Source of the DNA: Escherichia phage naam
Sequence record: MN850630.1
Strand: one strand, 5' to 3'
Length of the DNA: 64,000 nucleotides
Shown here: in pieces, positions 1 through 64,000 of the stretch
How positions within the stretch are numbered: the first letter of the stretch is position 1
Layout: each line of letters begins with the position of its first letter
Notes under the pieces: generated by a model
Seen by the model: the letters and a program-made list of their open reading frames with translations, nothing else
The model's database searches: none
Told to the model about the DNA's origin: nothing
Translations under genes and position numbers: made by a program

Positions 1-252
1 CGTGCCAAGTTTTCTGAGCGGCTGGATCCTGATAATTTAAAGTTCGACCCTGAATTGGAGGATGTTGTATACTACTTCGACACTGTGGATGACTACGATT
101 CGTGGTTTGCAGCAATGAATCATTTCCCTCAAGGTTCTGGTATGCGCCGAATGGAAGAAGATTATCCTCCGTGTGAGCAATTCAATAGCGCAATGACTTG
201 CCTCTATGATTGGGCAGATAAGAACCTTGTCTGGATTCGAACTGCATTCTAG
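1..252 (+). CDS. hypothetical protein, 5' partial (frame open to window start)
   Basis: Frame 1 is open from nt 1 to the stop at 250-252; track ORF 55..252 is the same frame from an internal TTG. Confidence 0.4.
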   Translation, partial: RAKFSERLDPDNLKFDPELEDVVYYFDTVDDYDSWFAAMNHFPQGSGMRRMEEDYPPCEQFNSAMTCLYDWADKNLVWIRTAF

Positions 253-267
253 CAGGTGGGGGCAGGG

Positions 268-561
268 ATGCCGCTTAGAAGAGTAATAAACATGTTATAC
301 CAGAAACACGAACTTTGTGCAGAAAAAGAGTTAAATTTTGACAAAGTTATCCACAAATATTGTTACGGGAAAACCGGAAGATACCTAAAAAGGTGCACTC
401 CAGCATTCTTTCACCCCAGCAGGCGACTAAGCCCTGAAGAAGCAACAGCAGAAAGGGTTGCATACAACTGGGAAGTTGTGTACGATATTGACAGATCCGA
501 TGTGACATCTGTTTTGGAAAACTTTGAAAACACTTACACACAAGTAGAGGACTTTTACTAA
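268..561 (+). CDS. hypothetical protein
   Basis: Track ORF 256..561; in-frame ATG at 268 follows a G-rich RBS; stop overlaps next start (TAATG). Confidence 0.5.
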   Translation: MPLRRVINMLYQKHELCAEKELNFDKVIHKYCYGKTGRYLKRCTPAFFHPSRRLSPEEATAERVAYNWEVVYDIDRSDVTSVLENFENTYTQVEDFY

Positions 562-1745
562 TGTCAAGAAACGTATTTGAAAGTGGTCAAATCACTGTCC
601 GTGAGTTGCCAGCCATCATTCAGTTTGCCCAGCGTCATAACCGATCTGTCCTGATTTTAGGACCAATGGGCGTGGGGAAGAGCCAGGTGATGAAGCAGAT
701 CGCTAATAATATGTTCGGTGAGCGAGATGACAACCTGGTTGACGTGCGGCTGTCAGATAAAGATCCTGCCGACTTATCTGGGCTACCTATCCCTGTAGAA
801 GCGGATGGAACTACACGTACAGTGTTTGCAATTCCAGAATTTTGGCCTGCAGATCCGGACTGGAGCGGAATTATCTTTCTGGATGAGCTCACTCATGCAG
901 ATAATTACCTGCAAAAGGTTGCAATGCAAATTATGCTCGACCACAAGTGCGGCACCTATGCATTCCCCAAGGGCTCTGTTTTTGTAGCTGCAGGTAACCG
1001 TTCTACAGATGGTGCGGTTCTCTCGGCGCTCGAAGCTCCTCTGGCTAACCGCTTTATCATTGTAGAGGTTACAAGCAATGCAGAGGTGTTTATTGAGGAC
1101 TACGCATTCCTCAACGGGGTGCACTCATCTGTAATTGGGTATCTGAAAAGAGTTCCATCAGCTATCGATAATTATGAGGCTATGGCTGAGATTAATTGTC
1201 CATCTTTTGCCACACCGCGATCTTGGGTTGCTGCATCTGACATCTTGCACGATTTTGACAGCGGTATTATTTCTGACGCTATGGCCCGTGTTCTTCTGCA
1301 AGGTGCTATTGGTCACACTGCAGCGGTAGAGATCTGGACTTACCACACTAAGAAACGCAACTTACCGGAAATCGGTCGGATTATGGCAGGGGGTTGCAAA
1401 GAATACGTAGGTCCTAAACAGCCAGACATCTTGTGGATTCTTGGGTCTGAAGGTTGTATCGCTATTCGTAATATGATGGAAAATGCAAGTATCTCTGACG
1501 AAGATCTTGTTAGCTGTGTGGCAAACTTCCTCGATTTCCTTTGGGAAAATTTCAAGGACGAGAACCGAGATTTTGTATTCTCAGTCTTTATGGCAATGAT
1601 GAAGCCTAATGCCTTAGGAAATGCCTTACTTATCGGTAAAGGGCGTGACAAGATTGTTGCTCAGCTGATCAAAGCATACCCAAACCTGATGAAGATTGTA
1701 AAAGAGTTTGGTGAAGAGTTTAGCGCCATTTTAGCTAAAGCTTGA
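561..1745 (+). CDS. AAA+ ATPase (MoxR/AAA_5-like)
   Basis: Walker A LILGPMGVGKSQ, Walker B IIFLDELTHA, sensor-1 VAAGNRS, arginine ANRF; 394 aa. Confidence 0.8.
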   Translation: MSRNVFESGQITVRELPAIIQFAQRHNRSVLILGPMGVGKSQVMKQIANNMFGERDDNLVDVRLSDKDPADLSGLPIPVEADGTTRTVFAIPEFWPADPDWSGIIFLDELTHADNYLQKVAMQIMLDHKCGTYAFPKGSVFVAAGNRSTDGAVLSALEAPLANRFIIVEVTSNAEVFIEDYAFLNGVHSSVIGYLKRVPSAIDNYEAMAEINCPSFATPRSWVAASDILHDFDSGIISDAMARVLLQGAIGHTAAVEIWTYHTKKRNLPEIGRIMAGGCKEYVGPKQPDILWILGSEGCIAIRNMMENASISDEDLVSCVANFLDFLWENFKDENRDFVFSVFMAMMKPNALGNALLIGKGRDKIVAQLIKAYPNLMKIVKEFGEEFSAILAKA

Positions 1746-1754
1746 GGAGGTTGT

Positions 1755-2135
1755 ATGGCTAAAGTAGGTAAGCGGGGAAACTACCTAGTGGTATTGACCG
1801 AGGAGCCGGAGAAGGAGTACGAATGCAGCTCCACTTGCGTGATCGATATCCGAGAAAAAGATGTAGATGAAATCTGGTTTGAAATACTAGACGCTTGCGA
1901 CAGCAGTGATTATTTCTTCATCTATGTCAACGATAAGGCTGGGTTCTTCCATGACGACGGAGAGTTGCCGTATGAAATCTATGAACTTGTAGAGGCTTGC
2001 CATCGTGGAGATGCGGAGTTGTTTGGCCTACGGCTGAAAAGCGGTAAATTCTTCTATCAAGATGAGTGCATGAATCTTCATAACTTTGTAGAGGGAACTT
2101 GCAACGATGGAGAGATTTTGGCACACTACGATTAA
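1755..2135 (+). CDS. hypothetical protein
   Basis: ATG preceded by GAGGAGG; 126 aa; followed by an intrinsic terminator. Confidence 0.6.
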   Translation: MAKVGKRGNYLVVLTEEPEKEYECSSTCVIDIREKDVDEIWFEILDACDSSDYFFIYVNDKAGFFHDDGELPYEIYELVEACHRGDAELFGLRLKSGKFFYQDECMNLHNFVEGTCNDGEILAHYD

Positions 2136-2147
2136 TTTCTAAGACCT

Positions 2148-2175
2148 CCCCCGCTTCGGCGGGGATTTTCTATTT
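2148..2175 (+). terminator. rho-independent terminator (hand-located, +/- few bp)
   Basis: Stem tccccgc / gcgggga with ttcg loop, then T-tract ttttctattt, directly after the 1755..2135 stop. Confidence 0.6.
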
Positions 2176-2184
2176 GGAGTCATT

Positions 2185-2685
2185 GTGAAAATTAAGATCT
2201 TTGCTATTATTTTGAGCGCACTTTTATCGCTGCCTGTTGTTGCAGCACCAAAACAAAAAGTATATCATACTTGCAAGCCATCAGATACTAAGGAAAACAT
2301 TCTGGCATGCAATATCTACAGGGAAGCTAGAGGAGATGGCACGATGGGTATGCTGGCATCTGGGTTTGCCACACTAAACAGGAAATCCCACCCTAAATAC
2401 CCAGACACTATAAGAAAGATTGTCTACCAACCTAACCAGTTTTCGTGGACAAACCACGGCAAAACTTTTAAGGTGACAGAAAAAGATTCATGGGATCACG
2501 CTAAAAGTCTTGCAAAGATGCTTCTAAAGGTCTATAATAACAACCATGTTGCATACATGGCTATGGACATAACAGGTGGAGCAACACACTACCATACAAC
2601 CAAAGTACGACCGAAATGGGCAAAAAAGATGCAGAGGACAGCTCAATTCGGGAGCCATATCTACTACAAGGAGCGCAATAAATGA
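2185..2685 (+). CDS. secreted cell-wall hydrolase, SleB/CwlJ-like
   Basis: GTG start after GGAG; N-terminal signal peptide KIKIFAIILSALLSLPVVAAP; core ACNIYREARGDG...TLNRKSHPKYPDTIRKIVYQPNQFSW resembles the SleB hydrolase signature. Confidence 0.65.
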   Translation: MKIKIFAIILSALLSLPVVAAPKQKVYHTCKPSDTKENILACNIYREARGDGTMGMLASGFATLNRKSHPKYPDTIRKIVYQPNQFSWTNHGKTFKVTEKDSWDHAKSLAKMLLKVYNNNHVAYMAMDITGGATHYHTTKVRPKWAKKMQRTAQFGSHIYYKERNK

Positions 2686-4664
2686 TCGTAAACAGTAATG
2701 AAACTAAAGCGGTACTAACCGGTAATATGGAGGTCACCAGGGGCTCAATTTCTCTGAACAAAGAGACTTTTGGGCTAATCATTAAAGGGATTTACGAAGA
2801 TAAGGTGCTGGCAAGCTGCCGTGAACCAATCTTCAATGCCGTGGACTCCCATGTTGAGTCTGGACGGGGTGATGTACCGATCATTATTCACTCTCCTACA
2901 GACCTTGAACCATACTTCTTTGTGCAGGACGTCGGATTGGGCATGTCAGAAGAGATGGTCCGCAACACTTTCATGAACCTCGGGGAGTCAACCAAGCGCA
3001 ACAGCAACGCTCTGGTAGGTAATAAAGGTGTTGGTTCAAAGGCTCCGTTCAGCATGGTGGACACTTTCGATGTTATCAGTGTGCACAATGGTGTTGAAAG
3101 CACATATCTATTGTTCTTGGATCAGGGTATCCCAAACGTTACCAAGATCCGTGAGCGGAAGACTGAAGAGCACAACGGGGTAAAAGTTCAGTTCCATGTT
3201 AAGAAAGAGCATGTCCTGAAATATCGCACTGCTATTGCATCGTGCTTACGCTATGCGAAGTTTCCGTTCATCGTCACCGATCCTATGACCAGTAAGATGT
3301 TAGAAGGTGACAAGGTTGAGGCACAGTATCATTACGAGAAGGATGGCTGGAAAATGACCATCCTGAAAGGTTATACCAGTTCTGATGAGAGCCGTGTTGT
3401 GATGGGTCACCAACCTTACCGCTCTAAGTTTCTGGAAACATTGACAGACTACCCTGCAATCTGCGTGGAAATTCCTATTGGGGATTGCAATATTAACCCT
3501 GGGCGTGAATGGACCATAGAGGGCCATGACGACGGTGGATTCCAGGATCGCCTGGAGGCATTTGTTAAAGAAGGTATACGTCTTCGCGGGGCAGAAGTTG
3601 TTGCAGAACTGGAGACGGCAAAAACCTCCGCAGAAGCACGTGAAATGATGAAGAATAGTGGAGTGTTCGGACACATCTTCGGCAAGAACTTTATGTGGAA
3701 CCGTTGGGAAGAAACAGGGCTTGGCGACTTAGGCGATTGTGAAATTTTCGCTGGCGGCTTAAATAAAGGCCGCATAGGCTATGCTCGTTACGGAAAGTCG
3801 GAGTTCTTACGAGGTGTATACCTTGTATTTAACGACGGAGACGGCAAATATAACCGGAATAAGTGTAACTACTTAAGCGAGATCACCGGACGCAACGTTT
3901 TCTATTGCCGGAACACGGATCTGGTGAAAGAGTTTAAAGAGGCGGCACACCATCCGTTCTTTGCAGATACGGTCAAATTGTTATCGGAGCTTCCACGCCG
4001 ACCTGCGAAGAAAGGTGAAACCAAAACTCGTTACGAGCCAGGCTACTGGGTTAAGAAGCTTAGAGAGGATGGCTACTTCCATCGTGAGCGCCTCACGAAG
4101 GCAGAGTTCAAGAAGATTAAGCATTGCATCCCTTATGAGGGGGATATCCAACGGGGAAGCTGCTGGCTGGGCCAGATGAGTAACATCTACCAGCAAAATT
4201 ATGACCGTGTGCGTGCTGCACTCCAGATTCCTGAAGGTGAAGATCTGTACCTGGTATCAGAATCTCGTCTGCTTTGGACTGATCCTGATTGCCAGTATGT
4301 TACAGAGAAGAATGTGGAACATTTGTTGAAAGAGGATGCTTGGAAATTCTTACTGACTCGCGCAGCAAATGAAACTTCATATGACAGCCTATATAGACAA
4401 TTAGGGAAAATTATCCCCATGCAGGATTTTGGAAATTATCGGCCACATTTCCACAAGTGGGAAGGTAACACCGCGTGGAAGCACAGTGAGCTAAATCATC
4501 GTGCCAAAATCTTAATCGCCAACCGGGTTAAGTGCGGGAAGGCCTATATTGCAAGATTGGAAAAGAAATATCCACTTTTGAAGCATGTGGGCTTGAAATA
4601 TTGGGACACTCCTGCTATGATTGAATACCGTGAACTGATCGATACAAAGAATAACATCAAATAA
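2682..4664 (+). CDS. rIIA: rIIA-like protein with N-terminal GHKL (Hsp90/MutL-type) ATPase domain
   Basis: Bergerat-fold motifs: N-box EPIFNAVDS, G1 VQDVGLGMS, NLGESTK, G2 GNKGVGSKAPF; 660 aa with a 401-aa partner immediately downstream, the T4 rIIA/rIIB arrangement. Assignment by inference. Confidence 0.5.
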   Translation: MIVNSNETKAVLTGNMEVTRGSISLNKETFGLIIKGIYEDKVLASCREPIFNAVDSHVESGRGDVPIIIHSPTDLEPYFFVQDVGLGMSEEMVRNTFMNLGESTKRNSNALVGNKGVGSKAPFSMVDTFDVISVHNGVESTYLLFLDQGIPNVTKIRERKTEEHNGVKVQFHVKKEHVLKYRTAIASCLRYAKFPFIVTDPMTSKMLEGDKVEAQYHYEKDGWKMTILKGYTSSDESRVVMGHQPYRSKFLETLTDYPAICVEIPIGDCNINPGREWTIEGHDDGGFQDRLEAFVKEGIRLRGAEVVAELETAKTSAEAREMMKNSGVFGHIFGKNFMWNRWEETGLGDLGDCEIFAGGLNKGRIGYARYGKSEFLRGVYLVFNDGDGKYNRNKCNYLSEITGRNVFYCRNTDLVKEFKEAAHHPFFADTVKLLSELPRRPAKKGETKTRYEPGYWVKKLREDGYFHRERLTKAEFKKIKHCIPYEGDIQRGSCWLGQMSNIYQQNYDRVRAALQIPEGEDLYLVSESRLLWTDPDCQYVTEKNVEHLLKEDAWKFLLTRAANETSYDSLYRQLGKIIPMQDFGNYRPHFHKWEGNTAWKHSELNHRAKILIANRVKCGKAYIARLEKKYPLLKHVGLKYWDTPAMIEYRELIDTKNNIK

Positions 4665-4674
4665 GGAGACCAAG

Positions 4675-5880
4675 ATGATTTTCATCTACGAACATTTCAA
4701 AACCCGTAAAGAAGCACGAGACCGCCGTGCAGAACTTGAGAAGAAGGGTTTCACATGTGCCATTGAGAAAGGCGACACAACCTGGACACTGGCAGTTGGT
4801 GCCCCAGAGTTGTTCGATCCTGACCGTGACAGCGTCTGCTACACCCGTGAGGATTTTGAAACCCGCGAAGAGGCCCGTTTATTTCGATACGGTCTGGAAG
4901 ATAACGGTAAGTACGCTATGATCTTAGATTTAGGCGAAGGTTCCGTTAAACGTTGGGGCGTGGTATACCCACTGTGTGTTGTTCACGGTGTGGGGTTCAC
5001 TGGGGTAGCAATCAAGTCAGAAGAACCTTTAGTAGAAGTCAAAGATCCGGTGCTGGAGGTGGTGAGCAGTGTGTCTCAGCAACAGACTCGAAGCATCGAG
5101 CCTTTGGTAGTTATTTGTGGGGAACTCCTCCAGATCACCTGCAACGAAGGCATTTTTGAAATTCGCCGCAGCGAAAGTGAGGAAGTTTACCAGAAAGTCT
5201 TCGACCATATCTCTGTTCAGGAATATGATGAGGCAATTGGTGAAATCCTTGTCTGGCTGGAACGCAAGAATGAGTTCACCACACTTGCAGACAACCTGAT
5301 CATGAAAGATGGTAAGCTCTACTACTACGGTGTAGAGATGCGATCCACCATTGCAAAGAAAATTGAGAAAGATTATGCAGACGGAACGCTGGATGACCGC
5401 TATGTGAAATTCCTCGTTCGCCTGCTACGCAATCCTTCTGCAAAATCTGTAAACATGCTCTACGATTTTATGCAGGCCAACGATATCCAGATTGCCGAAG
5501 ATGGTCGAATCATTTGCTACAAAGGGGTTCAGTTTAACGGCAGCAAGTGGGTGGATTGGCACAGTGGTAAAGTTCCACAATACCAGGGTGCTTTTGTATC
5601 CATGCCTCGTAACTTTGTAGAGGATGATCCGGAAGCTGCGTGCTCCTATGGCTTACACTGCGCCAGCAAAGAGTATGCAAAGAGCTACGGCACTGTAATG
5701 ACTGTTATGGTTGATCCTGCAGATGTGGTTAGTGTGCCATACCAACACAATAGCGCTAAGTGCCGTGCATGCCGCTATGAGATTGTGGTAGCTCCGGAAG
5801 CACGCAAAGATGGAGACCCTATTGAATATGTAGTTGATCGTGACGGTAACACTATCGACATTCTTTACGAGGAGGCGTAA
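4675..5880 (+). CDS. rIIB: putative rIIB-like partner protein
   Basis: Position directly after the rIIA-like gene, size 401 aa, AAGGAG RBS; no diagnostic motif recognised. Confidence 0.3.
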   Translation: MIFIYEHFKTRKEARDRRAELEKKGFTCAIEKGDTTWTLAVGAPELFDPDRDSVCYTREDFETREEARLFRYGLEDNGKYAMILDLGEGSVKRWGVVYPLCVVHGVGFTGVAIKSEEPLVEVKDPVLEVVSSVSQQQTRSIEPLVVICGELLQITCNEGIFEIRRSESEEVYQKVFDHISVQEYDEAIGEILVWLERKNEFTTLADNLIMKDGKLYYYGVEMRSTIAKKIEKDYADGTLDDRYVKFLVRLLRNPSAKSVNMLYDFMQANDIQIAEDGRIICYKGVQFNGSKWVDWHSGKVPQYQGAFVSMPRNFVEDDPEAACSYGLHCASKEYAKSYGTVMTVMVDPADVVSVPYQHNSAKCRACRYEIVVAPEARKDGDPIEYVVDRDGNTIDILYEEA

Positions 5881-7250
5881 TGGAAAAAGGGCAGTATGAT
5901 GTAGGCACAGATGCTGCCCTCGTTGCAATCATGAGCGGTGAGAATGTCTTCGTTTCAGGACCCGCAGGTTGTGGGAAGACGTACCTCATCAACATGATCC
6001 AGTCAATGTATGGAGACTCTTGCATAACGGTTGCCCCGACAGGGGTAGCCGCTTTAAACGTTAATGGAGCAACAGCACACCGAACCTTCGATCTTGCAGC
6101 AGGTGTGAGCATGGAGTCGGACTGGACCGCAATAAGGGCAAAAACAGCAAAGCCTTTGAAAAGCAAGGCATTTACCATCCTAATTATCGATGAAATCTCT
6201 ATGATCCGTGCTGATAAGTTTATAGAGATGGATAGGAAACTCCGCTTCCTTCGAAAAAATGACAAACCTTTCGGGGGCATACAGGTCATATTGTTTGGCG
6301 ATTTTTACCAGGCACCTCCTGTTGTCTCTTCTATGGAGAAGGAAGCCTACTTCAACTTCTACCATACGGACCTGTGTTGCTATACCGAATCTTGGAAAGA
6401 GCTTGACCTCCACAACATAGCCCTAATAGATCAGTTCCGACAGGAGTCTATTCGATTTGCTACAATGCTCAACTGTGTTCGTGAGGGTCGTCGCATAAAA
6501 GAGGTTGTAGCAGAACTTAATGCTCGCTGTTACAAAGGAGGTGTACCAACAGACGCTCTCACAATTTGCGCCACCAACAAACAAGCAGAGGAAGTGAACA
6601 GAAGGTTCTATGATGCCATCAACGCCCCAGAGAAGGTATACACTGGTGAAATGAAGGGTAAGTTTCCCTCCACCCTGCCAGTTGAGCAGGAGATGAAGTT
6701 GAAAATTGGCATGAAAGTTATGATAACCGCCAACGATGTTGACCCGACGCACAAAGTACCTTATTATGTTAACGGAACACGTGCCACAATTGTTAAATTT
6801 AAGAACAAGGCGGTGGTGGTAGAGCTTGAAGATGGAACACAGGTTGACATAGAGCAGAGGTTGTGGGAGAATAACGAGTATAAGCCATCTCAGAGATACA
6901 ACATTGCAGAAAGGAAGATGGAGAAGTTTATAGAGAGGGTAGTGATTGGGTCATACAAGCAACTTCCTCTGAAATCTGGGTACGCCGTAACATCTCATAA
7001 AAGTCAAGGACTTACACTAGATTGTTACAACCTAGACCTTGGAAAGAACGGAGCTTTCTCTCCTGGGATGACGTATGTCGCTTTGAGTAGAGTTAAGACA
7101 ATACAAGGGATAAACTTGTTGCGTCCACTAAGAGAAGTTGACATTATTGTTGACCCGCGAGTCGTAGAGTTTTACAATACAACATTCCCTGACTTAGACA
7201 AAATTGTCAGGAAAGATTTTGAAACCAGAGCCGAAGAGGGGGACGTATGA
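5880..7250 (+). CDS. SF1 DNA helicase (Dda/PIF1/RecD-like)
   Basis: Walker A VSGPAGCGKTYL, Walker B LIIDEISMI, ILFGDFYQAPPV, C-terminal SHKSQGLTLD and YVALSRVK motifs. Confidence 0.8.
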   Translation: MEKGQYDVGTDAALVAIMSGENVFVSGPAGCGKTYLINMIQSMYGDSCITVAPTGVAALNVNGATAHRTFDLAAGVSMESDWTAIRAKTAKPLKSKAFTILIIDEISMIRADKFIEMDRKLRFLRKNDKPFGGIQVILFGDFYQAPPVVSSMEKEAYFNFYHTDLCCYTESWKELDLHNIALIDQFRQESIRFATMLNCVREGRRIKEVVAELNARCYKGGVPTDALTICATNKQAEEVNRRFYDAINAPEKVYTGEMKGKFPSTLPVEQEMKLKIGMKVMITANDVDPTHKVPYYVNGTRATIVKFKNKAVVVELEDGTQVDIEQRLWENNEYKPSQRYNIAERKMEKFIERVVIGSYKQLPLKSGYAVTSHKSQGLTLDCYNLDLGKNGAFSPGMTYVALSRVKTIQGINLLRPLREVDIIVDPRVVEFYNTTFPDLDKIVRKDFETRAEEGDV

Positions 7251-7588
7251 GTTTGTGGAGAAATATAGTTAACTACGTGTGTGGCAATCCAACTCCTGAA
7301 GAGAAGGATGTTTTGATTCACGATTTTACTAAAAGATCCCGTGAAAAAGATCTACTGTTAACAAAGGTGACTGATAAAGACCCTGCAGTAGGGGACTGGG
7401 CAGGTTTTGCGTTTACATCGGACAAATACACCTTTAACAAAGGTGACTACCTTGTTGTGGATTTTAACGAAGACATCGAGGGTGCTGAACCTTACTATCA
7501 GACCCTTATTGTTGCAGGGTGTGTTAATCTATCTTCAGGCATGCACAGTTTGATTCTTTTTGAGCTTGACTCTGAAGACCTTGAGTAG
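7247..7588 (+). CDS. hypothetical protein
   Basis: ATGA start/stop overlap with the helicase gene; 113 aa. Confidence 0.55.
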   Translation: MSLWRNIVNYVCGNPTPEEKDVLIHDFTKRSREKDLLLTKVTDKDPAVGDWAGFAFTSDKYTFNKGDYLVVDFNEDIEGAEPYYQTLIVAGCVNLSSGMHSLILFELDSEDLE

Positions 7589-7649
7589 TAAGATGTGAGT
7601 ATAAAGGGGAGGCCTCCTCCCCACAAAAAACTAAGGAGAGCACCAAACG

Positions 7650-8975
7650 ATGAGCAAAACCAAATTAGAACTTACCTGGATAGGTAAAAACGAGCGCAAA
7701 AAGTTAGAGCCGCACATTTTATTAGAAGATTCTAGCAAGTCTTACCGCAGCCAGAAAGTGACCGAAAACGATATTTTTGATAATAAACTGATTTTTGGAG
7801 ATAACTTATTAGCATTGAAGGCGCTAGAGCAAGAGTATGCAGGCAAAGTGAAGTGTGTTTACATAGACCCGCCATTCAATACCGGGAGGGCTTTTGAGCA
7901 CTACGATGATAGCCTGGAGCATTCCATTTGGCTGGGCTTAATGAGGGATAGGTTAGAAATAATTCGTAATCTTCTAAGTGATGATGGGGTAATATTCGTT
8001 CACTTAGATGATTGCGAAATGGCGTATTTAAAAGTTTTGATGGACGAGATTTTTGGTCGTGCAAATCAGTTAAATACCATATCGATGACCACAAATTCCC
8101 CTTCGGGATTTAAGGCAACAGGAGCCACAGTTTTCTCCACAGCAAACTTTTTGCTTGTATATGCAAAAGATCGCACCCAGAAACCGCTTAACAAAATCTA
8201 TATACCTAAAGGGTACGATACAGGATATAACAAATACCTATTAAACCCGGATGACCATTATAAAAATTGGACGTGGTGCAGTATTGCCGATGCGTTTGCA
8301 AAGGCCAATGGCTATAAGGATGCAAAAGAAGCCAAGAAAAAACTACCTGACACATTCGATGATGAATTAGCACAATTCGCAATTGATAATGCAGAACGTG
8401 TATTTCAATCTGTTGCAATTGGTGGTGGTGCTAAAATAAAGAGAAAAGAAACTATCGAGAAGTCAAAGAAAGATAGGGATAAGGTTTATGTACATCCAAA
8501 TGAGGATGTTGAAGGATTTTATATCGCAAATGGTAGGCAAATGGTCTTTTACTCCAATAGACTTTTGGAAATTGACGGTGAGATGCAACCTGCGGAACTA
8601 ATAACTGATGTTTGGACTGATATTAGTTGGAATGGAATAGCAAATGAAGGCGGCGTCAGTTTCAAAAATGGGAAAAAACCAGAAGCGCTTTTGAAGCGGA
8701 TTTTAGAAATGTGTACGCGAGAAGGCGATTTGGTATTGGATTCATTCGGTGGTTCGGGAACTACTGCTGCTGTAGCTCACAAGATGAAAAGACGTTGGAT
8801 CTCAATCGAGCTAGGTGATCATTGTCATACCCATATTATTCCGCGCTTGGAAAAAGTGATCGATGGCGAAGATCAAGGCGGTATTTCTAAGTCTGTAAAC
8901 TGGAAAGGTGGTGGTGGCTTCCGTTATTACAAACTTACCCCGACCTTAATTGCGAAAGATAAGTCTGATCAATAA
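7650..8975 (+). CDS. DNA amino-methyltransferase (N6-adenine or N4-cytosine, beta class)
   Basis: Motif IV DPPF (IDPPFNTG) near the N-terminus and motif I FGGSGTTAAVA near the C-terminus; AAGGAG RBS; 441 aa. Confidence 0.8.
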   Translation: MSKTKLELTWIGKNERKKLEPHILLEDSSKSYRSQKVTENDIFDNKLIFGDNLLALKALEQEYAGKVKCVYIDPPFNTGRAFEHYDDSLEHSIWLGLMRDRLEIIRNLLSDDGVIFVHLDDCEMAYLKVLMDEIFGRANQLNTISMTTNSPSGFKATGATVFSTANFLLVYAKDRTQKPLNKIYIPKGYDTGYNKYLLNPDDHYKNWTWCSIADAFAKANGYKDAKEAKKKLPDTFDDELAQFAIDNAERVFQSVAIGGGAKIKRKETIEKSKKDRDKVYVHPNEDVEGFYIANGRQMVFYSNRLLEIDGEMQPAELITDVWTDISWNGIANEGGVSFKNGKKPEALLKRILEMCTREGDLVLDSFGGSGTTAAVAHKMKRRWISIELGDHCHTHIIPRLEKVIDGEDQGGISKSVNWKGGGGFRYYKLTPTLIAKDKSDQ

Positions 8976-8988
8976 AGAGTACAATCAA

Positions 8989-9294
8989 ATGATGAAACGT
9001 TATAAACCATACACTTTTGAAATCGATTTCGAACTTGACGATATGTTCACTGTGGAAGCTCAGGCAGTTGTCCAGTTGCCAGACCCAGCGTGCCGTGATT
9101 CTGATGTTGACTATTATGGATTTAGACAAATTACCGATGTGCATGTTTACCACAACGGTGAAGAGGTGGACTTCCACAAACTGCCAAACGATATGCGCCA
9201 CTCAATTTACAAACGTGCAGCCCGTGAACTAGAGTCCTATCTTGATGCAGCGACGACAGCAGCTGCATTTGCCGAAGAAGTGGGAGGTTTCTGA
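8989..9294 (+). CDS. hypothetical protein
   Basis: Track ORF 8950..9294; first ATG clear of the upstream methyltransferase gene is at 8989. Confidence 0.5.
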   Translation: MMKRYKPYTFEIDFELDDMFTVEAQAVVQLPDPACRDSDVDYYGFRQITDVHVYHNGEEVDFHKLPNDMRHSIYKRAARELESYLDAATTAAAFAEEVGGF

Positions 9295-9689
9295 TGATTA
9301 CAGGTGTGAAGATTATCCAATACCACTTAACCAAGTTGGAAGATGCTGAGAAAGAGCTTGCAGAAGTTCTGAACAGTGGATATACTTTGCTATCATGCGC
9401 CTGTTCAGACACCTACGCTGTGTGGACACTTATCCGGAAGGAAGAGCCTGCAGGGATCTTGGTGCCAAACCCTAAGATTATTAGTGAGGTGGATGACTAC
9501 CCCCAAGACGGCCTGCCAGAAGGCTGGGAAGTATGGGAAGGTGGTGAAAACCCTGCACCAGGTAAGTGGGTAAAATACAAACTACGTAGTGGTGCACAGT
9601 ACGCTGACTACTCTGATGACCTAGACTGGAGTCATTCTTCACCAGGATCGTCTGCAAGTTCATATGATATCGTTGCTTTTCAGGAATAA
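9294..9689 (+). CDS. hypothetical protein
   Basis: Coupled start (TGATG) with GGGAGG RBS; 131 aa. Confidence 0.55.
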   Translation: MITGVKIIQYHLTKLEDAEKELAEVLNSGYTLLSCACSDTYAVWTLIRKEEPAGILVPNPKIISEVDDYPQDGLPEGWEVWEGGENPAPGKWVKYKLRSGAQYADYSDDLDWSHSSPGSSASSYDIVAFQE

Positions 9690-9701
9690 GGAGAGAGTAC
9701 T

Positions 9702-10184
9702 ATGTCAGATTTTATGTGGAAAGTAGGCTATGCCACTCCTGAAATGTGCGAGGCTTGCTTTGTGAAAATAGGCCGCGAGGATATCGACAAAGTGATCCTT
9801 AAGTTTCGTGATGTGGCTGTGATCGGCAACCGGGTGCTTAAGCACTTAAAGAATCTGAAGCTCACTAAAAAGAAGTTCTTCGGACTTTTCGAAGAGAAAG
9901 TTGATGCTTGGACCCATTGCATTCAGGAAGCTAAATCTCACTACAGTGCTATCGTTACTCCAGAACGGGTAGCTAAGATGGAAGGATTCATCAACAGCAC
10001 AGAATTTGAGTGTCTGAAAGCTGCACTTGATAGTTATCCGAAATGCCTCAAGCACTTGGACAAGTATGCAGAAAAGGATGGGGAAATGTATCTAACCCTG
10101 GACGCATATTATGAGATGCAAGAAATTTTAAATTTAGATTTGACATTGGTATCCACCGAGTACACAATAGGTATCCGGGTTTAA
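9702..10184 (+). CDS. hypothetical protein
   Basis: AAGGAG RBS; 160 aa; followed by a terminator. Confidence 0.6.
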   Translation: MSDFMWKVGYATPEMCEACFVKIGREDIDKVILKFRDVAVIGNRVLKHLKNLKLTKKKFFGLFEEKVDAWTHCIQEAKSHYSAIVTPERVAKMEGFINSTEFECLKAALDSYPKCLKHLDKYAEKDGEMYLTLDAYYEMQEILNLDLTLVSTEYTIGIRV

Positions 10185-10190
10185 CACTAG

Positions 10191-10219
10191 GCCCTGCCCG
10201 AAAGGGTGGGGCTTTTTGC
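10191..10219 (+). terminator. rho-independent terminator (hand-located)
   Basis: Stem gccctgccc / gggtggggc with gaaa loop then TTTTT; same hairpin recurs at about 20.33 kb. Confidence 0.7.
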
Positions 10220-10235
10220 ATTAGGAGACAGCAAA

Positions 10236-11000
10236 TTGAAATTTATCTACAAAGAACACTACCATAAAGGTGTTGTGTGGAGTCTATTTGACGGGTCTGG
10301 TGGTGCAGTCATTGACTGGGCAAAAGCTGGGTACCTGTGCCTGTGCTTTAATGCAGAAGGCGCTGATCACGGCAGTTATGCAGAGGTGATCACCGATCAT
10401 CCCAACATTCACTATGTGGACTATTGGATTGACCCGTGGTTCCCTCAGGAAACTTTTTGCATGTATCCGGCTCCAGACTTTATTCTTGCATTTCCTCCGT
10501 GCACGCATTTAGCGGTATCAGGTGCTGCACATTTTAAGAAAAAGCTGGCTAAGGACCCCATGATCCAAATTAATGCTGTAAAGGATGCTCGGGTTGCGGA
10601 AGAGCTGGGAGAGATTTACGATTGCCCGTGGCATGTAGAGAATCCTGTGGGTGTTATGTCCACACTGTGGCGCAAACCTGATTACCGTTTTCACCCTTCG
10701 GATTATGGCGGGTATTTACCGGAAGATGATGTAAACCCATGGTTTCCTGAATTTATAGCTCCACGTGATGCCTATCCAAAAATAACTTGCGGCTGGATAG
10801 GTAATGGATTTATAATCCCAGCCACAAAACCTGTCCCGCAAATAGTTGACGCGGTTAGCGGGTATTCCATGCAACACGCCAAGCTGGGTGGAAAGAGTGC
10901 AAGAACGAAGATGATTCGAAGCCTCACACCACGTGGCTGGGCAAAAGCCGTATTCCTAGCAAACGAGCCTGTAGTAAGGAGCAGAATTAATGGGAAGTAA
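10236..11000 (+). CDS. compact DNA (cytosine-5)-methyltransferase-like protein
   Basis: Motif I SLFDGSGG, motif IV AFPPCTH (PCQ-like, catalytic Cys), motif VI HVENP (ENV-like). The track start 10206 lies inside the terminator stem, so a TTG at 10236 after AGGAGA is preferred. Confidence 0.5.
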   Translation: MKFIYKEHYHKGVVWSLFDGSGGAVIDWAKAGYLCLCFNAEGADHGSYAEVITDHPNIHYVDYWIDPWFPQETFCMYPAPDFILAFPPCTHLAVSGAAHFKKKLAKDPMIQINAVKDARVAEELGEIYDCPWHVENPVGVMSTLWRKPDYRFHPSDYGGYLPEDDVNPWFPEFIAPRDAYPKITCGWIGNGFIIPATKPVPQIVDAVSGYSMQHAKLGGKSARTKMIRSLTPRGWAKAVFLANEPVVRSRINGK

Positions 11001-13068
11001 ATTTATGGCATCTGCATACAACCGTTTCGGTGAGCCAAACCCGAAAGCAACTAAGTATAAAAGTGGGGGAAGTGTGAAACGAGACTATCGTGATGAAAAA
11101 GAAGTTGAAACTGTAGAGACTGTTTTAGAAAATACTAAAATTGTCCCTGTCCCACAACAAAATATCGGTCTGATGGCTGCACAATATTTTGGTGTGCGAT
11201 CAGCATTGTCACAAGAAGACGGTGTGACAGTCACTGCAACATATTTCCCATATTACGACCGCTACGGAAATCTGTCCGGTTTCAAAAAGCGTGACTGGAC
11301 TATTCCTAAAGAACAAAGGGGCCACTTCTCCGTTGTTGGCATCGTAAAGGCCAACTCCCAGATGTTTGGTCAAAAGCTGTGTGCATCTTCCAACAACCGT
11401 AAGCAGATTAACGTTTGTGAGGGAGAAGGTGATGTTATTGCAGCATGGCAGGCTGCATATCAGATACAAGTAAAAGGGATTCTCACCAACGCTAAAGCCC
11501 CGGCAAAGGTGAAGCAGTGGGCTAAAGAGGTCCAGGACGGGATCGACGCAGTTATCAACGGTGGTGATCTGGCAGGAAAACCCTGCCTGCCTTTTGTTGG
11601 AATTAACTGTGGATGTGCAAACGCAGTAGATACTTTTGCAAACAATGAGAAGTTTATCCGTAGCTATGGAACAGTTGTGCTGGCAATGGATAACGATGCA
11701 GCTAACGAGGTAGAGAAGCAAAAACACGTCATTAAAGGTGTCGAGGCCACGCACAATATCGCAGCATTTTTGATGGCTGATAACGTTTACCACGTAGAAT
11801 ACCCTGGTGAAGTAAACGACCCTGACGGTGTAAAAGATATCCGAGACATGCTGAAGGCTAAAAAGCTGGAAGATATTGTCAACATGTTCCGGCATCCTGT
11901 TAAATATGTGCCTGATGCTGTGTCGGATTTAGAAGACTTCTCTATCGAGTCTTTGCGGAAAAAGACTTCCAACGGGGTAGATATCAGCGCAGAGTTCCCA
12001 AAACTGCAAAAAATGCTAAAAGGCTTGCACAAAGGTACACTCGTAATGCTTACAGGCCCATCAGGTGGCGGTAAAACAACCGTAGCTAAAAAACTGGAAC
12101 ACTGTATTGCAAGATACCTAATGGACCCGACATGCCCGAAGGCTGATGACTATGAAGAGGATGATCGTCTATGTATGATCCATCTTGAGGAGGACCCAGA
12201 GGAAGCAATTAACTCCTTGTATGCAAACCAGTTAGGGTTTGATGTTAAAGAGTTTGTTGAAGATCCTAGCCAGTTTTTAACTGATCAAGAACACGCAGAG
12301 ATTCATCAGTCATGGGCAAAAGCTGGAAAAATCAAAGTGTTCAAACATTTCGGGTCTATTCCGGTGGATGAGTTGATTACCAAGCTTAAGCAAATGGTTT
12401 GCCTGTACCATTGCCGTTATATTGTGCTGGATCACCTGTCCATGGTAATTTCAGGGCTTAATGTTAAGGATGAGCGAAAAGAACTGGACATGGCTATGAC
12501 CCAACTGGCTGCGTTTTGTAAGCAGTTTAATGTGTTTATCTTGGTGATCGCTCACCTCAAACGTACAGAGATTGTGCCTCCTAAGGACAAGGATGGTAAC
12601 CCGTTACCTTTCTGGTATCCTGTGCGAAAAGAGAATTTGCGAGGATCGGCGGGGCTTGAACAGTTGAGTTGGGTAGTCATAGGTGTCGAGGCCGAAGAAA
12701 TGGTGGATCGTTCTCGTGGGCGTGTCCGTCTGGTAGGTCTTAAAAACCGTCCAGCAAAAACTTTAGGTATTGCTGACACTTTAGTTATGGACCCGCACAC
12801 AGGTAAGTTCCATGATGCCAGTAACTGGTACTGGGACAAAGAAATGCAAATGTTTACAGACGGAGAAGGTGGGGAGGTTGTTTGGAGACCTCAGGCTATG
12901 TTTGAGGATCAGGAGCATGCAGTTGTAGAAACACCTATGGGCAAGGTTGTGGCTGATAAGGTTGTAACTCCTACTGTTAAGCCTGTTGACACGCAGGAAG
13001 ACCTCCAGTACGATGATCCGTCCTCTGACCATGTTCCTGGTTTTGAGGATGATGAAACACCTTTTTAA
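10990..13068 (+). CDS. DNA primase-helicase (TOPRIM primase fused to DnaB/gp4-like helicase)
   Basis: TOPRIM motifs VCEGEGDVIAAW and LAMDNDAAN; helicase Walker A LTGPSGGGKTT; 692 aa. Confidence 0.85.
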   Translation: MGSKFMASAYNRFGEPNPKATKYKSGGSVKRDYRDEKEVETVETVLENTKIVPVPQQNIGLMAAQYFGVRSALSQEDGVTVTATYFPYYDRYGNLSGFKKRDWTIPKEQRGHFSVVGIVKANSQMFGQKLCASSNNRKQINVCEGEGDVIAAWQAAYQIQVKGILTNAKAPAKVKQWAKEVQDGIDAVINGGDLAGKPCLPFVGINCGCANAVDTFANNEKFIRSYGTVVLAMDNDAANEVEKQKHVIKGVEATHNIAAFLMADNVYHVEYPGEVNDPDGVKDIRDMLKAKKLEDIVNMFRHPVKYVPDAVSDLEDFSIESLRKKTSNGVDISAEFPKLQKMLKGLHKGTLVMLTGPSGGGKTTVAKKLEHCIARYLMDPTCPKADDYEEDDRLCMIHLEEDPEEAINSLYANQLGFDVKEFVEDPSQFLTDQEHAEIHQSWAKAGKIKVFKHFGSIPVDELITKLKQMVCLYHCRYIVLDHLSMVISGLNVKDERKELDMAMTQLAAFCKQFNVFILVIAHLKRTEIVPPKDKDGNPLPFWYPVRKENLRGSAGLEQLSWVVIGVEAEEMVDRSRGRVRLVGLKNRPAKTLGIADTLVMDPHTGKFHDASNWYWDKEMQMFTDGEGGEVVWRPQAMFEDQEHAVVETPMGKVVADKVVTPTVKPVDTQEDLQYDDPSSDHVPGFEDDETPF

Positions 13069-13126
13069 TGTTTAACAAAGAGTGGGAGGGGTAGTACAAC
13101 CGCCTCCCCTTTAAGGAGAACTGTAT

Positions 13127-15904
13127 ATGAGCATGTGGTCGTTCGATTTTGAGTCATCCGGTTTGCTGGAAGACCCAGATCTTTATTATCACTGCGGCCT
13201 GTTTAAAGAGCTGAATAAGAACCGTTTTATGCTGTTCCTTCCTCTGAATGACCGCACACACTACTCCGAGGAGGATATAGAGAAGGCCAAGAACTTTATT
13301 CTGGCAAAGAAAACTCTTTATAAGGATTTTGAAGTTCGCATAGCAGATTTTTCGGAGTTGGAAGGTTGGCTTACAGGAAATTCCGACTGGTCACCAACAG
13401 CTTTGAACTGCCATAACTGCTACAGTTATGACTTTATGCTGATGGAGAGATTATCCGGTATTCATTTTGATATGTTCCGTGATCCTAAATGTATGGGGAC
13501 TATCAACGACCACCAGGTTAACCTGTTTGATACGTTGGCGATGAGCCGAATCTTGTGGCCTGATCGCCCTTTACCAAAAGGTTGTCCGGACTCCGTATTC
13601 AACCCGGTTACTAAGAAAATGCAGCCTGTTGGTCCTCACGGCCTTATGGCATGGGGCTACGCCCTTGGTAACCAGAAAGTTCAAATTGATGACTGGCGCG
13701 ATCTTCCGTTGTGGAAGTATGTGGATCGTGTATTCGAGGACGTTATCATCCAGGAGCTACTCTGGAAAGAGCTGGTAGCGGAATCAAAAGGTGTATTCTA
13801 CGGCAAATCTGACATGCAGAACTTTATGTACGATCCTGCCAAAGAGAAGCCGAAAGGGTTCAAGAAGATCACCTGGAAGAACGCATTGCGCCGGGGTATG
13901 CTGCAACACTTCCTGATGGAGCTGCAGGCCCGTCAGGGTGTGTATTTTGACATAGATGGGGCTATTGCTTTACGTGACCGTTGCGATGCTTGGATGAAAG
14001 AAATCGCTGATCGTGTTGAACCACAACTACCTTTAAAAGAGCTGTCAATGTCTCAGCGGCCCAAGTTCCCTGAAAAGCCGTTTAACCAAGATGGGACAAT
14101 CTCCAATAATGGTTGGAAATGGTTAAAAGATAAGCTTGGCTATCCTGTGGACATGAGTGCTTTAGAGTTCAAGGCCCCGCCTAAGCGAGCATTTACCTCT
14201 ACAGGAGATGTCAGTAAGATGGGGATAAAATGGTGTGAAGAGATGGGCTGCAAAGACCCAGATAAGATGGCTGATTTCTTGAGAGGCTATATTAAGGGCA
14301 CCTCCACACCACAACCTTTGCCTAAAGAGCTAATGGATCAGGCAATAAGTGATCTACAGCAGAAGCGAATGCCGGACTGCAAGATACCTATGAAAATCAG
14401 CAACCAGGACGACATTAAGCGATACCTGATCAGTGCTGGTTGGCTTCCGACAATGTGGAGAACTAAGGATGTAACTAAAGACAGCAAGAAGAAAGCTCTA
14501 CCTGATGCAGATGTTGATGCACGAGTATATGCATATATGGACGAGCTTTTAGAGTCAGAGTATTGTGACCTGATTATCAACTTCTGGAACAAAACTGATG
14601 CTAAGTTCCAGACAACCGTGCACAAGTTCCGAAGCTTTCCTAACTCCGAAAGGATTAAAAAGGAAGTATTCGGGAAAATACGTAGAAAAGCTAGGGCACT
14701 TATTACTTCTCCGCAACTGAAAGATACTTTTGGACACCTATGTCCAAATCTTGAAAAATTGAACGGAGAGATGGCTAAAGATATCGTCTTGTGGTTATCA
14801 TTGCGAAACCGCAGATCGGTCCTTGATCCAATCAAGGAGGATAAGGTTGATACTGGTCTTCTTAATCACCCACGTTTGAAGATTGACCATAAGCTTCCTG
14901 CTAAAAGCTCTGGATTAACAAACACTTCCCGACAGAAACACAGTATTTGTGCAAACATGCCTAAACCATCTCCTAAAGTGGTTATGGGTAAAGAGATGCG
15001 TAGTCTGTGGGGTGTTCCTCCAGGATACTTTGAGATCGGTATTGACGGGTCCAACTTAGAGCAGCTTATCGGGGCTTGGGGTGCCTTTGAGTTCGACAAC
15101 GGCTTGTATTATGATGTTGTAAGTAACGGAGACGCACACCAAAACAACGCCGAGGCATATACAAAAGTAGCAGGCAGAGAGGTATCTCGTAACGACGGTA
15201 AACCTATCACGTATGGGGTTATGTACGGGGCACAAAAAGACAAAGTTGCAGACATGCTGGATATCTCCCCAGAGTTGGGACAAAGGGTAATTGATGCACT
15301 TTGGGATGCCAACCCTGGTCTTAAGGGGCGTAAAGAAGATCTGGAGAAATTCTGGGAAGCAACGGGTAAGAAGTTTATCTACTCTTTTGATGGTCATGCT
15401 ATCTGGACCCGATCTAAACACTCTTTACTTAATGCATACCAACAGAATGGTGGTGCATCGTTGTGTGACTTAGTTGGGATACTCATGCACCACCAAATGG
15501 TGAAGCGTGGGTGGTACGATGAAGGTGTTCGTCGTATTATTTATTACCATGACGAATATCAGCTTCAAGTCCCTGACACACCTAAGTATAAGACTGTGTA
15601 CACCTTCGACACAATTGAAGAACTGGAAGCATTTAAGGCAGAGCAGGAGTCCAAACTTCATGTGTTCGACGGTCATAAGTACAAAAAGGCACGCAAGGAT
15701 GAGGACGGAAACGAAGTGGTTGACAGAGACGGAAACACGGTGTACGATCCTATCCTGAACGATGACGGAAAGCTTGAACTTATCTGGAGCCCTGTGGGTG
15801 AAATGGTGGTGCATTGCTTCTGGCAAGCTTCTAAAATGATGGGCGTCCCGTTTCAGATCACAGGTGAATACCTGTGTGGTCGTAATTGGGGTGATTGTCA
15901 CTAA
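13127..15904 (+). CDS. DNA polymerase, family A, with probable 3'-5' exonuclease domain
   Basis: Exo I-like FDFESSG at the N-terminus; Pol A motif B RNDGKPITYGVMYGAQ; motif C YYHDEYQ; 925 aa. Confidence 0.9.
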   Translation: MSMWSFDFESSGLLEDPDLYYHCGLFKELNKNRFMLFLPLNDRTHYSEEDIEKAKNFILAKKTLYKDFEVRIADFSELEGWLTGNSDWSPTALNCHNCYSYDFMLMERLSGIHFDMFRDPKCMGTINDHQVNLFDTLAMSRILWPDRPLPKGCPDSVFNPVTKKMQPVGPHGLMAWGYALGNQKVQIDDWRDLPLWKYVDRVFEDVIIQELLWKELVAESKGVFYGKSDMQNFMYDPAKEKPKGFKKITWKNALRRGMLQHFLMELQARQGVYFDIDGAIALRDRCDAWMKEIADRVEPQLPLKELSMSQRPKFPEKPFNQDGTISNNGWKWLKDKLGYPVDMSALEFKAPPKRAFTSTGDVSKMGIKWCEEMGCKDPDKMADFLRGYIKGTSTPQPLPKELMDQAISDLQQKRMPDCKIPMKISNQDDIKRYLISAGWLPTMWRTKDVTKDSKKKALPDADVDARVYAYMDELLESEYCDLIINFWNKTDAKFQTTVHKFRSFPNSERIKKEVFGKIRRKARALITSPQLKDTFGHLCPNLEKLNGEMAKDIVLWLSLRNRRSVLDPIKEDKVDTGLLNHPRLKIDHKLPAKSSGLTNTSRQKHSICANMPKPSPKVVMGKEMRSLWGVPPGYFEIGIDGSNLEQLIGAWGAFEFDNGLYYDVVSNGDAHQNNAEAYTKVAGREVSRNDGKPITYGVMYGAQKDKVADMLDISPELGQRVIDALWDANPGLKGRKEDLEKFWEATGKKFIYSFDGHAIWTRSKHSLLNAYQQNGGASLCDLVGILMHHQMVKRGWYDEGVRRIIYYHDEYQLQVPDTPKYKTVYTFDTIEELEAFKAEQESKLHVFDGHKYKKARKDEDGNEVVDRDGNTVYDPILNDDGKLELIWSPVGEMVVHCFWQASKMMGVPFQITGEYLCGRNWGDCH

Positions 15905-15953
15905 TGTAAACTATCAACACATGGAAGTGTTGTTGAGCAAAGAGGAGACTTTT

Positions 15954-16238
15954 ATGGTAGTAGAACCAACAAAAACATTTACATCCATGACTATCCCTGT
16001 TATTATGCAGGTGGAGTGTGTTCAGGTATCTCAAGTGTGGCCAGGCACTAAAATCCCAACAGGGCCTGATTTCTTTCAGGTTGGGAAAGTGTACAATGTC
16101 TGGAAGGCACCAGATTGTCACCCTTTCATCAAAGATGACCGTGGAATGCTGTGGTATCTTGGAAATGATTTGACACTGCACCTTGGGAATGCTATTATTG
16201 CAGTATTCAGACTTAACAAGAAGGAGACTGATCAATGA
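15954..16238 (+). CDS. hypothetical protein (paralog family A)
   Basis: Track ORF 15864..16238 starts inside the polymerase gene; ATG at 15954 has an AAAGAGGAG RBS. Carries KDDRGMLWYL, shared with the next two genes. Confidence 0.55.
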   Translation: MVVEPTKTFTSMTIPVIMQVECVQVSQVWPGTKIPTGPDFFQVGKVYNVWKAPDCHPFIKDDRGMLWYLGNDLTLHLGNAIIAVFRLNKKETDQ

Positions 16239-16462
16239 CGACTTTGGTTAAAGCTACCTTTGTAGAAGAAAAGATGACAGACCTGTCATTCTTTAAAGAA
16301 GGAAAGACCTACGAGGTTTATTACGATAAAGCTCGTGCAAACAAGATGATTAAAGACGAGGAAGGGATTGCCTGGTTTATCTCCCATCTGGCAAACGGTG
16401 AGTATCATATCTACGGAACCACCCTGCTTGCCAAGTTTGTAGCTGTTGAAGAGGACCTATGA
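16235..16462 (+). CDS. hypothetical protein (paralog family A)
   Basis: Coupled start; KDEEGIAWFI motif. Confidence 0.55.
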   Translation: MTTLVKATFVEEKMTDLSFFKEGKTYEVYYDKARANKMIKDEEGIAWFISHLANGEYHIYGTTLLAKFVAVEEDL

Positions 16463-16653
16463 AAGTAAAGTATCTGGCTGAGGGTATGAGTAGGTATTTC
16501 ACCCTTGGTGAAGAATATTGGCCCTTTACAAGCAACGGCGATGTCTACGTGAAAGATAATTTCGGCACGCCGTGGTTTCTGCACCCTAATGGGCTGGGAT
16601 ACTCCATTTACTGCGGTGCAGTGAACAACACAACACTTGCAGAGTTTGTATAG
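16459..16653 (+). CDS. hypothetical protein (paralog family A)
   Basis: Coupled start; KDNFGTPWFL motif. Confidence 0.55.
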   Translation: MKVKYLAEGMSRYFTLGEEYWPFTSNGDVYVKDNFGTPWFLHPNGLGYSIYCGAVNNTTLAEFV

Positions 16654-16663
16654 AGGAGGTAGA

Positions 16664-17035
16664 ATGTTAGTAAAAGGTACCCACACAGTCAAACAACGTA
16701 TTGAAGTTGAGATTGATGACTGCGAGCTGAAGCATATTTTACGGTCATGCTCCAACGTTTTGCTCCTTAGCATTCTTCAGGAGCGAGCAGAGAACGAGTT
16801 CTTAAATGCACTGGCAGGCCGTCCTGGTGACTTCTGTGTGCGTAAGCGTGGTGACAACAAGTCATGGCTGTGGGAGATAGACGCAGAATGGGATTACCAC
16901 AAAAATGAGGGTATAGATGAGCCTATTCGTGAATTGACAGACAAAGAGGTTCAGATGTACAATGAAGTTTGTCATTGGGCAACACGCCAACAAATTTACC
17001 TCGACCCCGTGTGGCTGATTGAAAATAGTCATTGA
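16664..17035 (+). CDS. hypothetical protein
   Basis: ATG after AGAGGAGG (track ORF 16637..17035). Confidence 0.55.
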   Translation: MLVKGTHTVKQRIEVEIDDCELKHILRSCSNVLLLSILQERAENEFLNALAGRPGDFCVRKRGDNKSWLWEIDAEWDYHKNEGIDEPIRELTDKEVQMYNEVCHWATRQQIYLDPVWLIENSH

Positions 17036-17060
17036 CAAGAAGTAAGATTAGATATAAGAT
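17032..17060 (+). promoter_or_regulatory. sigma70-like promoter
   Basis: TTGACA, 17-bp spacer, TAAGAT. Confidence 0.5.
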
Positions 17061-17111
17061 GCTTCACACAAACAGAGCGTTGATTTTTAAATAACTAAGG
17101 AGACTGCTAAG

Positions 17112-17366
17112 ATGAAAATTACTTTGAAGTCAGAATGCGTTGCAAATGACCGAGCTTTTAAAGATTGCACAGTCGGTGCAATTTATGAAGCAGAGTTTTG
17201 TGAGAACCCTCTGGTAAAAGCCCTCCTGGAAGAAGGGGCCCCTTTATCACAAGAAGAGATCGATGAGCTGGAAAACTCAGCACAGTGCCTTACCTTTAAA
17301 GATGATGAAGGAGACTCTGTCTGGTGCACTGTTAATGAAGTAGTTTTTGTAAAACCTGAACATTAA
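17112..17366 (+). CDS. hypothetical protein (paralog family B)
   Basis: AAGGAG RBS; shares AF(K/R)DCT and DD(E/N)GD(S/C)V(W/F)CT motifs with the next gene. Confidence 0.6.
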   Translation: MKITLKSECVANDRAFKDCTVGAIYEAEFCENPLVKALLEEGAPLSQEEIDELENSAQCLTFKDDEGDSVWCTVNEVVFVKPEH

Positions 17367-17369
17367 TAC

Positions 17370-17398
17370 TTGACAACAGTGATGGGGCCTAATATAAT
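17370..17398 (+). promoter_or_regulatory. sigma70-like promoter (consensus -35 and -10)
   Basis: TTGACA, 17-bp spacer, TATAAT; the track ORF 17370..17690 begins on the TTG of the -35 box. Confidence 0.6.
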
Positions 17399-17429
17399 GG
17401 CCCTATCAAAACGAAAGGGGACCACAGCA

Positions 17430-17690
17430 ATGACCAAACAATATCAACGAATTAAAGCCAAGGTTAAGCCAGACTATCTGGAGAAAGACTCTGCTTTTCG
17501 GGACTGCACAGCCGACAAAGTTTACACAGGGGCTGTCCTGTTGAACGATAAGCTTGAAGTAGATGTGCTGGGTAAAGAGGCCGTTATCGAGGATGACAAC
17601 GGTGACTGTGTTTTCTGCACCACACGGGAGCTAGAAGTCTTAGAATACTTCGGTGAAATCTTCAACTCCTTAGACGACGAGGAAGCGTGA
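17430..17690 (+). CDS. hypothetical protein (paralog family B)
   Basis: First ATG downstream of the promoter, after AAAGGGGA. Confidence 0.55.
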   Translation: MTKQYQRIKAKVKPDYLEKDSAFRDCTADKVYTGAVLLNDKLEVDVLGKEAVIEDDNGDCVFCTTRELEVLEYFGEIFNSLDDEEA

Positions 17691-18079
17691 TGAAAAATAT
17701 TTGGGATATTGATATCTTTGAAGCCTCTAAGCTTGACGGTGCTGATGGAGTTATTATGGTGTCTGATGGCAAGGCAACACTAACTTCCGGAGATATCATC
17801 TATGCCTTGGACGAGCTGGCGCTTCTGAAATCTACCGGTAACACTTTAGAGGAGCGTCTTCAAGGCTTCGCCTTCAAAGAAGGCACAAATACCGCCATGA
17901 TGTGCACCACACGGACAGTTCAGGTTGGTAACGGTGTCTATATGATCATTGCTGTGTGTCCTAAATTCAGCAACGTCAACAAAGATGATGCTGACGCTGT
18001 CAACGATGTGGTTGTTCTCTTCGTGGGTGACGCTATGGCAGACCTGATGAATGCAGGAGAAGCGGCAAATGAAGACTGA
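17687..18079 (+). CDS. hypothetical protein
   Basis: ATGA coupled start; 130 aa. Confidence 0.55.
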   Translation: MMKNIWDIDIFEASKLDGADGVIMVSDGKATLTSGDIIYALDELALLKSTGNTLEERLQGFAFKEGTNTAMMCTTRTVQVGNGVYMIIAVCPKFSNVNKDDADAVNDVVVLFVGDAMADLMNAGEAANED

Positions 18080-18371
18080 AAACATTACCCCAGCAGGGTT
18101 CTTAAAAGTATACCGTGAACTGCTATATACTACAGAGGACAGTGTTCTAGAGTATCCAGAATATCTTTTGCTGTATAAGTATCTACAGGAAGCTGGTGAA
18201 AATCTGCCAGTTAGTGCAGAAGGCGGTCCGAACTGGGTATACAGCGCATGGAGAAAGGTTGACATTCTCCCAGATCCAGGTAAAGATATGGTAGTTTGGC
18301 AGCTTATCAACAACATCGGGATTCCAATCTTTGATGAAGCTGTTAAAATCTATTTTGAACTTGACGATTAA
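18069..18371 (+). CDS. hypothetical protein
   Basis: ATG after CAGGAG (track ORF 18051..18371). Confidence 0.5.
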   Translation: MKTENITPAGFLKVYRELLYTTEDSVLEYPEYLLLYKYLQEAGENLPVSAEGGPNWVYSAWRKVDILPDPGKDMVVWQLINNIGIPIFDEAVKIYFELDD

Positions 18372-18388
18372 TATCAGGAGACCTTAAG

Positions 18389-18634
18389 ATGACTGAAGTA
18401 GTTGCTCGCGCAGGACAGAAAGTACGTTGTGTTGAAGTAGGTTTTGGTGGCAAAGGGTGTCAAAACTTGACTCAAGGTAAGGAATACGCTGTTATTTCTG
18501 GTGGTGGCGACGAAAGTATTGTGTTCGAGGGCCACATCCTGGATGCTGAAAACTTTGAAATCTTTGACGACGATGGGGATCCGATCACCTGCCTGCTGGA
18601 CGGGAATTGGGGAACTTTTGAAGTGATTGGCTAA
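18389..18634 (+). CDS. hypothetical protein
   Basis: CAGGAG RBS; 81 aa. Confidence 0.55.
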   Translation: MTEVVARAGQKVRCVEVGFGGKGCQNLTQGKEYAVISGGGDESIVFEGHILDAENFEIFDDDGDPITCLLDGNWGTFEVIG

Positions 18635-18717
18635 CAAATATCTATTGTAATTTACAGAAGGGGATGCTAAAATAGTGTCTCCTTCTATGTTGTTCAAATA
18701 AAATCGGAGATTCCATA

Positions 18718-19083
18718 ATGGAACAAATGAACGATCAAGCGTCGGTTGCGATGAACGAGCAAGAACAACCTCAAGAATTTTTCTTAGGGTTAAGTAAAGA
18801 TCAAGTGTCTCTTCTGCTAGTGCTTTCTTCTTTCATGGGAAGACTTCAGGAGCTTACACAACAGCCAGAGGCTGAACAATTATTCCAGGCTCTGCGTGAA
18901 GAAGAAAAATATCGTCGTTTGGACTATGCCTTAGGTTGGGTAGCTCAACAACGGGATATGCTGATGGCCCTCTCTGGGACCACAAGTTTTGCAATGGGCC
19001 TGCTGGCTCAAGTTCAGGACAAATTAATTCAAGCAGGGTTTGCACACACGGCAAACACTAACGAAGAACAAGGAGACAAATAA
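18718..19083 (+). CDS. hypothetical protein
   Basis: CGGAGA RBS; 121 aa. Confidence 0.55.
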   Translation: MEQMNDQASVAMNEQEQPQEFFLGLSKDQVSLLLVLSSFMGRLQELTQQPEAEQLFQALREEEKYRRLDYALGWVAQQRDMLMALSGTTSFAMGLLAQVQDKLIQAGFAHTANTNEEQGDK

Positions 19084-20309
19084 TGAGCGTTATCCAACAA
19101 TTCGCTAACCCGATGAATCCGCGTGAAACTGTTTTACTGGCTCACGGCATGATTAAACGTGTCAGCATCAAGCCTATCAAAGGTGCTGATCCTACAACAG
19201 GTATTAAAACCACTGTGTGGCAAGGTAAGAAAATTGAATCCAGCCACACCATCTCTTTACTGATTTCTGAACTGGATTCCTCTGATAACCTGCTTCAAGG
19301 TGGTGAAGAAGTCTGGATCAGCATGGGTGATAAACTGCTTAAACCGGGTCATCAAGACTCTGTCTCTGTTAAGATTGATGACAAGTGGGAAACCGTAACG
19401 CCAGGATGGATCGTAAATATCCCTTTGAAGGCAAACGAGCATAACGGTAAGACCTATTACAAAGGCTCACTGGCTAAGATGGTTAAGCTGGGTGCAGGAG
19501 AGGCTCCAGCAGCGGCTCAGCAGCAAAAACAGCAACAAGGTGCACAATCACAAGGCCAGAAGCAGAAACCTCAGCAGAATGCCAATCAGGACGTTTTACG
19601 CATCTATGGTGATGTGACTCAGATTGTTGGCAACGTGGTTACTGTTAATGACCACAAGATTGGCGAAGGTGCTATGGTTGTCACTGATGAGCAGCTTAAA
19701 GACCTGGTGGTAGGTGGTCGTGTTGCAGCCATTGTTGACAAAGACACCGGAAACATTATCAGTGGTTTCAAGGCCTATCCTCCTAAGGCAGAGAACGGCA
19801 CTCAAGGCTCTGGTGGCAAGCGTAAATCCTCTTACGACCCTATCGGTGTGGAGACGGGACATAGCATCAATGCGTTGCAGATCATCCTGGATCGCGGGTT
19901 TAAGGTGGACGACCCACTAGGCGTGGCTAAAACACTGCACGTAGTCACCATTGAGCTTAAGAAAGAGTATGCTCAAGCCACCAACCGAACTGAAGATGAA
20001 GTAGGTGCCAGTGTCGGCAATGCGGTGTTGAACGCTTGTCGCCGTATTGACAAGAAAACGAAAGTTGATGATTTTGCAGCGGCAATTACTGCAGAAGCAA
20101 AAGATGTCTTGACTAATCTGGCTGAGCCGTTGTACGATTGGATCAAGAACGGTGCTGGGTCCACTGACCATCAAGAACCTCAAGCTGCCAAACAGGAAGC
20201 AGCTCCACAGCAAAACACTGTAGACGCTCCTCCTGTAAATGACGAGGAAGATGACCCGATGGATCAGAATCCAGCACAGTACGCCTTTGATGATGACATC
20301 CCATTCTAA
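19083..20309 (+). CDS. single-stranded DNA-binding protein-like, with host-SSB-type C-terminal tail
   Basis: Last six residues DDDIPF match the E. coli SSB tip; Gln-rich linker QQQKQQQGAQSQGQKQKPQQ; acidic C-terminus; 408 aa. Confidence 0.6.
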   Translation: MSVIQQFANPMNPRETVLLAHGMIKRVSIKPIKGADPTTGIKTTVWQGKKIESSHTISLLISELDSSDNLLQGGEEVWISMGDKLLKPGHQDSVSVKIDDKWETVTPGWIVNIPLKANEHNGKTYYKGSLAKMVKLGAGEAPAAAQQQKQQQGAQSQGQKQKPQQNANQDVLRIYGDVTQIVGNVVTVNDHKIGEGAMVVTDEQLKDLVVGGRVAAIVDKDTGNIISGFKAYPPKAENGTQGSGGKRKSSYDPIGVETGHSINALQIILDRGFKVDDPLGVAKTLHVVTIELKKEYAQATNRTEDEVGASVGNAVLNACRRIDKKTKVDDFAAAITAEAKDVLTNLAEPLYDWIKNGAGSTDHQEPQAAKQEAAPQQNTVDAPPVNDEEDDPMDQNPAQYAFDDDIPF

Positions 20310-20324
20310 CATCTAGTTAACATA

Positions 20325-20353
20325 GCCCTGCCCGAAAGGGTGGGGCATTTTTG
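20325..20353 (+). terminator. rho-independent terminator
   Basis: Same hairpin as at 10191 (gccctgccc gaaa gggtggggc) followed by ATTTTTG. Confidence 0.7.
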
Positions 20354-20371
20354 TATAAGGAGATCTGAAAA

Positions 20372-20788
20372 ATGACATTAGAAGATATCATTGTTAAACC
20401 TGAGAACTATGACCAATACAACCTGTCAACTCAATCTGTAGACCTTGGATGCGCCACGGTCAGTGCGTGGATGGTTAACGGAAAAGAGCTGGATAAATGC
20501 TTAGAAGCTCACATGTCTATTAACAAGTTTCTGGATGAAAATACTCACTGGCTTGAGGGTGCAGGTGTGTATGCTTCATGGTTGGAGAGTATGGGATTCG
20601 ACTACCAATCTGAAGAGGGGTGGTGGAGCTATTTAGCTATCTGCCCAGAGACGCTGCAATGCTTCATGAAATATTCTGAAGATTTGGAGTACCGGGCGGT
20701 GGTTGATAGTGCTATTGCCCGTTATAGCCGTAAACCTTTTTCCCACGACATTAAAACTGTGGAAGAATTTGTTGAAGTTTTCTGTTGA
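20372..20788 (+). CDS. hypothetical protein
   Basis: TAAGGAG RBS; 138 aa. Confidence 0.6.
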   Translation: MTLEDIIVKPENYDQYNLSTQSVDLGCATVSAWMVNGKELDKCLEAHMSINKFLDENTHWLEGAGVYASWLESMGFDYQSEEGWWSYLAICPETLQCFMKYSEDLEYRAVVDSAIARYSRKPFSHDIKTVEEFVEVFC

Positions 20789-20884
20789 CACAAGTTGAAA
20801 GGTGTGCAATTATAACTTCATAGAACGGGAGGACGTGATGAACGAAGAAAACTGGGATGTATAACTAACAGGAGGCCACTGCCC

Positions 20885-21082
20885 ATGATTTATCGAATCC
20901 GTGTAAGAGAAGATGCACCAGGCTGTTACTTTGACTGGCGTGGGTGGTGGTTTCTCCACCCGATGGATGGACTCACAGATAGAATGCTGGATGCTGCCCT
21001 TTATACAGATACCGATATAGAATATAATCTCTATCTGAAGGATGGTATAGATAACGGTCTATTTGAAGCAATTCCTGTGTAA
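20885..21082 (+). CDS. hypothetical protein
   Basis: CAGGAGG RBS; 65 aa. Confidence 0.5.
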   Translation: MIYRIRVREDAPGCYFDWRGWWFLHPMDGLTDRMLDAALYTDTDIEYNLYLKDGIDNGLFEAIPV

Positions 21083-21150
21083 GAAACTGTGATAGCCATG
21101 TTTTATGATCTTCCTGTAGCACCACCACCTGTTGAACCCGGAGAACTAAG

Positions 21151-21576
21151 ATGATCTATGAAATGCCAAAACTGATTCGTGACGATGCCCAAAACGCTCA
21201 CACCATTATTATGGGCAAACGAATGGATATTATTTGTCATAAAGATTTCTGGGAAGGAAGTTACTTCACAGAGTATTTTGGTAAACTGGACAATGGTCTG
21301 CTGATCCAGTTCTACACCGATGCGGAAAACAACATTCACTGGGAGTTCGAAACTGAAGATATCCATAAACTTTTCACCTTCCTCGATATTAAGGTTGAGG
21401 CCAAGTTTGAAGAAGGTGAGTGCGACGATTGTGGATTCTATGAGGTAACAGATTTCTATCTCCCGAGTGGTGAGAACCTTTACTATGAAAGCCACTTCGG
21501 TAACTCCAATATGCCACAGTGCTGGACTGAGTTTTTTGAAATTGCGGAAGAGGAGCTGGCATACCGTGATTATTGA
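21151..21576 (+). CDS. hypothetical protein
   Basis: GGAG RBS; 141 aa. Confidence 0.55.
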   Translation: MIYEMPKLIRDDAQNAHTIIMGKRMDIICHKDFWEGSYFTEYFGKLDNGLLIQFYTDAENNIHWEFETEDIHKLFTFLDIKVEAKFEEGECDDCGFYEVTDFYLPSGENLYYESHFGNSNMPQCWTEFFEIAEEELAYRDY

Positions 21577-22024
21577 TACTGTAGAGGGAGATCTAATCTC
21601 CATTTTCAAGAAAGGGTCAGGCCACATGATCCACGGTTGTAACTGCTTTCACACAATGGGTGCAGGTATAGCGAAAGATATTGCCCGTGAGTTCCCTCAA
21701 GCACTGGCAGCCGACAAAGAGACTGCTTATGGTAATCTAGACAAGTTGGGTATGTTTTCTTGTTGGGAGCATTTTGCCAAGAACAGGGTCGTATATGGAA
21801 TCAACCTGTATACCCAGTTCTACCCAGGGCCCAATGCTGAATACTTCTCAATCATGAAAGGTTTTGAGCGAGTCAACGAGGTATTCAAAGGTGTGTCATT
21901 GCCGTTCTACATTCCTAAAATCGGATGCGGTATTGGCGGTCTAAAGTGGGAACATGTAGAAGATGTAATTAATCTTGCAACCACAGATATTGATGTGGTT
22001 GTGGTAGAGTACAAAAAGTGTTGA
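21566..22024 (+). CDS. macrodomain protein (TARG1/DarG-type ADP-ribose-binding or hydrolase fold)
   Basis: GDLISIF then HGCNCFHTMGAGIAKDIAREFP, the H.C...MGAGIA pattern. Track ORF 21467..22024; a GTG at 21566 after AGGAG overlaps the upstream gene by 11 nt. Confidence 0.6.
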   Translation: MIIDTVEGDLISIFKKGSGHMIHGCNCFHTMGAGIAKDIAREFPQALAADKETAYGNLDKLGMFSCWEHFAKNRVVYGINLYTQFYPGPNAEYFSIMKGFERVNEVFKGVSLPFYIPKIGCGIGGLKWEHVEDVINLATTDIDVVVVEYKKC

Positions 22025-22078
22025 CGACCATCTTCTGAGGTGATATAGTTCCCACAACAGCTAAGAGAGGAGAGCACT

Positions 22079-22249
22079 GTGGAGACTAAAATCTTAATTC
22101 TTGCTGTGGTAGATACAACCGAAGGAGCTATATTCGAATCTGCAGGAGGGTATTTCTACCTACCATACGGAAAAAGAACTTCCGAGCCAAGTAAAGATTC
22201 AATCCTCAAAGTGTTCCCGTGTGCTTTCTGGCTGGAGATTTTGGTATAA
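22079..22249 (+). CDS. hypothetical small protein (56 aa; not in ORF track)
   Basis: GTG start 6 nt after AGGAG; hydrophobic N-terminus ILILAVV; hand-translated with no internal stop. Confidence 0.4.
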   Translation: METKILILAVVDTTEGAIFESAGGYFYLPYGKRTSEPSKDSILKVFPCAFWLEILV

Positions 22250-22275
22250 GATTGCAGAGGATTTGGGAGAGAATT

Positions 22276-22470
22276 ATGAGAAACAAGAAAGAGCTTTACT
22301 CTGGTGAGTGGATCAACGATCAACAGGTGGGAGAGGTAACCTGCTTCAGATGTTTTACCAGGTACAATCTTAAAACTGCACCAAAAAGTGTTCCAAAGAC
22401 TGATGGTTATTACATAAAAGAACCTCATTGCCCAAAATGTAAATGCCGATTGTGCTGGAGCAATCTGTAA
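22276..22470 (+). CDS. small zinc-ribbon-like protein
   Basis: ATG after GGGAGAG; Cys pairs CFRC and CPKCKC; track ORF 22219..22470. Confidence 0.5.
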   Translation: MRNKKELYSGEWINDQQVGEVTCFRCFTRYNLKTAPKSVPKTDGYYIKEPHCPKCKCRLCWSNL

Positions 22471-22474
22471 GAGG

Positions 22475-22502
22475 TTGACATCTGAAAACTGCAGTGTATA
22501 AT
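22475..22502 (+). promoter_or_regulatory. sigma70-like promoter (consensus)
   Basis: TTGACA, 16-bp spacer, TATAAT. Confidence 0.6.
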
Positions 22503-22533
22503 ATACGCATAAACTAACAGAGAGCGATGCATT

Positions 22534-22725
22534 ATGGTAATTTTTAACCGGGATGGTATCATAGTTAGACAGCACCCGTTCCTTGAATACTATCAAATTG
22601 AGCAATGGTGCTACGGGGATTGCAGTCACTCCTATGGGCAAAGTTGGGGATATCGTACAGTTTTTGAATCAACAGATCTTGACAAAGTAAGACAGAAAGT
22701 TTTAGAACTTATTAACAACAAGTGA
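22534..22725 (+). CDS. hypothetical protein
   Basis: Downstream of the consensus promoter; 63 aa. Confidence 0.5.
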   Translation: MVIFNRDGIIVRQHPFLEYYQIEQWCYGDCSHSYGQSWGYRTVFESTDLDKVRQKVLELINNK

Positions 22726-22732
22726 GTATGAT

Positions 22733-23068
22733 ATGGTAACATTAGAAAGACGTAAAGCTATCGCCGCCACACTGGCAGACATCTTTTGGGAGTGCAATTT
22801 AAAAGATACCCGATATTGTGGCGCATCTGTAGATGCATTATTCCCACGGCCCACTATTGTTGCAATGGGAAACCTGTCAAACGTGGTGTATGGAGCATGG
22901 GACAAAGAAGGTGGATTTTATATCTGGCAACCTGACTACGGGACCTGGAAAGAGGTAAGGGGTGCGGATGACTTTGGGCCTGCAGTTGCCAAAACGATGG
23001 ATGGCTGGCAAATTTATGTTGGAAATGACATGAAGCTGAAAGGCGAGATTGTTTACTGGTTACCTTAA
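22733..23068 (+). CDS. hypothetical protein
   Basis: 111 aa. Confidence 0.55.
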   Translation: MVTLERRKAIAATLADIFWECNLKDTRYCGASVDALFPRPTIVAMGNLSNVVYGAWDKEGGFYIWQPDYGTWKEVRGADDFGPAVAKTMDGWQIYVGNDMKLKGEIVYWLP

Positions 23069-23088
23069 GAAAGTGCAGGAGATAAAGT

Positions 23089-23334
23089 ATGAACAAAGGG
23101 TGGACATTTGTAGACGGCGTTGAAAACATGCCTCTAGGAAAGTATATTGTAGCCATGGCAGATGAGAATGGCAAGGTTGATTTCGGAGCTTGCGAGATTG
23201 TTCTTGCAGGATCTGGTGACCATGTGCACAAAACTGGGATAATTAACGGTCATTTCTACTTTGATTACAACCCTGTTGTGGCGTATATGGCTATGCCAGA
23301 GTTAGAGCTCCCAAAGGAGGGTGCAGATGTTTAA
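23089..23334 (+). CDS. hypothetical protein
   Basis: CAGGAG RBS; 81 aa. Confidence 0.55.
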   Translation: MNKGWTFVDGVENMPLGKYIVAMADENGKVDFGACEIVLAGSGDHVHKTGIINGHFYFDYNPVVAYMAMPELELPKEGADV

Positions 23335-23524
23335 GCTTAAATCTGCATGGAACATCGCTGTGGGGGACGAGATCCGCATCCCAGGTGGAAAGACCATTAT
23401 GAAGATATCACGTATCGAGTATGAAGGTGATCGTGTATTTCATATCTTTGCAGAAGATGGTCGAGAAATTTATATACAGGCAGGCTCTCATATCTATATC
23501 CATAAGAAAGGGGACGACAAATGA
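23321..23524 (+). CDS. hypothetical protein
   Basis: AAGGAGG RBS; overlaps the previous gene; 67 aa. Confidence 0.5.
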   Translation: MQMFKLKSAWNIAVGDEIRIPGGKTIMKISRIEYEGDRVFHIFAEDGREIYIQAGSHIYIHKKGDDK

Positions 23525-23853
23525 CAGAGATCATCGTTTCAACTGCAGGGTATGTATTCCTGACAATCATTGCGTTGGCTATTCTGGTGGCGGTGTATGG
23601 ATTTGTTATCCTGCCTATTCTTGAGACATTTAGCTTGTGTCGGTGTTGGAGAAAAGCTTACGGACCACAACCGTGGAAAGACTGGTTTCATTTGGTGCGT
23701 ATAGCGTTCTCTTATGCCTATGATCACTCCAGCAGTGCATGCGTAACCGGGTACCATGCCTACAACTGGAACTGGGAAGGGCTGGGGAGATGGACTGTTA
23801 CAAAAACTATACCCTTACGGTTGTATAAAGGAAAGAACACACTGGGAGCCTGA
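23521..23853 (+). CDS. hypothetical membrane protein
   Basis: Hydrophobic helix VFLTIIALAILVAVYGFVILPIL; ATGA coupling; 110 aa. Confidence 0.55.
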   Translation: MTEIIVSTAGYVFLTIIALAILVAVYGFVILPILETFSLCRCWRKAYGPQPWKDWFHLVRIAFSYAYDHSSSACVTGYHAYNWNWEGLGRWTVTKTIPLRLYKGKNTLGA

Positions 23854-23897
23854 TATTTTAAGTTATCAGGTTGCCAGAGATCAGGAGGATTTCTAAA

Positions 23898-24110
23898 ATG
23901 GATTTCCTCCTTTTGATATTTTACCTACCAGGATATTTTAAAATCCTTAGAAAATCAGAAAATGGATCGAAAACTAAAATGGATTTTTCAGAGCAGGCAC
24001 GACGAGATGAACCACTCATCCTATCGTCTGCACCATATTCCAGACCACCATTACAGATTTCCCGCACATGCTCACACCCTTCTACTAGAACTTCCCCCAC
24101 TTACCCTTGA
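23898..24110 (+). CDS. hypothetical protein (doubtful)
   Basis: ATG after AGGAGG, but the ORF sits in a repeat-rich region and the RBS doubles as a hairpin arm. Confidence 0.25.
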   Translation: MDFLLLIFYLPGYFKILRKSENGSKTKMDFSEQARRDEPLILSSAPYSRPPLQISRTCSHPSTRTSPTYP

Positions 24111-24457
24111 CCTTTTATAGTAATAATCCAACCACTACCTTGAAGTTGTGGCGCAGCTTTCCAAGTACTCGATCTGTTTTTCGTTTCAAAGATTGAATTT
24201 TCTGAAAATTTTTCTCGATAAATTTCTCAGTACTCGATCTGTTTTTCGTTTTCTGAATCGGATTTTCTGGAAATCGTTCCGGCTCTCGACCTGAAATTTT
24301 TGGGGACGAAATCGATTTTTCGTTTTCAGAAATGGATTTTTAAAATTTCTATATGGGAATATTTTAGTGGATACTATTTTATAGGAAATTGTTACGGAGG
24401 GTAATTAGCGTGCTAATTAAATTTATTAAATGCGAGGAGTTCTCATTTAGAATTTTG

Positions 24458-24470
24458 AATGATAATCATT
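24458..24470. promoter_or_regulatory. Fur-box-like palindrome AATGATAATCATT
   Basis: Perfect 13-bp palindrome matching the core of the Fur consensus GATAATGATAATCATTATC (15 of 19 with flanks); a second GATAATGATAAC copy lies at 24588..24602. Confidence 0.3.
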
Positions 24471-24487
24471 CTCGTTTGCAGAATAAC

Positions 24488-24529
24488 GGGCAGGCCCGGT
24501 GATTGTCTCCCGGCCCCTGTTGCCCCGGC
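24488..24529 (+). repeat. GC-rich conserved element (core GGTGATTGTCTCCC)
   Basis: Related copy at 24621..24670 (GGTGGTTGTCTCCCCC) and an inverted copy at 33922..33947 (GGGGGAGACAATCACCAGGCCTGCC). Confidence 0.5.
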
Positions 24530-24866
24530 TTGTTATTATAGTATCACACAGGACAAAGAAGGCAAGGATTTTTTGCATAAATTTTTAAATGATAATGATA
24601 ACCGTTCTCATTTTATGCAGCGCCCATCCCCGGTGGTTGTCTCCCCCGTCACCGGTGCCTGCCGTCCTTTCGATAGGTATATTGTGCCACCTGGCGGGGC
24701 CGCTGTCAACACCTTTTCAAAAAATTTTTCTAACCTGATGCGCTAACCGTTGCAACCTGGCGGGGCCAGCCTGGCAGGACCTAACTGACCAGGTGGGAGA
24801 GGGTGAAATCTTGCAAACCTGGTAGGCCCATGCTGTAGGGTAAACAATTGAAGAGGAGGTACAAAA

Positions 24867-25109
24867 ATGAAAGGTAATGCTACTCACCTGGGAAATGTAG
24901 CGATTAATGACGCTGAGGCTATCACCCTGGTTGAAAAGGCTATGGCGGGAGCGTTGGAACATAAAGAAGAGTACGAAAAAATGATGGTTAACCTGGCAGG
25001 GGCGGCGGCTGGAGAATTCTGCCCAAAAAATAATTCTAACCAATGGTTGACAGCTCGGATAGTTCTGTTATTCTTATCCTCGCAAGGTGAACAACACCAC
25101 ACTAATTAA
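24867..25109 (+). CDS. hypothetical protein
   Basis: GAGGAGG RBS; 80 aa. Confidence 0.6.
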   Translation: MKGNATHLGNVAINDAEAITLVEKAMAGALEHKEEYEKMMVNLAGAAAGEFCPKNNSNQWLTARIVLLFLSSQGEQHHTN

Positions 25110-25126
25110 CAGAGAGGATAAAAATC

Positions 25127-25324
25127 ATGAACGCCTACGGAATTAAAGTACGTCGCAACACTCGCCAGGCCGTCACCGATCAAATGGTTTGCCAGGTGGA
25201 CGTAACCATCAACAACGGGCAAGGCCTTTATAAATTCCGTCGCGGTCAGAGCTATACCCGGCAACAGCTTAATCGTTGCGCCCTGACAAAAGGCCAGATC
25301 AACCACTGGTTTAATAAAAAATAA
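25127..25324 (+). CDS. hypothetical protein
   Basis: AGAGGA RBS; 65 aa; basic. Confidence 0.55.
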   Translation: MNAYGIKVRRNTRQAVTDQMVCQVDVTINNGQGLYKFRRGQSYTRQQLNRCALTKGQINHWFNKK

Positions 25325-25327
25325 GTA

Positions 25328-25356
25328 TTGACATATAGTCCGACACCAAATACACT
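25328..25356 (+). promoter_or_regulatory. sigma70-like promoter
   Basis: TTGACA, 17-bp spacer, TACACT. Confidence 0.5.
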
Positions 25357-25388
25357 AAAAGCACAAAAGACACTAAGAGGATAAAATC

Positions 25389-25787
25389 ATGAAAACCACT
25401 ACCTTTAATTTTGATAATGCGGACTTTTCTTTTTCTGATGTCAAGAACTGCCGCCGTGATCGTGGATTCTACAAGGCTTATAATCTGGTTGGCCTGGACG
25501 ATGACAATAATTTGCACGAAGTAGCTGAGATCCGGTATTATGCCGCCGCCAGCGGGAACACTCACTACTGCGTGTTTTGGATTCACGACAACAAGAACAA
25601 TAAGTACGGTTATACTGGCGGCAAGGCGAGCGGTCACGGTTACGATAAAGCTAACGCAGCACTTGAGAGCGCATTAAATGCTATGGGGATCACTGCCGAC
25701 GGCTGGATCTACGAAGAAGAGTTTTTGTCGGCACTTGCTGACCACCTGGGCTATAAAAAACACATTGTAACATGCGCCCACGAATAA
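25389..25787 (+). CDS. hypothetical protein
   Basis: AAGAGGA RBS; 132 aa. Confidence 0.6.
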   Translation: MKTTTFNFDNADFSFSDVKNCRRDRGFYKAYNLVGLDDDNNLHEVAEIRYYAAASGNTHYCVFWIHDNKNNKYGYTGGKASGHGYDKANAALESALNAMGITADGWIYEEEFLSALADHLGYKKHIVTCAHE

Positions 25788-25793
25788 AAATCA

Positions 25794-25821
25794 TTGACAC
25801 GCTGCAAAATTTAAGTAAACT
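25794..25821 (+). promoter_or_regulatory. sigma70-like promoter with 5' leader hairpin
   Basis: TTGACA, 16-bp spacer, TAAACT; leader stem-loop GGCGGGAATGTTTCCCGCC before the RBS. Confidence 0.5.
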
Positions 25822-25869
25822 AGACACAAAAGGCGGGAATGTTTCCCGCCAGCACAAAGGAAAAAGATC

Positions 25870-26265
25870 ATGAATAAGAACGTACGCCGCATCATGAACG
25901 AACTGGCAAACGATGAAAAAATTATTGATATGCATTTGGTCAACATTTGCCGCCGTTGTGTAACATATAACAACCGCGCCGCAAAAGCGCGTGAGATGAA
26001 CGCAAAAGGCACCTTAAAGCCCTTTCAGGTGGTTGTAAAATCTATAACTAGCGCAGCAGGCCAGGCGCAGGACCACAACAACGAGAGCGCTAATATTGAT
26101 CCGTCTTACGTAATGAAACGGATCCGGACTTGCAAGAATAAAGAGCAGGTATATAACGTCATAGATTGGCTGGACTCCCTGGGCGATGTGGTTTACAATA
26201 GGTTTTCTGCAGCTATCGAGATCCAGCTTGACAGATTGGACGGGAAAGTACTAAAAACTTATTGA
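25870..26265 (+). CDS. hypothetical protein
   Basis: AAGGAAAAAG RBS; 131 aa. Confidence 0.6.
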   Translation: MNKNVRRIMNELANDEKIIDMHLVNICRRCVTYNNRAAKAREMNAKGTLKPFQVVVKSITSAAGQAQDHNNESANIDPSYVMKRIRTCKNKEQVYNVIDWLDSLGDVVYNRFSAAIEIQLDRLDGKVLKTY

Positions 26266-26267
26266 GT

Positions 26268-26311
26268 TTATTTTTAGATGGCCTTGACACCAGGGCCATC
26301 AATAAAGTAAA
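26268..26311 (+). promoter_or_regulatory. conserved 44-bp promoter cassette, copy 1
   Basis: TTATTTTTAGATGGCCTTGACACCAGGGCCATCAATAAAGTAAA; inverted repeat GATGGCC/GGCCATC flanks the -35 TTGACA; near-identical copies at 26889 and 30628. Confidence 0.55.
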
Positions 26312-26345
26312 CTAACCACAGTTGAGCGGAAAAGGAGGCTTAAAG

Positions 26346-26465
26346 ATGAGCACTACACGCCAGCACACAAAGGTAACCATCATCGTTTGCATCATTGGGT
26401 ACATCCTGGCGCAAATGTTGATGGGTAGCGCCAACGGTGTCGCAAAATTTTTCTTAAACTTTTAA
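26346..26465 (+). CDS. small hydrophobic peptide (39 aa; not in ORF track)
   Basis: ATG 7 nt after AGGAGG; MSTTRQHTKVTIIVCIIGYILAQMLMGSANGVAKFFLNF. Confidence 0.5.
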   Translation: MSTTRQHTKVTIIVCIIGYILAQMLMGSANGVAKFFLNF

Positions 26466-26493
26466 TTGACAAGCTAACTTAAATCGATATAAT
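26466..26493 (+). promoter_or_regulatory. sigma70-like promoter (consensus)
   Basis: TTGACA, 16-bp spacer, TATAAT. Confidence 0.6.
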
Positions 26494-26544
26494 AAGCACA
26501 TAAACGGGAAAACTTCCCAGAACACACAAAAGGAGAAAAACACC

Positions 26545-26886
26545 ATGACTACTATGACCGCCTCAGAAAAAGCTATGCAGATCGCTGAACTGAAAAAACA
26601 GATCGCAGACCTTGAGAATAAGATCGATAACTTTGAAATCGACGAGGACAAGTACGACGAAAACTATGATGAATGGTTAGACGAGATCTACGGCGAAATT
26701 ATGATCGGAAACATTTCTTTTCTTCCGTCGCGTATCCTCAAGGAGCTAGATCCTATCGCTTACCGCTGCGGATTTAGCGACTACATCGACAGCCTGGATA
26801 TTGAGGACGATGAAGAATACCAGGAATTACAGACAGAGTTAGAAGAAGCAAAAGAAGAGCTTGCGGAGCTGGAAGAAAACGAGTAA
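26545..26886 (+). CDS. highly acidic coiled-coil protein
   Basis: AAGGAGAAAAA RBS; 113 aa, strongly D/E-rich. Confidence 0.6.
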   Translation: MTTMTASEKAMQIAELKKQIADLENKIDNFEIDEDKYDENYDEWLDEIYGEIMIGNISFLPSRILKELDPIAYRCGFSDYIDSLDIEDDEEYQELQTELEEAKEELAELEENE

Positions 26887-26888
26887 GC

Positions 26889-26932
26889 TTATTTTTAGAT
26901 GGCCTTGACACCAGGGCCATCAATAAAGTAAA
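26889..26932 (+). promoter_or_regulatory. conserved 44-bp promoter cassette, copy 2
   Basis: Identical to copy 1 across the palindrome and -35. Confidence 0.55.
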
Positions 26933-26975
26933 CTTTATACTGTTAACACTGAACTAATGCATAGGAGTTAAAACC

Positions 26976-27221
26976 ATGGCAGCACTAATCACCAAATATT
27001 ATGCCCCTACCAACACCAAAAGCGCCCGTATCATGGTAAAAGGCTTCGGACGTAAAAAGGTGTACACCTGGGATTATGCCTTAGACACGGAAGACAACTA
27101 CACCAACGCGATGACCGATTTTATTAATGATCTGAACACGCGGATCTTGACAAATTATAAAATTACCGATATTGCCTATATAGGGGAAGGCGGGATCTGT
27201 TTTGTCGGTATCGTCAAATAA
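26976..27221 (+). CDS. hypothetical protein
   Basis: TAGGAG RBS; 81 aa. Confidence 0.6.
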   Translation: MAALITKYYAPTNTKSARIMVKGFGRKKVYTWDYALDTEDNYTNAMTDFINDLNTRILTNYKITDIAYIGEGGICFVGIVK

Positions 27222-27296
27222 GCTGTTTTTTCGGTGGTCCTGGTAGCAGGGCCATCTATAAAGATAGTTTATCAATACAATGAAAGGAGAAAGTAC

Positions 27297-27650
27297 ATGA
27301 TCAGCGGGGCAAGTTTTATTATTGGCGCTATTGCTACGGCTTTAATTGTAAACAAGATCCAATCTAAAAACGAAAAAGATAGCAACGCCCTTACAGAATA
27401 CCCGTTTTGGGTATTCAACGACAATGAAGACTATATTATCAAGTACAAGAATGAGAAGGGCGACCAGGTAACACCGCGACCGATCCCGGCTTACAAGATG
27501 CAAGAAACACTATACCGCCTAAAGGCTGGAGGCGCAAAAATCGTAGACTTTTGGGGATACGATCACACAGATCAGGAAGTTATAAAGCGCCGTATCCGGG
27601 CTATTCAGGCCAATATTGAAGTTAGCAAGGGGGGAATATATGAAGATTAA
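27297..27650 (+). CDS. hypothetical membrane protein
   Basis: ATG after AAAGGAGAAAG; N-terminal helix ASFIIGAIATALIV; track ORF 27234..27650. Confidence 0.55.
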   Translation: MISGASFIIGAIATALIVNKIQSKNEKDSNALTEYPFWVFNDNEDYIIKYKNEKGDQVTPRPIPAYKMQETLYRLKAGGAKIVDFWGYDHTDQEVIKRRIRAIQANIEVSKGGIYED

Positions 27651-27837
27651 TTTTGAGAAGATTGTAAAGCGATCTCATGATTCCGAAGAGCTGCCGGAAC
27701 GCCGCCAGCGCAACAATAAACTGAATAAGCCAAAAAGATTTGGGAAGATCTGGCGGAATCATTATGATCGCAAATTACCGGGCCTGCTTTTGGAACGTGA
27801 ACGACAGGCGGAACGATACCGCCACAAAGGCAAATAA
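27640..27837 (+). CDS. hypothetical basic protein
   Basis: ATG after GGGGGGA; Arg/Lys-rich; track ORF 27616..27837. Confidence 0.45.
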   Translation: MKINFEKIVKRSHDSEELPERRQRNNKLNKPKRFGKIWRNHYDRKLPGLLLERERQAERYRHKGK

Positions 27838-27845
27838 CAACCAAC

Positions 27846-27874
27846 GCCCCGCCATTGTGCGGGGCTTTTTATTT
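27846..27874 (+). terminator. rho-independent terminator
   Basis: Stem gccccgc / gcggggc with cattgt loop, then TTTTTATTT. Confidence 0.7.
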
Positions 27875-28018
27875 CTATCCTACGAATAGCGCCCCTGGTT
27901 GGCCCTGTAAGCGCCAAAAAGGCCCCACCTATACAATCGCCCCCCTTTAACCTGAAAACATCGCTTAGGGCCGTTTTATGGCGTTAAAAATATCATTGAC
28001 AGTGATTTTATTTAAAGC

Positions 28019-28046
28019 TTGACATCTTAAACAGGTTAGCTATACT
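28019..28046 (+). promoter_or_regulatory. sigma70-like promoter
   Basis: TTGACA, 16-bp spacer, TATACT; a second TTGACA lies 23 bp upstream. Confidence 0.55.
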
Positions 28047-28078
28047 AACCACATCAAAGAGAGAAAGGAGTAAACGCC

Positions 28079-28339
28079 ATGCGTAAATTAAAAAATTTTG
28101 ATAAAGTTGATGTTGTCCTGAATAATTTTTACTACTGCAACAACAAGGCCATTTGGTGGCGTGATAGTTCCACCGATAAAGTTAAAGCTCGCTTTCTCCA
28201 AGGGCACTGGCAAGGCCGTCCAGTGATTAAAATACTGGGGCAACTGGTAGCGTTTAAAAATTGCCGCCGTGTTGATGACGTTGAAGAGATCTTGAACATT
28301 TTACGCCACAATAATTTAAAAAATAGTGTTGACAAGTAA
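28079..28339 (+). CDS. hypothetical protein
   Basis: AAAGGAG RBS; 86 aa. Confidence 0.6.
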   Translation: MRKLKNFDKVDVVLNNFYYCNNKAIWWRDSSTDKVKARFLQGHWQGRPVIKILGQLVAFKNCRRVDDVEEILNILRHNNLKNSVDK

Positions 28340-28356
28340 ATCTCGATAAGTATACT
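28329..28356 (+). promoter_or_regulatory. sigma70-like promoter with 5' leader hairpin
   Basis: TTGACA, 16-bp spacer, TATACT; leader GGCGGGAAAACTTCCCGCC. Confidence 0.55.
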
Positions 28357-28413
28357 TAAACACACAGGCGGGAAAACTTCCCGCCACTAACAAAGAAAAT
28401 AGGAGAAAATATC

Positions 28414-29037
28414 ATGACCACCGTTAACATTACCACAGGTTACAATTTATCTTTCGACGTGCTGACCGACGAACAAAAAGAAAAAGCTATTGAAATGGTC
28501 CGCGAAAGAGAAGAACACAGCGGGGATAATTTTTTTGCAGAAAGTGTAATTGAACACTATAAAGAATATGTCTTTCCAGAGTACGGCCTTGAAGATACCG
28601 AAGTACGTTGGTCCGGCTTTTGGTGTCAAGGCGATGGCGCGTCAATCAGTGCTGAAAACGTGGATTTAGAAAAATTCTTGCGTAAAGTAAAGGCCCTGAC
28701 CAAGTTCCGATCAATTCGTCACTTGTTCGGCACAATGCACGATGGCGAGTTATCAGCCAGTGTTGAACGTATCCCGTTTAGCCATTATCATCACGAAAAC
28801 ACAATAGGAGGGTGCATCGATACTAATTGGCTAGACCTGACCACCAAGCAAGAGGACAAAGTTGAAGAGCTGGAAGAGCTGATCACCGAGACGGTACGGG
28901 AGCTATCACGCAAGGTTTACGTAGACCTGGAGGAGGCCTATCTTGAACAGTTTACTACCGAAAACCTGATCGGCCTTATTGAAGCCAATGATTGGCGGTT
29001 TGATGTGGATGAATATGGGGAGATGAGTTTTTCATAA
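28414..29037 (+). CDS. hypothetical protein
   Basis: TAGGAGA RBS; 207 aa. Confidence 0.65.
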   Translation: MTTVNITTGYNLSFDVLTDEQKEKAIEMVREREEHSGDNFFAESVIEHYKEYVFPEYGLEDTEVRWSGFWCQGDGASISAENVDLEKFLRKVKALTKFRSIRHLFGTMHDGELSASVERIPFSHYHHENTIGGCIDTNWLDLTTKQEDKVEELEELITETVRELSRKVYVDLEEAYLEQFTTENLIGLIEANDWRFDVDEYGEMSFS

Positions 29038-29045
29038 ATAAAGTG

Positions 29046-29073
29046 TTGCAATAATCTAAAAACCTGCTATATT
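29046..29073 (+). promoter_or_regulatory. sigma70-like promoter
   Basis: TTGCAA, 16-bp spacer, TATATT; leader hairpin GGGGCGAGATGACTTGCCCC. Confidence 0.45.
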
Positions 29074-29127
29074 AAAAACTCAAGGGGCGAGATGACTTGC
29101 CCCCCACAAAACAAAGAGGAAAACATC

Positions 29128-29508
29128 ATGAAAAACACTACTAAAGCTATTGACACCGTTATGTTTAACCTGGTTACATTCCGTGAAGATATGAAAGATC
29201 TTCCACGTGAAACAGTGTGCGACCATATCGAAAACTATCGCAAACTAATCAAAGAGTTGCCTTTAAAACGTGACCAGTACGCGGCTAACGCTATGCTTAA
29301 CGCCATGATCAAAAAGATGATCCAGTGTGATTTAACTCTGGCCTATGATTATGCAGGCGGTCGTTTTGCAGTATACAATCAGCCCGTGCCCGGTATGAGC
29401 ACCACCGAAGAATTGCACGCGTTAAATCTGAAACAAGATGTATGGGATAACATGCCCCGCGTGGTGGTGTGGGCAGAAAGCGGAAAGATTTACGGCGATA
29501 ATTTTTAA
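29128..29508 (+). CDS. hypothetical protein
   Basis: ATG after AAAGAGGAAAA (track ORF 29092..29508). Confidence 0.6.
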   Translation: MKNTTKAIDTVMFNLVTFREDMKDLPRETVCDHIENYRKLIKELPLKRDQYAANAMLNAMIKKMIQCDLTLAYDYAGGRFAVYNQPVPGMSTTEELHALNLKQDVWDNMPRVVVWAESGKIYGDNF

Positions 29509-29572
29509 TCAGGTAACAGGCGGCATATTTGCCGCCTTATTGTTAAACAGAACTGCAAAAGAGGTACATAGA

Positions 29573-29944
29573 ATGGAATTTATTATTTTGGCTGTAGTAG
29601 TTGCCTTGTTCAACGCCTGGATCGCTGGCAAGATGGGTAGATCCGCCTTTTTATGGTTTATTATATCTATTTTCCTGGGGGTGGTTGCAACTATTGTACT
29701 TGTTATCCTTGCAATTGTTGACAAGGGGAATAATAGAAAGGGTAAAGTATTTTCAGACCTGTACGACGCTCAAACATTTGTCAACGCCTACTACAGCGAT
29801 CTTCCAGTCTCCCTACGTTGCAGCCTTGCACAACAGGTTTTCGATGAAGCTAAAACCAGAGATCACGCCCATGAGATTTGTTTAACTGAGGCGGATCGCC
29901 TATTTGAGAGGAATAGAAAATATGTGGACCAGCCGTTTAAATAA
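29573..29944 (+). CDS. hypothetical membrane protein
   Basis: ATG after AAAGAGG; two hydrophobic helices (FIILAVVVALF, LWFIISIFLGVVATIVLVILAIV); track ORF 29438..29944. Confidence 0.55.
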   Translation: MEFIILAVVVALFNAWIAGKMGRSAFLWFIISIFLGVVATIVLVILAIVDKGNNRKGKVFSDLYDAQTFVNAYYSDLPVSLRCSLAQQVFDEAKTRDHAHEICLTEADRLFERNRKYVDQPFK

Positions 29945-30163
29945 TGCCACGTTAATTAACCCCTTTAGTGAAGATTTGAAGCCAGCCGCCTGGCGGGATG
30001 GATTCAATAACGAAAGCTTTATTTTCAGGCCTGATCTTAAGGAATTTTATAACAATGGATCGAACAACGACAGAGATAATTTTTCTTGTAATGTGCGTGG
30101 TGATAATACTCCTGGGGGCCATTGCAAACCACGTCACTGCTAACAGGAGGAAAGGGGGAGACG

Positions 30164-30283
30164 ATGACACCCAAGGATAAGCCCCGCACCGATAAGGCGC
30201 GCCGTGTTATGGTATGGCTTGAGATCATCGCCCTTGAAATATTGTTAGGCGTAGGGATGTATTTTATCGCTGTAAGTAACTGA
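30164..30283 (+). CDS. small hydrophobic peptide (39 aa; not in ORF track; uncertain)
   Basis: ATG downstream of AGGAGG; hand-translated MTPKDKPRTDKARRVMVWLEIIALEILLGVGMYFIAVSN; ends just before a hairpin. Confidence 0.35.
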   Translation: MTPKDKPRTDKARRVMVWLEIIALEILLGVGMYFIAVSN

Positions 30284-30423
30284 TAACGGCCCCGATCCCT
30301 GGGGCCTAACTTTTCAAATTTTTTTCTCCCTGAGTGTTGCAATCCGATCCAGAATATGGATAATAACAATCAACGGGGAGACACTCCCCACCGCATAGAC
30401 AAAGTTCCAAAAGGAGAAACAAA

Positions 30424-30624
30424 ATGAGCAACAATATCCGCGTTATTAACTTCAAAAAAGAAGAAAAAATTGCCGTGCTGATTGACGGTCAAGAAATCTT
30501 TAAAGGTGATTATGAAGATCATCAAACGGCGATTAGTATCACTCGCGTGATTGGTTACCATAATTTTTACCCTCAAGGCGCTGAGGCAGCAGTAAAACGA
30601 ATTAAAGAGATTGTAGGCCTGTAA
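30424..30624 (+). CDS. hypothetical protein
   Basis: AAAGGAGAAA RBS; 66 aa. Confidence 0.6.
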   Translation: MSNNIRVINFKKEEKIAVLIDGQEIFKGDYEDHQTAISITRVIGYHNFYPQGAEAAVKRIKEIVGL

Positions 30625-30627
30625 AAT

Positions 30628-30671
30628 TTATTTTTAGATGGCCTTGACTCCAGGGCCATCAATAAAGTAAA
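30628..30671 (+). promoter_or_regulatory. conserved 44-bp promoter cassette, copy 3
   Basis: Same palindrome and -35 as copies 1 and 2, with TTGACT. Confidence 0.55.
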
Positions 30672-30715
30672 TTTAAACCCTGTTAAAATAATCAGTGCAA
30701 AAAGGAGTAATGATC

Positions 30716-31015
30716 ATGTTTATCCAGGCTAATAATCTTTATTTCTTTGATGGTCAGATCGTAGACGGCGTGGAGGTGGAAATAACCGGGTGCCCTGGCG
30801 GTCAGGTTATGACTTTTCGGAATAATGCCTTTGATGATTCTCATATCGTTATGAGAATGGAAGTTAGTAAGCTGGATGACAAGAAAACACTTATCGACTA
30901 TTCCGTCAAAGATCATCCAGACTACCACATGATCTATGGTGATTTGTGCATTGTTGACCGTGACAAGGTGAACGGCATTGTTATAGCCATTGTGAACGAT
31001 GTTTTCTCTGAATAA
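30716..31015 (+). CDS. hypothetical protein
   Basis: ATG 8 nt after GGAG (track ORF 30695..31015). Confidence 0.55.
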   Translation: MFIQANNLYFFDGQIVDGVEVEITGCPGGQVMTFRNNAFDDSHIVMRMEVSKLDDKKTLIDYSVKDHPDYHMIYGDLCIVDRDKVNGIVIAIVNDVFSE

Positions 31016-31074
31016 TTCCGGCAAATGATGCAAAATAAGGCCCCTAGCAGGGCCTGCAGCGATATAATCACATA

Positions 31075-31108
31075 AAGGCTATGCGGTTGCATGGCCTTTA
31101 TTATTTTA
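31075..31108 (+). terminator. rho-independent terminator
   Basis: 10-bp stem (aaggctatgc / gcatggcctt, one G-U pair) then TATTATTTT. Confidence 0.6.
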
Positions 31109-31239
31109 GCGTTACAGCGGCCCCAAGGCGCTTAAAAAATTTTTAAAGAAGTACTTGCATCAAGTCCTACAATATGGATAATAGGACGTGTCAGGGGGGC
31201 GGCCCCCAATCATTAACCGGATAGATAGGAGTTAAAATC

Positions 31240-31524
31240 ATGGCTATTGTCACCGTTGGCGATGTAGTGGAAATGGAAGCAAAATACTTAAAAGCGGGTA
31301 TGCATATCCTACGGAATGATCAAGAATTGTTATTAACGATGGTAGACTATAATCCCGGCCAGGATTATCCAAGCATCGACTACTTTTTTGAGTATGTTGA
31401 TGAAGAATTGAAAGAGGATGAGACTTATCAGGGTGAATTCTGCAATTTCTTTTGCCCTGATGAGGTTGTAAAAGTTATCTATCAACCTGGCGTACCTTTC
31501 CCGCTGCACGCTATCAATAAATAA
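31240..31524 (+). CDS. hypothetical protein
   Basis: TAGGAG RBS; 94 aa; followed by hairpin GGCGGGGCC gaaaa GGCCCCCGCC. Confidence 0.6.
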   Translation: MAIVTVGDVVEMEAKYLKAGMHILRNDQELLLTMVDYNPGQDYPSIDYFFEYVDEELKEDETYQGEFCNFFCPDEVVKVIYQPGVPFPLHAINK

Positions 31525-31586
31525 ACCTGGCGGGGCCGAAAAGGCCCCCGCCTGAAATTATGAAAAATAAAAAGAGGCAAACTATC

Positions 31587-31817
31587 ATGATGGAACAAAT
31601 TAAACGCGCTGAGGCTATTAATGGCAATGTGATCTATTTTGTCAGCAATAACGAAAAAGGCGTACCATATGCGGCGGTAATAGTACAGCCTGACGGCAAT
31701 TATTGGTTTACTGTATACGGATCTTATTCTTTCGGGCGTCCGGTGCATGATAGAATTTTAAAAGTAGCGAACCCAACCGGGAAGAATATCACAGCAGAAA
31801 AATTTTTTGAAAAATAG
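31587..31817 (+). CDS. hypothetical protein
   Basis: ATG after AAGAGG (track ORF 31560..31817). Confidence 0.55.
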   Translation: MMEQIKRAEAINGNVIYFVSNNEKGVPYAAVIVQPDGNYWFTVYGSYSFGRPVHDRILKVANPTGKNITAEKFFEK

Positions 31818-31845
31818 TTGACATGGCCTTATAAGACTGTAGAAT
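31818..31845 (+). promoter_or_regulatory. sigma70-like promoter
   Basis: TTGACA, 16-bp spacer, TAGAAT; the track ORF 31818..32072 begins on the -35 TTG. Confidence 0.55.
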
Positions 31846-31892
31846 ATAAATCAAAGGGGCAAGCCCCATCAACGGCAAAGAGGATAAAAATC

Positions 31893-32072
31893 ATGGCTAT
31901 TATTGCAAAGACTGAGATCGTAGGCTTAGATTCTATTCTCCTCGCATATGAGGAAGCTATAGAAATGTATGTGGTTTCCTATGGTGAGTATATCCGTGAA
32001 TATAAATCTATTGATCTGGCTTTTGAATGTTATATTCGCCAGGTTAATAAAGCGTACGATGATTATCGTTAA
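31893..32072 (+). CDS. hypothetical protein
   Basis: ATG after AAAGAGGA, downstream of the promoter; 59 aa. Confidence 0.5.
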   Translation: MAIIAKTEIVGLDSILLAYEEAIEMYVVSYGEYIREYKSIDLAFECYIRQVNKAYDDYR

Positions 32073-32163
32073 AATAGTTTGACAACAAACAACCATCTAA
32101 CAAAGCATAACACATAAGGTGGTAGAATGATCCGCCACCTGGAACAAAGAAGAGGTAAACACC

Positions 32164-32409
32164 ATGAAAAGCAATAAAGGTTATAACGGTTACAAAAACA
32201 AAACTCATTGGAATGTAAGCCTTTGGATTAATAACGATGAGTCCTTGTACCGGTTGGCCCAAGGCTTTATTAACGCTAATGCTAATCGTAATGATGCGGC
32301 GCGGGATATGATGCTTTTTCTGGAGCTAACCGGACAAGATAAGACCCCGGACGGCTTCAAGTACAGCACTACGGCGATCCGTGCCGCGATGGTTGGAATG
32401 AAACACTAA
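32164..32409 (+). CDS. hypothetical protein
   Basis: AAGAGG RBS; 81 aa. Confidence 0.6.
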   Translation: MKSNKGYNGYKNKTHWNVSLWINNDESLYRLAQGFINANANRNDAARDMMLFLELTGQDKTPDGFKYSTTAIRAAMVGMKH

Positions 32410-32486
32410 AAGCACATAGCCGCCTTACCCTGGGGCTGTAGTAGCGGTCCCATGAATAAGGTTACTAACAGAAGAGAATAAACACC

Positions 32487-32591
32487 ATGAAACAGAAATT
32501 AATTGATGCGGTGATCCTGGTTATTGCCCTGGGTATTGGCCTGATTGCAACCATGGCTAATGTGATCTTGTCTTCCAACGGTATCGGGTGA
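32487..32591 (+). CDS. small membrane peptide (34 aa; not in ORF track)
   Basis: ATG after GAAGAGAA; MKQKLIDAVILVIALGIGLIATMANVILSSNGIG. Confidence 0.4.
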   Translation: MKQKLIDAVILVIALGIGLIATMANVILSSNGIG

Positions 32592-32600
32592 GGTTGGCAA

Positions 32601-32816
32601 ATGATCACTAACAAAACAGGCAAAACGGAATTTTTACGCAACTTACAGATCGGCAAGCCTGAGATCTGGTATTGCACTAAAACACCACGTGACGAAATGA
32701 AAGACTTCACCGCCACGCTGCAACGGGTAAAGATATCCATCACGCAGAAAAAGGCCTTATTAGTGGTGGAAGGTGAGATCCCCCAAACCGTTGTTATAGT
32801 TGAACGTACAGCATAG
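32601..32816 (+). CDS. hypothetical protein
   Basis: 71 aa. Confidence 0.5.
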   Translation: MITNKTGKTEFLRNLQIGKPEIWYCTKTPRDEMKDFTATLQRVKISITQKKALLVVEGEIPQTVVIVERTA

Positions 32817-32907
32817 TTTAATTTATACCGATACCTGAAAATTAACCAACAAGGCATAAACAGGCTGTTACCGCCGCCTTAAACGTAGCAGAAAGAGGAT
32901 AGACACA

Positions 32908-33192
32908 ATGAAAAAGATGATCGCAGTGGTTGCCCTGGTTGTTGGACTTAATGCGCCTGTAATGGCTAAAGAGCTGGCAAAAGAGGTTAATCTAACGGAT
33001 ATTCATGCCGTCAATCGAATCGGGGTTACTTATCGCTTATGCCTTGCCGCTAAAACTTTTAAGGACGGCACGACAGAGTACTACGGATTCGAGGGTGTCC
33101 GGTGCGGTGAACTTGCTCGCGACCTTAAGGAAGATCCAGACCTGGAGGATCTGCCCATCACCGTAAACGGGAAAACTTACGTAAACCGTTAA
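32908..33192 (+). CDS. secreted or periplasmic hypothetical protein
   Basis: AAAGAGGA RBS; signal-peptide-like N-terminus MKKMIAVVALVVGLNAPVMA. Confidence 0.6.
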   Translation: MKKMIAVVALVVGLNAPVMAKELAKEVNLTDIHAVNRIGVTYRLCLAAKTFKDGTTEYYGFEGVRCGELARDLKEDPDLEDLPITVNGKTYVNR

Positions 33193-33337
33193 CCATGAGA
33201 AAGATAATTATTACCATGGGGATCGTGGCGGCAATGTTGGCGATCTTTCCCTTTATGGTTAGGTATGTGCTGATTAATGTTGTCCTGGTAGTCAGCGATC
33301 TGGTGTTATATATTAACTCATTGTTTTAGGCGCGATA

Positions 33338-33529
33338 ATGACAGCGGAAGAAGTTAAAAAAGTACTGGCGGTACTGCGTTATCATAATCATTGCAAGGTG
33401 AAGAATGATCCTGATTATCTTGATTCATCCCTTGAAGAGGATACACTACAAGCCATAAGCAACATGCAAGAATTGCTTAAGCGTATGACAGAGAAAAACC
33501 GACCGGACTACATAGGGGGTAAAATATGA
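33338..33529 (+). CDS. hypothetical protein
   Basis: 63 aa. Confidence 0.5.
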   Translation: MTAEEVKKVLAVLRYHNHCKVKNDPDYLDSSLEEDTLQAISNMQELLKRMTEKNRPDYIGGKI

Positions 33530-33837
33530 TCGCTATTACGCCAACCGTTTTAGATTGGTATCGGCAACGCATAGCGCCTCCGCTGGCTATCTTCAAAGAT
33601 GCGGAAGCAAAACAACGCCGGATCTCAATACATGAGATCATCAACCTTAACGCTGGAGGCACACCATACCGCCCAGGACCTGGCCGTGAGATGGACAATA
33701 CGTTAGCGATCCTGAAGATACGCCGTAAACGGTCCTCCCTTACGCTGGACTCATTACACACAATGCAGCCTCCGTTCCAGGTGACCGGGAAACGGATCGC
33801 CAGGTCCTGGACAAAGGCCAATGATCGGACCGTATAA
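33526..33837 (+). CDS. hypothetical protein
   Basis: ATGA coupling; 103 aa. Confidence 0.5.
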   Translation: MIAITPTVLDWYRQRIAPPLAIFKDAEAKQRRISIHEIINLNAGGTPYRPGPGREMDNTLAILKIRRKRSSLTLDSLHTMQPPFQVTGKRIARSWTKANDRTV

Positions 33838-33971
33838 ATAAAAGTGTTTTGGTACTGATTTTGGGGTTGACTTGTTCGGCCCCTTTTGCTATTCTTATTA
33901 AACGGGCGGCACTTGGGAACAGGGGGAGACAATCACCAGGCCTGCCTGTCATATAAGAACTATAAAAACCG

Positions 33972-34000
33972 TTGACATCTGCCATGGGGTGAGGTAACAT
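33972..34000 (+). promoter_or_regulatory. sigma70-like promoter with leader hairpin
   Basis: TTGACA, 17-bp spacer, TAACAT; leader GGGGCAAAAGTGCCC. Confidence 0.5.
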
Positions 34001-34054
34001 TTATCTTGAAGGGGCAAAAGTGCCCACACAACAACCAGAAGAGAGGAAAACATT

Positions 34055-34327
34055 ATGTCAAGCTGGATTAATCAAGAAGTCGAATCACGTTTTAATGCTA
34101 TTTGGGATCTCATCGAAAAAGAGGACGGAACATCAAGCCCTTATCTCAATAATCTTGAATTCCATTTCGTGGAAGCGATGAACGCAGAACATGATCACGA
34201 AGGTGGTGCGGATGAATTCGCTAAAGGATATGGCTTCAACAATGCCAACGAAATGATCGAGGCGGTTGTACTCCAGGCTGAGGAAGATTATCAATTAAAA
34301 ACGCTTGAATTCTGCCGCCGTAAGTAA
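34055..34327 (+). CDS. hypothetical protein
   Basis: AGAGAGGAAAA RBS; 90 aa. Confidence 0.6.
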   Translation: MSSWINQEVESRFNAIWDLIEKEDGTSSPYLNNLEFHFVEAMNAEHDHEGGADEFAKGYGFNNANEMIEAVVLQAEEDYQLKTLEFCRRK

Positions 34328-34389
34328 TAAGATAATGACACGGGCCAAAAGGCCCACTAAACAAAAACCACATAAAGAGGAAAAACATC

Positions 34390-34653
34390 ATGAAACGCCT
34401 TGATCAGCTCAAATTAGTTCAATATATGGCTTATCGTGTTCTTGAAGTCCAGAAAGGTAGCAAAAAAGAGGTTTGCGAGAAAGCTTATAAGATCTTCACT
34501 CGCAAAAAAGATGACTGGATGCTACGCCAGACCAAAAAGGCTGACATCTTGGGGTACCTGGAAGAAGAGATCCGCCTTGAAGAGCAAGAAGAGATCCGCC
34601 GTAGTGAGGCAGATTATCAGGCAGCTTGGGAAAACTGGATGAGCAACAAATAA
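34390..34653 (+). CDS. hypothetical protein
   Basis: AAAGAGGAAAAA RBS; 87 aa. Confidence 0.6.
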   Translation: MKRLDQLKLVQYMAYRVLEVQKGSKKEVCEKAYKIFTRKKDDWMLRQTKKADILGYLEEEIRLEEQEEIRRSEADYQAAWENWMSNK

Positions 34654-34719
34654 TACAACAAGTTACGGTCAGGGGGGTAATAAAGCCCCTTGATCGCATA
34701 AAAATTATGCCATCTCTGG

Positions 34720-34748
34720 TTGACAGGGATCGGCAGTTTTGCTATATT
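34720..34748 (+). promoter_or_regulatory. sigma70-like promoter
   Basis: TTGACA, 17-bp spacer, TATATT. Confidence 0.55.
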
Positions 34749-34797
34749 CTTTTTTGAAGGGAAGTTGTAAGAAAATTAACTAAGAGGTAAAAACACC

Positions 34798-35217
34798 ATG
34801 AACATTAAATCTAATAATCCGGCATATAGCTTTGATAACGCTTTTTGTCACGGTCCGGCGGCGAAAGGATTCGAAATCGATGGTAAACTAATTATTGTCA
34901 ATGTTGACGGGGAAGAGGTTGCAGTATATCCGGTGGCAGACGTAAAAAGCCGTTTACAATGCCGCATGGATGTTACCGCCTATCAGCTTGATCCGGTCCG
35001 CATAGTTGCCCTGGTCCTGGAAGAAGAAATTAAAGCCATGCACCATAGCAACAGATTTATTGGTGACGCGCAGGATAATATGAAAGTATGCCGCCATAAA
35101 GTTAATGAAGTGCTTAAAGAGTACGGCTATAAAGATCTTATGATCAAACGTGAGGAAAAATTCCGCTACCGTAACGACCTGGCAAATCGGATTTTTGAAA
35201 TATACGAATCATTATAA
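34798..35217 (+). CDS. hypothetical protein
   Basis: AAGAGG RBS; 139 aa; last gene of the plus-strand block. Confidence 0.6.
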   Translation: MNIKSNNPAYSFDNAFCHGPAAKGFEIDGKLIIVNVDGEEVAVYPVADVKSRLQCRMDVTAYQLDPVRIVALVLEEEIKAMHHSNRFIGDAQDNMKVCRHKVNEVLKEYGYKDLMIKREEKFRYRNDLANRIFEIYESL

Positions 35218-35235
35218 TTTTTTAACTGAATTATC

Positions 35236-35260
35236 AAGGGGCTTAGGCCCCTTTCTTTTT
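35236..35260 (+). terminator. rho-independent terminator ending the plus-strand block
   Basis: Stem aaggggc / gcccctt then TCTTTTTG. Confidence 0.65.
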
Positions 35261-35878
35261 GTCTGCTCTTCCCCCTACCATAAACGGCCCTACCTGGCAA
35301 GTGGAATAATTGACGAGCCATCAATCCTACACACTGTACAAACATACATGTAAAATAGCTATTGCATAACCTTTCATTGTGTGGTAGCGGTGCTATTTTT
35401 TACCAGTTTTCCTTCCAAAATTGCACGTAATGCCGCTATTGCACAAATTTTAACCTGATGCACATCTCCAATATCTTGTCAACAACTAAAAATCTTTATA
35501 AGTCATACACTTACACAGCATCGAAAGCGTGTTCTACGCGAAAAATCGAGTATAACTATAGCCGCCAGATCTCAGAATTCACGTACGCACGCCATTCTAT
35601 AGCCTGCAAAGTATTTATTCCAACCACAGAATAACGGAATAGTCAATACCTGCATAAAATAATTATTAGTGTAAACTGCATAACATAAATCAGCTCAGGT
35701 GTCAACATTTTTCGTAAACAGTCCGAAATTATCACGATGAGTTATCATAAACAGAGAAATCTTTAGTCGTCTAATGTTTACTGTACATTACTATACTGAC
35801 TGGAATCATTAGATGACTAAGAGAAAGATAAGAAATAATTAATAATGTAATTGTTTTACCTGTAACAATAAGGCAACT

Positions 35879-35898
35879 ATGCAAACGAATGGCATGGC
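35879..35898 (+). repeat. 20-bp direct repeat ATGCAAACGAATGGCATGGC, copy 1
   Basis: Exact second copy at 36140..36159. Confidence 0.7.
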
Positions 35899-36015
35899 GC
35901 GACGGAGTCGCGACATAATATAAAAGCAGTAACCATCACCCCCGTGATAGTTTGTCTGCAATCTATTAATCAGATCATAGTTGCCTTGTATTCAGTTAAT
36001 CATGACATGATAAGC

Positions 36016-36047
36016 AAGGCAACTATAGATCTTCTAATAGTTGCCCT
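36016..36047. repeat. palindromic site GGCAACTAT-N10-ATAGTTGCC
   Basis: Further copies of the arm at about 35870 (AAGGCAACTAT) and 35977 (ATAGTTGCCTT); operator-like or iteron-like. Confidence 0.55.
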
Positions 36048-36170
36048 GCTTTTATATTATGTCATAGAAACACCCGAAGGGGTGACCAAAGGTCACCTGG
36101 CATAGCCAGTGAAAGATTATTAACTTGCTAATAGTTATCATGCAAACGAATGGCATGGCTGATTATCGGT

Positions 36171-36257
36171 GTGTAAACAGTCAATCATGTAAATGGTTAG
36201 CATGTGAACAATCAGAAATGTAAACAATCCAGTGTGTAAACTAATAGGTGTGTAAAA
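36171..36257 (+). repeat. cluster of (G)TGTAAAC(A) repeats
   Basis: GTGTAAACAG, ATGTAAACAA, TGTGTAAAC and GTGTAAAAG within 90 bp; further GTAAACAG at about 35714, 36511 and 37221, and on the minus strand at about 36368. Confidence 0.55.
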
Positions 36258-36851
36258 GTGTCATGTTGTGTCAGTTAGGTCACATTATGTCAGACAAGTT
36301 TTTCTCCTCTTTGTCAAGTGCTGCATGAAAAATTTACAAGCTTGTATGGTAGCATTTTTGCGGCCCTGTTTACATTCAGTGTTGTATGTATAATCCTTGT
36401 TGTGTGGGCGTTTAGACGTCTGGACGGTCAGAAGTCTGCAGGTTAATATCTAATCTATCGGCTGCTAACTATATCCCACACAAATAGTAAGAAATATAAT
36501 TGTTATGTGCGTAAACAGTAACCCATGTTATCAATCCCTGTATGTATCGCCAGTGGTGCGCATAATGGGTATTATGTTAAATTGCCCGTAATGATAACAG
36601 TTCTCACAATGATAGGTATTCTCATTCACCCCCACAAGATAGGTTGCAAATGTTGTGCCACTGTGTGAACGGCCTGGCCTATTAATTTGCCTCACTGCCT
36701 TGATATTTGAGAATTATTATAAGAATGAGAAGTATTCCCATTTCGTCCGCCTGGCAGCACTCCTGTAGGTCAGGTCAAAATCGTGGTAGAACTAGACCTA
36801 TCCGGATATTTCTGGCTGACTCTTCAGGTCTGTGTGGGAAAAGCCAACCTC

Positions 36852-36866
36852 TCCGGCGGGGCAGGG
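36852..36866 (+). repeat. 15-bp GC-rich direct repeat TCC(C)GGCGGGGCAGGG, copy 1
   Basis: Second copy at 36999..37015; CTCTTCAGG recurs at about 36820, 36904 and 37351. Confidence 0.5.
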
Positions 36867-37710
36867 GGAGGTCAATTAAAAAATTTACGTGGTGTATGAA
36901 GCGCTCTTCAGGTAAGGCAGGTATTATGGGATGAAACCCGCTTCAGGCAATGATATTTGTGGGTGTGATATTTGCTGGAAGGCCAGATATGACGGGACTC
37001 CCGGCGGGGCAGGGGTAGTACAGACAGGGAAAATATGGGGATGTAGTTGGGGAAATTGATCAGACAGGTAGAGTATGGAATATGTTACAGGTATGTTAAA
37101 TATGGAGGTTGAATATCTGTAGGATTTGTGTGTAAAATCAAAGACTTAAGGGGTGTTGTGGTATTTTCTATAAATAATTCAAGTTTAATAGGCAATATTT
37201 GTCTCTATCCGCTTTGTGTGGTAAACAGATTCAGATGAGATTGGTTTACAAGTGTATACATAATATACAAATTAAAGATACAAGAAACCCCCCTCCCCCT
37301 TCGGCTACCATTCACCTTTTCCTCTGACTGGTACTTAAACACTTATTCAGACTCTTCAGGTTATCACCCATATATCATATGGCAGTGACTGGTGTCCTCC
37401 GGCCCCTCTTTCGTCACCCGTCCGCTTCGCCATGCTAATGCCATAGCTAATGGTTCGGTTGTTCACCCTGTTCACTCAGGTGTATCTCTATACCCCTTCA
37501 AACCGAAGAGAACAGAAAACCCGAATTACTCGGTAAAAGAAAAGAGAAGAACTTAATTTTATCAGGATAGGCAAGAATGTCAAGGCATGACTGCTCACTA
37601 AACAAGCAAACAGTCATGTGTGGGAGGTAAGTGATTGTGGTGGTAGGAAATTTAGTTGAAAGATGTGTTATAGGTGCTTCCAGCACTTTAGCCGGGCAGC
37701 TAATTGTGTG

Positions 37711-37926
37711 TCAGTCCAGCGGTTCATCCTCTACTTCACTGAAATCAATGTTCATGGTCTCTTCCCAACCATCGATCTCAGCACAAGAGTGGAGTTCTTT
37801 AGGGTTTACTCCCAAAGCCTCAGCAACAGAGTCTATATTTAACACCTCTGGCAGGTATGATTCATCGAATTCAAGGTAAATCAGGCCACGAGTGTTGTCA
37901 GCTCCACCAAATATCTCTATCTTCAT
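37711..37926 (-). CDS. small acidic protein (MK[IV][EK] paralog family)
   Basis: MKIEIFGG N-terminus, acidic C-terminus; most downstream gene of the minus-strand block. Confidence 0.55.
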   Translation of the reverse strand: MKIEIFGGADNTRGLIYLEFDESYLPEVLNIDSVAEALGVNPKELHSCAEIDGWEETMNIDFSEVEDEPLD

Positions 37927-38047
37927 AAAATCTCCTCTGGGAATGAGAGTGTGAACAGGGTTTTATACGTTCCAATACGCTGGAATTATGCACGTTTGCC
38001 TCTTCAGGCCATGCTTTAGCATGAGGAACCTGTGTGGGCTCGGTGCT

Positions 38048-38260
38048 TCATAGTCTACCACCTCTGAACTCTTCGTGCTCAGGCATAATAGAGAACCAGA
38101 TATCTACGATGTCCTCCCACGTCAGGTCATCAGCCTCAGGATCTGTCTGGGACGAAGATGAAGAGTCCTCAGAATCTAAGTTTTCCTCTTTAACTGGCTC
38201 ATCCAAGGGACATATGGTCACTCCTTTGGATGTCTCTTCAGATGCATGTGTGTTGATCAT
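38048..38260 (-). CDS. highly acidic small protein
   Basis: 70 aa, strongly D/E/S-rich (DSEDSSSSSQTDPEADD). Confidence 0.5.
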   Translation of the reverse strand: MINTHASEETSKGVTICPLDEPVKEENLDSEDSSSSSQTDPEADDLTWEDIVDIWFSIMPEHEEFRGGRL

Positions 38261-38620
38261 GTCCCACCTGTGAGTATTCCGGCAACAGCCGCTATGGACG
38301 TAATGATCATCAGGATCACCACTAAAACTTCGGACAATGTTCTCATTGTGTATTCCATATTCTACAAACTATGTGTGGATACTATCACGAGAGCGGTAAT
38401 GTGTCAACAGAAACGCCGCGAGGGTTTGGTTAAAATCCGAGCGTATGGTGATTTGGGTCAAAACGGACGTGCGTTCTCGCTACGCTCGAAAGAGAGATTT
38501 GTTTGTAGGAAGCTCTTAAACGCTCTGTAATGAGATTATCTGTCCAAGGTATGCAATCGTGCACCAGATAAAGAAAAGGACGCCACAGAGCGTCCTAGGT
38601 GTCTTAAATTTGATATTTTG

Positions 38621-38932
38621 CTATACCCATGAGGGCTTATCAAGGTTGGAGTAGCTGAAAGGTGTCAAAAGGTGACTGTCAAAATCTCTCAAACTATCTA
38701 AATCTTTTTCCTCGTCCTGACACCATCTGTGCCTACATTTATTGTTGTAGTGCATAGAATGCATAGCGTTCTGCAATTTAACAGGCACAAGTGATTCAGG
38801 AGTAGATAGTATTGTTGGGTATGCCAGAACCACCTCAAACAGTGGAAACACATCGAAACTAAAGTCTACCTCTGCAGAGGTTGATGGCATGTAAGAGTAT
38901 TTAGCCGCCTTTGTAGACATAATCCACCTCAC
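38621..38932 (-). CDS. hypothetical protein
   Basis: 103 aa; ATGA coupling with the upstream gene. Confidence 0.5.
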   Translation of the reverse strand: MRWIMSTKAAKYSYMPSTSAEVDFSFDVFPLFEVVLAYPTILSTPESLVPVKLQNAMHSMHYNNKCRHRWCQDEEKDLDSLRDFDSHLLTPFSYSNLDKPSWV

Positions 38933-39255
38933 ACAGGTTTGATAATACCTTTACCGAATAACTCTTCGTATCTAATCTTATCCGGATCCCACTCCTGGAT
39001 AATTTCGAAGACAATATCCAACCCTGGGATAATCACTTCTCCAGTGTCGAGCTTAGCAAGAACAAAACCGGAAGGTTGAATGGTTTCCCAGTTGCGCCGA
39101 TTGGAATAGAAGACCTCGAAAATATCGCCGACCTTTATCTGTTGATCAAGATGTTCAAGATTCTCTTTCATATAGACGCAGCGGATTTTTCGTGCAGGCC
39201 ATAGACCACCTGCATCACGTTCATTTAGCTCTTTTACAGTAATCGGTATACCCAT
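38929..39255 (-). CDS. hypothetical protein
   Basis: 108 aa. Confidence 0.55.
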   Translation of the reverse strand: MGIPITVKELNERDAGGLWPARKIRCVYMKENLEHLDQQIKVGDIFEVFYSNRRNWETIQPSGFVLAKLDTGEVIIPGLDIVFEIIQEWDPDKIRYEELFGKGIIKPV

Positions 39256-39310
39256 CTCAAATCTCCTTCATAGATAGTAAAAAGAGGGGCCCAAGCCCCC
39301 CTCTTTGTCA

Positions 39311-39616
39311 TTATTCTACAGAGCGTTTGAACAGAATGTCTGCCTCAGACATGTGCTCAACCTCTTCTTCGATTTTAGCGCGACGTTTTTCAGCCTCATA
39401 GCGGATATCGAACTCGGTAGCCACCAGAGATTTGATGAATTTAGGAGAATACAGGTGATCCTGCTTCTCAACGAGAATGATATCCTTAATGGCATCTTTC
39501 AGATCTTTAATCTGAAGTTGGAGTTCCACCAGTTCTTCGATTGTTTTGCGAAGGCGATCACGCTCTGCAGTGTCAGAAGGAAGAGAGGTGAACAGTTCAA
39601 CTTTAGATTTAGCCAT
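39311..39616 (-). CDS. hypothetical coiled-coil protein
   Basis: AAGGAGAC RBS; 101 aa. Confidence 0.55.
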   Translation of the reverse strand: MAKSKVELFTSLPSDTAERDRLRKTIEELVELQLQIKDLKDAIKDIILVEKQDHLYSPKFIKSLVATEFDIRYEAEKRRAKIEEEVEHMSEADILFKRSVE

Positions 39617-39644
39617 AGTAAGAGTCTCCTTATGTTGTTTTAAA

Positions 39645-39896
39645 TTAGCGTTCTACAAAAATACCGTTCAGTTCAATAACCAGGAATTTCTGGTCTTCAC
39701 TATCGTCTCGTGCCAGCACCTCACAGACGTATCGGTCATCCCCATCATCATCGCAGTCAAATACAAGACTGAGGACTTTATCATTATAAACCTTCGCCAC
39801 TACCGCCTCGTAAGTATTGCCGATTGTGAATCCAAGATAATCTCCGATGCATTTGACAACAACATGGTCGCCAGCATTCAAGTCAATCTTCGTCAT
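39645..39896 (-). CDS. small acidic protein
   Basis: ATG after AAGGAG (track ORF 39645..39962); acidic DCDDDGDD stretch. Confidence 0.5.
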   Translation of the reverse strand: MTKIDLNAGDHVVVKCIGDYLGFTIGNTYEAVVAKVYNDKVLSLVFDCDDDGDDRYVCEVLARDDSEDQKFLVIELNGIFVER

Positions 39897-40051
39897 TACT
39901 GCGCTCCTTGGGTAATAATACTGTATGTAAAACTTTAACCAGAGATGTGAATAACGCCCCAAAACACACCGATAGCGCTAAAACAGACAAGGCCATCATC
40001 AAAGCTTCAGTAAAATCAGTCATTCCTCACCTCTTGTTAGTCACTATACTA

Positions 40052-40315
40052 TCATTTATCCTTGCCGTCAAGAACTTTTTTAAATCTTTCAGGGATATCC
40101 CCCGTTCTTAGATAGTTCATGACCTCACAAGGTTCCCACTTGAATTTCTTACAGAGCAGGGCGGCTGAGATTGTTTCATTGCGAAAAGAAAGGATATTAA
40201 TATCCCACTCTGAGAACCCCAACTTCCGAAGGGTAGCTACAGAAATCCTCACCGCAACCCAGCAGCAAAAACATGCAACAAACGCCACTGCTACAACCCA
40301 CATCAGGATGTTCAT
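40052..40315 (-). CDS. hypothetical membrane protein
   Basis: N-terminal helix ILMWVVAVAFVACFCCWVAV; 87 aa. Confidence 0.5.
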   Translation of the reverse strand: MNILMWVVAVAFVACFCCWVAVRISVATLRKLGFSEWDINILSFRNETISAALLCKKFKWEPCEVMNYLRTGDIPERFKKVLDGKDK

Positions 40316-40404
40316 ATAAGCACCTTACTGAAATACAAGACACAGTGTTAAGGTTACTGACCAGCAAATAATTAGCAGGACCATTGCAACCTTGGCAAGA
40401 TTTA

Positions 40405-40692
40405 TCATAGTGCCTCTAAGATTTCATATCCTTCAGGTCGAAATACAAGCCACTCCGTGGCTCCGTTTGGTCGATACGCTTTATACAGAACAACCTGATC
40501 TCGGCACATGCACATGGCTACATAGTTTTCATCCACACCTGCAGCCTGCATTGCATCTTCTTCTCCGGCAACTGCTTTGCTTACAACTTCCTTGGTAGGC
40601 AGGTGTGCGATCAGCTCGTCACCATCATTAATTCCAAAATGACTGAGTTCTCCATTGGTATCTTTAATCTTAATCTTAACCAGATCTTTCAT
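40405..40692 (-). CDS. small acidic protein (paralog family)
   Basis: MKDLVKIKIKD start; 95 aa. Confidence 0.55.
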   Translation of the reverse strand: MKDLVKIKIKDTNGELSHFGINDGDELIAHLPTKEVVSKAVAGEEDAMQAAGVDENYVAMCMCRDQVVLYKAYRPNGATEWLVFRPEGYEILEAL

Positions 40693-41021
40693 TAGTCTTT
40701 CTCCAGGTTCAAAGGTCCTAAGATTTCATATGCCAGATTAGAAGTTACCAGAGGGTCTTCTGCATCTTTAGTATTGTACCACCCGTGAATAACCAGAGTC
40801 CCACTTTGTTTCATATCCAACTGGAACTGTTCTGCAGTTTCCTCATCCATCTCTAAGATCTCCATGAGGTATTTGATGTTAGGAAGGTATGCAGCTGTTA
40901 CAGTTCCCTCTACCAAACCTTCGGGCCAACCTACATCCGGATGACAAGTAGGAACCAGATTAGTCAGCTTAATAGTGTACGCTTTTTCTGCACGAGCCTT
41001 CAGTAACGGGTCAATCTTCAT
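40692..41021 (-). CDS. small acidic protein
   Basis: 109 aa; coupled start. Confidence 0.55.
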   Translation of the reverse strand: MKIDPLLKARAEKAYTIKLTNLVPTCHPDVGWPEGLVEGTVTAAYLPNIKYLMEILEMDEETAEQFQLDMKQSGTLVIHGWYNTKDAEDPLVTSNLAYEILGPLNLEKD

Positions 41022-41371
41022 TATTCGTCCTCCTCTTCGGTGCCTGCTTCCAGTAATAAGTTAAGAATATCTTCTGCACAAGGTTCATAGAACTCTTGGC
41101 CTTCATTATCGATGATTTTGTAGTCATCTCCACGAATAATCAGGGGATCACTCTCAAAATTATCGAGACCTTTAACAACGACAACACGATCGATTGCCAT
41201 CATTGTAAGAACTTTATCGACATCTTCCTCTGCTACACCATACTGCAGCAGAATGTCTTTGGTAGGAGGAACAGCATCCACCACAACGCCGTTACCAAAA
41301 CCTTCTGGGAGTTTAGCTAAAATATCTTCCGGAACCACATTCACATCAAAACCGGTAATTTCTACTTTCAT
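41021..41371 (-). CDS. small acidic protein (paralog family)
   Basis: MKVEITGFD start; VVVVKGLDNFES core; acidic tail EEEDE. Confidence 0.55.
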   Translation of the reverse strand: MKVEITGFDVNVVPEDILAKLPEGFGNGVVVDAVPPTKDILLQYGVAEEDVDKVLTMMAIDRVVVVKGLDNFESDPLIIRGDDYKIIDNEGQEFYEPCAEDILNLLLEAGTEEEDE

Positions 41372-41632
41372 TTACAGCACCTCTTCGTCAACTACTTCAT
41401 AAAAATGGCCTGGGATTGCAATAGCGTTCTCACCTTCACCTACAAACACAGTTCCGTCAAGAATCAACATCATAAGAATTTCTGTAATATCCTCTTCCGG
41501 AACGTTGCCAAAACCTTTAATCAGCTCGTAGGTTGGAATATTTACCTCTAAGATGTCACCATCTTTAGAACGGAAATCAACACCGTCCTGAATCTCTGCC
41601 GTTTCAAGGTTTTTCAATTTAATCTTCATCAA
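41372..41632 (-). CDS. small acidic protein (paralog family)
   Basis: MMKIKLKNL start; ends VVDEEVL. Confidence 0.55.
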   Translation of the reverse strand: MMKIKLKNLETAEIQDGVDFRSKDGDILEVNIPTYELIKGFGNVPEEDITEILMMLILDGTVFVGEGENAIAIPGHFYEVVDEEVL

Positions 41633-41708
41633 TCGGTCTCCTGTCTTGTTAAGATGAAGGTATTATTTCACACAGGGTTGGCGTTGTCAACACCTGTGTG
41701 CAAGAAAA

Positions 41709-42104
41709 TTACTGAAACAGTGCGGATAAATTACCTTCTGGTGGGAACTTATCTGCCAAAAACGGTGTTAGCACAGTAGCCTTCTGAAGATCTGGGGTCC
41801 ACTCGTTGTTCAGAACATCCCAGTAGTACGCAATGTTGCTGTGTGGGTGCCGCATTACGAACTTTTTTCCTTCGTAGTCATCTGAAACCTCTACAGAAGA
41901 AATAACAACAGAATCTTCAAGGGTTTCTTCATAGAAAGATCCGCCTTCAAATTTCCAACGAGATGCAAGAGCCCCTGCCTTGAACGCTGCAGATAACGGA
42001 CTGTCGGCAAGAACATACATTTCTTGCACTCTGTCGCTGCGATCTTTGCTTCTTACGTTGTATACAGTATCTGAGCTATACTCAACACGGTATAGGCTTA
42101 CCAT
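41709..42104 (-). CDS. hypothetical protein (paralog of 43911..44309)
   Basis: Shares HP.S...YW......WTP with 43911..44309. Confidence 0.55.
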   Translation of the reverse strand: MVSLYRVEYSSDTVYNVRSKDRSDRVQEMYVLADSPLSAAFKAGALASRWKFEGGSFYEETLEDSVVISSVEVSDDYEGKKFVMRHPHSNIAYYWDVLNNEWTPDLQKATVLTPFLADKFPPEGNLSALFQ

Positions 42105-42436
42105 TACCGCACCTCCTCAATAACTTCCACATCTGAACCTACCACAAATGCAAAAGGACAGGTTTCATGAAAGACATCCGGATCGCCGCCAAGCTTGCTA
42201 ACAATCTCTCCACCACTAATAAACACAAGCTCACCGATATTCATCAGATTGCTGAAATAGTACCCATAATGATTAAAGAATGCAGCAGGGTCAGGTAGAC
42301 TAGTAGCCTCAAGCACTACATCAGTTGAGGTTACTTTCTTATCATAACCTCTCGCCTTTTGAGATGCAAGATCTGCAGAATCCTCAGGCGACCGGAGATG
42401 CACAGGAATTGTTTCACCAATAAAGCGTACTTTCAT
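42104..42436 (-). CDS. small acidic protein (paralog family)
   Basis: ATG (MKVRFIGE) after GGTGA, clear of the upstream gene (track ORF 42104..42463); ends VEVIEEVR. Confidence 0.5.
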   Translation of the reverse strand: MKVRFIGETIPVHLRSPEDSADLASQKARGYDKKVTSTDVVLEATSLPDPAAFFNHYGYYFSNLMNIGELVFISGGEIVSKLGGDPDVFHETCPFAFVVGSDVEVIEEVR

Positions 42437-42440
42437 ATTA

Positions 42441-42704
42441 TCACCCAACAACCATAGCTTCAAAAGGGGTCATGAACGAATAAACGGCATCATCATCTGC
42501 TTCAGGGAATGCTCCCAAAGACTTCATGTCTGAGCCCTTGACAAATACAAGGTTTTGATCAAAAGCTTCTTGAGGATCAATCCGATACATATTTCGTAGA
42601 ATATCGCCTACCTCCTCATCAAGAGGTGAGTATGCTGTGCACGTTTTTCCGATCAAGCTTTGAGAATCAGGGTATCCACCTGAAGTTTTAAAATAAACAA
42701 TCAT
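42441..42704 (-). CDS. small acidic protein (paralog family)
   Basis: LVFVKGSDMKSLGA core. Confidence 0.55.
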   Translation of the reverse strand: MIVYFKTSGGYPDSQSLIGKTCTAYSPLDEEVGDILRNMYRIDPQEAFDQNLVFVKGSDMKSLGAFPEADDDAVYSFMTPFEAMVVG

Positions 42705-42795
42705 ATAGTATCACCTCTGGTAAGAGATTGGGATTCCTTTCCCACAAATAATTACAAACCTTCCTTATCGAGGAAGTATGCTAATCCAAGCAGGA

Positions 42796-43065
42796 TTATT
42801 CCTCTACAATCTCATACACATCCGGAGTTACAATCAACTCTTCTCCGTTACCCGGTGCAACAAACACCACCATGCCTTCAGGTGTGTGCTTTTTAGCCAT
42901 CTCGATAACATCTTCTCGCAGAGCTGGCTCCATCAGATCAAAACCTTCACCCAGGGCATCACGAACCACCTTCATATAGTCAACTGGTTGTGCTTCGACA
43001 ATCATACCTTCAACCAGTTCACAGTTTTTGTCTGCCAGCTCAGTTTTGAATAATTTAATTTTCAT
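42796..43065 (-). CDS. small acidic protein (paralog family)
   Basis: MKIKLFKTE start; ends VYEIVEE. Confidence 0.55.
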   Translation of the reverse strand: MKIKLFKTELADKNCELVEGMIVEAQPVDYMKVVRDALGEGFDLMEPALREDVIEMAKKHTPEGMVVFVAPGNGEELIVTPDVYEIVEE

Positions 43066-43202
43066 TTAGAGGTCTCCTCAATTATTTGATATTAATAGCC
43101 GTAACCTAACACATTAACTACAACTGCGATTGCAAACATAATTTCAAAGCATGCAATCTCTACATTTGGGACTAATTTCTTGATCACACCCATTGTAGCA
43201 CC

Positions 43203-43520
43203 TCATTCTCTAAAGTCAATCTTTACTTTGCCTTTCCCCTTACCTTTCTTTCCACCGCATTTAGCCAGTTGACGTGCTGCAACATCTACCATACGGTCAG
43301 TTGCCTCGTAAGCATCACTGCCTTTAGCTTTGGCAATAACTTCTTTTCCAGAATTGTCAAAAATGAACGCCATAACTTCCTGGTGATCATTTTCAACTTT
43401 TACACTCACACGTGCATAGTTGGCAGAGGGATGCAAACGCTCCAGCTTAGACATTTTGTGGGAAATGAAAGACACCATACCTTCAGTGATTTCTACGTTG
43501 CCAGTGATTTCAATTTGCAT
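43203..43520 (-). CDS. hpf: ribosome hibernation promoting factor / RaiA-like protein
   Basis: MQIEITGNVEITEG...KLE...VKVE...AKGSDAYEATD...ARQLAK parallels E. coli HPF (MQLNITG.NVEIT...KLE...KVEK...AEGQDMYAAID...ARQLTK); 105 aa. Confidence 0.75.
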   Translation of the reverse strand: MQIEITGNVEITEGMVSFISHKMSKLERLHPSANYARVSVKVENDHQEVMAFIFDNSGKEVIAKAKGSDAYEATDRMVDVAARQLAKCGGKKGKGKGKVKIDFRE

Positions 43521-43567
43521 AACGTGTTCCTTTTAAAGAAGAGGGAACCAAACCCTCTTTGAAAACA

Positions 43568-43596
43568 ATGATACTAAATCTGAAGCGTTGTGTCAA
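43568..43596 (-). promoter_or_regulatory. sigma70-like promoter upstream of the hpf-like gene
   Basis: Minus strand TTGACA, 17-bp spacer, TATCAT; leader hairpin AAGAGGG...CCCTCTT before the RBS. Confidence 0.55.
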
Positions 43597-43602
43597 CAGT
43601 TT

Positions 43603-43893
43603 TTACAGATTGTTGTCGATAGTTTTTAAAATATCCACAGCAAGATCTGCCATTTTTCGAACATACTCTGCAAACTCAACAGGATCCTTGATCAAAGAAT
43701 TCACAGGGTCGTACCCTAGAGCGTTCAAAATGGCTGCAGCATCTACAACCTTCTCATCATTTGCGAAGATCTCTCCATCAAACTTGTAGGTCCATTTTGA
43801 GTCAATCTTGGCAGGGAATGATTGGTCAACGCTTGTTACACCATCCTTTTTAAACGCTCCGGTGTTATCAGTGTCTAGAACTAAATCCATCAT
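43603..43893 (-). CDS. hypothetical protein
   Basis: 96 aa. Confidence 0.55.
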   Translation of the reverse strand: MMDLVLDTDNTGAFKKDGVTSVDQSFPAKIDSKWTYKFDGEIFANDEKVVDAAAILNALGYDPVNSLIKDPVEFAEYVRKMADLAVDILKTIDNNL

Positions 43894-43910
43894 GTTAGTA
43901 CCTCACCGTT

Positions 43911-44309
43911 TCAGTTTAGCTTTTCTTCAACAACCCCATAGCTCGGGACAGAGTCAAGAGCTTTCTGGTTTAAAAGTGGTGTAGCAGAATCTGCAAACGG
44001 TGTCCAAGTTTTTGTTCTGGCATTCCAGTAATGCTTCACTCTGGAATCTGGATGCACTATAACAAAAACTTTTTCACTTGTCAACACATTAATTTCTTCT
44101 ACACCCTTGCTGATAATTTCTCCGTCATAGCCACCAGTCTGGTATCCTTCGTACCAGGTTCTTGCATATGCATAGCCAGCCTGCCAGCATGCAGCCTCCT
44201 CCGAGGTGGAGACTACGTAGAAGTCTTTCTCAAATTCTGGGATACGCCCTTGCTTTACGCTCCAAGCTCCGCGAATTTTCATTGTAACTTTGAACAGTTT
44301 ATTTTTCAC
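43911..44309 (-). CDS. hypothetical protein (paralog of 41709..42104)
   Basis: HPDSRVKHYWNARTKTWTP motif. Confidence 0.55.
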   Translation of the reverse strand: MKNKLFKVTMKIRGAWSVKQGRIPEFEKDFYVVSTSEEAACWQAGYAYARTWYEGYQTGGYDGEIISKGVEEINVLTSEKVFVIVHPDSRVKHYWNARTKTWTPFADSATPLLNQKALDSVPSYGVVEEKLN

Positions 44310-44321
44310 AACGGTTACCCA

Positions 44322-44576
44322 TCACAGCTCTACAATCTCTGCATCTGACCCTGCCCCAAAGGCATAATAGGATTCTTCCCCGAAATAATATTCCGGTGCA
44401 CCAGCAGCGATCAGGTCTGATCCCAAGATAAACACCACGTTGTGGCCTACATAACTGTGATGTTGCCGCACAGGATCATCCCACGGCAACCCTTCAAAGT
44501 ATACCGCAGGAACGACCTTTCCCTTCAGGAAGGATTGTCCCAAGTAGACGTTAGAATCAAGAATTTTAACCTTCAT
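44322..44576 (-). CDS. small acidic protein (paralog family)
   Basis: MKVKILDSNVYLGQ start; VFILGSDLIAAGA core. Confidence 0.55.
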   Translation of the reverse strand: MKVKILDSNVYLGQSFLKGKVVPAVYFEGLPWDDPVRQHHSYVGHNVVFILGSDLIAAGAPEYYFGEESYYAFGAGSDAEIVEL

Positions 44577-44793
44577 TCTCGTCCTCCACTATCTCTACAT
44601 CCTCACCAAGGGCAAAGTTGTAGGTCCACTGGCTGTCAAAGCAGTCCTGAGATGCACCAGCGGAAATAAGATCTGCACCTTTTATTTTTAAAAGGTCAGG
44701 ATAATCTTCGTTAGGGATAGCGGTAAACACTTTCCCCACTAAGGGCTCCTGACCAATATAGAAGCTTGAATCTAAAACTTTAACTTTCATCAA
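44566..44793 (-). CDS. small acidic protein (paralog family)
   Basis: MMKVKVLDSSFYIGQ start; LKIKGADLISAGA core; ends EIVEDENEG. Confidence 0.55.
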   Translation of the reverse strand: MMKVKVLDSSFYIGQEPLVGKVFTAIPNEDYPDLLKIKGADLISAGASQDCFDSQWTYNFALGEDVEIVEDENEG

Positions 44794-45077
44794 CGGTCTC
44801 CCTCAGGCGGTTGTGGGACGTAAACACTGTTACGAATATCGTCAGCAGTGTAGTAATAAGTGGTTCCAACCCTATCTCGGGCTGCAATGTACTCTGCTAT
44901 ACCAATAAGTGCCATTGATTTGGTGGCGTATCTTCCCCACTCGTTAGCTCCCCAGTAGAATTTAGACCAGTAGGGAATAATACCGAACAAATATACCTTT
45001 TGACGAACTTCCCAGTAAGTGCCTTTTCCGACAAGTTTAAACTCTACTTCACCACTGTTAATCTTTTTCATTATCAA
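44790..45077 (-). CDS. hypothetical protein
   Basis: 95 aa; ATGA coupling. Confidence 0.5.
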   Translation of the reverse strand: MIMKKINSGEVEFKLVGKGTYWEVRQKVYLFGIIPYWSKFYWGANEWGRYATKSMALIGIAEYIAARDRVGTTYYYTADDIRNSVYVPQPPEGDR

Positions 45078-45370
45078 TCTCCCTCTACCGTGGTCGGATT
45101 GTCAGTAAGAAATTGAGCATTGGCTGGAGGCACGCCTGACATTTTCCACACAACCATAAGTTTGTAACCAGGAACTCTATTAAGTGCAGATCGAGTAGAG
45201 TTTGTGCACGTATACTTTCGCTTTCCAAACCCGTTCTCCATCATAATCCAGTACCCAGTATCTTTGTCACCAGGTATCGGTAGACCACCTTCATCAACCC
45301 ACTGAATGGACCACGGCACGATGGCTACAGCTTTATATTTAAACTTTTTAAACCACTCAAAAAGTTTCAT
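45074..45370 (-). CDS. hypothetical protein
   Basis: 98 aa. Confidence 0.5.
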   Translation of the reverse strand: MKLFEWFKKFKYKAVAIVPWSIQWVDEGGLPIPGDKDTGYWIMMENGFGKRKYTCTNSTRSALNRVPGYKLMVVWKMSGVPPANAQFLTDNPTTVEGD

Positions 45371-45465
45371 AATTCAGCCTCGCATAGACATAATCACTAT
45401 AAACAGGCAAACAATGAATCCGAATGCCACGCCACCCATAAACGTTAATATTGATGCAATCATAG

Positions 45466-45651
45466 TCAATCAGCCTCGCTTGGCAACTCTTCTACCTTAA
45501 CATGCCGAAAAGTGTTACCGTAATGGTTGATCCATGACATCAGCTCGCTTTCTTGCTCTTCCTCTGGGATGAACTCTCGAATGCTGACAAGTTTTAAGAA
45601 AACCCAATCACAATCTGCACCCATTCTACCAGACAGGCAATAGTGCTTCAT
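45466..45651 (-). CDS. hypothetical protein
   Basis: ATG after GGCGGGGG (track ORF 45466..45726). Confidence 0.4.
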   Translation of the reverse strand: MKHYCLSGRMGADCDWVFLKLVSIREFIPEEEQESELMSWINHYGNTFRHVKVEELPSEAD

Positions 45652-45667
45652 AAAACCCCCGCCTGGT

Positions 45668-45862
45668 TTAGAATATTGCTTCTTCCATTGCACCTGAGAG
45701 CAACAAAGAGGTGATCTGGCTAACATTCATCTCAGACTCTACTTCCTCCCCTTTGAAAGGTTCGCGGCAGAATAGGACTGTTTCAGGACTTTTACTTCGA
45801 ACAATATAATACAAATCATTCAATGTGTTGTAGTAATAAGTGTTAAAACGTAAGTTTTTCAT
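45668..45862 (-). CDS. hypothetical protein
   Basis: 64 aa. Confidence 0.45.
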   Translation of the reverse strand: MKNLRFNTYYYNTLNDLYYIVRSKSPETVLFCREPFKGEEVESEMNVSQITSLLLSGAMEEAIF

Positions 45863-46146
45863 TTTCTAGTCCCCTTCTTAGATTTTTGTGTAGAAACGCT
45901 TTCTGCAATACGAGACAAACGTTCTTCTGAAGCCTTGCCTATTCCAGGTTTTTTGAGTGGGTTATCTTTATGACCACAATCCAATTGGATATTGGATACC
46001 TCTCCAACCTTGTAAGTCAATTCTAGCAAAAGGTTGTCGTCCTTGTCAAATGTTCTTACGATAAATTTTTTATCGTTCTCCTGAACTTCGTATCGGGTAC
46101 CCGCAGTATACAGCATGGTGCCATCCGCATAGGATATCCAGATCAT
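45859..46146 (-). CDS. hypothetical protein
   Basis: 95 aa; coupled. Confidence 0.5.
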   Translation of the reverse strand: MIWISYADGTMLYTAGTRYEVQENDKKFIVRTFDKDDNLLLELTYKVGEVSNIQLDCGHKDNPLKKPGIGKASEERLSRIAESVSTQKSKKGTRK

Positions 46147-46490
46147 TGAACCTCCTTCTGCTGCAACAGCATTAACTCTTTGTTGGAGATTTTTACTGCT
46201 GTTTTTATTGTTCCATCTTCACGAAACCACGACCAGAACTCTACAGTGTCCCCACTGTCAAGCAAAGCATACCCGTGGTAGAAGTCTTTGTCCTTAGACA
46301 GTTTCTCATCTATGTCTGCATCGACACATTCGTGATCCATAGCATTTTGCCTGAATGCATCGGTTATACCAATGCACGCCTTGCTCTCAAGACTGGTATA
46401 TCCGATATCTTTTAATTCAGTTTCCCAAGTCCAGTACCCTATAAAAGCTAAAACAGCTACCCACATTAATAACGTTTTAATCTTTGGCAT
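46143..46490 (-). CDS. hypothetical protein with N-terminal signal or membrane anchor
   Basis: MPKIKTLLMWVAVLAFIGYWTW start. Confidence 0.5.
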   Translation of the reverse strand: MPKIKTLLMWVAVLAFIGYWTWETELKDIGYTSLESKACIGITDAFRQNAMDHECVDADIDEKLSKDKDFYHGYALLDSGDTVEFWSWFREDGTIKTAVKISNKELMLLQQKEVQ

Positions 46491-46552
46491 TCTCTCTACC
46501 TCTTTCTTAGTTTATTTCACTATGGCACATCCTTTGTGCCATATCTCAACCA

Positions 46553-47014
46553 CTACTTAAATAGTAGTCCAAAATAGTGCAAAATTAACAGAAGTTGAAC
46601 TACACCTAGTGCAACGGCGAGTATGTTAATCTTAGAATCGAAAAACTTCTTAACTTTTACTCTAAAAGGTTCCTTAATGTCCTTTACGATCCTATTTATA
46701 GATGATTTCATATCCCTGATTACCATCCTAAACATTAGAGACGGATCTTCCTTCTCTGTAATAGAATCGAAAACATACTCTCTTCGGTCATAAGGACCTC
46801 CAGATCTGCGTATTAACCTCTCCACAGAGACCTCGTACGACACACCTGTAACGTAATCATCTATGATAAGTAGTGACGGGTCTTTATCGTCCAAGGGTAT
46901 TAAAGTTATCTTTCCAGATTTTGTTAAAATTTCTCCTTTTTCAAGCAAGGTGTACCAATGCTCTCTACCAAGATTGTTGAGGCACGTTTTTACATATTTA
47001 ACAAACATCGTCAC
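46553..47014 (-). CDS. hypothetical protein with C-terminal membrane helix
   Basis: C-terminal INILAVALGVVQLLLILHYFGLLF; 153 aa. Confidence 0.5.
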   Translation of the reverse strand: MTMFVKYVKTCLNNLGREHWYTLLEKGEILTKSGKITLIPLDDKDPSLLIIDDYVTGVSYEVSVERLIRRSGGPYDRREYVFDSITEKEDPSLMFRMVIRDMKSSINRIVKDIKEPFRVKVKKFFDSKINILAVALGVVQLLLILHYFGLLFK

Positions 47015-47214
47015 CCCTCATCGCACGTCTGATATAACCACTCTATGAAATCTTGATACCATTCGCCCTCTGAGCGCTCCGTAGGCCAATAATCTTCACC
47101 CTCTCGTGCATTAAAATCTGAGTATTCAACTTTCCACTCCTTTACCAGCTCGTGGAGAAGGTTTTCAGCCTGCTCTAAAGATTTATTTTTTGCCATTGCT
47201 GTCTCCTTTTTCAA
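47011..47214 (-). CDS. hypothetical protein
   Basis: Internal ATG at 47196 after AAAAAGGAGA is a likely alternative start. Confidence 0.5.
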   Translation of the reverse strand: MKKETAMAKNKSLEQAENLLHELVKEWKVEYSDFNAREGEDYWPTERSEGEWYQDFIEWLYQTCDEG

Positions 47215-47415
47215 GATAGTTATACATCAGAACTGCACCACCTAAGATGGCTACCAGTAACAATATCCCAGATAGCATCTCAATAAACATGGCTTGAAAC
47301 ACTGGAAGGTCTCCCTAAATTAACGCACCATTTTAAATACATGCTCTTTTCCCATAAAGGTGCCTGGCTAAGATCTGCGTAGAACGCAATCTCTTTAAGA
47401 ACAGTATAGATAGTT

Positions 47416-47643
47416 TTAGGTGCGGTCTCCATCCCTACTCTCCTTCCTGATATTCTTGTAGTAATCAACTAGGCACATTATTACGATGAAGATAACAACA
47501 GGCCAAAAAGGTGCAGCAGTGATGATGGTGATAAAATCATCAAACTTCACCCTTCGTCTGGACACGATGCATACACCTGTCAAGAATACCGCTGTTATAA
47601 CGGACATTACCAGGTAACCTATTAGCACAACATTTATACTCAT
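47416..47643 (-). CDS. hypothetical membrane protein
   Basis: Two hydrophobic helices; 75 aa. Confidence 0.5.
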   Translation of the reverse strand: MSINVVLIGYLVMSVITAVFLTGVCIVSRRRVKFDDFITIITAAPFWPVVIFIVIMCLVDYYKNIRKESRDGDRT

Positions 47644-47673
47644 TGGTCCTCCCTTTGTAGGTTAAATTGTATA

Positions 47674-48207
47674 CTACAAATGGTCGCTGAGGGTGTCAAG
47701 AAAATTATCCCGTTCTTTCTCAGAGTTTTCATGTGTGTAGCTGAAAAACATATCGAGAATAACCTTATTGATATATTCCAGCTCCTCTGTGTTCAGATGC
47801 TTAGCAGGATCTACAATGACATCCCAAATATCATACAGACCACACTCATGATACCCATAACGCCACTCAATTGTCAAGCTGAGCGGCAAATCTTTACCTT
47901 CACAAACAACCTTCCATCTACATATGTTGGTATCTGGTCGTACCTGTGCACGGTACACCTGCACAAAATCCAATTTGAATTTGAGGTACTCGTCATACAA
48001 TTTAAGCACAAAGCTCTCGATTTGTGGAGACACTTTTGCAGCAAACTGTGCGTATTTGTACTTGCACTGGATGATCTTTCTGCGTTTTGCAGTTAAATTT
48101 TTTGCCGCCAGTTGTTCTTCAGTGTATCTCCACCTACGATCAACAAACGCAACAGGGTCTTTGTCCCCATAGAGGTCTTCCCAGTTAATCAGAAGCATAC
48201 CTGTCAC
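47674..48207 (-). CDS. hypothetical protein
   Basis: 177 aa. Confidence 0.55.
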   Translation of the reverse strand: MTGMLLINWEDLYGDKDPVAFVDRRWRYTEEQLAAKNLTAKRRKIIQCKYKYAQFAAKVSPQIESFVLKLYDEYLKFKLDFVQVYRAQVRPDTNICRWKVVCEGKDLPLSLTIEWRYGYHECGLYDIWDVIVDPAKHLNTEELEYINKVILDMFFSYTHENSEKERDNFLDTLSDHL

Positions 48208-48437
48208 TCCTCCACAACTTCAAGGCCTTTACCGCCTCGCTCTGGCAGATTACTTAAAGATAGGTAATACATATAATCAGGAGAGATCCTGCCAGACTCT
48301 GCACCTGCAGCTAGTAAATCCTTCCCTTTAACCAGGACAACATTCTCGTTTGCAGATAGCCGTTTTGCTTCCACAATTTTACCGACACAGTCAACCAAGG
48401 AAGGGTACCCTAAATCTGTAAGAAATTTAACTTTCAT
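48204..48437 (-). CDS. small acidic protein (paralog family)
   Basis: MKVKFLTDLGYP start; LVKGKDLLAAGA core; ends LEVVEE. Confidence 0.55.
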   Translation of the reverse strand: MKVKFLTDLGYPSLVDCVGKIVEAKRLSANENVVLVKGKDLLAAGAESGRISPDYMYYLSLSNLPERGGKGLEVVEE

Positions 48438-48474
48438 GCTACCTCCTACCTACCGTCCCTGGTAAGATAAATTA

Positions 48475-48873
48475 TTACTGAACAGAGCGCGGTGCTGGGA
48501 AGGATAACTCTTCTAAAGAGAAGATTTCATTTCCTACCACCCAAGTTGCTGGGTCATCTGGATCAACAGGTTGGATAATCATTACCTCATCCGCCTCGCA
48601 CACACGTTTCCCACCCATAGTAGCGTCAGCCACTAACATACGCGGCTCTTCAGAAATGCACAGGTAGCCACCTCGGCCCACTGTTCCTTCCACGGGATCC
48701 TGCCCTTTGACCACAATGAATACCTTCTCTCCTGTGGCGATATTACTTTTCACACTAACAGTTTGACCAACTTTAGATGTACCGATCTTGGTGGCTTCAA
48801 ACATTAAATCCCGAATTACTGTTGCATAGTTGCCGGACACTTTCTTACCTTCTTTAGTAATCTCAATCTTCAT
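48475..48873 (-). CDS. hypothetical protein
   Basis: MKIEITKEG start; 132 aa. Confidence 0.55.
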   Translation of the reverse strand: MKIEITKEGKKVSGNYATVIRDLMFEATKIGTSKVGQTVSVKSNIATGEKVFIVVKGQDPVEGTVGRGGYLCISEEPRMLVADATMGGKRVCEADEVMIIQPVDPDDPATWVVGNEIFSLEELSFPAPRSVQ

Positions 48874-49142
48874 AATCTAGGCTCCTTAAATGAATCTATG
48901 TAATCAATTAAATCCCAAGCATCCCTATGACCTGTCAGAGGGTATACTTCTCCAAGAGGGATCATAGCAATAAGTCTATCAAAAACCCAATCTGGACGCA
49001 ACATTTTATGGTGATACTCCCACTCACCTTCTACAGACTTTTTCTGAGTGATCAGGATCTCTGTGTAGTGTTTCGCCTGTCTTGAGTAGATTGAGAATGA
49101 CTTGTACATAAATGGCCCCCTCTTGTTGAAAACAAAATACAC
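48870..49142 (-). CDS. hypothetical protein
   Basis: 90 aa; coupled start. Confidence 0.5.
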   Translation of the reverse strand: MYFVFNKRGPFMYKSFSIYSRQAKHYTEILITQKKSVEGEWEYHHKMLRPDWVFDRLIAMIPLGEVYPLTGHRDAWDLIDYIDSFKEPRL

Positions 49143-49144
49143 TA

Positions 49145-49429
49145 CTACCAGGTCACTGTCAAGTAGGCAACTGTGTTATTTTTCTCCGGAGAGATGCCAA
49201 CAACATCCACCTGCAGACCTCCTGCCCTCAAATCCCCAACAATGTGTGGGAAGTAGTCTGAGAGGTGTGATGGGAGATTTATCGAAAATCCACATCCCAG
49301 AAAGCCTGCTAACGCTTTATTTTGTATCTCCCCAACAATCGCATCATAAATAGAGTTAAGCTCGTCAGGAAGCGTTACAGGACGTTTTAGCGCTAACTGG
49401 TGCAACTTGTCCTTAGCACTCATTTTCAT
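49145..49429 (-). CDS. hypothetical protein
   Basis: ATG at 49429 overlaps the methyltransferase stop (ATGA); track ORF 49145..49498. Confidence 0.5.
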   Translation of the reverse strand: MKMSAKDKLHQLALKRPVTLPDELNSIYDAIVGEIQNKALAGFLGCGFSINLPSHLSDYFPHIVGDLRAGGLQVDVVGISPEKNNTVAYLTVTW

Positions 49430-49959
49430 TTCAAGTCTGCCTCTGGTGGTGCCAACCACATAAATGGCGGCAAGTCTAGACGGTTTTTCTTGTCCCATAC
49501 AAAATATGCATATGCCTGCCCATCCGTTCTACCATTAGATTGGAATGACGGACGCTTAGATATTGTGATCACAGTGGTAGGTGCATTATCAAGCCACCAT
49601 TCAAATCTGGCCTTGCTTTCCAGAAAATTAAGACGCAAAAGCATAATAACTACGTCGGCATCTTTCAACGCCTTGTCCACAAACTCACGAGCCAGGCTGT
49701 ACGGCGGGTTGGTGATAATACAGTCAACATGGTTGTATTCTGTATTCAGATAGTCAACACCTTCTTGGATTTCTCCCCATGCAGATCCTAACGGCATACG
49801 GGAGTAGAACACACCTGAGGCACTATTCCTGCAAGGCTCTAAGTAGGTCCAGTCTTCTGGGAACGGAATAAGGTAATACAGCCCTTCTGCACACCACTCC
49901 GGTGTCACATACTCATCGTAGGCGTTACGTTGTTCATCAGGTTTTCTAGCACAAGTCAT
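49426..49959 (-). CDS. phage Dam-like DNA N6-adenine methyltransferase (small)
   Basis: Motif IV IITNPPYSL and upstream EYVTPEW; 177 aa. Confidence 0.7.
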   Translation of the reverse strand: MTCARKPDEQRNAYDEYVTPEWCAEGLYYLIPFPEDWTYLEPCRNSASGVFYSRMPLGSAWGEIQEGVDYLNTEYNHVDCIITNPPYSLAREFVDKALKDADVVIMLLRLNFLESKARFEWWLDNAPTTVITISKRPSFQSNGRTDGQAYAYFVWDKKNRLDLPPFMWLAPPEADLK

Positions 49960-50010
49960 GCAAATCTCCAGATCATAAAAGCCCTCCGAAGAGGGCTTTA
50001 GAATTAATGT

Positions 50011-51060
50011 TTAAGCTTCTTCGACAATTCCTGCACCCAGGATTTTTTCATTGAGCTCTTTTGCTGTTTTAATAATATTGTCCACAAGACGCTTGCGAGT
50101 CTTATCTTTCACCTTAACCTCTTCACCGCCGTTCAGAGTAGTCTTCAATTGAGACAGAATATCCTGAAGTTCAACGACAGAGAATCTCTGCAGATCTTCT
50201 GAAGTAATCTCACCCAGGGCAATTCGGACGGTCTCGCCACTTTCCATCTGCAGATTCAGGAACACAGTGTGAACATCACCTTTCGAACCACCCGCTTTTG
50301 CAGATTCAACAGCATGAACTAACTCATCTAAAGATGTGCACTGATGAATCTCCGGAAGACCTGCTTCACCTAACACGCCTTCTTCATCACCTTTTGCCAG
50401 AAGCTTTTTCGGTTTTTGTCCGTTCTGGATGCGTTGTATGTTGCCTTCATCCAGAATAATAGCTCCAGTGCGTGCTGCCAACTCTTCTCCGTCCAACCAC
50501 ACTTCGCCACCAGCTGTGATGGATGCGATCTCATCTTCTGTCAGCACCCCACCGTAGTATTTTTCGATCAGGTGTTCAAAACGTTTTTTCCAGTAGCTGA
50601 CCTGAGTATTCATGTTAACACCGTTACCATAAGTGCCACCTTGATAGTAGTGGAACATAAATTCTGTGTCCGGAGCCACAGTACGTTCTTTGCAACCAAG
50701 CCATAAGATTGTTCCAGCAGAGCAGCACATCCCTTCAGCATGTGCAACAACGCTTGCCTGAGACTCGCGGAATGCCTGCAGATAGGCCATTGCAATGTGC
50801 ACGCAACCACCAGGGCTATTGATGATCACACGAATGCTTTCTTCCGGCTGCGCCATACGGATCGTCTGCAGACGAGACATATGATCCTGCAGGTCCTCCA
50901 AATCGTCGATATAAAGAACGTGGTCAACAACAGGTGTTGGGTAGCTGTATGTTTCCATGATACCGCCCGGCATACCAAACATTTTATTACTCATAGGTTC
51001 GAAACCGTTCTGTTTTTCTTTCATGCCGTGTACCATGGTGCTGCGAGGTGTTAAATTCAT
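50011..51060 (-). CDS. ClpP-like serine peptidase (S14 family) with N- and C-terminal extensions
   Basis: VIINSPGG (ClpP INSPGG), catalytic Ser context GMCCSAG, His context FMFHYYQGG; 349 aa against about 200 for canonical ClpP. Confidence 0.7.
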   Translation of the reverse strand: MNLTPRSTMVHGMKEKQNGFEPMSNKMFGMPGGIMETYSYPTPVVDHVLYIDDLEDLQDHMSRLQTIRMAQPEESIRVIINSPGGCVHIAMAYLQAFRESQASVVAHAEGMCCSAGTILWLGCKERTVAPDTEFMFHYYQGGTYGNGVNMNTQVSYWKKRFEHLIEKYYGGVLTEDEIASITAGGEVWLDGEELAARTGAIILDEGNIQRIQNGQKPKKLLAKGDEEGVLGEAGLPEIHQCTSLDELVHAVESAKAGGSKGDVHTVFLNLQMESGETVRIALGEITSEDLQRFSVVELQDILSQLKTTLNGGEEVKVKDKTRKRLVDNIIKTAKELNEKILGAGIVEEA

Positions 51061-51120
51061 GAGAAATCCTTAATATTGGAAGTTGAAAGCTATTTATTTA
51101 AACCTGATTCACATTTACCT

Positions 51121-51432
51121 TTATTTAGCAATCACTATGGAGTACTTACGATTGTCAGAAGCATCACAACTCAATGATTGCCAATCTACCACATACCACG
51201 TATCATTGTCAACAATTACTTTATCGCCTGTTCTGTAGCAAGTGCTGCTTTCAATAATTCGAGACTCGATAAAGAATCTGTGTCGGCGCTCACGTAGCAA
51301 CGCTAAGTTGATTATATTACCACCGCTGTCCTTGGTCCACACATTCTTGGATCCTTTATTTGCCAAAATTGTCTCACCGTTATAGACAAATAGGCAGTAT
51401 ATTTTATTCAGTTTCTCTTGTATTGTAGCCAT
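51121..51432 (-). CDS. hypothetical protein
   Basis: ATG after AGAAGGA, preceded by a minus-strand TTGACA-17-TATTAT promoter (track ORF 51121..51555). Confidence 0.5.
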   Translation of the reverse strand: MATIQEKLNKIYCLFVYNGETILANKGSKNVWTKDSGGNIINLALLRERRHRFFIESRIIESSTCYRTGDKVIVDNDTWYVVDWQSLSCDASDNRKYSIVIAK

Positions 51433-51533
51433 ACTGTCCTTCTCTTTGTTTTGTCCGATAATAATATCTAAAGCTTGCCTATTTGTCAACAACTGTTTTA
51501 GATATTTAAGGGTGGAATAACCACCCTTCTGTA

Positions 51534-52322
51534 TTACTCGGAAACAGGGGTCCAAATATGATTTGCACGATCCTCAATAAGATTGAGTGCGATTTGACGA
51601 CCCAACCCGGAACGAACGACATCGTCTGGACTATCAAAGCTGATCATTCCAACCTCAGGATCTGGATGACGAGTAAAGAAATCCGTCACCCATGCAAGGC
51701 CAGATTTACCAGGGATGTCACGTTGGCTATTATCACCCATAATTACAAGGGTGGCTTGATCAGAGATCCTTGTGATAATTGACAACATTTCTTCAGGGTT
51801 AGTTTGCTGTGCCTCGTCAATCAGGACAAAGCATCGCTCATCGAAACTACGACCACGAATGCTTTCAACTTCACAAATCTCGATACGACTGTTCTGACCG
51901 TCTCCCAGCATTGCGGCAAAAGCACCTTTGCCAACACGACGACAAATCGTGTCCATCATGCTTCGAAGATAGGGCCACAGTTTCTGCATTGCATTTCCTG
52001 GTTTAAATCCTGAAGTCTTTCCTGTCTGGACGTAAGGACGTGCAACAATGATCTTATCAATCTCGTTCTTACGCAGAAGATCACCTGCATATGCAGATGC
52101 CATAAATGTCTTACCGGATCCAAACACACCGTTTACAATAATAATCTTACGTGACCCTAGATAATCAAGATACTTTTGCTGCTTCTTATTCATTGGTCGG
52201 AGAGCTGGAGCGGTGTGCTCTCTTTCGTCAGCAAATTTCTCAGCAGCCTTACGCAGGCGATCAGATTTGCGAGCCTCTCTAGCTTCATCACGCATGCGTT
52301 TTGTTTCTTTAGCTCGACCCAT
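51534..52322 (-). CDS. phoH: PhoH-like ATPase
   Basis: Walker A VNGVFGSGKTFMA, Walker B FVLIDEAQ, later VIMGDNSQRD; 262 aa. Confidence 0.85.
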   Translation of the reverse strand: MGRAKETKRMRDEAREARKSDRLRKAAEKFADEREHTAPALRPMNKKQQKYLDYLGSRKIIIVNGVFGSGKTFMASAYAGDLLRKNEIDKIIVARPYVQTGKTSGFKPGNAMQKLWPYLRSMMDTICRRVGKGAFAAMLGDGQNSRIEICEVESIRGRSFDERCFVLIDEAQQTNPEEMLSIITRISDQATLVIMGDNSQRDIPGKSGLAWVTDFFTRHPDPEVGMISFDSPDDVVRSGLGRQIALNLIEDRANHIWTPVSE

Positions 52323-52360
52323 GTTGGGACTCCTTTCAGATTGAGATGTGCCAAGTACTT

Positions 52361-52711
52361 TTACTGCAACAGTTTTTCAATAGCCGCTTCCATGCTGCTT
52401 GCAACAGCCTGAACTCGGATATTCATCTCTTCTTGGTGGATCAGCTCCTTAAGCTCTTTAATGGTAAATTCTTTAGAGAAACCTTCCACCATAATCTTGT
52501 GCAAGGCTTCTTGCGTGTCTACTTGCAAGAACTTTTCCAGTTTGTTGGCAGAGGCTTCTAAATCAGCCCGAATACGAGGGTCATCTGTGCGATTCAGCAT
52601 TAGGCGTAAGCCATCAAGATTAGTAGAAATAGCATCTGCATGTTGAGTAACTAACCGTGGCAAAATGAGATCTACAAACTTATTAGCCAAATCGATACGT
52701 TCTTGTGTCAC
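52361..52711 (-). CDS. hypothetical protein
   Basis: GTG start overlapping the stop of the upstream micro-ORF (GTGA); 116 aa. Confidence 0.5.
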   Translation of the reverse strand: MTQERIDLANKFVDLILPRLVTQHADAISTNLDGLRLMLNRTDDPRIRADLEASANKLEKFLQVDTQEALHKIMVEGFSKEFTIKELKELIHQEEMNIRVQAVASSMEAAIEKLLQ

Positions 52712-52821
52712 TGTTGCACCCCCTCTTCATCTTCATGATGTTTCTTTTCACGCTTGTGTTTTTTCTTAAGCTCAAGCGCAATCTCTTTCTTGTACGCCTT
52801 CTTCAAGGCTTTTTTAGCCAT
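52708..52821 (-). CDS. small lysine-rich basic peptide (37 aa; not in ORF track)
   Basis: ATG after GAGGAGG; MAKKALKKAYKKEIALELKKKHKREKKHHEDEEGVQQ. Confidence 0.5.
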   Translation of the reverse strand: MAKKALKKAYKKEIALELKKKHKREKKHHEDEEGVQQ

Positions 52822-52883
52822 TTGGCACCTCCTCTGCTTTCATTACGACAATTATAACCGACTTAACAAAGCTTTGTCAACGA

Positions 52884-53357
52884 TTAGTCAACCTGAACCC
52901 AACCATCTGCTACCTTTTTAAACATTCTTTGGTTATCACTGCCTCTAAAGGGTTTTTTGGTGGGGTTATCTTTTTCGTACTTACCGTCCATAATGTAATC
53001 AACACTATCTTTAATGTAATCGGGGACTTCTTCAAACAAATACCCTGTGTACACCCAGATAGTTTTTGTGTTGCCGAAGTGTTCACGGATAGCGCGAATG
53101 ATCGAGTACATACCATCAATATTGTAAGGCGCTAAAGGTTCGCCACCGCATAATGTAACGCCAGTAATGTGTTTCGGCTCTATAGAGTGAAGTATACTCT
53201 CAATAGTGTCATTTGTTAACGGTTCCCCTTTAGCTGGTGACCAAACACTTTTGTTTTGGCAACCGACGCAGTGATGTGGGCAACCAGAACAGAACACCGT
53301 TGTCCTAATGCCTGGGCCGTCAACCATGCTACACTCTATAATATTAACAACATTCAT
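52884..53357 (-). CDS. nrdG: anaerobic ribonucleotide reductase activating protein (radical SAM)
   Basis: CSGCPHHCVGC cysteine cluster near the N-terminus; 157 aa; same operon as nrdD. Confidence 0.85.
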   Translation of the reverse strand: MNVVNIIECSMVDGPGIRTTVFCSGCPHHCVGCQNKSVWSPAKGEPLTNDTIESILHSIEPKHITGVTLCGGEPLAPYNIDGMYSIIRAIREHFGNTKTIWVYTGYLFEEVPDYIKDSVDYIMDGKYEKDNPTKKPFRGSDNQRMFKKVADGWVQVD

Positions 53358-53590
53358 TCCTTATCCTCTTTTAGGTAAGGATATTCAGGCCCACAATAAG
53401 CTCTATCCAAGAAAACAGCTTCTTCCCCTCTGGAATCAGTAGATCTATAATACCCATCACCATGGTAACTAACGAACCAGTGGCACCCATCATCGCTTTC
53501 TACTGTTGTGGCTCTGTCCGAATGAAAGATAATTTCGTAATCCTTACCGAATGTAAACCATCTGTTAGCTTTTACACAGACACCTATCAT
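53354..53590 (-). CDS. hypothetical protein
   Basis: ATGA coupling to nrdG; AGAAGAGAGG RBS; 78 aa. Confidence 0.55.
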   Translation of the reverse strand: MIGVCVKANRWFTFGKDYEIIFHSDRATTVESDDGCHWFVSYHGDGYYRSTDSRGEEAVFLDRAYCGPEYPYLKEDKE

Positions 53591-53741
53591 AAGGAACCTC
53601 TCTTCTGTGATGTGCTTCTATTCAAGATAAACCTATAAAAGTCCATTTGATGAAGCCGTATAACTTTTTATACTTACGCTTCAGTGCTAACAATTTTATC
53701 TTGATTTTCTTGATAGATTTCCGCATTTCGACCCCTTATGC

Positions 53742-53858
53742 TTATAAGTACTCCGCATCGCATTCAGGGCAATGCCAAATAAAATCGTCCAGTGCCTTGC
53801 ACCAACGAAGATTGCAACGACAACCACACTTGCAAATTTTATAAATACCTGATGACAT
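53742..53858 (-). CDS. small cysteine-rich zinc-ribbon-like peptide (38 aa; not in ORF track)
   Basis: ATG after TAAGGAGGT; MSSGIYKICKCGCRCNLRWCKALDDFIWHCPECDAEYL, codon-verified by hand. Confidence 0.5.
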   Translation of the reverse strand: MSSGIYKICKCGCRCNLRWCKALDDFIWHCPECDAEYL

Positions 53859-53910
53859 ACTGCACCTCCTTAGTTAATAGCATGTTTAAGATATGCATAT
53901 CTTTCTACAA

Positions 53911-54843
53911 TCATTTACCACAAATCTTCTTGTATACCTCTTCTACCGTGTCAAACACTTCAGGCCTGTAGTAGAAAAACTCAGTGCTACCGTCAAATTT
54001 TACAGGAAAGTTTATTTTATACTTGCTCAAGGCCTTATGCACAGATTTTTCTAAATCTACCATGTTTTGAGTTGATCCGCTCCATGTTTTTACTACGTGA
54101 AGAGTGTGGACACCTGCGCCAGATTTACGAGCACTGTTAAGCACCTCATTTTTCCTCCTGTGCATTTTAACGCATACACCGATTTTCATAAGTGTTGGCA
54201 CTTCTAAGTCATCAACCATAATGTAGAGTTTACCGTACTCATGAGATAAGAATCCATTTTGTGCGCATTTACAGCAGCCACGACCACTTTTTAGGTTATT
54301 AGGTTTAGCAGACCACTTATACCCACAAATTTTGCACCTACATTGCACTTTTGTGTTATCATTGGCAATTTTCTCTAATATTTCTATGTCTGGGTTGGCT
54401 TTGTGGATAATTGCAGCGTGCTCCTTATGGGTTAACGCTTGACTTTGCCCACGTCTTAAGTCATAGCACTCTGGGCAGCCGTTTCTTTGGTATAAGTGGT
54501 TTTCAGGGTATTGTTCAAACACACCGTGTTCAGGGCAAACAATTTTTACAGGCGTTCTCATGTTCGCATATTTGACTAATGAGTAATCGTACTTGTCCCC
54601 ATGAACAGCCATAGCCTCTTTTATGAACTCTTCAGTGTTCTTTTTCGCTGACCCACCACACCTTGGACAACCATGATTCTTGAAAGCATGTGCCACAGGG
54701 GTTTGCCAGAACTCACCGTGCTCAGGACAAATTATACACACAGGTGTCTTGTTGTTTTTATACTCCACTTTGAAGTAATCATATTTGTCACCATGTATAG
54801 TCTGAGCTTTTTCTATAAACTCTTCGGTTGTTAGTCTTCTCAT
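53911..54843 (-). CDS. putative homing-endonuclease-like protein (three zinc-ribbon repeats plus C-terminal T5orf172/GIY-YIG-like domain)
   Basis: Three repeats of CPEHG.F.Q.P..H.....GCP.CG; C-terminal LYIMVDD...KIGV...R...EFFYY fits the T5orf172 pattern; own promoter and upstream terminator; lies between nrdD and nrdG. Confidence 0.65.
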   Translation of the reverse strand: MRRLTTEEFIEKAQTIHGDKYDYFKVEYKNNKTPVCIICPEHGEFWQTPVAHAFKNHGCPRCGGSAKKNTEEFIKEAMAVHGDKYDYSLVKYANMRTPVKIVCPEHGVFEQYPENHLYQRNGCPECYDLRRGQSQALTHKEHAAIIHKANPDIEILEKIANDNTKVQCRCKICGYKWSAKPNNLKSGRGCCKCAQNGFLSHEYGKLYIMVDDLEVPTLMKIGVCVKMHRRKNEVLNSARKSGAGVHTLHVVKTWSGSTQNMVDLEKSVHKALSKYKINFPVKFDGSTEFFYYRPEVFDTVEEVYKKICGK

Positions 54844-54881
54844 TACCAGACCAGACCCTTCCGCTATTCACTTTATATTGC

Positions 54882-54910
54882 ATACTATAGAAAAGAGGAA
54901 TAGAAGTCAA
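54882..54910 (-). promoter_or_regulatory. sigma70-like promoter for the endonuclease-like gene
   Basis: Minus strand TTGACT, 17-bp spacer, TAGTAT. Confidence 0.5.
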
Positions 54911-54946
54911 TAAAAACAAAAAAAAAATGAGAGCATCCTTGCTCTC
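54911..54946 (-). terminator. rho-independent terminator after nrdD
   Basis: Stem gagagca / tgctctc followed on the minus strand by a long T-tract (TTTTTTTTTTGTTTTT). Confidence 0.7.
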
Positions 54947-54957
54947 CACCTCTTTCC

Positions 54958-57096
54958 TTATTTACTCAACGGACAACAGTCTACATTCCCAACATGTTTA
55001 ACACGTTCGATAACCTCTGCTTGTTTACCTGTGTTATACGGCCTACTGTTCGGGCTGGAGAGATAGCCAGACACTCTTCGGATCACTGAGATATATTGTT
55101 CATCGTGGCATCCGCACGCAGGGCAGCAGAACCCTTTAGCTGTTGCACTGAACTCACCAGAGAAACCACACTTGAGACATTTATCCACAGGTTGGTTAAT
55201 ACCAAAATACATAATGTGTTTATACCCGAAGTCAACAAGAGCCTCTAAAGCATCAAGGTTGTTTTTCAGGTTAGGTGTCTCTACGTATCCGATGTTGCCA
55301 CCGGAGGAGATCATAGCAAAACCTTCCTCATACTCCCACTTATCAAAAGGAGAGCTATTGATCCATACTGGCTGATGGAAACTGTTGGTGAGATATTCAT
55401 GCTCGTGCTTTAACACTTCTGGATATTCACGATCCAGACAGGTTGCAGCTTTATAGCATAGACTCTCAGAAGGAGTGCCGTACAAGCTAAATGCTAGTCT
55501 ACTTTCCTTCTTGTATCGCTCACAAGCATCTCTCATGTGCTGAAGGATTCCAAGAGCTAAAGCCTTGTCACCTTCTCTGCCCAAAATCTGACAGGTTTCA
55601 TACACACCAATGTACCCAATGCTGATGGAAGCGTACCCGTCATAGAAGAGTTTATCAATACTTTCTTCAGGATCCAGGCGAGCAAGAGCGCCTTCACACC
55701 ACATGATGGGGTTCTGCCCTGACTTTGTTCCTTTTAGACGGTTAACCCTTACAAGGTGAGCCTCGTATGCAAGATCCAAGTATTCGTCAAGAACTGCAAA
55801 GAAATCAACACCTTCCGTCTTAGCTTTTGCCGCAATCATTGGCAGGTTAAGGCTAACAACGCCTAAGTTAAATCTGCCAAGGTATTTCTCCTCGCCTGTT
55901 TCCAAGTCATTGTATTTGCTAAGAAAACTCCGGCAACCCATGCTCGTTACTTTGCCATCTGTCGAGCCTGTCACTTTTCTATTTAGTGGTACAGATACGA
56001 AGTCAGGATAGATACGTTCTGCACAGCATTCCAGAGCTAATCGTTTCAAATCATAGTTAGGATCTCCAGGGTTCATGTTGACACCCTCTTCTAGGAAGAA
56101 CAGCACTTTAGGGAACACAGGTGTGATCCGTTCTTCACCAAGACCCATTTTGTGGACTTTCAAGTAATTTTTGGTAATCATTCTACCAAAGACCGAGGTA
56201 TCCAGTCCTAAACTTAATGTGATGAATGGAGTTTGCCCGTTGACAGAAGTTAACGTATTGATTTGATAGAGCAAAGTCTGCATGCTGTCAAATACGTCTT
56301 TATCTGTCATTTGCATTGCAACAGTCTCAGCATCTGGCAACCAATGTTCCTGGCAAAATTTAAGGTTCTTCTCATAGGTCGCTTCAGCATACTGTGCCAG
56401 ATAATGATCAATATGGCTCATAGTCTGACCCCCATATTGAGCACTAGCTACTGCACTAGAGATTTGGCTAAGGATTGTTGTTGCAACCCCTATTGACTTA
56501 GGCTTACTGACATGGGCGTTACCAATGTTGAATCCGTTTTCCAACATATCTGGATAATTTACCAAACAACAGTTTGTTAACGGACTGATCAAGTAGTCAA
56601 GATCATGCACATGGATGAAGCCTCTATTGTGCTCTTCTGAGACACGGTCTGGCAGGATCTGTGTTGATGCAAGGTGTTTGCTAAGAATACCTGCAAGCAG
56701 GTCGCGATGAGTGTGTACATGATTAGTAGGCTTATTTGCGTTTTCTTTTGTAAATTCATCACAAGTTCGATCCAAGAAGCCACTAATATCTGCAAGCAGT
56801 TTTCCACCTGCCTCTCTGTTATTATCTCTTGTCTGTCTATACTGGATGTATTCTCTGGCTGCACATTTTAAACCCATATCCATAAGAGCATCTTCAACAA
56901 GGATATGGATATTTTTTACAGAGATCGTGCACTGGTCGGTTGGTAGATTGTTAGCAACAACTTCATTAACCGCGCAGGCGATCCGGTAAGCTTCTTCTTC
57001 AGTATGCCCAGACTCAAGTAAGGCGGACTCTGCCGCCTTGATCACCTTAATTCCGTTATAGAACTCTTCTCTACCGTCCCGTTTTACAACTTTCAC
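54958..57096 (-). CDS. nrdD: anaerobic ribonucleoside-triphosphate reductase (class III)
   Basis: N-terminal ATP-cone (VVKRDGREEFYNGIKVIKA); C-terminal zinc ribbon CLKCGF...CCPACGC; glycyl-radical-type RRVSGYLSSP; 712 aa. Confidence 0.85.
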   Translation of the reverse strand: MKVVKRDGREEFYNGIKVIKAAESALLESGHTEEEAYRIACAVNEVVANNLPTDQCTISVKNIHILVEDALMDMGLKCAAREYIQYRQTRDNNREAGGKLLADISGFLDRTCDEFTKENANKPTNHVHTHRDLLAGILSKHLASTQILPDRVSEEHNRGFIHVHDLDYLISPLTNCCLVNYPDMLENGFNIGNAHVSKPKSIGVATTILSQISSAVASAQYGGQTMSHIDHYLAQYAEATYEKNLKFCQEHWLPDAETVAMQMTDKDVFDSMQTLLYQINTLTSVNGQTPFITLSLGLDTSVFGRMITKNYLKVHKMGLGEERITPVFPKVLFFLEEGVNMNPGDPNYDLKRLALECCAERIYPDFVSVPLNRKVTGSTDGKVTSMGCRSFLSKYNDLETGEEKYLGRFNLGVVSLNLPMIAAKAKTEGVDFFAVLDEYLDLAYEAHLVRVNRLKGTKSGQNPIMWCEGALARLDPEESIDKLFYDGYASISIGYIGVYETCQILGREGDKALALGILQHMRDACERYKKESRLAFSLYGTPSESLCYKAATCLDREYPEVLKHEHEYLTNSFHQPVWINSSPFDKWEYEEGFAMISSGGNIGYVETPNLKNNLDALEALVDFGYKHIMYFGINQPVDKCLKCGFSGEFSATAKGFCCPACGCHDEQYISVIRRVSGYLSSPNSRPYNTGKQAEVIERVKHVGNVDCCPLSK

Positions 57097-57371
57097 TTTT
57101 TCTCTCCAAAACCATTCTTAACAAAAGAGATGAAATCGTCGGCACCGCCTATATGGACACTGTCAAGATCGCTTTCTAAGAAGATCTGCGGCAACGTTCT
57201 GGGGACAATTGGACTGCACTTCTCAATAAGCTCTTCTTTTGTGTAGCCCTCGCCAAGTGTCTTATATACAAAAGGCAGACCTTTGCTGATTGCAAATTCT
57301 TTTGCTCTGACACAATGTGGGCAGTTATCCTTACCGTAAATGATGATGAAAAAAGATTTTTCGCAGCTCAT
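57093..57371 (-). CDS. glutaredoxin-like redoxin (NrdH/Grx-type)
   Basis: Active site CPHC in IYGKDNCPHCVRAKEF; 92 aa; between nrdB and nrdD. Confidence 0.7.
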   Translation of the reverse strand: MSCEKSFFIIIYGKDNCPHCVRAKEFAISKGLPFVYKTLGEGYTKEELIEKCSPIVPRTLPQIFLESDLDSVHIGGADDFISFVKNGFGEKK

Positions 57372-57374
57372 ATA

Positions 57375-58463
57375 TTAAAACTCCCAAATTTCTTCTTCAG
57401 CGTCGTTAACAGTTGTGTTGACGCGGTAGTCAGTGTTCGACATTTCTTGGTTCGCCGTCTGTTGTAATGAAGGTTTCATCCACACCTGCATAAACGGTAG
57501 CGGGTCCTTTGTTGGCGGCACAAAGTCTTTGTCGATGTCGTAGTAATCATAAATCGGTGAGCAGTTATAGTCAACCCACTCTTTAAGCAACGGTGAGTTA
57601 AGACCTATAATCGCTCTTCCTTCGCTGAAAATATAGTCACTCCAACCGTACTCTTTGGTTCGTACTTCATCAAGAATCTCTTTTAACTCCCCTTTTATCT
57701 CCAGGAAGCTTTTCTCCCATGCGGGATCGTTAAGCAAGATATCAATGATGGCAAAATCACCTTTCGAATGTAGCATTTCGTCAAGCATGATTTTTTGAAC
57801 AAGCTGCGCCACCTGAACAAAAATACCCTGTTCAGCTACTGCGAAAGTGCATGCAAAACTTGCAATAAACTCAATACTTTCTAGAGCTAAAAGTGCAAAA
57901 AGCGCTCTAAGAATGCATTTCCGCACAATATCTTCTTCAACACTAGAAGGATCCAGGCGGTATTTTGCACCAATAACCTCAAGCTCTTGCATGTATTTGA
58001 CAATAACGCCGGATCTGCTCAGAACGTTTTGGTTTTCCTGAATCTCTTCTATAATCTCACGGGCATTGGGGAGGCATTGTCTAACAATCTCTGAGTAAGT
58101 TAGTGCGTGAAGAACTTCAATCTCTGACTGTTTCATCAATAGAGTGAAAAGCTCACTATTAGTGATGAATGGTGAAAAGAGGCAGATGATCGATCTTGCC
58201 GCAACGCTATCAGCCTCCCATTGCCACATCAAGGTCTGCACCATCACGTCATAAGTTGACTTTGAGCATGTTACAAAATCTGAAATAGATTGCGACAAAT
58301 CCACTTCATCCTCTGTCCAATCTTGCTCTTTTTGTTTTTTGTATAGTTCAAACAGTTGTGGATATTTTTTGTTGATAGAGTCGTACATACCCATTTGCTG
58401 TCCCAGAAACAACGGATAGTCACCAGTTTTATGAGCGGTGTTCTCAGCATTAAATACAGCCAT
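57375..58463 (-). CDS. nrdB: ribonucleotide reductase small subunit (class Ia)
   Basis: Follows nrdA; iron-ligand-type motif SEIEVLHALTYSE; ATG at 58463 after AGAGGTAG (track ORF 57375..58523 starts further upstream). Confidence 0.8.
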   Translation of the reverse strand: MAVFNAENTAHKTGDYPLFLGQQMGMYDSINKKYPQLFELYKKQKEQDWTEDEVDLSQSISDFVTCSKSTYDVMVQTLMWQWEADSVAARSIICLFSPFITNSELFTLLMKQSEIEVLHALTYSEIVRQCLPNAREIIEEIQENQNVLSRSGVIVKYMQELEVIGAKYRLDPSSVEEDIVRKCILRALFALLALESIEFIASFACTFAVAEQGIFVQVAQLVQKIMLDEMLHSKGDFAIIDILLNDPAWEKSFLEIKGELKEILDEVRTKEYGWSDYIFSEGRAIIGLNSPLLKEWVDYNCSPIYDYYDIDKDFVPPTKDPLPFMQVWMKPSLQQTANQEMSNTDYRVNTTVNDAEEEIWEF

Positions 58464-58473
58464 TATTCTACCT

Positions 58474-58495
58474 CTAAAATGGGGCCGAAGCCCCT
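58474..58495 (-). other. intergenic stem-loop between nrdA and nrdB
   Basis: Stem ggggc / gcccc with ttcg loop followed by ATTTTA on the minus strand; hand-located. Confidence 0.4.
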
Positions 58496-58501
58496 TTAAA
58501 A

Positions 58502-60817
58502 TTATAGTGCACAGCTTTCGCAATACGGATCTTCAACTGAACTATCTGCAATCAAAGGATAGTTCTTTCTGGTTTCATCTTCAGCCTGTTTCTTGGCATG
58601 AAGTTCCTCTGCCAAGGAGTCACCAGCACCAACCCTGGAGTTTAAATAATACCATGTCTTCATCCCGAATTTAGTGGCACGGATAAGGTACCCTAGCTGC
58701 TCCTTCATTGAAATTTTACCATCTTTCAACTTGGTGTAGTCTATGTATAAATCCGCGCTGATTGCCTGACCTGTGAATTTTTGAATCACAGCATACATAT
58801 CGATCATGTCGTTAGTATCAACGTCCCAAGCCGAGGTGTAATACTCTTTCAACTCATCATAGTCAGGAACGATAAACAGCACCTGCCCTTGTGGCGACTT
58901 TTTAAAGATAATGTGCTCACGGACAGGATAAACCCCGTTAGTGGTGTTTGTTGCCAGCGAAGAGCTTTCATTAGGCATATATGCTTCAAGAACGCTATTA
59001 CGTAGCCCACCATTTTCAATGATTTCTTTACGTAACCCTTCCCAATCCTGTTTAAGAGAAGGATCTTTCACCACGCTATCGACCTCTTTGTTATAGGTGT
59101 CGATTGGTAACCAACCTTCTGGATATTTTGTTTTATGCATCCACTCGCAGACACCACGCTCTTTTGCCAACCGTAAACTTGCCTTATGCAAGCTGTAGCT
59201 GTGAAGTTCTGCAAGATCGTGAACGAGCTGTTTACTCTCAGGAGATCCGTAAGTAACCTTGTGGCTGGCAATAAAATGTGCAACATTGGTAAGGCCAACC
59301 CCGATGGATCTGCGTTTTTTAACTGTGCTTTCCATATTTTCATACGGATATGTCATGATTTCCATAACATTGTCAATCATAAGCACCGTATAGTATGCAA
59401 CATCCTCATACTCTTCTGGAGTAACCCTTCCGGCTACAAGAGATGACAGGAAGCACAATGCAACCTCTCCATCATCAGCATCGTACTTGAAGATATTACG
59501 CATATCTGAATAGCCTTTTGTCGGGAGGGCTATTTCTGCACACAGGTTACTTGAATAGATCACATCTTTAAAAGGTGTATGTCTATTCATCTCATCTGTC
59601 CAGTATACATACAGCCTTCCCACCTCAGTACGCTGCGTGATCAGCTCAACAGCAAGATCTCTAGCTCGGATCCATGTTTTAGGAATACTGTCATCTTTAG
59701 CGATACGATCAACCTCTGCATCAAACTCCTCCATAGACATGGTGAAGATACCCTCATGTAGTTGAGGCGCGTGCTTATAAGAAACAAGCATCCAATCTAA
59801 ATTCTTAGCCACACGGTTGATAAACGACCTATTAATACCGATGGAGTAGTCCATGGTGTTGATTCTTTTTGAAGCAACAGTCATAGGGTTTCTCAAACGG
59901 ATTAGCTCATCAATCTGCGGGTCTAGTGCAAGGAATGATACTGTTGCAGAACCGCCACGTGATTGTTGTCTGTTCTCCTTAACCCCAGCATCAATACCTC
60001 GATAATATGGAATCTTACCCATGTGTTTAATAGTGTTACCACGAACACCATCACCTGCAGATCTTGATGATAAATAGTAGCCGATACCCGCTTGGTTAAC
60101 CGTCATTGTGTACGCAACTTCACGTGCCACACCAATAGATTTTGCTGTATCGTCAGCTTTTATTACACAACAAGATGCATACCCTGTCTTACCTGTGCGC
60201 AGCCCGTTTAAGTACGGTGTCGGGGCATTGATCTTTAAGTCGGACAGATAAGTGTATAATTTTACAACATCGTTGATACGACGTTCTTTCGGCATATTCT
60301 TCATGACAGCCATTGCTATCCCCATAAACATCATCTGGGGAGATTCAAACAGGGTGTCTTTAAGAGTATCCTTGATCCCGTATTTGTCGCGAAACTGTTT
60401 AAGGACTGCATAGCCATAACCGAGATCTTTACTGTGGTCAATAACAGCGTCTAAAGTGTTTAGCTCGGTAAAGCTATAGCCCATATTCTCCCAATACCCT
60501 TTCTCAACCATGGTATTGTAAAATGATGGTAAGGAAGGGATCTTTGTAAACCCTCCAAAAGCCTCTTTATAAATCTGACCAATAAGAACACGACCAGCCA
60601 TACGGGAATGTGCTTCGTCTTTACGGCTAACACAGGAGTCTATGATAGCTTGGTTAACTTCTTTGGTTGTACATCCATCATACAGTCGTTTGTATGCATC
60701 CAGTGCAATGTGTGACCAATTGCCGTTACCGTCGTCACCGAAAATAGCTGCCTTATTTAAACGTTCTGGATCGAATGCCACTTCACATCCGTTGCTTTTA
60801 ATTACCTTGGTGATCAA
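58502..60817 (-). CDS. nrdA: ribonucleotide reductase large subunit (class Ia)
   Basis: N-terminal ATP-cone; active-site signature NLCAEI; C-terminal CESCAL cysteine pair; 771 aa. Confidence 0.9.
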   Translation of the reverse strand: MITKVIKSNGCEVAFDPERLNKAAIFGDDGNGNWSHIALDAYKRLYDGCTTKEVNQAIIDSCVSRKDEAHSRMAGRVLIGQIYKEAFGGFTKIPSLPSFYNTMVEKGYWENMGYSFTELNTLDAVIDHSKDLGYGYAVLKQFRDKYGIKDTLKDTLFESPQMMFMGIAMAVMKNMPKERRINDVVKLYTYLSDLKINAPTPYLNGLRTGKTGYASCCVIKADDTAKSIGVAREVAYTMTVNQAGIGYYLSSRSAGDGVRGNTIKHMGKIPYYRGIDAGVKENRQQSRGGSATVSFLALDPQIDELIRLRNPMTVASKRINTMDYSIGINRSFINRVAKNLDWMLVSYKHAPQLHEGIFTMSMEEFDAEVDRIAKDDSIPKTWIRARDLAVELITQRTEVGRLYVYWTDEMNRHTPFKDVIYSSNLCAEIALPTKGYSDMRNIFKYDADDGEVALCFLSSLVAGRVTPEEYEDVAYYTVLMIDNVMEIMTYPYENMESTVKKRRSIGVGLTNVAHFIASHKVTYGSPESKQLVHDLAELHSYSLHKASLRLAKERGVCEWMHKTKYPEGWLPIDTYNKEVDSVVKDPSLKQDWEGLRKEIIENGGLRNSVLEAYMPNESSSLATNTTNGVYPVREHIIFKKSPQGQVLFIVPDYDELKEYYTSAWDVDTNDMIDMYAVIQKFTGQAISADLYIDYTKLKDGKISMKEQLGYLIRATKFGMKTWYYLNSRVGAGDSLAEELHAKKQAEDETRKNYPLIADSSVEDPYCESCAL

Positions 60818-61044
60818 TTTGCTTCCTCCACTTCATTAACGTATTTATCAAGGCAGGTATCAGTATCTTGCTGGATAAAGGTATCCTCTTCTACAGAGAT
60901 ATTTATAATTTTACCTGTATACTCGTCATAATAAACATCATCATACATTTTAATATCGTTTGTCAGGCCGTTGAACCAAAGCCAACCAACATACTCTGCC
61001 CGACTTGCAAAACCAAGATCCTTCCACTTGGAGTTATGACTCAT
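60814..61044 (-). CDS. hypothetical protein
   Basis: ATG (MSHNSKW) after AAGGTGGTGA (track ORF 60814..61122). Confidence 0.5.
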   Translation of the reverse strand: MSHNSKWKDLGFASRAEYVGWLWFNGLTNDIKMYDDVYYDEYTGKIINISVEEDTFIQQDTDTCLDKYVNEVEEAN

Positions 61045-61054
61045 CTTCACCACC

Positions 61055-61516
61055 TTAGCTTTCAATACCGAATAATTTTTCCAGGCGATGCAGATCTTCA
61101 AAATTAAAAGGTTCATCAACAATATGAATATCTTCAGCCTTTTCAGATTGTTTTGTATACTTTCTTACATTAACACGATCCTCTACAGGGATATCATACG
61201 GAAGATCTTGAACAAGCATTGCCTCACCGGGTGCTTTATCTACATCTAAAATATCTACACCGTTATACATTTGCGGGTATCTAAAGTCTGCACGCATGAC
61301 ACCAGCAAATACATCTGCCTTTCGATAATGTGTTGGCTTATTTTTGCATCGAACGTTTTTTCCACGAAGAACATCAATACTTTTTAAATCAAACCCTACG
61401 GCAAAGAGTGCAGCTCGGAGACCGTTTCGTGTGCGAACGTTAAACCCGGGAACGGTAGATAGGAAATCCAAAGTAACTGAAATAAATGTCTTTTTAGGAA
61501 TCATAACATTACTCAT
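61055..61516 (-). CDS. hypothetical protein
   Basis: ATG (MSNVMIPKK) after GGAG; the track start 61555 abuts the -10 box and is unlikely. Confidence 0.5.
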   Translation of the reverse strand: MSNVMIPKKTFISVTLDFLSTVPGFNVRTRNGLRAALFAVGFDLKSIDVLRGKNVRCKNKPTHYRKADVFAGVMRADFRYPQMYNGVDILDVDKAPGEAMLVQDLPYDIPVEDRVNVRKYTKQSEKAEDIHIVDEPFNFEDLHRLEKLFGIES

Positions 61517-61556
61517 ATCTGTCTCCATTTCTGGCCCACTAACAAAGTGAGCCATT

Positions 61557-61585
61557 ATTATAGATTATCTAATACTATTAGTCAA
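61557..61585 (-). promoter_or_regulatory. sigma70-like promoter (consensus -10)
   Basis: Minus strand TTGACT, 17-bp spacer, TATAAT. Confidence 0.55.
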
Positions 61586-61586
61586 C

Positions 61587-61613
61587 ACAAAAATTACCTA
61601 TCGCTGTGATAGG
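61587..61613 (-). terminator. rho-independent terminator after thyX
   Basis: Stem cctatc / gatagg with 5-nt loop, then TAATTTTTG on the minus strand. Confidence 0.55.
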
Positions 61614-61614
61614 A

Positions 61615-62598
61615 TTAACCTTTCACGAAGTGGTTATTAAGCAGTTGTCTGTGCTGAACCCACCCACAAAAGTTGGCAGACCAGAATTTACCATCACGAT
61701 CTTGATGGGTTACACCTTCCTGCCAAGTACTGATGTCTTGTGTGATTTCACATGAAGACAGGTAGTAGTTTAAACGTTCCATTGCGTTATCGTGATCCAT
61801 AGGTGTTGCCTGGTGCTCGTAAGGGCTTGCATGAATACGATCCCCACCAATCAATTTTTTAGCCACACTGTCTGCCTTTTCAAACGTGCTGTCAATATTT
61901 CGATAAGATACTTGTGCACAGCAACTAGCACTGATAGACAGAGCTTCTTTAGTATCGAGAATGCAGAGCTTTCCTTCTGTGTCACGTACAGCGTAGTTAA
62001 ACTCCCCGTCCAAATAAACGTGCTCTACATATGGAGTGTGCCATTGACCCGGTTTAAGGATTTCAGGAGTGCTATTCACAAGAGCCTCCCACATACAATT
62101 AGCCAACATCTGAATCGTAGGATCCGCATCGTGCCAGCAACGGAGGTGGAAAAAATTATTCCACTCGGTGCTTGTTACAACTGTTTTCATGCGTTGAAAA
62201 GGCTCCACTAAGCGGTTACATACTTGCTTATGGTAACCAGCAAGGGCGAACTTCTCTGCATGCCAAGCGGCGTTTTTTGCAGCTTCTTTCCAAAATTCTT
62301 CAGGAGTTAACTCCATGTCAGTGTACTCTACACGGATCTTTTGATCGTGTTCCCCACCATCTTCCATCCCTCGCTTATTTGCACCGAAGCGAACTGGCAT
62401 TGCCGGATTCTCCACAATCTGTTGCAGCATCTTGCCGACAGGAACTGCACGGGAAGACATGGCGTTTCGGCTGAATACTCGATGCGTCATAAGCTCTGAG
62501 TGAATAATTCGAGGATACTCTAGCTCAAAAGTGGTGATGCGCTTACCTTTCTCGGAAATGCTGTCAGCAATGATCTTTGCAGTGCACAGTTTTAGCAT
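61615..62598 (-). CDS. thyX: flavin-dependent thymidylate synthase
   Basis: ThyX signature region MTHRVFSRNAMSSRAVP (RHR-x7-S-type); 327 aa. Confidence 0.75.
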   Translation of the reverse strand: MLKLCTAKIIADSISEKGKRITTFELEYPRIIHSELMTHRVFSRNAMSSRAVPVGKMLQQIVENPAMPVRFGANKRGMEDGGEHDQKIRVEYTDMELTPEEFWKEAAKNAAWHAEKFALAGYHKQVCNRLVEPFQRMKTVVTSTEWNNFFHLRCWHDADPTIQMLANCMWEALVNSTPEILKPGQWHTPYVEHVYLDGEFNYAVRDTEGKLCILDTKEALSISASCCAQVSYRNIDSTFEKADSVAKKLIGGDRIHASPYEHQATPMDHDNAMERLNYYLSSCEITQDISTWQEGVTHQDRDGKFWSANFCGWVQHRQLLNNHFVKG

Positions 62599-62798
62599 TA
62601 TTTAGCTCTCCTTGTTTTAATTTTGGAAATTTCGTCTGGGTTTATGTTGGCCTTAAATGCAAGGTATCTGTTGAACATATCGGAGCACATGTCTTGGGTG
62701 ATCCTGGAGGCATACACCAGCTTACCTCCCAGATCATACACCTCTAGCCAGTCACCGTATCTGACTACAGGATCGCCACCTTTAGAACATCTGCCCAT
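62598..62798 (-). CDS. hypothetical protein
   Basis: 66 aa; coupled with thyX. Confidence 0.5.
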   Translation of the reverse strand: MGRCSKGGDPVVRYGDWLEVYDLGGKLVYASRITQDMCSDMFNRYLAFKANINPDEISKIKTRRAK

Positions 62799-62799
62799 T

Positions 62800-63393
62800 T
62801 CAAATACCTTCTAAAAACTTTCCTATTTTATACCAGCTATTAGCGGTATAGTCAACACTGACCTTTAACTCCTCGAATTGCTCATAAGGCGTATCTTTTA
62901 GGATTTTAATAACTTCAGGTCGTGAAGCGAATTGGTTCAGGTATTCATGCCTGTCGTCAATTATAACATCTACAGCCACATTTCCTTTGAAATGTGTGGC
63001 GTAGAAGCCGTGACCCTGGGTGTGATCGTCCAGATCCATAAAATCACTGGTCCAACGCTTTAAGAACCTTGATTTAGATGCAAGGTGACCTTTCTTGCAT
63101 ACCGAGATAAATGCAAGCTTGTGACCACGAGCCACCAAATCTTTCATAACCTCAATAGCCCCCTCTTCGGGCTTAAGAAAGTCGTAGAGGAACGGGTCAC
63201 TCCAGAAATCAAAAGGCCCTATGATGTTTTCTTTGGGGCGATCAGGCCAATACTTTGACAGATCGTAATACATTAACCCATTAGAAGGTTTAGTGACTGT
63301 CTTACTGGCTGGACCATACAAACGCTCCAACCACTCCCACCATGCTGTTCCTGAATCTACCAGTGTCAGATCTACATCAATTCCGATTAACAT
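62800..63393 (-). CDS. HAD-superfamily hydrolase, 5'(3')-deoxyribonucleotidase-like
   Basis: N-terminal HAD motif I IGIDVDLTLVDS and later VIIDDRHEYL; 197 aa. Confidence 0.5.
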   Translation of the reverse strand: MLIGIDVDLTLVDSGTAWWEWLERLYGPASKTVTKPSNGLMYYDLSKYWPDRPKENIIGPFDFWSDPFLYDFLKPEEGAIEVMKDLVARGHKLAFISVCKKGHLASKSRFLKRWTSDFMDLDDHTQGHGFYATHFKGNVAVDVIIDDRHEYLNQFASRPEVIKILKDTPYEQFEELKVSVDYTANSWYKIGKFLEGI

Positions 63394-64000
63394 TCTTCTT
63401 GGGCCTCTTTAGCATCAATATACTTGCACACAATCTCCGATGCACACTCCCAAGGTGCACCTTCAGGGTTTACAACATCAAACTCAACCCCTTTTATTCC
63501 GTTCTTTTCCAGACTTAGATAGGTTCTGGAATCATTTCCCCAGTCATATCCGACACGGTGAATACGGAACAACAACAGATCTCCACCTGTGCTGTATGCG
63601 TACTCACTAAGGCATGCCAGCTCCTCTTTGAATCCACCATCGGAGTAAACAACAACCCCTTTACCTTTAGGGAAATCTTTCTTCAAGGATGTGACTGCGG
63701 CCTTACCGAAAGCATCTTCACCAAAGATAGGTTTAATCAGATTTTCACTACAATGGATCATCCATTCTCGCGGAGAAACATGCTTGCCGTCTATCATTAA
63801 GAAAGGGCAAGGCTCTTCTTTGTAGTGGCGGTCATAAAGTGCATTCCAGAGTTGAGGAGTTACACCAGCTGCCTTAATTGCCACGCTGAAGAGCATCTCC
63901 TTAACCTCGCGGTGGTGTGAGTTAGGAATAGCTTCCAACAAGAGATCTGCAATGTGATCCTTACCACTGCTGGGTGGGGCGTTAAGAACAATAATATCCA
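63387..64000 (-). CDS. P-loop kinase, deoxynucleoside monophosphate kinase-like (partial; start beyond window end)
   Basis: Frame stays open past the track TTG start to the window edge, adding DIIVLNAPPSSGKDHIADLL, which resembles the T4 gp1 P-loop (SGVKRSGKDTTADFI). Confidence 0.5.
   Translation of the reverse strand, partial: DIIVLNAPPSSGKDHIADLLLEAIPNSHHREVKEMLFSVAIKAAGVTPQLWNALYDRHYKEEPCPFLMIDGKHVSPREWMIHCSENLIKPIFGEDAFGKAAVTSLKKDFPKGKGVVVYSDGGFKEELACLSEYAYSTGGDLLLFRIHRVGYDWGNDSRTYLSLEKNGIKGVEFDVVNPEGAPWECASEIVCKYIDAKEAQEEC

Follow-up and report, generated by a model that had tools for sequence, protein, structure and literature searches.

A gene-free zone beside the terminal repeat

The window analysed here, a stretch of 64,000 nucleotides from Escherichia phage naam (MN850630.1), belongs to a Vequintavirus, an rV5-like E. 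coli myovirus, and is matched by 119 phage records at 85–98% identity. The palindromic array studied here lies in a gene-free zone of 2.4 kb between converging gene arms: plus-strand genes end near position 35217 and are followed by a canonical strong terminator at 35236–35253, minus-strand genes end near 37711, and the ORFs within the zone are short and unsupported. In the paper on phage rV5 the zone is drawn as a 'non-coding' box, and its authors expected a bidirectional terminator there, but found none (PMC3606486).

Terminal repeats of 458–459 bp with fixed ends have been reported for Vequintavirus by two groups (PMC6563267, PMC7471380). In the window, the direct terminal repeat (DTR) was placed by homology: EdH4 carries an exact end duplication of 459 bp that maps to 36293–36751, and the annotated repeat_region 1–459 of Gotham is consistent with this position. 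The array is found 133–420 bp outside the DTR boundary, with the end of the conserved block 230 nt from the DTR; the gap between array and DTR is taken up by the second copy of a direct repeat, a YGTRAAC heptamer array and TGTGTCA repeats (Table 1). The opposite flank of the terminal repeat holds no counterpart of the fold-back element described below.

None of the eight flanking ORFs gave a Pfam hit, and the PHROGs results were confined to 'unknown function' with one exception, a 101-aa protein encoded 3 kb from the array (phrog_639, 'transcriptional regulator'). When synteny was followed via this protein to distant genera, gene order proved not to be retained in 4MG or CR3. Among the flanking ORFs, searched against Pfam and PHROGs, no partition or initiator gene adjoining the block was found. 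An 87-aa neighbour is labelled 'DNA translocase FtsK'; it has no Pfam hit, and the label was therefore not used as Xer/FtsK evidence.

Architecture of the array

An earlier note on this DNA had described four alternating occurrences of GGCAACTAT and its complement, bracketed by exact 20-bp direct repeats, and sequence reading together with pattern searches bore this out. Besides site A (Table 1), the 9-mer is found on the plus strand at 36018–36026 (site C) and on the minus strand at 35977–35985 (site B) and 36037–36045 (site D). Counting both orientations, the 64 kb hold six matches, four of them in the array, against an expectation of 0.49, and a count of six was reached by 0 of 100 shuffles. 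The full conserved motif is longer than the 9-mer, namely the 11-mer ARGGCAACTAT. Exact copies of the 20-mer ATGCAAACGAATGGCATGGC exist only at the two positions that had been given (DR1 and DR2), and a search allowing three mismatches returned no further match (0.01 expected).

Sites C and D form the perfect palindrome with a 10-nt spacer (N10) that had been claimed, and the CGCGAC-gga-GTCGCG hairpin is also in place, at 35898–35912. Two overlapping, mutually exclusive stems, CACCC-GAAG-GGGTG (36071–36084) and GGTGACC-AAA-GGTCACC (36081–36097), exist as well, but lie outside the conserved element, in an indel-variable spacer, and about half of the phages compared lack them. Features absent from the earlier note are a perfect 18-nt inverted repeat (GACATAATATAAAAGCAG/CTGCTTTTATATTATGTC) that encloses the core and was detected by repeat search, a degenerate fifth site, the TGTAAAC (YGTRAAC) array, and the terminal repeat from 36293. 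The fifth site, GCAATCTAT at 35958, pairs with site B to give a second N10 palindrome, the degenerate and the perfect unit, each 28 bp long, being 60 bp apart. The heptamer array is the sole such cluster in the window and comprises about 3 to 12 copies among relatives.

Table 1. Features of the array and its surroundings in the window (positions refer to the 64-kb stretch)
Feature	Position	Strand	Remarks
Site A, GGCAACTAT (11-mer AAGGCAACTAT from 35870)	35872–35880	+	2-nt overlap with DR1; invariant in 22 relatives
DR1, ATGCAAACGAATGGCATGGC	35879–35898	+	immediately upstream of the GC leader; its place is taken by a different exact repeat in other lineages
Conserved GC-rich leader GGCGCGACGGAGTCGCGAC	35896–35914	+	contains the CGCGAC-gga-GTCGCG hairpin; GG(T)GGCGCGACCGTAGGGAGCGAC elsewhere
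IR-L, left arm of long-range inverted repeat, GACATAATATAAAAGCAG	35912–35929	+	covariation in 7 lineages
Small hairpin AACCATCAC-CCCC-GTGATAGTT	35931–35952		terminator-like on the minus strand, followed by the T-rich IR-L complement
Palindromic unit 1, GCAATCTAT-N10-ATAGTTGCC	35958–35985		left half degenerate; right half is site B
Palindromic unit 2, GGCAACTAT-N10-ATAGTTGCC	36018–36045		sites C and D, perfect; 15-nt arms at 36012–36051
IR-R, right arm of long-range inverted repeat, CTGCTTTTATATTATGTC	36046–36063	+	repeat search; covariation
Indel-variable spacer	36066–36139		overlapping stems at 36071–36097 and degenerate ATAGTTATC at 36130; unconserved
DR2, exact second 20-mer	36140–36159	+	heads the heptamer array
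YGTRAAC heptamer array	36172–36257	+	starts at 36172, 36187, 36203, 36219, 36235 and 36251; period 15–16 bp
(A/T)T(G/A)TGTCA repeats	36266–36292	+	adjoin the terminal-repeat boundary
Direct terminal repeat (DTR), 459 bp	36293–36751		by homology to EdH4 and Gotham
dif-like XerCD core GGTGCGCATAA-TGGGTA-TTATGTTAAAT	36555–36582	+	inside the DTR

Conservation within the genus

The block is present in 118 of 119 Vequintavirus records, the exception being FV3, and occurs as a single copy at one locus per genome. A sensitive blastn search with the block returned matches in the 119 Vequintavirus records only and none outside the genus, and an exact palindrome scan of viral contigs gave mostly chance matches. 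Alignment of 22 relatives revealed a nearly invariant part, 35860–36065, which comprises site A, DR1, the leader, IR-L, the small hairpin, both palindromes and IR-R, followed by a hypervariable part, 36066–36292; in the spacer directly downstream of IR-R, identity to relatives is 0.58–0.8, with gaps of up to 27%. The small hairpin varies in loop length and at one stem position among relatives. The spacer between sites C and D is constant in length (10 nt, but 9 in V18 and magaca) and variable in its letters, and the 33-nt insertion found in V5, phita32 and A147 falls into the predicted apical loop. DR2 is retained at the head of the heptamer array.

FV3 shows a clean deletion from DR1 to DR2 that leaves a single repeat copy, so either the block is dispensable for growth or the deletion is a cloning or assembly artefact of this single 2012 record. 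'EPFV3', considered as a cross-check, turned out to be an unrelated Chinese isolate.

The non-coding surroundings are about as conserved as the block, which makes its conservation within the genus unexceptional. No coding signal was found in the block. A 53-aa ORF at 35944–36105 was rejected as a gene: it lacks a ribosome-binding site, all differences between it and its counterparts in relatives are non-synonymous, and its end is shifted by indels. A tRNA search gave no hit.

A common plan in diverged lineages

At least seven diverged rV5-like lineages have a common plan. A5-4 and UPEC06 were reached via a flanking gene, and L063, L099, L100, L101 and L116, which are IMG/VR or metagenome contigs, via two motif scans. 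Apart from the plan, the DNA of these lineages is no longer alignable. The plan begins with an exact, lineage-specific direct repeat of 14–20 nt, different in sequence in every lineage, and the conserved leader GG(T)GGCGCGACCGTAGGGAGCGAC, represented by GGCGCGACGGAGTCGCGAC in the window. Next come a perfect long-range inverted repeat of 16–22 nt, whose sequence is again peculiar to the lineage, a C-rich TAACCCC stretch, inner palindromes and the direct repeat in its second copy; 570–880 nt beyond the leader, in constant orientation, lies a dif-like site. Individual lineages vary the theme: L100 has the F-R-F-R order of the window with a different 13-mer (CAAATAGCAAGAA) and a direct repeat that contains TAGCAAG, and in L101 and L116 the second direct-repeat copy is situated inside the loop.

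Two of these lineages tie the element to the terminal repeat. In the L099 contig, both ends carry an exact copy of a 519-bp repeat, and the block sits 261 nt outside it; the record ends of UPEC06 overlap by 462 bp, its last base being homologous to window position 36751 and the block lying beside the terminal repeat. Across phages, the distance from block to repeat boundary ranges from 169 to 370 nt, a spread that speaks against the block being geometrically fixed relative to the cut site.

A cis-acting DNA site is well supported: the element is non-coding, kept in nearly all Vequintavirus records, and reappears in other lineages built from other sequence. The interpretation in the earlier note is supported in part, its more specific reading as a dimer operator or a partition/origin centromere being a possibility with evidence on both sides: reuse of one lineage-specific motif in both orientations and the N10 spacing speak for it, the perfect covarying inverted repeat, FV3 and a position tied to the terminal repeat speak against it, and a partition or initiator gene is not adjacent.

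Folding and covariation of the core

Structure prediction for the 206-nt core gave −77.5 kcal/mol for the plus-strand RNA, −78.9 kcal/mol for the minus-strand RNA and −45.5 kcal/mol for DNA, with z about −8 versus shuffles in each case (−7.8 for DNA). The core is predicted to adopt one branched structure with an outer stem IR-L:IR-R and a long inner hairpin formed by unit 1 with unit 2. Fold energy was discarded as a guide to the strand: the minus strand scored slightly better in four of five lineages, but shuffles behaved likewise.

The long-range inverted repeat, perfect over 16–22 nt and covarying between lineages, is the dominant conserved feature. In the outer stem of seven lineages, aligned on its outer ends (16 pairs), 112 of 112 cells are Watson–Crick, 14 pairs have changed on both sides and G-U is found in none, although the paired percentage is partly built in, as the arms were picked as inverted repeats. 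What is informative, as we read these alignments, is the perfect complementarity of arms whose sequence is a different one in every lineage. An inverted repeat of this kind looks more like a fold-back structure than like a pair of protein sites, and the G-U-free stem would suit DNA better than RNA. Hints of RNA come from inside the structure and are in conflict as to the strand: two inner stems carry mismatches that become G-T (G-U) on the minus strand only, and UACG loops occur on the plus strand in two lineages. Rfam at a permissive threshold returned sub-threshold chance matches only, and no sigma-70 promoter was found upstream of the block on either strand. A near-consensus minus-strand promoter at 37583–37556 points toward the element.

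A dif-like site in the terminal repeat

The dif-like sequence inside the DTR has the layout of a dif core, that is, an 11-bp XerC arm, a 6-bp centre and an 11-bp XerD arm. The arms of GGTGCGCATAA-TGGGTA-TTATGTTAAAT are identical to those of E. coli dif, GGTGCGCATAATGTATATTATGTTAAAT (sequence taken from PMC3025954 and others), at 22 of 22 positions, and the 6-bp centre differs. Searched with the 71 nt around the site, 5403 of 5426 complete E. coli genomes gave a match, at a single place in each. The site is invariant in the 22 relatives, with V5 having one change, in the centre; it is the sole stretch of the gene-free zone that still aligns with A5-4, and it is found inside the end repeats of UPEC06 and L099. 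KOPS showed neither enrichment nor polarity toward the site. Since the site lies in the DTR, each virion DNA would have two direct copies of it, which in principle could allow host XerCD to close the genome into a circle or to resolve multimers. Our literature search returned no paper that links Vequintavirinae with Xer/dif or describes the fold-back element.

Discussion

Judged by these comparisons, the array is the Vequintavirus version of a non-coding, conserved fold-back element of rV5-like phages. As to its function, we tentatively prefer a hairpin or cruciform formed at the DNA level and acting in cis in the replication or processing of genome ends, a reading that we hold at well below even probability. 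It is preferred because complementarity is perfect and covarying without wobble, because a promoter was not found, and because the element keeps to a fixed side of the terminal repeat. In line with it, the side of the dif-like site on which the block sits never changes, and the V5-lineage insertion of 33 nt falls into the apical loop. Location, conservation, folding potential and arm covariation are matters of observation; we infer that DNA rather than RNA would fold and that the element would serve in the handling of ends, and every enzymatic step belongs to this proposal. Unwinding by a fork that crosses the concatemer junction could be the trigger or, alternatively, strand displacement while a single junction copy of the repeat is being duplicated. 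The unwound strand would then fold back on itself as a branched hairpin some 150 nt long, which might act as a structural signal, be it a priming site, a pausing site or the substrate of an end-processing enzyme.

In the concatemer-junction region of T7 and T3, short repeat arrays flank the terminal repeat. For T7, a hairpin has been described as involved in duplication of the terminal repeat, as summarised in PMC4281155, and this hairpin intermediate at the concatemer junction is the closest precedent for the proposed fold-back mechanism. The parallels are a linear, fixed-end genome whose direct terminal repeat is short, non-coding repeat arrays that directly adjoin this repeat, and a hairpin-capable inverted repeat near the junction, which in T7 has been proposed to aid duplication of the single repeat copy (PMC4281155). 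Like its putative T7 counterpart, the element in the window adjoins such a repeat and has the capacity to form a stable single-strand hairpin. There is, however, no sequence similarity to T7 or T3; the phage is a 137-kb myovirus for which a phage RNA polymerase is not known, its inverted repeat is far larger (152 nt, branched), covaries between lineages, has exact direct repeats on its flanks and lies at a variable distance from the cut site, and the hairpin is one predicted from sequence. Several observations also sit uneasily with a DNA fold-back. FV3 lacks the block, which suggests dispensability unless its record is an artefact, the exact direct repeats are not explained by a hairpin, the inner stems and loops contain the hints of RNA described above, and the F-R-F-R motif reuse in the window and L100 would, together with the direct repeats, fit an array of protein sites.

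Such an array, possible if somewhat doubtful in our judgment, would consist of duplex sites for a lineage-specific dimeric protein, with two tandem operators, single sites and direct repeats combining into a nucleoprotein complex that could mark a small-terminase packaging site, a replication origin, or a regulatory or partition site. The occurrence of the same 9–11-mer four times in alternating orientation would be in line with this, as would dyads whose spacer is held in length and free in its letters, the reuse of the pattern by L100 with a 13-mer of its own, the adjoining short-period repeats and terminal-repeat cut site, and the lineage-specific exact direct repeats of 14–20 nt that flank or enter the block and are inexplicable by base pairing. 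Lambda ori iterons, lambda cosB and P1 pac hexamers are comparable in having multiple lineage-specific copies of short motifs, some of them as dyads, and a periodic short-repeat array close to a cleavage site. Independent protein sites, however, are normally degenerate, and the arms considered here are perfect over 16–22 nt in every lineage; moreover, unlike in the lambda and P1 sites, a cognate gene is not adjacent, the cut site lies at widely varying distances, and one natural isolate, FV3, is without the block. The neighbour genes gave no DNA-binding domain match, a 139-aa neighbour is missing from several phages with identical motifs, and an AT-rich unwinding region or DnaA box was not seen on inspection by eye. 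An action at the RNA level, either as a bidirectional intrinsic terminator or insulator that keeps convergent transcription from the terminal repeat and the opposite arm, or as a structured non-coding RNA, we consider unlikely. It would agree with the converging gene arms, where the rV5 authors had expected a bidirectional terminator (PMC3606486), with the minus-strand promoter that faces the element, with a covarying helix between conserved flanks, and with the minus-strand-only G-U pairs in two inner stems. In the records of Murica and Alma, the C:D palindrome carries a plus-strand terminator annotation, and the C:D hairpin (−17 to −20 kcal/mol) is followed by UUUUAUAUUAU; on the minus strand, the hairpin 35952–35931 precedes the same U-rich 18-mer, and 36084–36071 is terminator-like too. 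These two minus-strand hairpins were listed by our consensus terminator scan, which covers loops of 3–8 nt and hence left the C:D hairpin unlisted, its loop of 10 nt being atypical for an intrinsic terminator. The likeness to known bidirectional intrinsic terminators extends to the convergent gene junction, a hairpin between an A-rich left and a T-rich right arm, and two annotation calls. The element is larger than these, branched, and situated 650 nt past the strong canonical terminator that already follows the last plus-strand gene, and it has no match on the other side of the repeat. In A5-4, L063, L099 and L100 a proper U-tract is lacking after the last inner hairpin, which is either apart from the T-rich arm or accompanied by an arm that is not T-rich, so terminator function is not the conserved feature. 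The absence of an Rfam match and of an upstream or internal promoter on either strand, the G-U-free outer stem and the conflicting strand hints speak against RNA as well.

The dif-like site invites a further view of the locus, namely as a XerCD module at rV5-like ends in which host XerCD would recombine the two direct copies of a dif mimic to circularise the injected linear genome, or resolve replicating multimers, with the fold-back element as a lineage-specific control or accessory part that would set the timing or direction; XerCD acting at phage dif mimics would then be the host-enzyme equivalent of P1 Cre/lox cyclisation. We regard this module as distinctly improbable, and very unlikely is also the narrower proposal that the block is an accessory sequence of the dif-like site, setting directionality or timing as in the plasmid sites cer and psi or providing a folded substrate. 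What speaks for the latter is that the block lies on the XerC-arm side in the same orientation, 570–880 nt off, in 7 of 7 lineages, and that the site itself is invariant in the Vequintavirus relatives and has its one matching place in nearly every E. coli genome. ColE1 cer, pSC101 psi and Xer-exploiting elements likewise combine an 11-6-11 dif-type core on a mobile replicon with structured DNA on the XerC side. The accessory sequences of cer and psi abut the core within about 200 bp, whereas the block is 490–640 nt away; in the window, 492 nt separate the end of IR-R from the core, a gap that includes the terminal-repeat boundary and the hypervariable array. The replicon, too, is of another kind, a virulent tailed phage with the core in its terminal repeat in two direct copies per virion DNA, only one of which has the block beside it. 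FV3 has the dif-like site without the block, and an ArgR or ArcA box was not noticed. Least probable of all, in our estimate, is a neutral or selfish palindrome whose arms would be kept perfect by intramolecular gene conversion and whose direct repeats would be remnants of insertion or duplication. The survival of FV3 without the block, the resemblance of an inverted-repeat element between direct repeats to an insertion footprint, and the similar conservation of the surrounding non-coding zone would be compatible with this. The direct repeats, however, reach 14–20 nt or more and differ in placement, and the segment they bound does not end in the inverted-repeat arms, which argues against a transposon footprint. 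The block is also single-copy and bound to this locus, and the persistence of plan and leader where flanking DNA is unalignable implies long-term selection. A miniature transposable element was rejected: each genome has a single copy, always at this locus, and the 21-nt leader and a spacer of 77–267 nt come between arms and direct repeats.

Irrespective of how these readings are weighed, the element is, on the evidence of the sequences compared, a real, conserved and structured cis element of the genome-end region and a form of known end-proximal cis elements. A zone hitherto described only as 'non-coding' (PMC3606486) holds a structured, covarying element beside a terminal repeat with the arms of host dif. 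Together, these features offer handles on how rV5-like phages replicate, circularise and cut their ends. Such phages are isolated widely and go into cocktails for therapy and biocontrol, and for their engineering the features indicate what to keep when genomes are rebooted or trimmed. If the dif-like site is functional, exploitation of Xer would extend from filamentous and integrative elements to a virulent tailed phage.

Dif-Like Core in the Terminal Repeat

The direct terminal repeat encloses a dif-like XerCD core whose arms, GGTGCGCATAA and TTATGTTAAAT, have the same letters as those of E. coli dif (Table). The core is unchanged in 22 Vequintavirus relatives and is carried by every related lineage examined, lying inside the terminal repeat in each lineage for which the repeat is known. 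We found no earlier description of such a core in rV5-like phages in the literature searched. Matches to the dif arms were also seen within 0.3–1.4 kb of one end of other large viral contigs; in L062, a stretch of 140 nt contains two copies in direct orientation together with a partial copy that is inverted.

The terminal repeat opens with a conserved CT-rich GACAAGTTTTTCTCC (36293–36310), likewise present in L100, a contig of a diverged rV5-like lineage outside Vequintavirus; the opposite boundary, between GCC and TGGCAGCA, is kept in A5-4 and UPEC06, two further such lineages. A YGTRAAC heptamer array separates the terminal repeat from DR2, the second 20-mer direct repeat, which lies immediately 5' of the array. 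Close relatives have about 3 to 12 heptamer copies, with number and sequence both strongly variable. A5-4 carries a GTTGG array of similar period, but there it is located within the terminal repeat.

Table. Features in and around the terminal repeat (window coordinates unless a record is named).
Feature	Position	Strand	Remarks
AGGGCAACTAT, fifth exact 11-mer	35002–35012	−	within last + strand gene
Imperfect 22-nt inverted repeat	35763–35820		82% complementary; just upstream of palindromic array
YGTRAAC array	36172–36257		6 copies, 15–16-bp period
(A/T)T(G/A)TGTCA repeats	36266–36292		adjoin terminal-repeat boundary
Dif-like XerCD core	36555–36582		GGTGCGCATAA-TGGGTA-TTATGTTAAAT; within terminal repeat 36293–36751
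Dif-like core, other records	L047 6462–6489; L099 6637–6664; L082 289–316; L063 5246–5273		
Dif-arm match	L054 276–303		contig 154,976 bp
Dif-arm matches	L062 1286–1421		contig 261,806 bp
CTCTTCAGG, 4 copies	36820, 36904, 37352, 38000		
CGGCGGGGCAGGGG, 2 copies	36854, 37002		
Terminator-like hairpin	37533–37521	−	upstream of 37280–37400
Near-consensus sigma-70 promoter	37583–37556	−	TTGACA-16-TAAAAT with TG; upstream of 37280–37400
101-aa protein gene	39311–39616	−	PHROG 639, 'transcriptional regulator'

Variation of the Palindromic Block

The palindromic block is missing from a single one of the 119 Vequintavirus records, FV3 (L029, NC_019517; 1801–1991), by an exact deletion from one 20-mer repeat to the other that retains one copy, of the DR2 type. 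V5 (L040), phita32 (L037) and A147 (L038) share a 33-nt insertion, TAAACTCAGGCATAGCCTTCGTCTCGAGGATGT, which aligns between window positions 36008 and 36009, that is, in the apical loop between the repeated motif copies B and C, and within which small hairpins are possible. Eighteen UNVERIFIED records (MG0656xx) deposited as 'Campylobacter phage' share 87–98% identity with this region of an E. coli Vequintavirus, probably because of wrong labels or contaminating coliphages.

Outside the block, the 20-nt leader GCGCGACCGTAGGGAGCGAC recurs in unrelated GC-rich metagenome contigs (L103/L108, L104, L105, L107/L113–L115), where it is intergenic and without a partner arm. These four independent occurrences might be close to chance expectation for a collection of that size. 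The gene holding AGGGCAACTAT is absent from several relatives.

Far Side of the Terminal Repeat

The 101-aa protein, which resembles T4 DsbA, has matches in 224 phage records, 114 of them with 99% identity or more; in other Vequintavirinae genera the identity is 42–60%. Pfam and PDB searches returned no match.

A separate set of repeats lies beyond the terminal repeat (36820–38010), in which CGGCGGGGCAGGGG contains the FtsK-orienting motif GGGCAGGG; over the whole window, KOPS showed neither enrichment nor polarity. Non-coding positions 37280–37400 are 99–100% identical across 19 relatives. This conserved region, with its promoter and hairpin, may represent a gene for a small RNA or an origin primed by transcription.

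Follow-up and report, generated by a model that had tools for sequence, protein, structure and literature searches.

The block of small genes between positions 37,711 and 48,437 of Escherichia phage naam (MN850630.1) raises the question of whether its acidic products form one rapidly diversifying family or several separate ones. The window, a 64,000-nucleotide stretch of this genome, belongs to an rV5-like Vequintavirus and shares 99% identity with Escherichia phages bov10K2 and RudolfGeigy (Bas52). Phages of this type rank with the E. coli phages that are isolated most often, and they serve in cocktails for biocontrol and therapy. The paralog block is annotated wholly as hypothetical; searches of its proteins and sequence against Pfam, NCBIfam, PDB sequences and Rfam returned no match, and literature searches found nothing relevant on the PHROG or gene names or on Vequintavirus anti-defence, and no transcriptome for the genus. 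The block is the promoter-distal, small-gene end of a long leftward, putative early/middle transcription unit. It is preceded by genes for ribonucleotide reductase, thymidylate synthase, PhoH and ClpP, and includes a gene for a ribosome hibernation factor.

The block contains three independent paralog sets, namely family A (five copies), family B (five copies) and pair C (two copies), all encoded on the minus strand. Genes are named here by their first coordinate. Two sigma70-type promoter-like sites, each matching 11/12 consensus positions, are found on the same strand. The first (43568..43596) lies upstream of the hibernation factor gene, followed by B-A-A-C genes, and corresponds to P144 annotated in rV5. 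The second (41662..41690), with an extended -10 element, lies upstream of four consecutive B genes and corresponds to P150. The original idea of a multigene set coding for small acidic proteins is borne out, and the region that holds it is host-sigma70-promoted and non-structural.

According to the original prediction, at least ten consecutive genes share a start, a conserved core and an acidic end. All of the listed open reading frames and quoted motifs (LVKGKDLLAAGA, LKIKGADLISAGA, VFILGSDLIAAGA, VFVKGSDMKSLGA, VVVKGLDNFES and HP.S...YW......WTP) are present at the minus-strand positions assigned to them. The genes are not all consecutive: ten unrelated genes separate 48204 from 44566, and further genes, the one for the hibernation factor among them, are scattered between the family members. 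The family proteins are acidic, with pI values of 4.05-4.7 and a single exception (48204, 5.4). Many unrelated neighbours are likewise acidic. The proposed MK[VI][KE] start is generic, with an MK start in 16 of the 35 block genes. Even the hibernation factor begins with MQIEIT. Furthermore, the supposed EIVEE ending does not serve as a signature, since the terminal Glu-Glu codons constitute the Shine-Dalgarno site of a coupled downstream gene in 6/10 family genes. The block illustrates how signals for coupled translation mimic C-terminal motifs at the protein level.

Shuffle-calibrated Smith-Waterman comparison of 595 gene pairs established paralogy beyond shared composition, whereas the proposed single family of at least ten genes was replaced by two five-gene families and a pair. 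Pairs within family A scored p values of 5e-15 to 4e-4. The five best pairs after these and pair C all fall within the five-gene set B (p 3e-5 to 2e-3).

Family A consists of 48204 (48204..48437, 77 aa; family-A HMM E 1e-23, PHROG 5009 E 8e-36), 44566 (44566..44790, 74 aa from ATG; E 5e-30 and 1e-36, respectively), 44322 (44322..44576, 84 aa with an insertion between strands 2 and 3; E 3e-24 and 4e-32), 42441 (42441..42704, 87 aa with an insertion; E 1.5e-17 and 1e-4) and 42104 (42104..42436, 110 aa with N-terminal and internal insertions; HMM E 3e-14, phmmer E 2e-5 against 44566). Among these, 44566 and 44322 share 41% identity. The deep family-A HMM retrieves exactly these five open reading frames in the window (E 5e-30 to 3e-14), the next best match having E=1.1, and the same five in the whole 137-kb RudolfGeigy genome. 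Their consensus reads MKVKLLNDGGY..M..VGKVVEA...I.G.DLI.AGA...F...Y.F..G.E.EIVEE. Alignments of 36-45 sequences display Y11, GK(V/I)V.A, G.DL(I/L).(A/L)GA, Y.F and a terminal E(I/V)(V/I)E strand, and 42104 carries degenerate versions of the motifs (GGEIVSKLGG). PHROG 5009, an unannotated phage protein family, matches 48204, 44566 and 44322 over their full length (E 1e-32 to 1e-36) and, at E 1e-4, also 42441, which has its own PHROG (13920). It does not contain 42104, which is placed in PHROG 13661, and has weak relatives in PHROG 8603 and 13367. The wider family A, its predicted fold and its multi-copy habit are derived in the present analysis and extend beyond PHROG 5009.

AlphaFold2 modelling of 48204 predicts an SH3-like beta-barrel (pLDDT 94.8), and family A is modelled as a compact SH3-like domain of ~70 aa. 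Known SH3-like small beta-barrels, to which this putative fold is compared, include eukaryotic SH3 domains, the KOW domains of Spt5 and L24, the PhnA C-terminal domain and OapB. No Pfam, NCBIfam or PDB counterpart was found for the family, and Foldseek searches of a viral library with the model matched only uncharacterised phage proteins. Word-indexed homolog searches returned essentially only rV5-like orthologs; an exhaustive profile search of 1.8 billion proteins yielded 38 representatives at E<=1e-3, distributed sporadically across many unrelated lytic and temperate phages.

Family A tends to be multiplied, often to 2-3 copies: the copies are neighbouring genes, or the domain is repeated 2-3 times inside one polypeptide. 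Two copies are present in Vibrio phage CHOED, two adjacent ones in contig L003, two in L006 and 2-3 in the T7-like contig L015; three repeats occur within the single polypeptide P0046 and two within P0052. The apparent fusion of an HNH endonuclease to an A domain in phage CHOED more probably reflects annotation of an in-frame read-through, as an internal MQVKL start precedes the A domain. The closest relatives of 48204 are two members from lambdoid prophages (P0040 and P0035) and not its in-genome paralogs; the A copies do not represent a recent burst. Two hybrid A genes (P0014 and P0028) and a 9-nt microhomology at the conserved GADLIAAGA motif show that recombination at this site occasionally yields hybrid genes. 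Regarding genomic context, some distant members reside in replication modules adjoining DNA polymerase, primase or helicase genes, one occupies the late accessory region between Q and holin of lambdoid prophages, and the A genes of the T7-like contig lie among small class-II-like genes adjoining polymerase and helicase genes. Given these heterogeneous surroundings, the family has neither a single expression class nor a conserved partner gene.

Family B comprises 42796 (42796..43065, 89 aa; leave-one-out HMM E 3.6e-5, shuffle p 4e-4 against 41372), 41372 (41372..41629, 85 aa; E 3.8e-6), which follows the second promoter-like site, 41021 (41021..41371, 116 aa with an acidic C-terminal extension; E 5.9e-11, phmmer E 1e-5 against 41372), 40692 (40692..41021, 109 aa; E 4.2e-6), which is missing from the original list, and 40405 (40405..40692, 95 aa; E 2.1e-6). 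In 5/5 leave-one-out tests, the omitted B gene was recovered as the top non-training match among 1126 open reading frames (E 6e-11 to 4e-5). The AlphaFold2 model of 41372 (pLDDT 86.5) has five strands, the second and third being separated by two helices, and family B is predicted to be a beta/alpha domain of ~85-115 aa. Sequence searches matched it only in rV5-like phages. PHROG keeps the five genes separate, one family per gene with full-length matches (PHROGs 11868, 12359, 12155, 12457 and 12794), and their common ancestry is established here by the shuffle test and the leave-one-out HMMs.

Pair C is formed by 43911 (43911..44309, 132 aa from GTG, with a shorter start in some records) and 41709 (41709..42104, 131 aa; PHROG 7379 E 2e-66). 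Their paralogy, as originally proposed, holds (shuffle test p 7e-11, phmmer E 3e-11), and both belong to PHROG 7379. Across the 118 rV5-like records with a match to 41709, identity never falls below 97.7%. An E2/UBC fold was considered and rejected for this pair: single-sequence matches of E 0.4-0.8 vanished with a four-sequence profile, no cysteine lies between the HP and WTP motifs, and Pfam gave no match. The small acidic open reading frame 37711 (37711..37926), originally counted as a family member, falls outside all three sets, with a best pairwise p of 0.0135, a B HMM E of 0.38 and an hhalign match confined to the first 6-8 residues.

Could families A and B, perhaps together with 37711, nonetheless be branches of one highly diverged superfamily, built by tandem duplication, whose ten or more members act in anti-defence or host takeover and undergo diversifying selection? 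We regard this as unlikely. The two families are equal in size and acidity and interleaved in the order B-A-A-C-B-B-B-B, and the insertions of 42441, 42104 and 44322 lie between strands 2 and 3, the very position of the two helices in B. Profile comparison with hhalign covered shallow and deep profiles, among them a sub-profile of the A members that carry the insertion and a B profile to which divergent orthologs had been added; it gave A-B probabilities of 1-12.5% (P 0.002-0.045) and was never significant. The alignments that speak for common descent are colinear end to end (P 0.002-0.015), but with probabilities of just 3-12%, and cross-matches between profiles and individual genes are mostly limited to the first 6-8 residues. 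Moreover, the family-A HMM never retrieves B genes, the leave-one-out B HMMs never retrieve A genes, and Foldseek gave no A-B cross-match, the B model recovering no A protein. The shared termini have the trivial explanations given above, a generic MK start and a Shine-Dalgarno site.

The evolutionary part of the superfamily proposal is likewise at odds with the pattern of conservation. A few strains do carry very divergent alleles, with 52% identity for 41372 in phiWec189 and 56% for 42796 in two further records (P0121/P0122), as the proposal would have it. However, the A and B genes have gene-wide pN/pS values of 0.07-0.33, similar to the 0.00-0.46 of neighbouring genes with all orthologs compared, and diversifying selection is not supported. 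Orthologs are 88-100% identical at the amino-acid level among Vequintavirus genomes, and in-genome paralogs share 25-41% identity. The full complement of five A and five B copies is present in rV5, Pr121LW, CM1, phiWec189 and the divergent contig L022; in the latter, all 5+5 copies correspond one-to-one, with orthologs 29-87% identical. The paralogs are old, each maintained as its own ortholog under purifying selection. At the same time, the block is at least partly dispensable: EduardKellenberger (Bas59) lacks 44566 and 44322 through a ~3.7-kb deletion and is viable, and in the rV5 reference genome a frameshift breaks the 40405 ortholog in two. Given this age, the conservation of each copy and the partial dispensability, the paralogs are ordinary accessory genes rather than a rapidly diversifying array, and the idea of a fast-evolving arms-race locus is corrected for this array.

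What do these proteins do? Based on size, fold, acidity and context, the A and B products may be cytoplasmic, non-enzymatic, single-domain binders. Each paralog would probably engage a different host or phage protein stoichiometrically, and together they would form an accessory module for host interaction, takeover or counter-defence. Binding of a different partner by each paralog would explain why all copies are kept even though a phage that loses some of them survives on a laboratory host. We consider it reasonably probable that the paralogs are such non-essential binders of host or phage proteins.

Small acidic, non-essential proteins of the early or accessory class, whose genes are transcribed by the host RNA polymerase, include T7 Ocr, Gp2 and Gp5.9 and T4 Arn. 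The A and B proteins resemble them in size, acidity, non-essentiality and putative early/middle position. They differ in that they share no sequence or detected fold similarity with these model proteins, which are single-copy. Many anti-defence proteins (Ocr, Gp5.9, anti-CRISPRs) are small, acidic, non-essential accessory products, and the same holds for the genes described here. It is possible, if rather improbable, that they are dedicated counter-defence inhibitors, such as acidic decoys or DNA mimics, with each paralog directed at a different bacterial immune protein. The 'moron' position of the lambdoid A gene between Q and holin, the class-II-like company of A genes in the T7-like contig and the multi-copy state of the family in several lineages are consistent with such inhibitors, but the orthologs bear no arms-race signature. 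In addition, the BASEL study (PMC8594841) reports that susceptibility to restriction-modification systems is exceptionally high in Vequintavirinae, which speaks against counter-defence and disfavours a general anti-restriction role in particular.

A phage-internal role seems less probable still. In this view, the proteins would serve replication, nucleotide-metabolism or translation-control machinery as small adaptor or chaperone subunits that may form hetero-oligomers, instead of acting on the host. The adjacency of distant A members to polymerase, primase or helicase genes, the position of the block behind the nucleotide-metabolism, PhoH and ClpP genes with a hibernation factor gene inside it, and the tandem-domain polypeptides P0046 and P0052, which suggest that the domain works in multiples, all point in this direction. 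Strict one-to-one retention under purifying selection also fits. On the other hand, a phage without two A genes is viable, the lambdoid copy lies in a late region, and no partner gene is common to all contexts.

Returning to the favoured reading of the paralogs as non-essential binders, we postulate, as a speculative extension that we hold to be the least likely of these proposals, that family A is an undescribed modular phage binder domain that needs multiplicity, through paralog hetero-oligomers or multivalent tandem repeats. In that case the 5A+5B+2C block, in which the A-A-C order recurs, would form a coordinated arsenal, each paralog disabling a different host sensor or enzyme. If true, this would define a new class of multi-paralog counter-defence/takeover locus common to lytic and temperate phages.

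With ten genes of the block reduced to two domain families, interaction and anti-defence screens gain two compact, well-modelled targets, and the genes are good candidates for host-interaction screens. The BASEL collection offers a natural pair for comparison, as RudolfGeigy carries five A copies and EduardKellenberger three.

Across its whole length, the 10.7-kb region that holds the block shares 97-99% identity with upwards of 100 Escherichia phages from the genus Vequintavirus (rV5-like myoviruses); vb_EcoM_bov10K2 and RudolfGeigy are the top matches (99.0%). In RudolfGeigy, the block is annotated as 'hypothetical protein' throughout except for a ribosome hibernation factor and a 'putative glycosidase'. 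Every ORF of the original prediction is found in the window, as are the peptide motifs that it quotes. An all-against-all comparison of the 35 minus-strand block genes with phmmer and BLASTP yields three clusters, and Smith-Waterman scores calibrated by 300 shuffles for each of the 595 pairs reproduce the same three. Family A consists of 48204 (48204..48437), 44566 (44566..44790), 44322 (44322..44576), 42441 (42441..42704) and 42104 (42104..42436), with shuffle-calibrated p values of 5e-15 to 4e-4. Family B comprises 42796 (42796..43065), 41372 (41372..41629), 41021 (41021..41371), 40692 (40692..41021) and 40405 (40405..40692; p 3e-5 to 2e-3); its pairs are the five best remaining among the 595, every one inside this single five-gene set. 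The third cluster is a pair, C, formed by 43911 (43911..44309) and 41709 (41709..42104; p 7e-11). The calibrated p values and the three clusters show that the similarity is more than compositional. The proposed paralogy therefore holds, as two families and one pair and not as one family, and membership of 37711 (37711..37926) is unsupported (best p 0.0135). The original observation is partly confirmed, and its interpretation is partly supported.

Family A is partly known as phrog_5009, a PHROG with no assigned function that already unites 48204, 44566 and 44322 and is matched by 42441 at E 1e-4. A word-indexed homolog search with family A retrieved rV5-like proteins only; an exhaustive profile search with HMMER over 1.84 billion representative proteins gave 38 matches at E<=1e-3, nearly all full-length proteins of 63-87 aa. 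The consensus reads MKVKLLNDGGY..M..VGKVVEA...I.G.DLI.AGA...F...Y.F..G.E.EIVEE. An HMM of 45 sequences recognizes exactly five of the 1126 six-frame window ORFs (E 5e-30 to 3e-14; next E 1.1) and, on the complete 137-kb RudolfGeigy genome, the same five genes and none further. Searches of Pfam, NCBIfam and PDB sequences give no match for the family. Its AlphaFold2 model, built from only 11 sequences, is confident (pLDDT 94.8), with five strands plus two short helices; a Foldseek search of viral models matches it to uncharacterised proteins of phages (RB49, Sf20, SRT8, VpV262 and others).

The genomic settings of family A members differ widely: they lie immediately after DNA polymerase I in Vibrio phage CHOED, adjoin a Prim-Pol primase in a 42.5-kb phage, and sit between a DnaB-type helicase and DNA polymerase A in a T7-like contig. 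They also occur on a contig with Ter-family genes and, in lambdoid E. coli prophages, among the small genes from the Q antiterminator to holin. HMM scanning finds two copies in CHOED, two adjacent copies at retrieved locus L003, two at L006, two to three at L015 and one in the lambdoid prophage; repeats also occur inside single polypeptides (three in database protein P0046, two in P0052). The five window copies do not group together, and 48204 scores 66 and 53 bits against the lambdoid-type proteins P0040 and P0035, compared with ~17 bits for its best in-genome paralog. Only 44566 and 44322 (adjacent, 41% identical) look like a local tandem duplication. The feature of real interest is a phage-wide, recurrently multiplied domain with a predicted SH3-like fold. 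In CHOED, the ORF annotated as 'HNH endonuclease' (locus L002, 7557-8216) comprises HNH_3 and HTH and continues in frame into a complete family A domain, which has an internal start (MQVKL) of its own; directly after it comes a second family A gene. The probable explanation is insertion of a homing endonuclease upstream of the A domain, not a functional fusion.

Every family B gene has a separate PHROG, and homolog searches retrieve rV5-like orthologs only. Leave-one-paralog-out HMMs, built from the remaining four groups with divergent orthologs included, always place the left-out gene first among those of the 1126 ORFs that were not used in training (E 6e-11 to 4e-5), and recover neither an A gene nor 37711 among these ORFs. 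The AlphaFold2 model of 41372 (pLDDT 86.5) shows the order strands 1-2, two helices, strands 3-5, and Foldseek gives a single strong match for it, an uncharacterised protein of Vibrio phage Vc1 (E 3e-5). Homology between A and B, as required for one family, is not demonstrated by profile-profile comparison, where the probability is 1.2% for shallow A against shallow B (P 0.045), 12.5% for deep A against B (P 0.0023), 6% for the insertion-bearing A subset against B (P 0.006), and 3-8% for deep A or this subset against B enriched with divergent orthologs (P 0.005-0.015). The alignments are colinear, with A insertions at the position of the B helices, so a distant homology is possible. Profile-versus-gene matches between the families mostly cover the first 6-8 residues only. 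The MK start and EE end, put forward as a family signature, have simpler explanations: MK opens 16 of the 35 block genes, the unrelated hibernation factor begins MQIEIT, and the terminal Glu-Glu codons (GAGGAG and similar) are the Shine-Dalgarno sequence of an overlapping or abutting downstream gene in 6/10 family genes.

The proposed pairing of 43911 and 41709 is confirmed (E 3e-11; both PHROG 7379), and the gene order A-A-C is present twice, as 44566-44322-43911 and 42441-42104-41709. A weak single-sequence resemblance of the pair to ubiquitin-conjugating E2 (E 0.4-0.8 over HP...W(T/S)P) was rejected, since it is lost in the profile search and the catalytic cysteine is absent. Gene 41709 is unusually invariant: amino-acid identity is at least 97.7% in 118/118 phage records, 105 of which show at least 99%. 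EduardKellenberger has lost the paralog 43911, and the metagenomic contig L022 lacks it.

In comparison with rV5, Pr121LW, CM1 and EduardKellenberger, family A has a pooled pN/pS of 0.08-0.22 and family B of 0.07-0.33, inside the range of neighbouring genes. Amino-acid identity is 88-100%, except for an allelic replacement of 41372 in phiWec189 (52%). The 128-kb contig L022 is far more divergent (orthologs 29-87% identical) and keeps 5/5 A and 5/5 B genes as one-to-one orthologs in unchanged order, with one C gene only. EduardKellenberger, a viable BASEL phage, carries a ~3.7-kb deletion that removes twelve genes, 44566 and 44322 among them, and creates a fusion (L011 10240-10707): ~133 codons from the start of the 47674 ortholog ('putative glycosidase') are joined to the ~25 final codons of the 43911 ortholog. 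This phage provides a ready-made comparison strain. The 40405 ortholog is frameshifted in the rV5 reference. Furthermore, hybrid family A genes in public assemblies (P0014, P0028) have their junction exactly at the GADLIAAGA motif, one joining the 44566 N-half to the 44322 C-half and another a lambdoid-type N-half to the 44566 C-half; 44566 and 44322 have the 9-nt stretch GCTGGTGCA in common exactly at this point. Together, these observations argue against a diversifying array, and the genes may be described from sequence as old, subfunctionalised, individually conserved and non-essential paralogs. The block's most mosaic gene is 45668-45862 (minus, 64 aa), with two strongly differing alleles among genomes otherwise ~95% identical (amino-acid identity 68-70% in rV5 and Pr121LW; pS 0.62).

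A long transcription unit running leftward has the block as its distal end; it starts near the RNA ligase gene, encodes DNA ligase, exonucleases, thymidylate synthase, ribonucleotide reductases, PhoH, ClpP and a methyltransferase, and ends at 37711. In this region, each of the twelve top-scoring sigma70-like matches lies on the minus strand; among them are intergenic sites at 43596-43568 and 41690-41662, which correspond to P144 and P150 in the promoter annotation of rV5. The rV5 paper describes host-type promoters across the genome and leaves the paralogs unmentioned (PMC3606486); the only virion protein reported from the block is the ortholog of 46553. A literature search found no transcriptome for the genus. 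Given the host-type promoters and paralogs unreported in virions, the proposed 'early' expression is plausible. The libraries and literature searched assign no function to the paralogs. We postulate that each paralog has a target of its own among host or phage proteins, which it binds without enzymatic activity. The paralogs are unlikely to act as general anti-restriction factors, as Vequintavirinae are reported to be exceptionally susceptible to restriction-modification systems (PMC8594841). A phage-internal adaptor role is a serious alternative that would fit the replication-module contexts of distant A members and the strict conservation of the paralogs. With this block, large lytic phages offer a new and uncharacterised case of something familiar in them, sets of paralogous small accessory proteins.

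Amid the paralogs, 43203-43520 (minus) encodes a ribosome hibernation factor homologous to RaiA/HPF (Pfam PF02482, 48 bits), 98-100% conserved across rV5-like phages and served by a separate, strong sigma70-like promoter at 43596-43568. A putative 101-aa transcriptional regulator (39311-39616, minus, PHROG 639) is 100% identical in 6/6 Vequintavirus genomes compared (pN = 0) and 86% in L022, and is directly followed by a strong bidirectional GC-rich terminator hairpin (39281-39306). Beyond 37711, between convergent gene blocks, lies a 2.5-kb stretch without credible ORFs (~35180-37710), which the rV5 paper shows as a 'non-coding' box. This stretch has ATAGTTGCC(C/T)TG in several copies, both direct and inverted, a perfect 18-nt inverted repeat at 35912/36046 and the cumulative GC-skew maximum, and gives no match in Rfam; it could be an origin or other cis-acting region. 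Beyond the window, RudolfGeigy 51028-52052 (L019 4029-5053) holds four consecutive genes of 77-87 aa, two of them clearly paralogous (E 1e-10) and the other two weakly linked (E 0.002-0.006), so tandem small-protein families recur in this phage type. Finally, 18 GenBank records titled 'Campylobacter phage', with C. jejuni given as host, match the block region at 90-99% identity and are probably mislabelled or contaminant rV5-like genomes.

Follow-up and report, generated by a model that had tools for sequence, protein, structure and literature searches.

Among the described proteins close to the one considered here are the short HPF of E. coli (YhbH, 95 aa; PDB structures: 2rql, 4v8h, and 6h4n) and E. 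coli RaiA (YfiA, or protein Y), which has its fold and ribosomal binding site in common with HPF and carries a flexible C-terminal extension that reaches past helix α2 toward the RMF site. A 2025 preprint on Gram-negative hibernating ribosomes (bioRxiv 10.1101/2025.10.07.680626) gives the residues through which HPF touches the ribosome: Lys80, Arg83, Lys87, Lys89 and Lys91 of α2 contact 16S rRNA, Thr53 and residue 62 contact m2G966, His/Arg55 and Glu60 contact the C-terminus of uS9, and Lys26 and Gln29 lie close to m3U1498.

Few phage genes act on the translation machinery of the host. Mizuno et al. (2019, Nat Commun, PMC6375957) included a 105-aa protein of phage rV5 (ABI79209) among virus-encoded ribosomal proteins, placed the coliphage HPFs among gammaproteobacterial sequences, and proposed that viral HPF might compete with cellular HPF, preventing dimer formation. 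When expressed from pBAD24 in E. coli NM522, rV5 HPF was found in the crude extract by mass spectrometry; it was undetected in 70S and 100S particles isolated under high-stringency salt, and the level of 100S was unchanged (PMC6375957). The authors considered three possible reasons, namely that the growth phase was wrong, that binding has truly been lost, or that the protein came off in the salt wash, and called the test non-conclusive (PMC6375957). The jumbo phages Cronobacter phage GAP32 and Escherichia phage PBECO4 also encode proteins of the S30AE/HPF fold (PMC6375957). The hpf gene was subsequently mentioned, "as already described", in five new rV5-like gut phages (Mathieu et al. 2020, PMC6969025), and our literature search on the function or transcriptomics of Vequintavirus hpf found nothing later beyond PMC6375957 and PMC6969025. 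In the rV5 genome, hpf belongs to a region of 88 mainly small ORFs, and 33 sigma-70-like promoters are distributed over the whole genome (Kropinski et al. 2013, PMC3606486).

The hpf gene and its product

The window analyzed here is a 64,000-nt stretch of Escherichia phage naam (MN850630.1). The original prediction, made from this sequence and given without a strand, was of a 105-aa homolog of HPF/YfiA. There is an exact ORF of 105 codons at that position on the minus strand (Table 1), running from ATG to TGA; its translation is MQIEITGNVEITEGMVSFISHKMSKLERLHPSANYARVSVKVENDHQEVMAFIFDNSGKEVIAKAKGSDAYEATDRMVDVAARQLAKCGGKKGKGKGKVKIDFRE, and the fragments quoted in the prediction are identical to it. 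The rV5 protein ABI79209 is the same protein in the same genomic position (99% identity; P0001), with Gly in rV5 and Arg in the window protein at residue 104 and nothing else of substance to distinguish the two. The finding of a phage HPF is correct and already known, as the gene had been annotated, published, and partly tested before; its role was described in the prediction as an uncommon auxiliary function, but hpf is in fact annotated in most Vequintavirus records and treated in print.

Table 1. Coordinates of features at the hpf locus of phage naam, counted from the first nucleotide of the window
Feature	Coordinates	Strand	Remarks
hpf CDS	43203..43520	minus	105 aa and stop; short-HPF-type member of the HPF/RaiA (Ribosomal_S30AE) family
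Disordered Lys/Gly-rich tail, codons 89-105, GGKKGKGKGKVKIDFRE	43206..43256	minus	pLDDT <50, and variants
Shine-Dalgarno-like AAGGA	43528..43532	minus	7-8 nt 5' of the hpf ATG; seen in the sequence
Leader stem-loop AAGAGGG-N7-CCCTCTT	43539..43559	minus	7-bp stem, in MFE and centroid structures
Sigma-70-type promoter TTGACA-17-TATCAT	43568..43596	minus	11/12 matches; enriched class, conserved
33-aa hydrophobic ORF	43092..43193	minus	starts 9 nt past the hpf stop; strong GAGGTG Shine-Dalgarno sequence
89-aa acidic ORF	42796..43065	minus	PHROG 11868; position 3' of hpf kept in the divergent clade
First terminator-like hairpin with T-rich tail past the hpf promoter	42760..42776	minus	6 pairs, 3 of them G-C; consensus match only

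Membership of the product in the HPF/RaiA family is secure, since profile scores and predicted fold agree. The homology to HPF/YfiA and the profile searches proposed for checking it were both borne out: the curated cut-offs of the two general family models are exceeded, with 48.3 bits for Pfam PF02482 (Ribosomal_S30AE; gathering score 23.7, E = 1.8e-12, residues 3-88 matched to profile positions 1-83 of 88) and 45.9 bits for NCBIfam TIGR00741 ("HPF/YfiA family"; cut-off 40.9). Sequence comparison with PDB entries matches residues 1-89 to the E. coli HPF chains 2rql, 4v8h and 6h4n (E-values from 5e-12 to 2e-11). An AlphaFold2 model built from a 23-sequence alignment (mean pLDDT 84, pTM 0.74, core blocks at pLDDT 88-96) has the β-α-β-β-β-α topology, with strands at residues 2-7, 33-43, 46-55 and 60-67 and helices at 13-29 and 70-89, and superposes on HPF. 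The best 36 Foldseek matches in the PDB are HPF, RaiA or pY chains without exception; the top one is chain 6h4n_x, the HPF of the E. coli 100S ribosome (TM-scores 0.81/0.89, rmsd 1.2 Å, 41% identity over 92 columns).

Within the family, the phage protein is by sequence clearly closer to short HPF than to RaiA, although it is no HPF equivalog. Its best-scoring NCBIfam model is PRK10470 (NF007780, the enterobacterial HPF/YhbH equivalog), with 55.8 bits against a cut-off of 125, and the RaiA equivalog PRK10324 (NF007654) gives 17.6 bits against a cut-off of 158. The protein belongs to a PHROG of its own, 12469 (E = 2e-70), and matches the generic phage S30AE family, PHROG 8990, weakly (E = 1.5e-6). 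At 105 aa it is a single domain, with residues 91-105 disordered, and the C-terminal dimerization domain of long HPFs (about 60 aa) is absent. Like RaiA, it is longer than short HPF; however, its tail does not resemble that of RaiA in sequence, is rich in Lys and Gly, varies, and tolerates frameshifts. The GenBank label "RaiA" is thus a family-level name only, because the cut-off of the RaiA equivalog is missed and the extension is unrelated and variable. Compared with the jumbo-phage proteins of the same fold, the product of hpf shows 20-22% identity, a different PHROG, and no tblastn match at E = 1e-3; the jumbo-phage and Vequintavirus HPFs are probably independent acquisitions, as Mizuno et al. 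concluded (PMC6375957).

Ribosome-contact positions and the C-terminal tail

We mapped the contact positions onto the phage protein through a HMMER alignment to E. coli HPF and recorded the composition of each column in 18 cellular homologs (Table 2). The alignment with E. coli short HPF covers residues 1 to 89, with one residue fewer in the β1-α1 loop of the phage protein and one more before β4. The core motif D69/Y71/D75/D79 is kept. The conserved basic surface residues on which the original prediction was to be judged are present in part: K23, K26, R83, K87 and K91 are retained, along with E60, whereas K80 and K89 are lost; D51 and T53 are also replaced, and M70 has become Ala. Val or Thr at position 80 and Phe at position 55 occur in a minority of the cellular homologs as well, so such substitutions need not weaken binding.

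Table 2. Ribosome-contact and other compared positions of HPF, with residue counts in 18 cellular homologs
E. coli HPF position	Cellular homologs	Window protein	Sister clade P0004	State
K23	K 18/18	K	K	kept
K26	K/R 17/18	K	K	kept
Q29	R 10, K 5, Q 3 of 18	R	R	kept (basic)
D/E51	E 15/18	M	S	lost
T53	T 8/18	F	R	lost
E60	E 8/18	E	V	kept in the window protein
H/V62	V 7, H 3, R 3 of 18	I	M	hydrophobic, like V62 forms
M70	M 14/18	A	A	changed
K80	K 14/18	V	T	lost
R83	R 14/18	R	R	kept
K87	K 13/18	K	K	kept
K89	K 13/18	G	S	lost
K91	K 12/18	K	S	kept in the window protein

A further departure from E. coli HPF is found at the C-terminus. Helix α2 stops at C88-G89-G90, and instead of the ordered KHKxKL end of cellular HPFs (KHKDKLKQH in E. 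coli) the phage protein continues into a disordered Lys/Gly tail of 15-17 residues, GGKKGKGKGKVKIDFRE, where residues 91-105 have pLDDT below 50 in the AlphaFold2 model. The tail has seven Lys or Arg residues against two Asp or Glu, and the pI of 5.9 calculated for the core rises to 9.0 for the whole protein. It is encoded by an AAAGGN-type tract, and indel variation in this tract gives products of 101, 104, 105 and 106 aa. An additional G in the GGGG run, seen in at least three records (APECc02, locus L009, gene at 601-906; Murica, H84; and P0003), shifts the frame and yields a protein of 101 aa that ends in ...CGRKKGKGERQSKD; the recurrence reflects either slippage that is tolerated or a sequencing error that keeps arising in the homopolymer. 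In the sister clade the tail differs in sequence and is basic too. In these comparisons the tail conserves its basic character and not its sequence, and a specific RaiA-like docking role is disfavored, since its extreme end tolerates frameshifts.

Distribution and transcription of hpf

The window comes from a phage of the rV5-like genus Vequintavirus: over the 3 kb around hpf, its identity is 100% with Escherichia phage PMBT16 and 97-99.9% with many other members of this group. By tblastn, 118 of the roughly 120 rV5-like records carry the protein, at 95-100% identity and with all matches in this group, under a variety of deposited names: "sigma 54 modulation factor" in rV5 (DQ832317), "ribosome hibernation factor" in the BASEL phages, and elsewhere "hpf" or "RaiA". 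Eighteen rV5-like genomes (MG0656xx), 92-99% identical to the coliphage analyzed here, were deposited as "Campylobacter phage" with Campylobacter jejuni as the host; these are most likely mislabeled or co-isolated coliphages.

Outside this group, relatives are few. A word-index protein search reached the rV5-like clade itself and one sister clade (P0004) at 64% identity, and no cellular HPF. The sister proteins have 103 aa and are encoded in syntenic position on contigs, 125-137 kb in length, of uncultivated Vequintavirus-like phages; at loci L003-L006, from Logan/ENA contigs of 39-125 kb, hpf stands at 5001-5312. The GenBank phage collection gave no tblastn match to this lineage. When 1.8 billion cluster representatives were searched exhaustively with HMMER, only 22 matches reached E ≤0.001, of which the best genuine ones besides P0004 are short HPFs of gammaproteobacterial type with 31-45% identity. 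One candidate, P0006 (1160 aa, eight matching stretches), was rejected as a repetitive protein of biased composition. A scan of IMG/VR added only two further loci.

The core of the gene (codons 1-87) is under strong purifying selection: dN/dS within the rV5 clade is 0.04-0.13, at dS values of up to 0.56-0.63. Synonymous sites are saturated between the rV5 and P0004 clades, and the GC content of hpf, 0.42, falls within that of its surroundings (0.37-0.47). A recent capture from the host was rejected on these grounds and on the 31-45% identity of the cellular sequences. The capture of the gene from a host is instead old, and its base composition is now phage-like, because the nearest cellular HPFs are distant, the GC content matches the phage, and synonymous substitutions between the clades are saturated. 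On this evidence hpf would be a diverged hibernation factor of the short-HPF type that has become fixed in the Vequintavirus phages.

The claim that hpf has its own consensus promoter was confirmed. The promoter begins 7 nt past the stop codon of the upstream 96-aa gene, and it is one of 18 sites in the window that match the sigma-70 consensus at 11 or more of 12 positions, against 1.95 ± 1.3 in first-order Markov simulations, a nine-fold enrichment. All 18 have the orientation of the local genes, which is the plus strand between 16 and 35 kb and the minus strand from 37 to 62 kb (examples are 17370(+), 22475(+), 26466(+) and 52880(-)). Being both enriched over simulation and uniformly co-oriented with genes, these sites constitute a genuine class of promoters. 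The hpf promoter is kept in every rV5-like relative examined, TTGACA stands in the same place in the clade of 64% identity, and in phage Gotham PhagePromoter predicts a promoter at the equivalent place. After about half of the 18 promoters, a short GC-rich stem-loop is seen at the predicted 5' end of the transcript.

The leader hairpin of hpf, another element of the original prediction, does exist; its layout recurs at other promoters and is thus not specific to hpf. The stem starts about 2-9 nt 3' of the -10 hexamer, that is, at the predicted 5' end of the transcript, and similar 5' stem-loops follow promoters 26466(+), 28329(+), 31818(+) and 61585(-). The complete 71-nt leader folds no better than its shuffled versions (z = -0.54). 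Among relatives, the stem is kept with changes in the loop at L008 and L009, remodeled at L007, degraded at L010 (phage A6-1 shows the degraded stem), and missing in the P0004 clade. We therefore rejected the hairpin as a riboregulator specific to hpf, given that the leader folds like shuffles, that the stem is lost or degraded in relatives, and that it recurs elsewhere; we infer that it is probably a generic mRNA-stabilizing 5' feature of the phage.

Downstream of hpf, the 33-aa ORF constitutes a PHROG of its own (15151, E = 4e-26), has a hydrophobic C-terminal half, MGVIKKLVPNVEIACFEIMFAIAVVVNVLGYGY, and is annotated in the BASEL phage AlexBoehm; no such ORF is called in the sister clade of 64% identity. 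The interval between hpf and this ORF contains no terminator-like site, and the ORF is probably co-transcribed with hpf. Next comes the 89-aa ORF, whose homolog, beginning with MKIKLFQT, also comes after hpf at L003. From the position of the first terminator-like hairpin, the transcription unit probably consists of hpf, the 33-aa ORF, and the 89-aa ORF as the last gene. A promoter-like site with 10/12 matches lies at 43219..43192, inside the 3' end of hpf.

The placement of hpf in an early region, part of the original prediction, is plausible in view of the run of small same-strand ORFs with sigma-70 promoters around it. Early timing of expression is likewise plausible from the type of promoter and the gene neighborhood; in rV5, sigma-70-like promoters occur genome-wide (PMC3606486).

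Possible roles in infection and the gene neighborhood

The suggestion that a phage HPF could modulate host ribosome hibernation or translation is a reasonable hypothesis. Tentatively, and with confidence that stays on the lower side, we prefer to see the product of hpf as an early-expressed HPF-type protein that would bind weakly in the decoding channel of the 30S subunit and would not promote 100S formation. Three elements of this reading have direct support, namely family membership (by sequence and predicted fold), purifying selection, and the gene's own sigma-70 promoter. Host RNA polymerase would transcribe hpf early, together with the 33-aa and 89-aa genes, into an mRNA with a 5' stem-loop. 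The protein would then dock in the channel between the head and the body of the 30S subunit (A/P/E-site, mRNA path) of vacant host ribosomes; the same docking site as in HPF is suggested by retention of the contact set, which in E. coli HPF numbering comprises K23, K26, Arg in place of Q29, E60, a hydrophobic residue at 62, R83, K87 and K91. Binding would be weaker and salt-labile, because K80, K89, T53 and D/E51 are replaced, α2 is short, and the KHKxKL end is gone, and such binding would explain why a protein of this sequence gave a negative result at high salt (PMC6375957). The floppy Lys/Gly tail would probably add only non-specific affinity for RNA.

The outcome would most likely resemble the action of RaiA more than that of HPF, with idle ribosomes transiently capped as monosomes or 30S subunits. 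Capping would compete with host HPF and RaiA without driving RMF-dependent 100S dimers, and capping without 100S promotion fits with the extension past α2, which recalls the RaiA tail toward the RMF site. The phage would gain an intact pool of ribosomes, easily reactivated once phage mRNAs accumulate. Against all this stands the fact that the only published test of ribosome binding was negative, and that genuine loss of binding is among the reasons considered by its authors (PMC6375957). A more novel reading, which we consider unlikely, takes the protein to be no hibernation factor in the ordinary sense and makes it a tool against hibernation or a guard of ribosomes: weak binding and the floppy tail would let it out-compete or exclude host HPF, RaiA, RMF, or ribosome-directed nucleases and toxins, ribosomes would be kept quickly reusable, and rV5-like phages could replicate in slow or stationary gut E. 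coli. The 33-aa and 89-aa proteins, probably made from the same transcript, might be its partners in this task.

Several other readings have to be weighed against the same evidence. If the phage protein were a classical hibernation promoter, it would join host RMF in turning 70S into 100S, either shutting off the host or storing ribosomes. The best profile and structure matches are indeed to short HPF, including the HPF of the E. coli 100S ribosome, the length is near that of short HPF, and R83, K87 and K91 are kept; but expression of rV5 HPF in E. coli left 100S without discernible change and the protein was missing from the 100S fraction (PMC6375957), K80, K89 and T53 are lost, the end of α2 is replaced, and the score of 55.8 bits is far from the HPF equivalog cut-off of 125. 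An early global block of translation would, we infer, also stall synthesis of phage proteins, and this role seems to us distinctly improbable. A decoy acting against hibernation, which would displace host HPF and RaiA (and RMF indirectly), detach easily, and wake ribosomes in slow or stationary gut E. coli, overlaps with our preferred reading and shifts the weight from protection of ribosomes to their reactivation. The shared fold, the partial retention of contacts, the changes that should loosen binding, the salt-labile or absent association seen in the experiment, and conservation of hpf across a genus of gut coliphages all agree with a decoy, an idea proposed by Mizuno et al. (PMC6375957). 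Yet a protein that binds more weakly would compete poorly with host factors that are tightly bound, unless it is produced in large excess, and no activity for evicting host factors is evident from the sequence, which leaves the decoy with a low probability.

The HPF fold might also have been kept for a new function, with ribosome binding lost and a target such as mRNA leaders, tRNA, or a defense or stress factor. Ribosome association was undetected in the published test (PMC6375957), four conserved contact positions are lost, the C-terminus is remodeled, the protein stands apart in PHROG 12469 with its weak match to the generic S30AE family (E = 1.5e-6), the nearest cellular homolog is no more than 45% identical, and purifying selection shows that the protein does something. 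On the other hand, most rRNA-contact residues and the whole architecture of the surface are retained, and none of the searches points to another partner, with the neighbors all in PHROGs of unknown function; a change of target is possible, if rather unlikely. By far the least credible reading is that hpf is a host gene once captured and now decaying without function, for which one may cite only that no phenotype is known and that frameshift variants occur at the 3' end. Selection and conservation make it very unlikely: dN/dS stays at 0.04-0.13 with dS reaching about 0.6, the ORF is intact in 118 records, both hpf and its promoter are retained in a clade of only 64% identity, the GC content matches the phage, and the protein is stably expressed in E. 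coli (PMC6375957).

Returning to the preferred reading of a weak 30S binder, if the phage HPF does act on ribosomes, then it would provide a simple model, in E. coli, for the handling of idle or hibernating ribosomes by a virulent phage, which matters for phage therapy and for the replication of phages in bacteria that do not grow. The addition made here is small, and consists of a residue-level reason why binding may be weak, evidence that selection is strong, and an account of the tail as basic and variable. Of lasting interest is what a strongly conserved and partly remodeled HPF does across a whole genus of gut coliphages.

The neighborhood of hpf holds no hibernation or translation module: all ten of the neighbors examined belong to PHROGs of unknown function and have no Pfam matches. 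The 89-aa ORF was considered as a second HPF paralog and rejected, as it has no Pfam match and no BLASTP similarity to the HPF homolog. This ORF is nonetheless called "sigma 54 modulation factor" in several Vequintavirus records (e.g., APECc02, A6-1, and the "(x2)" entries), and since it lacks both a Pfam match and similarity to HPF, the label appears to have slipped onto it from the adjacent gene. The name given to the true HPF gene in bov10K2-type and SA_NWU records is "ATP-dependent protease La type I".

The small ORFs around hpf (41372..44793, minus strand) form paralogous families within PHROGs of unknown function. PHROG 7379 has two members, at 41709..42104 and 43911..44309, which are 28% identical, and PHROG 5009 also has two, at 44322..44576 and 44566..44793. 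Five small acidic ORFs near hpf begin with MK[IV]K[IVL] and have a C-terminal [DE]xE[IV][IV]E motif in common.
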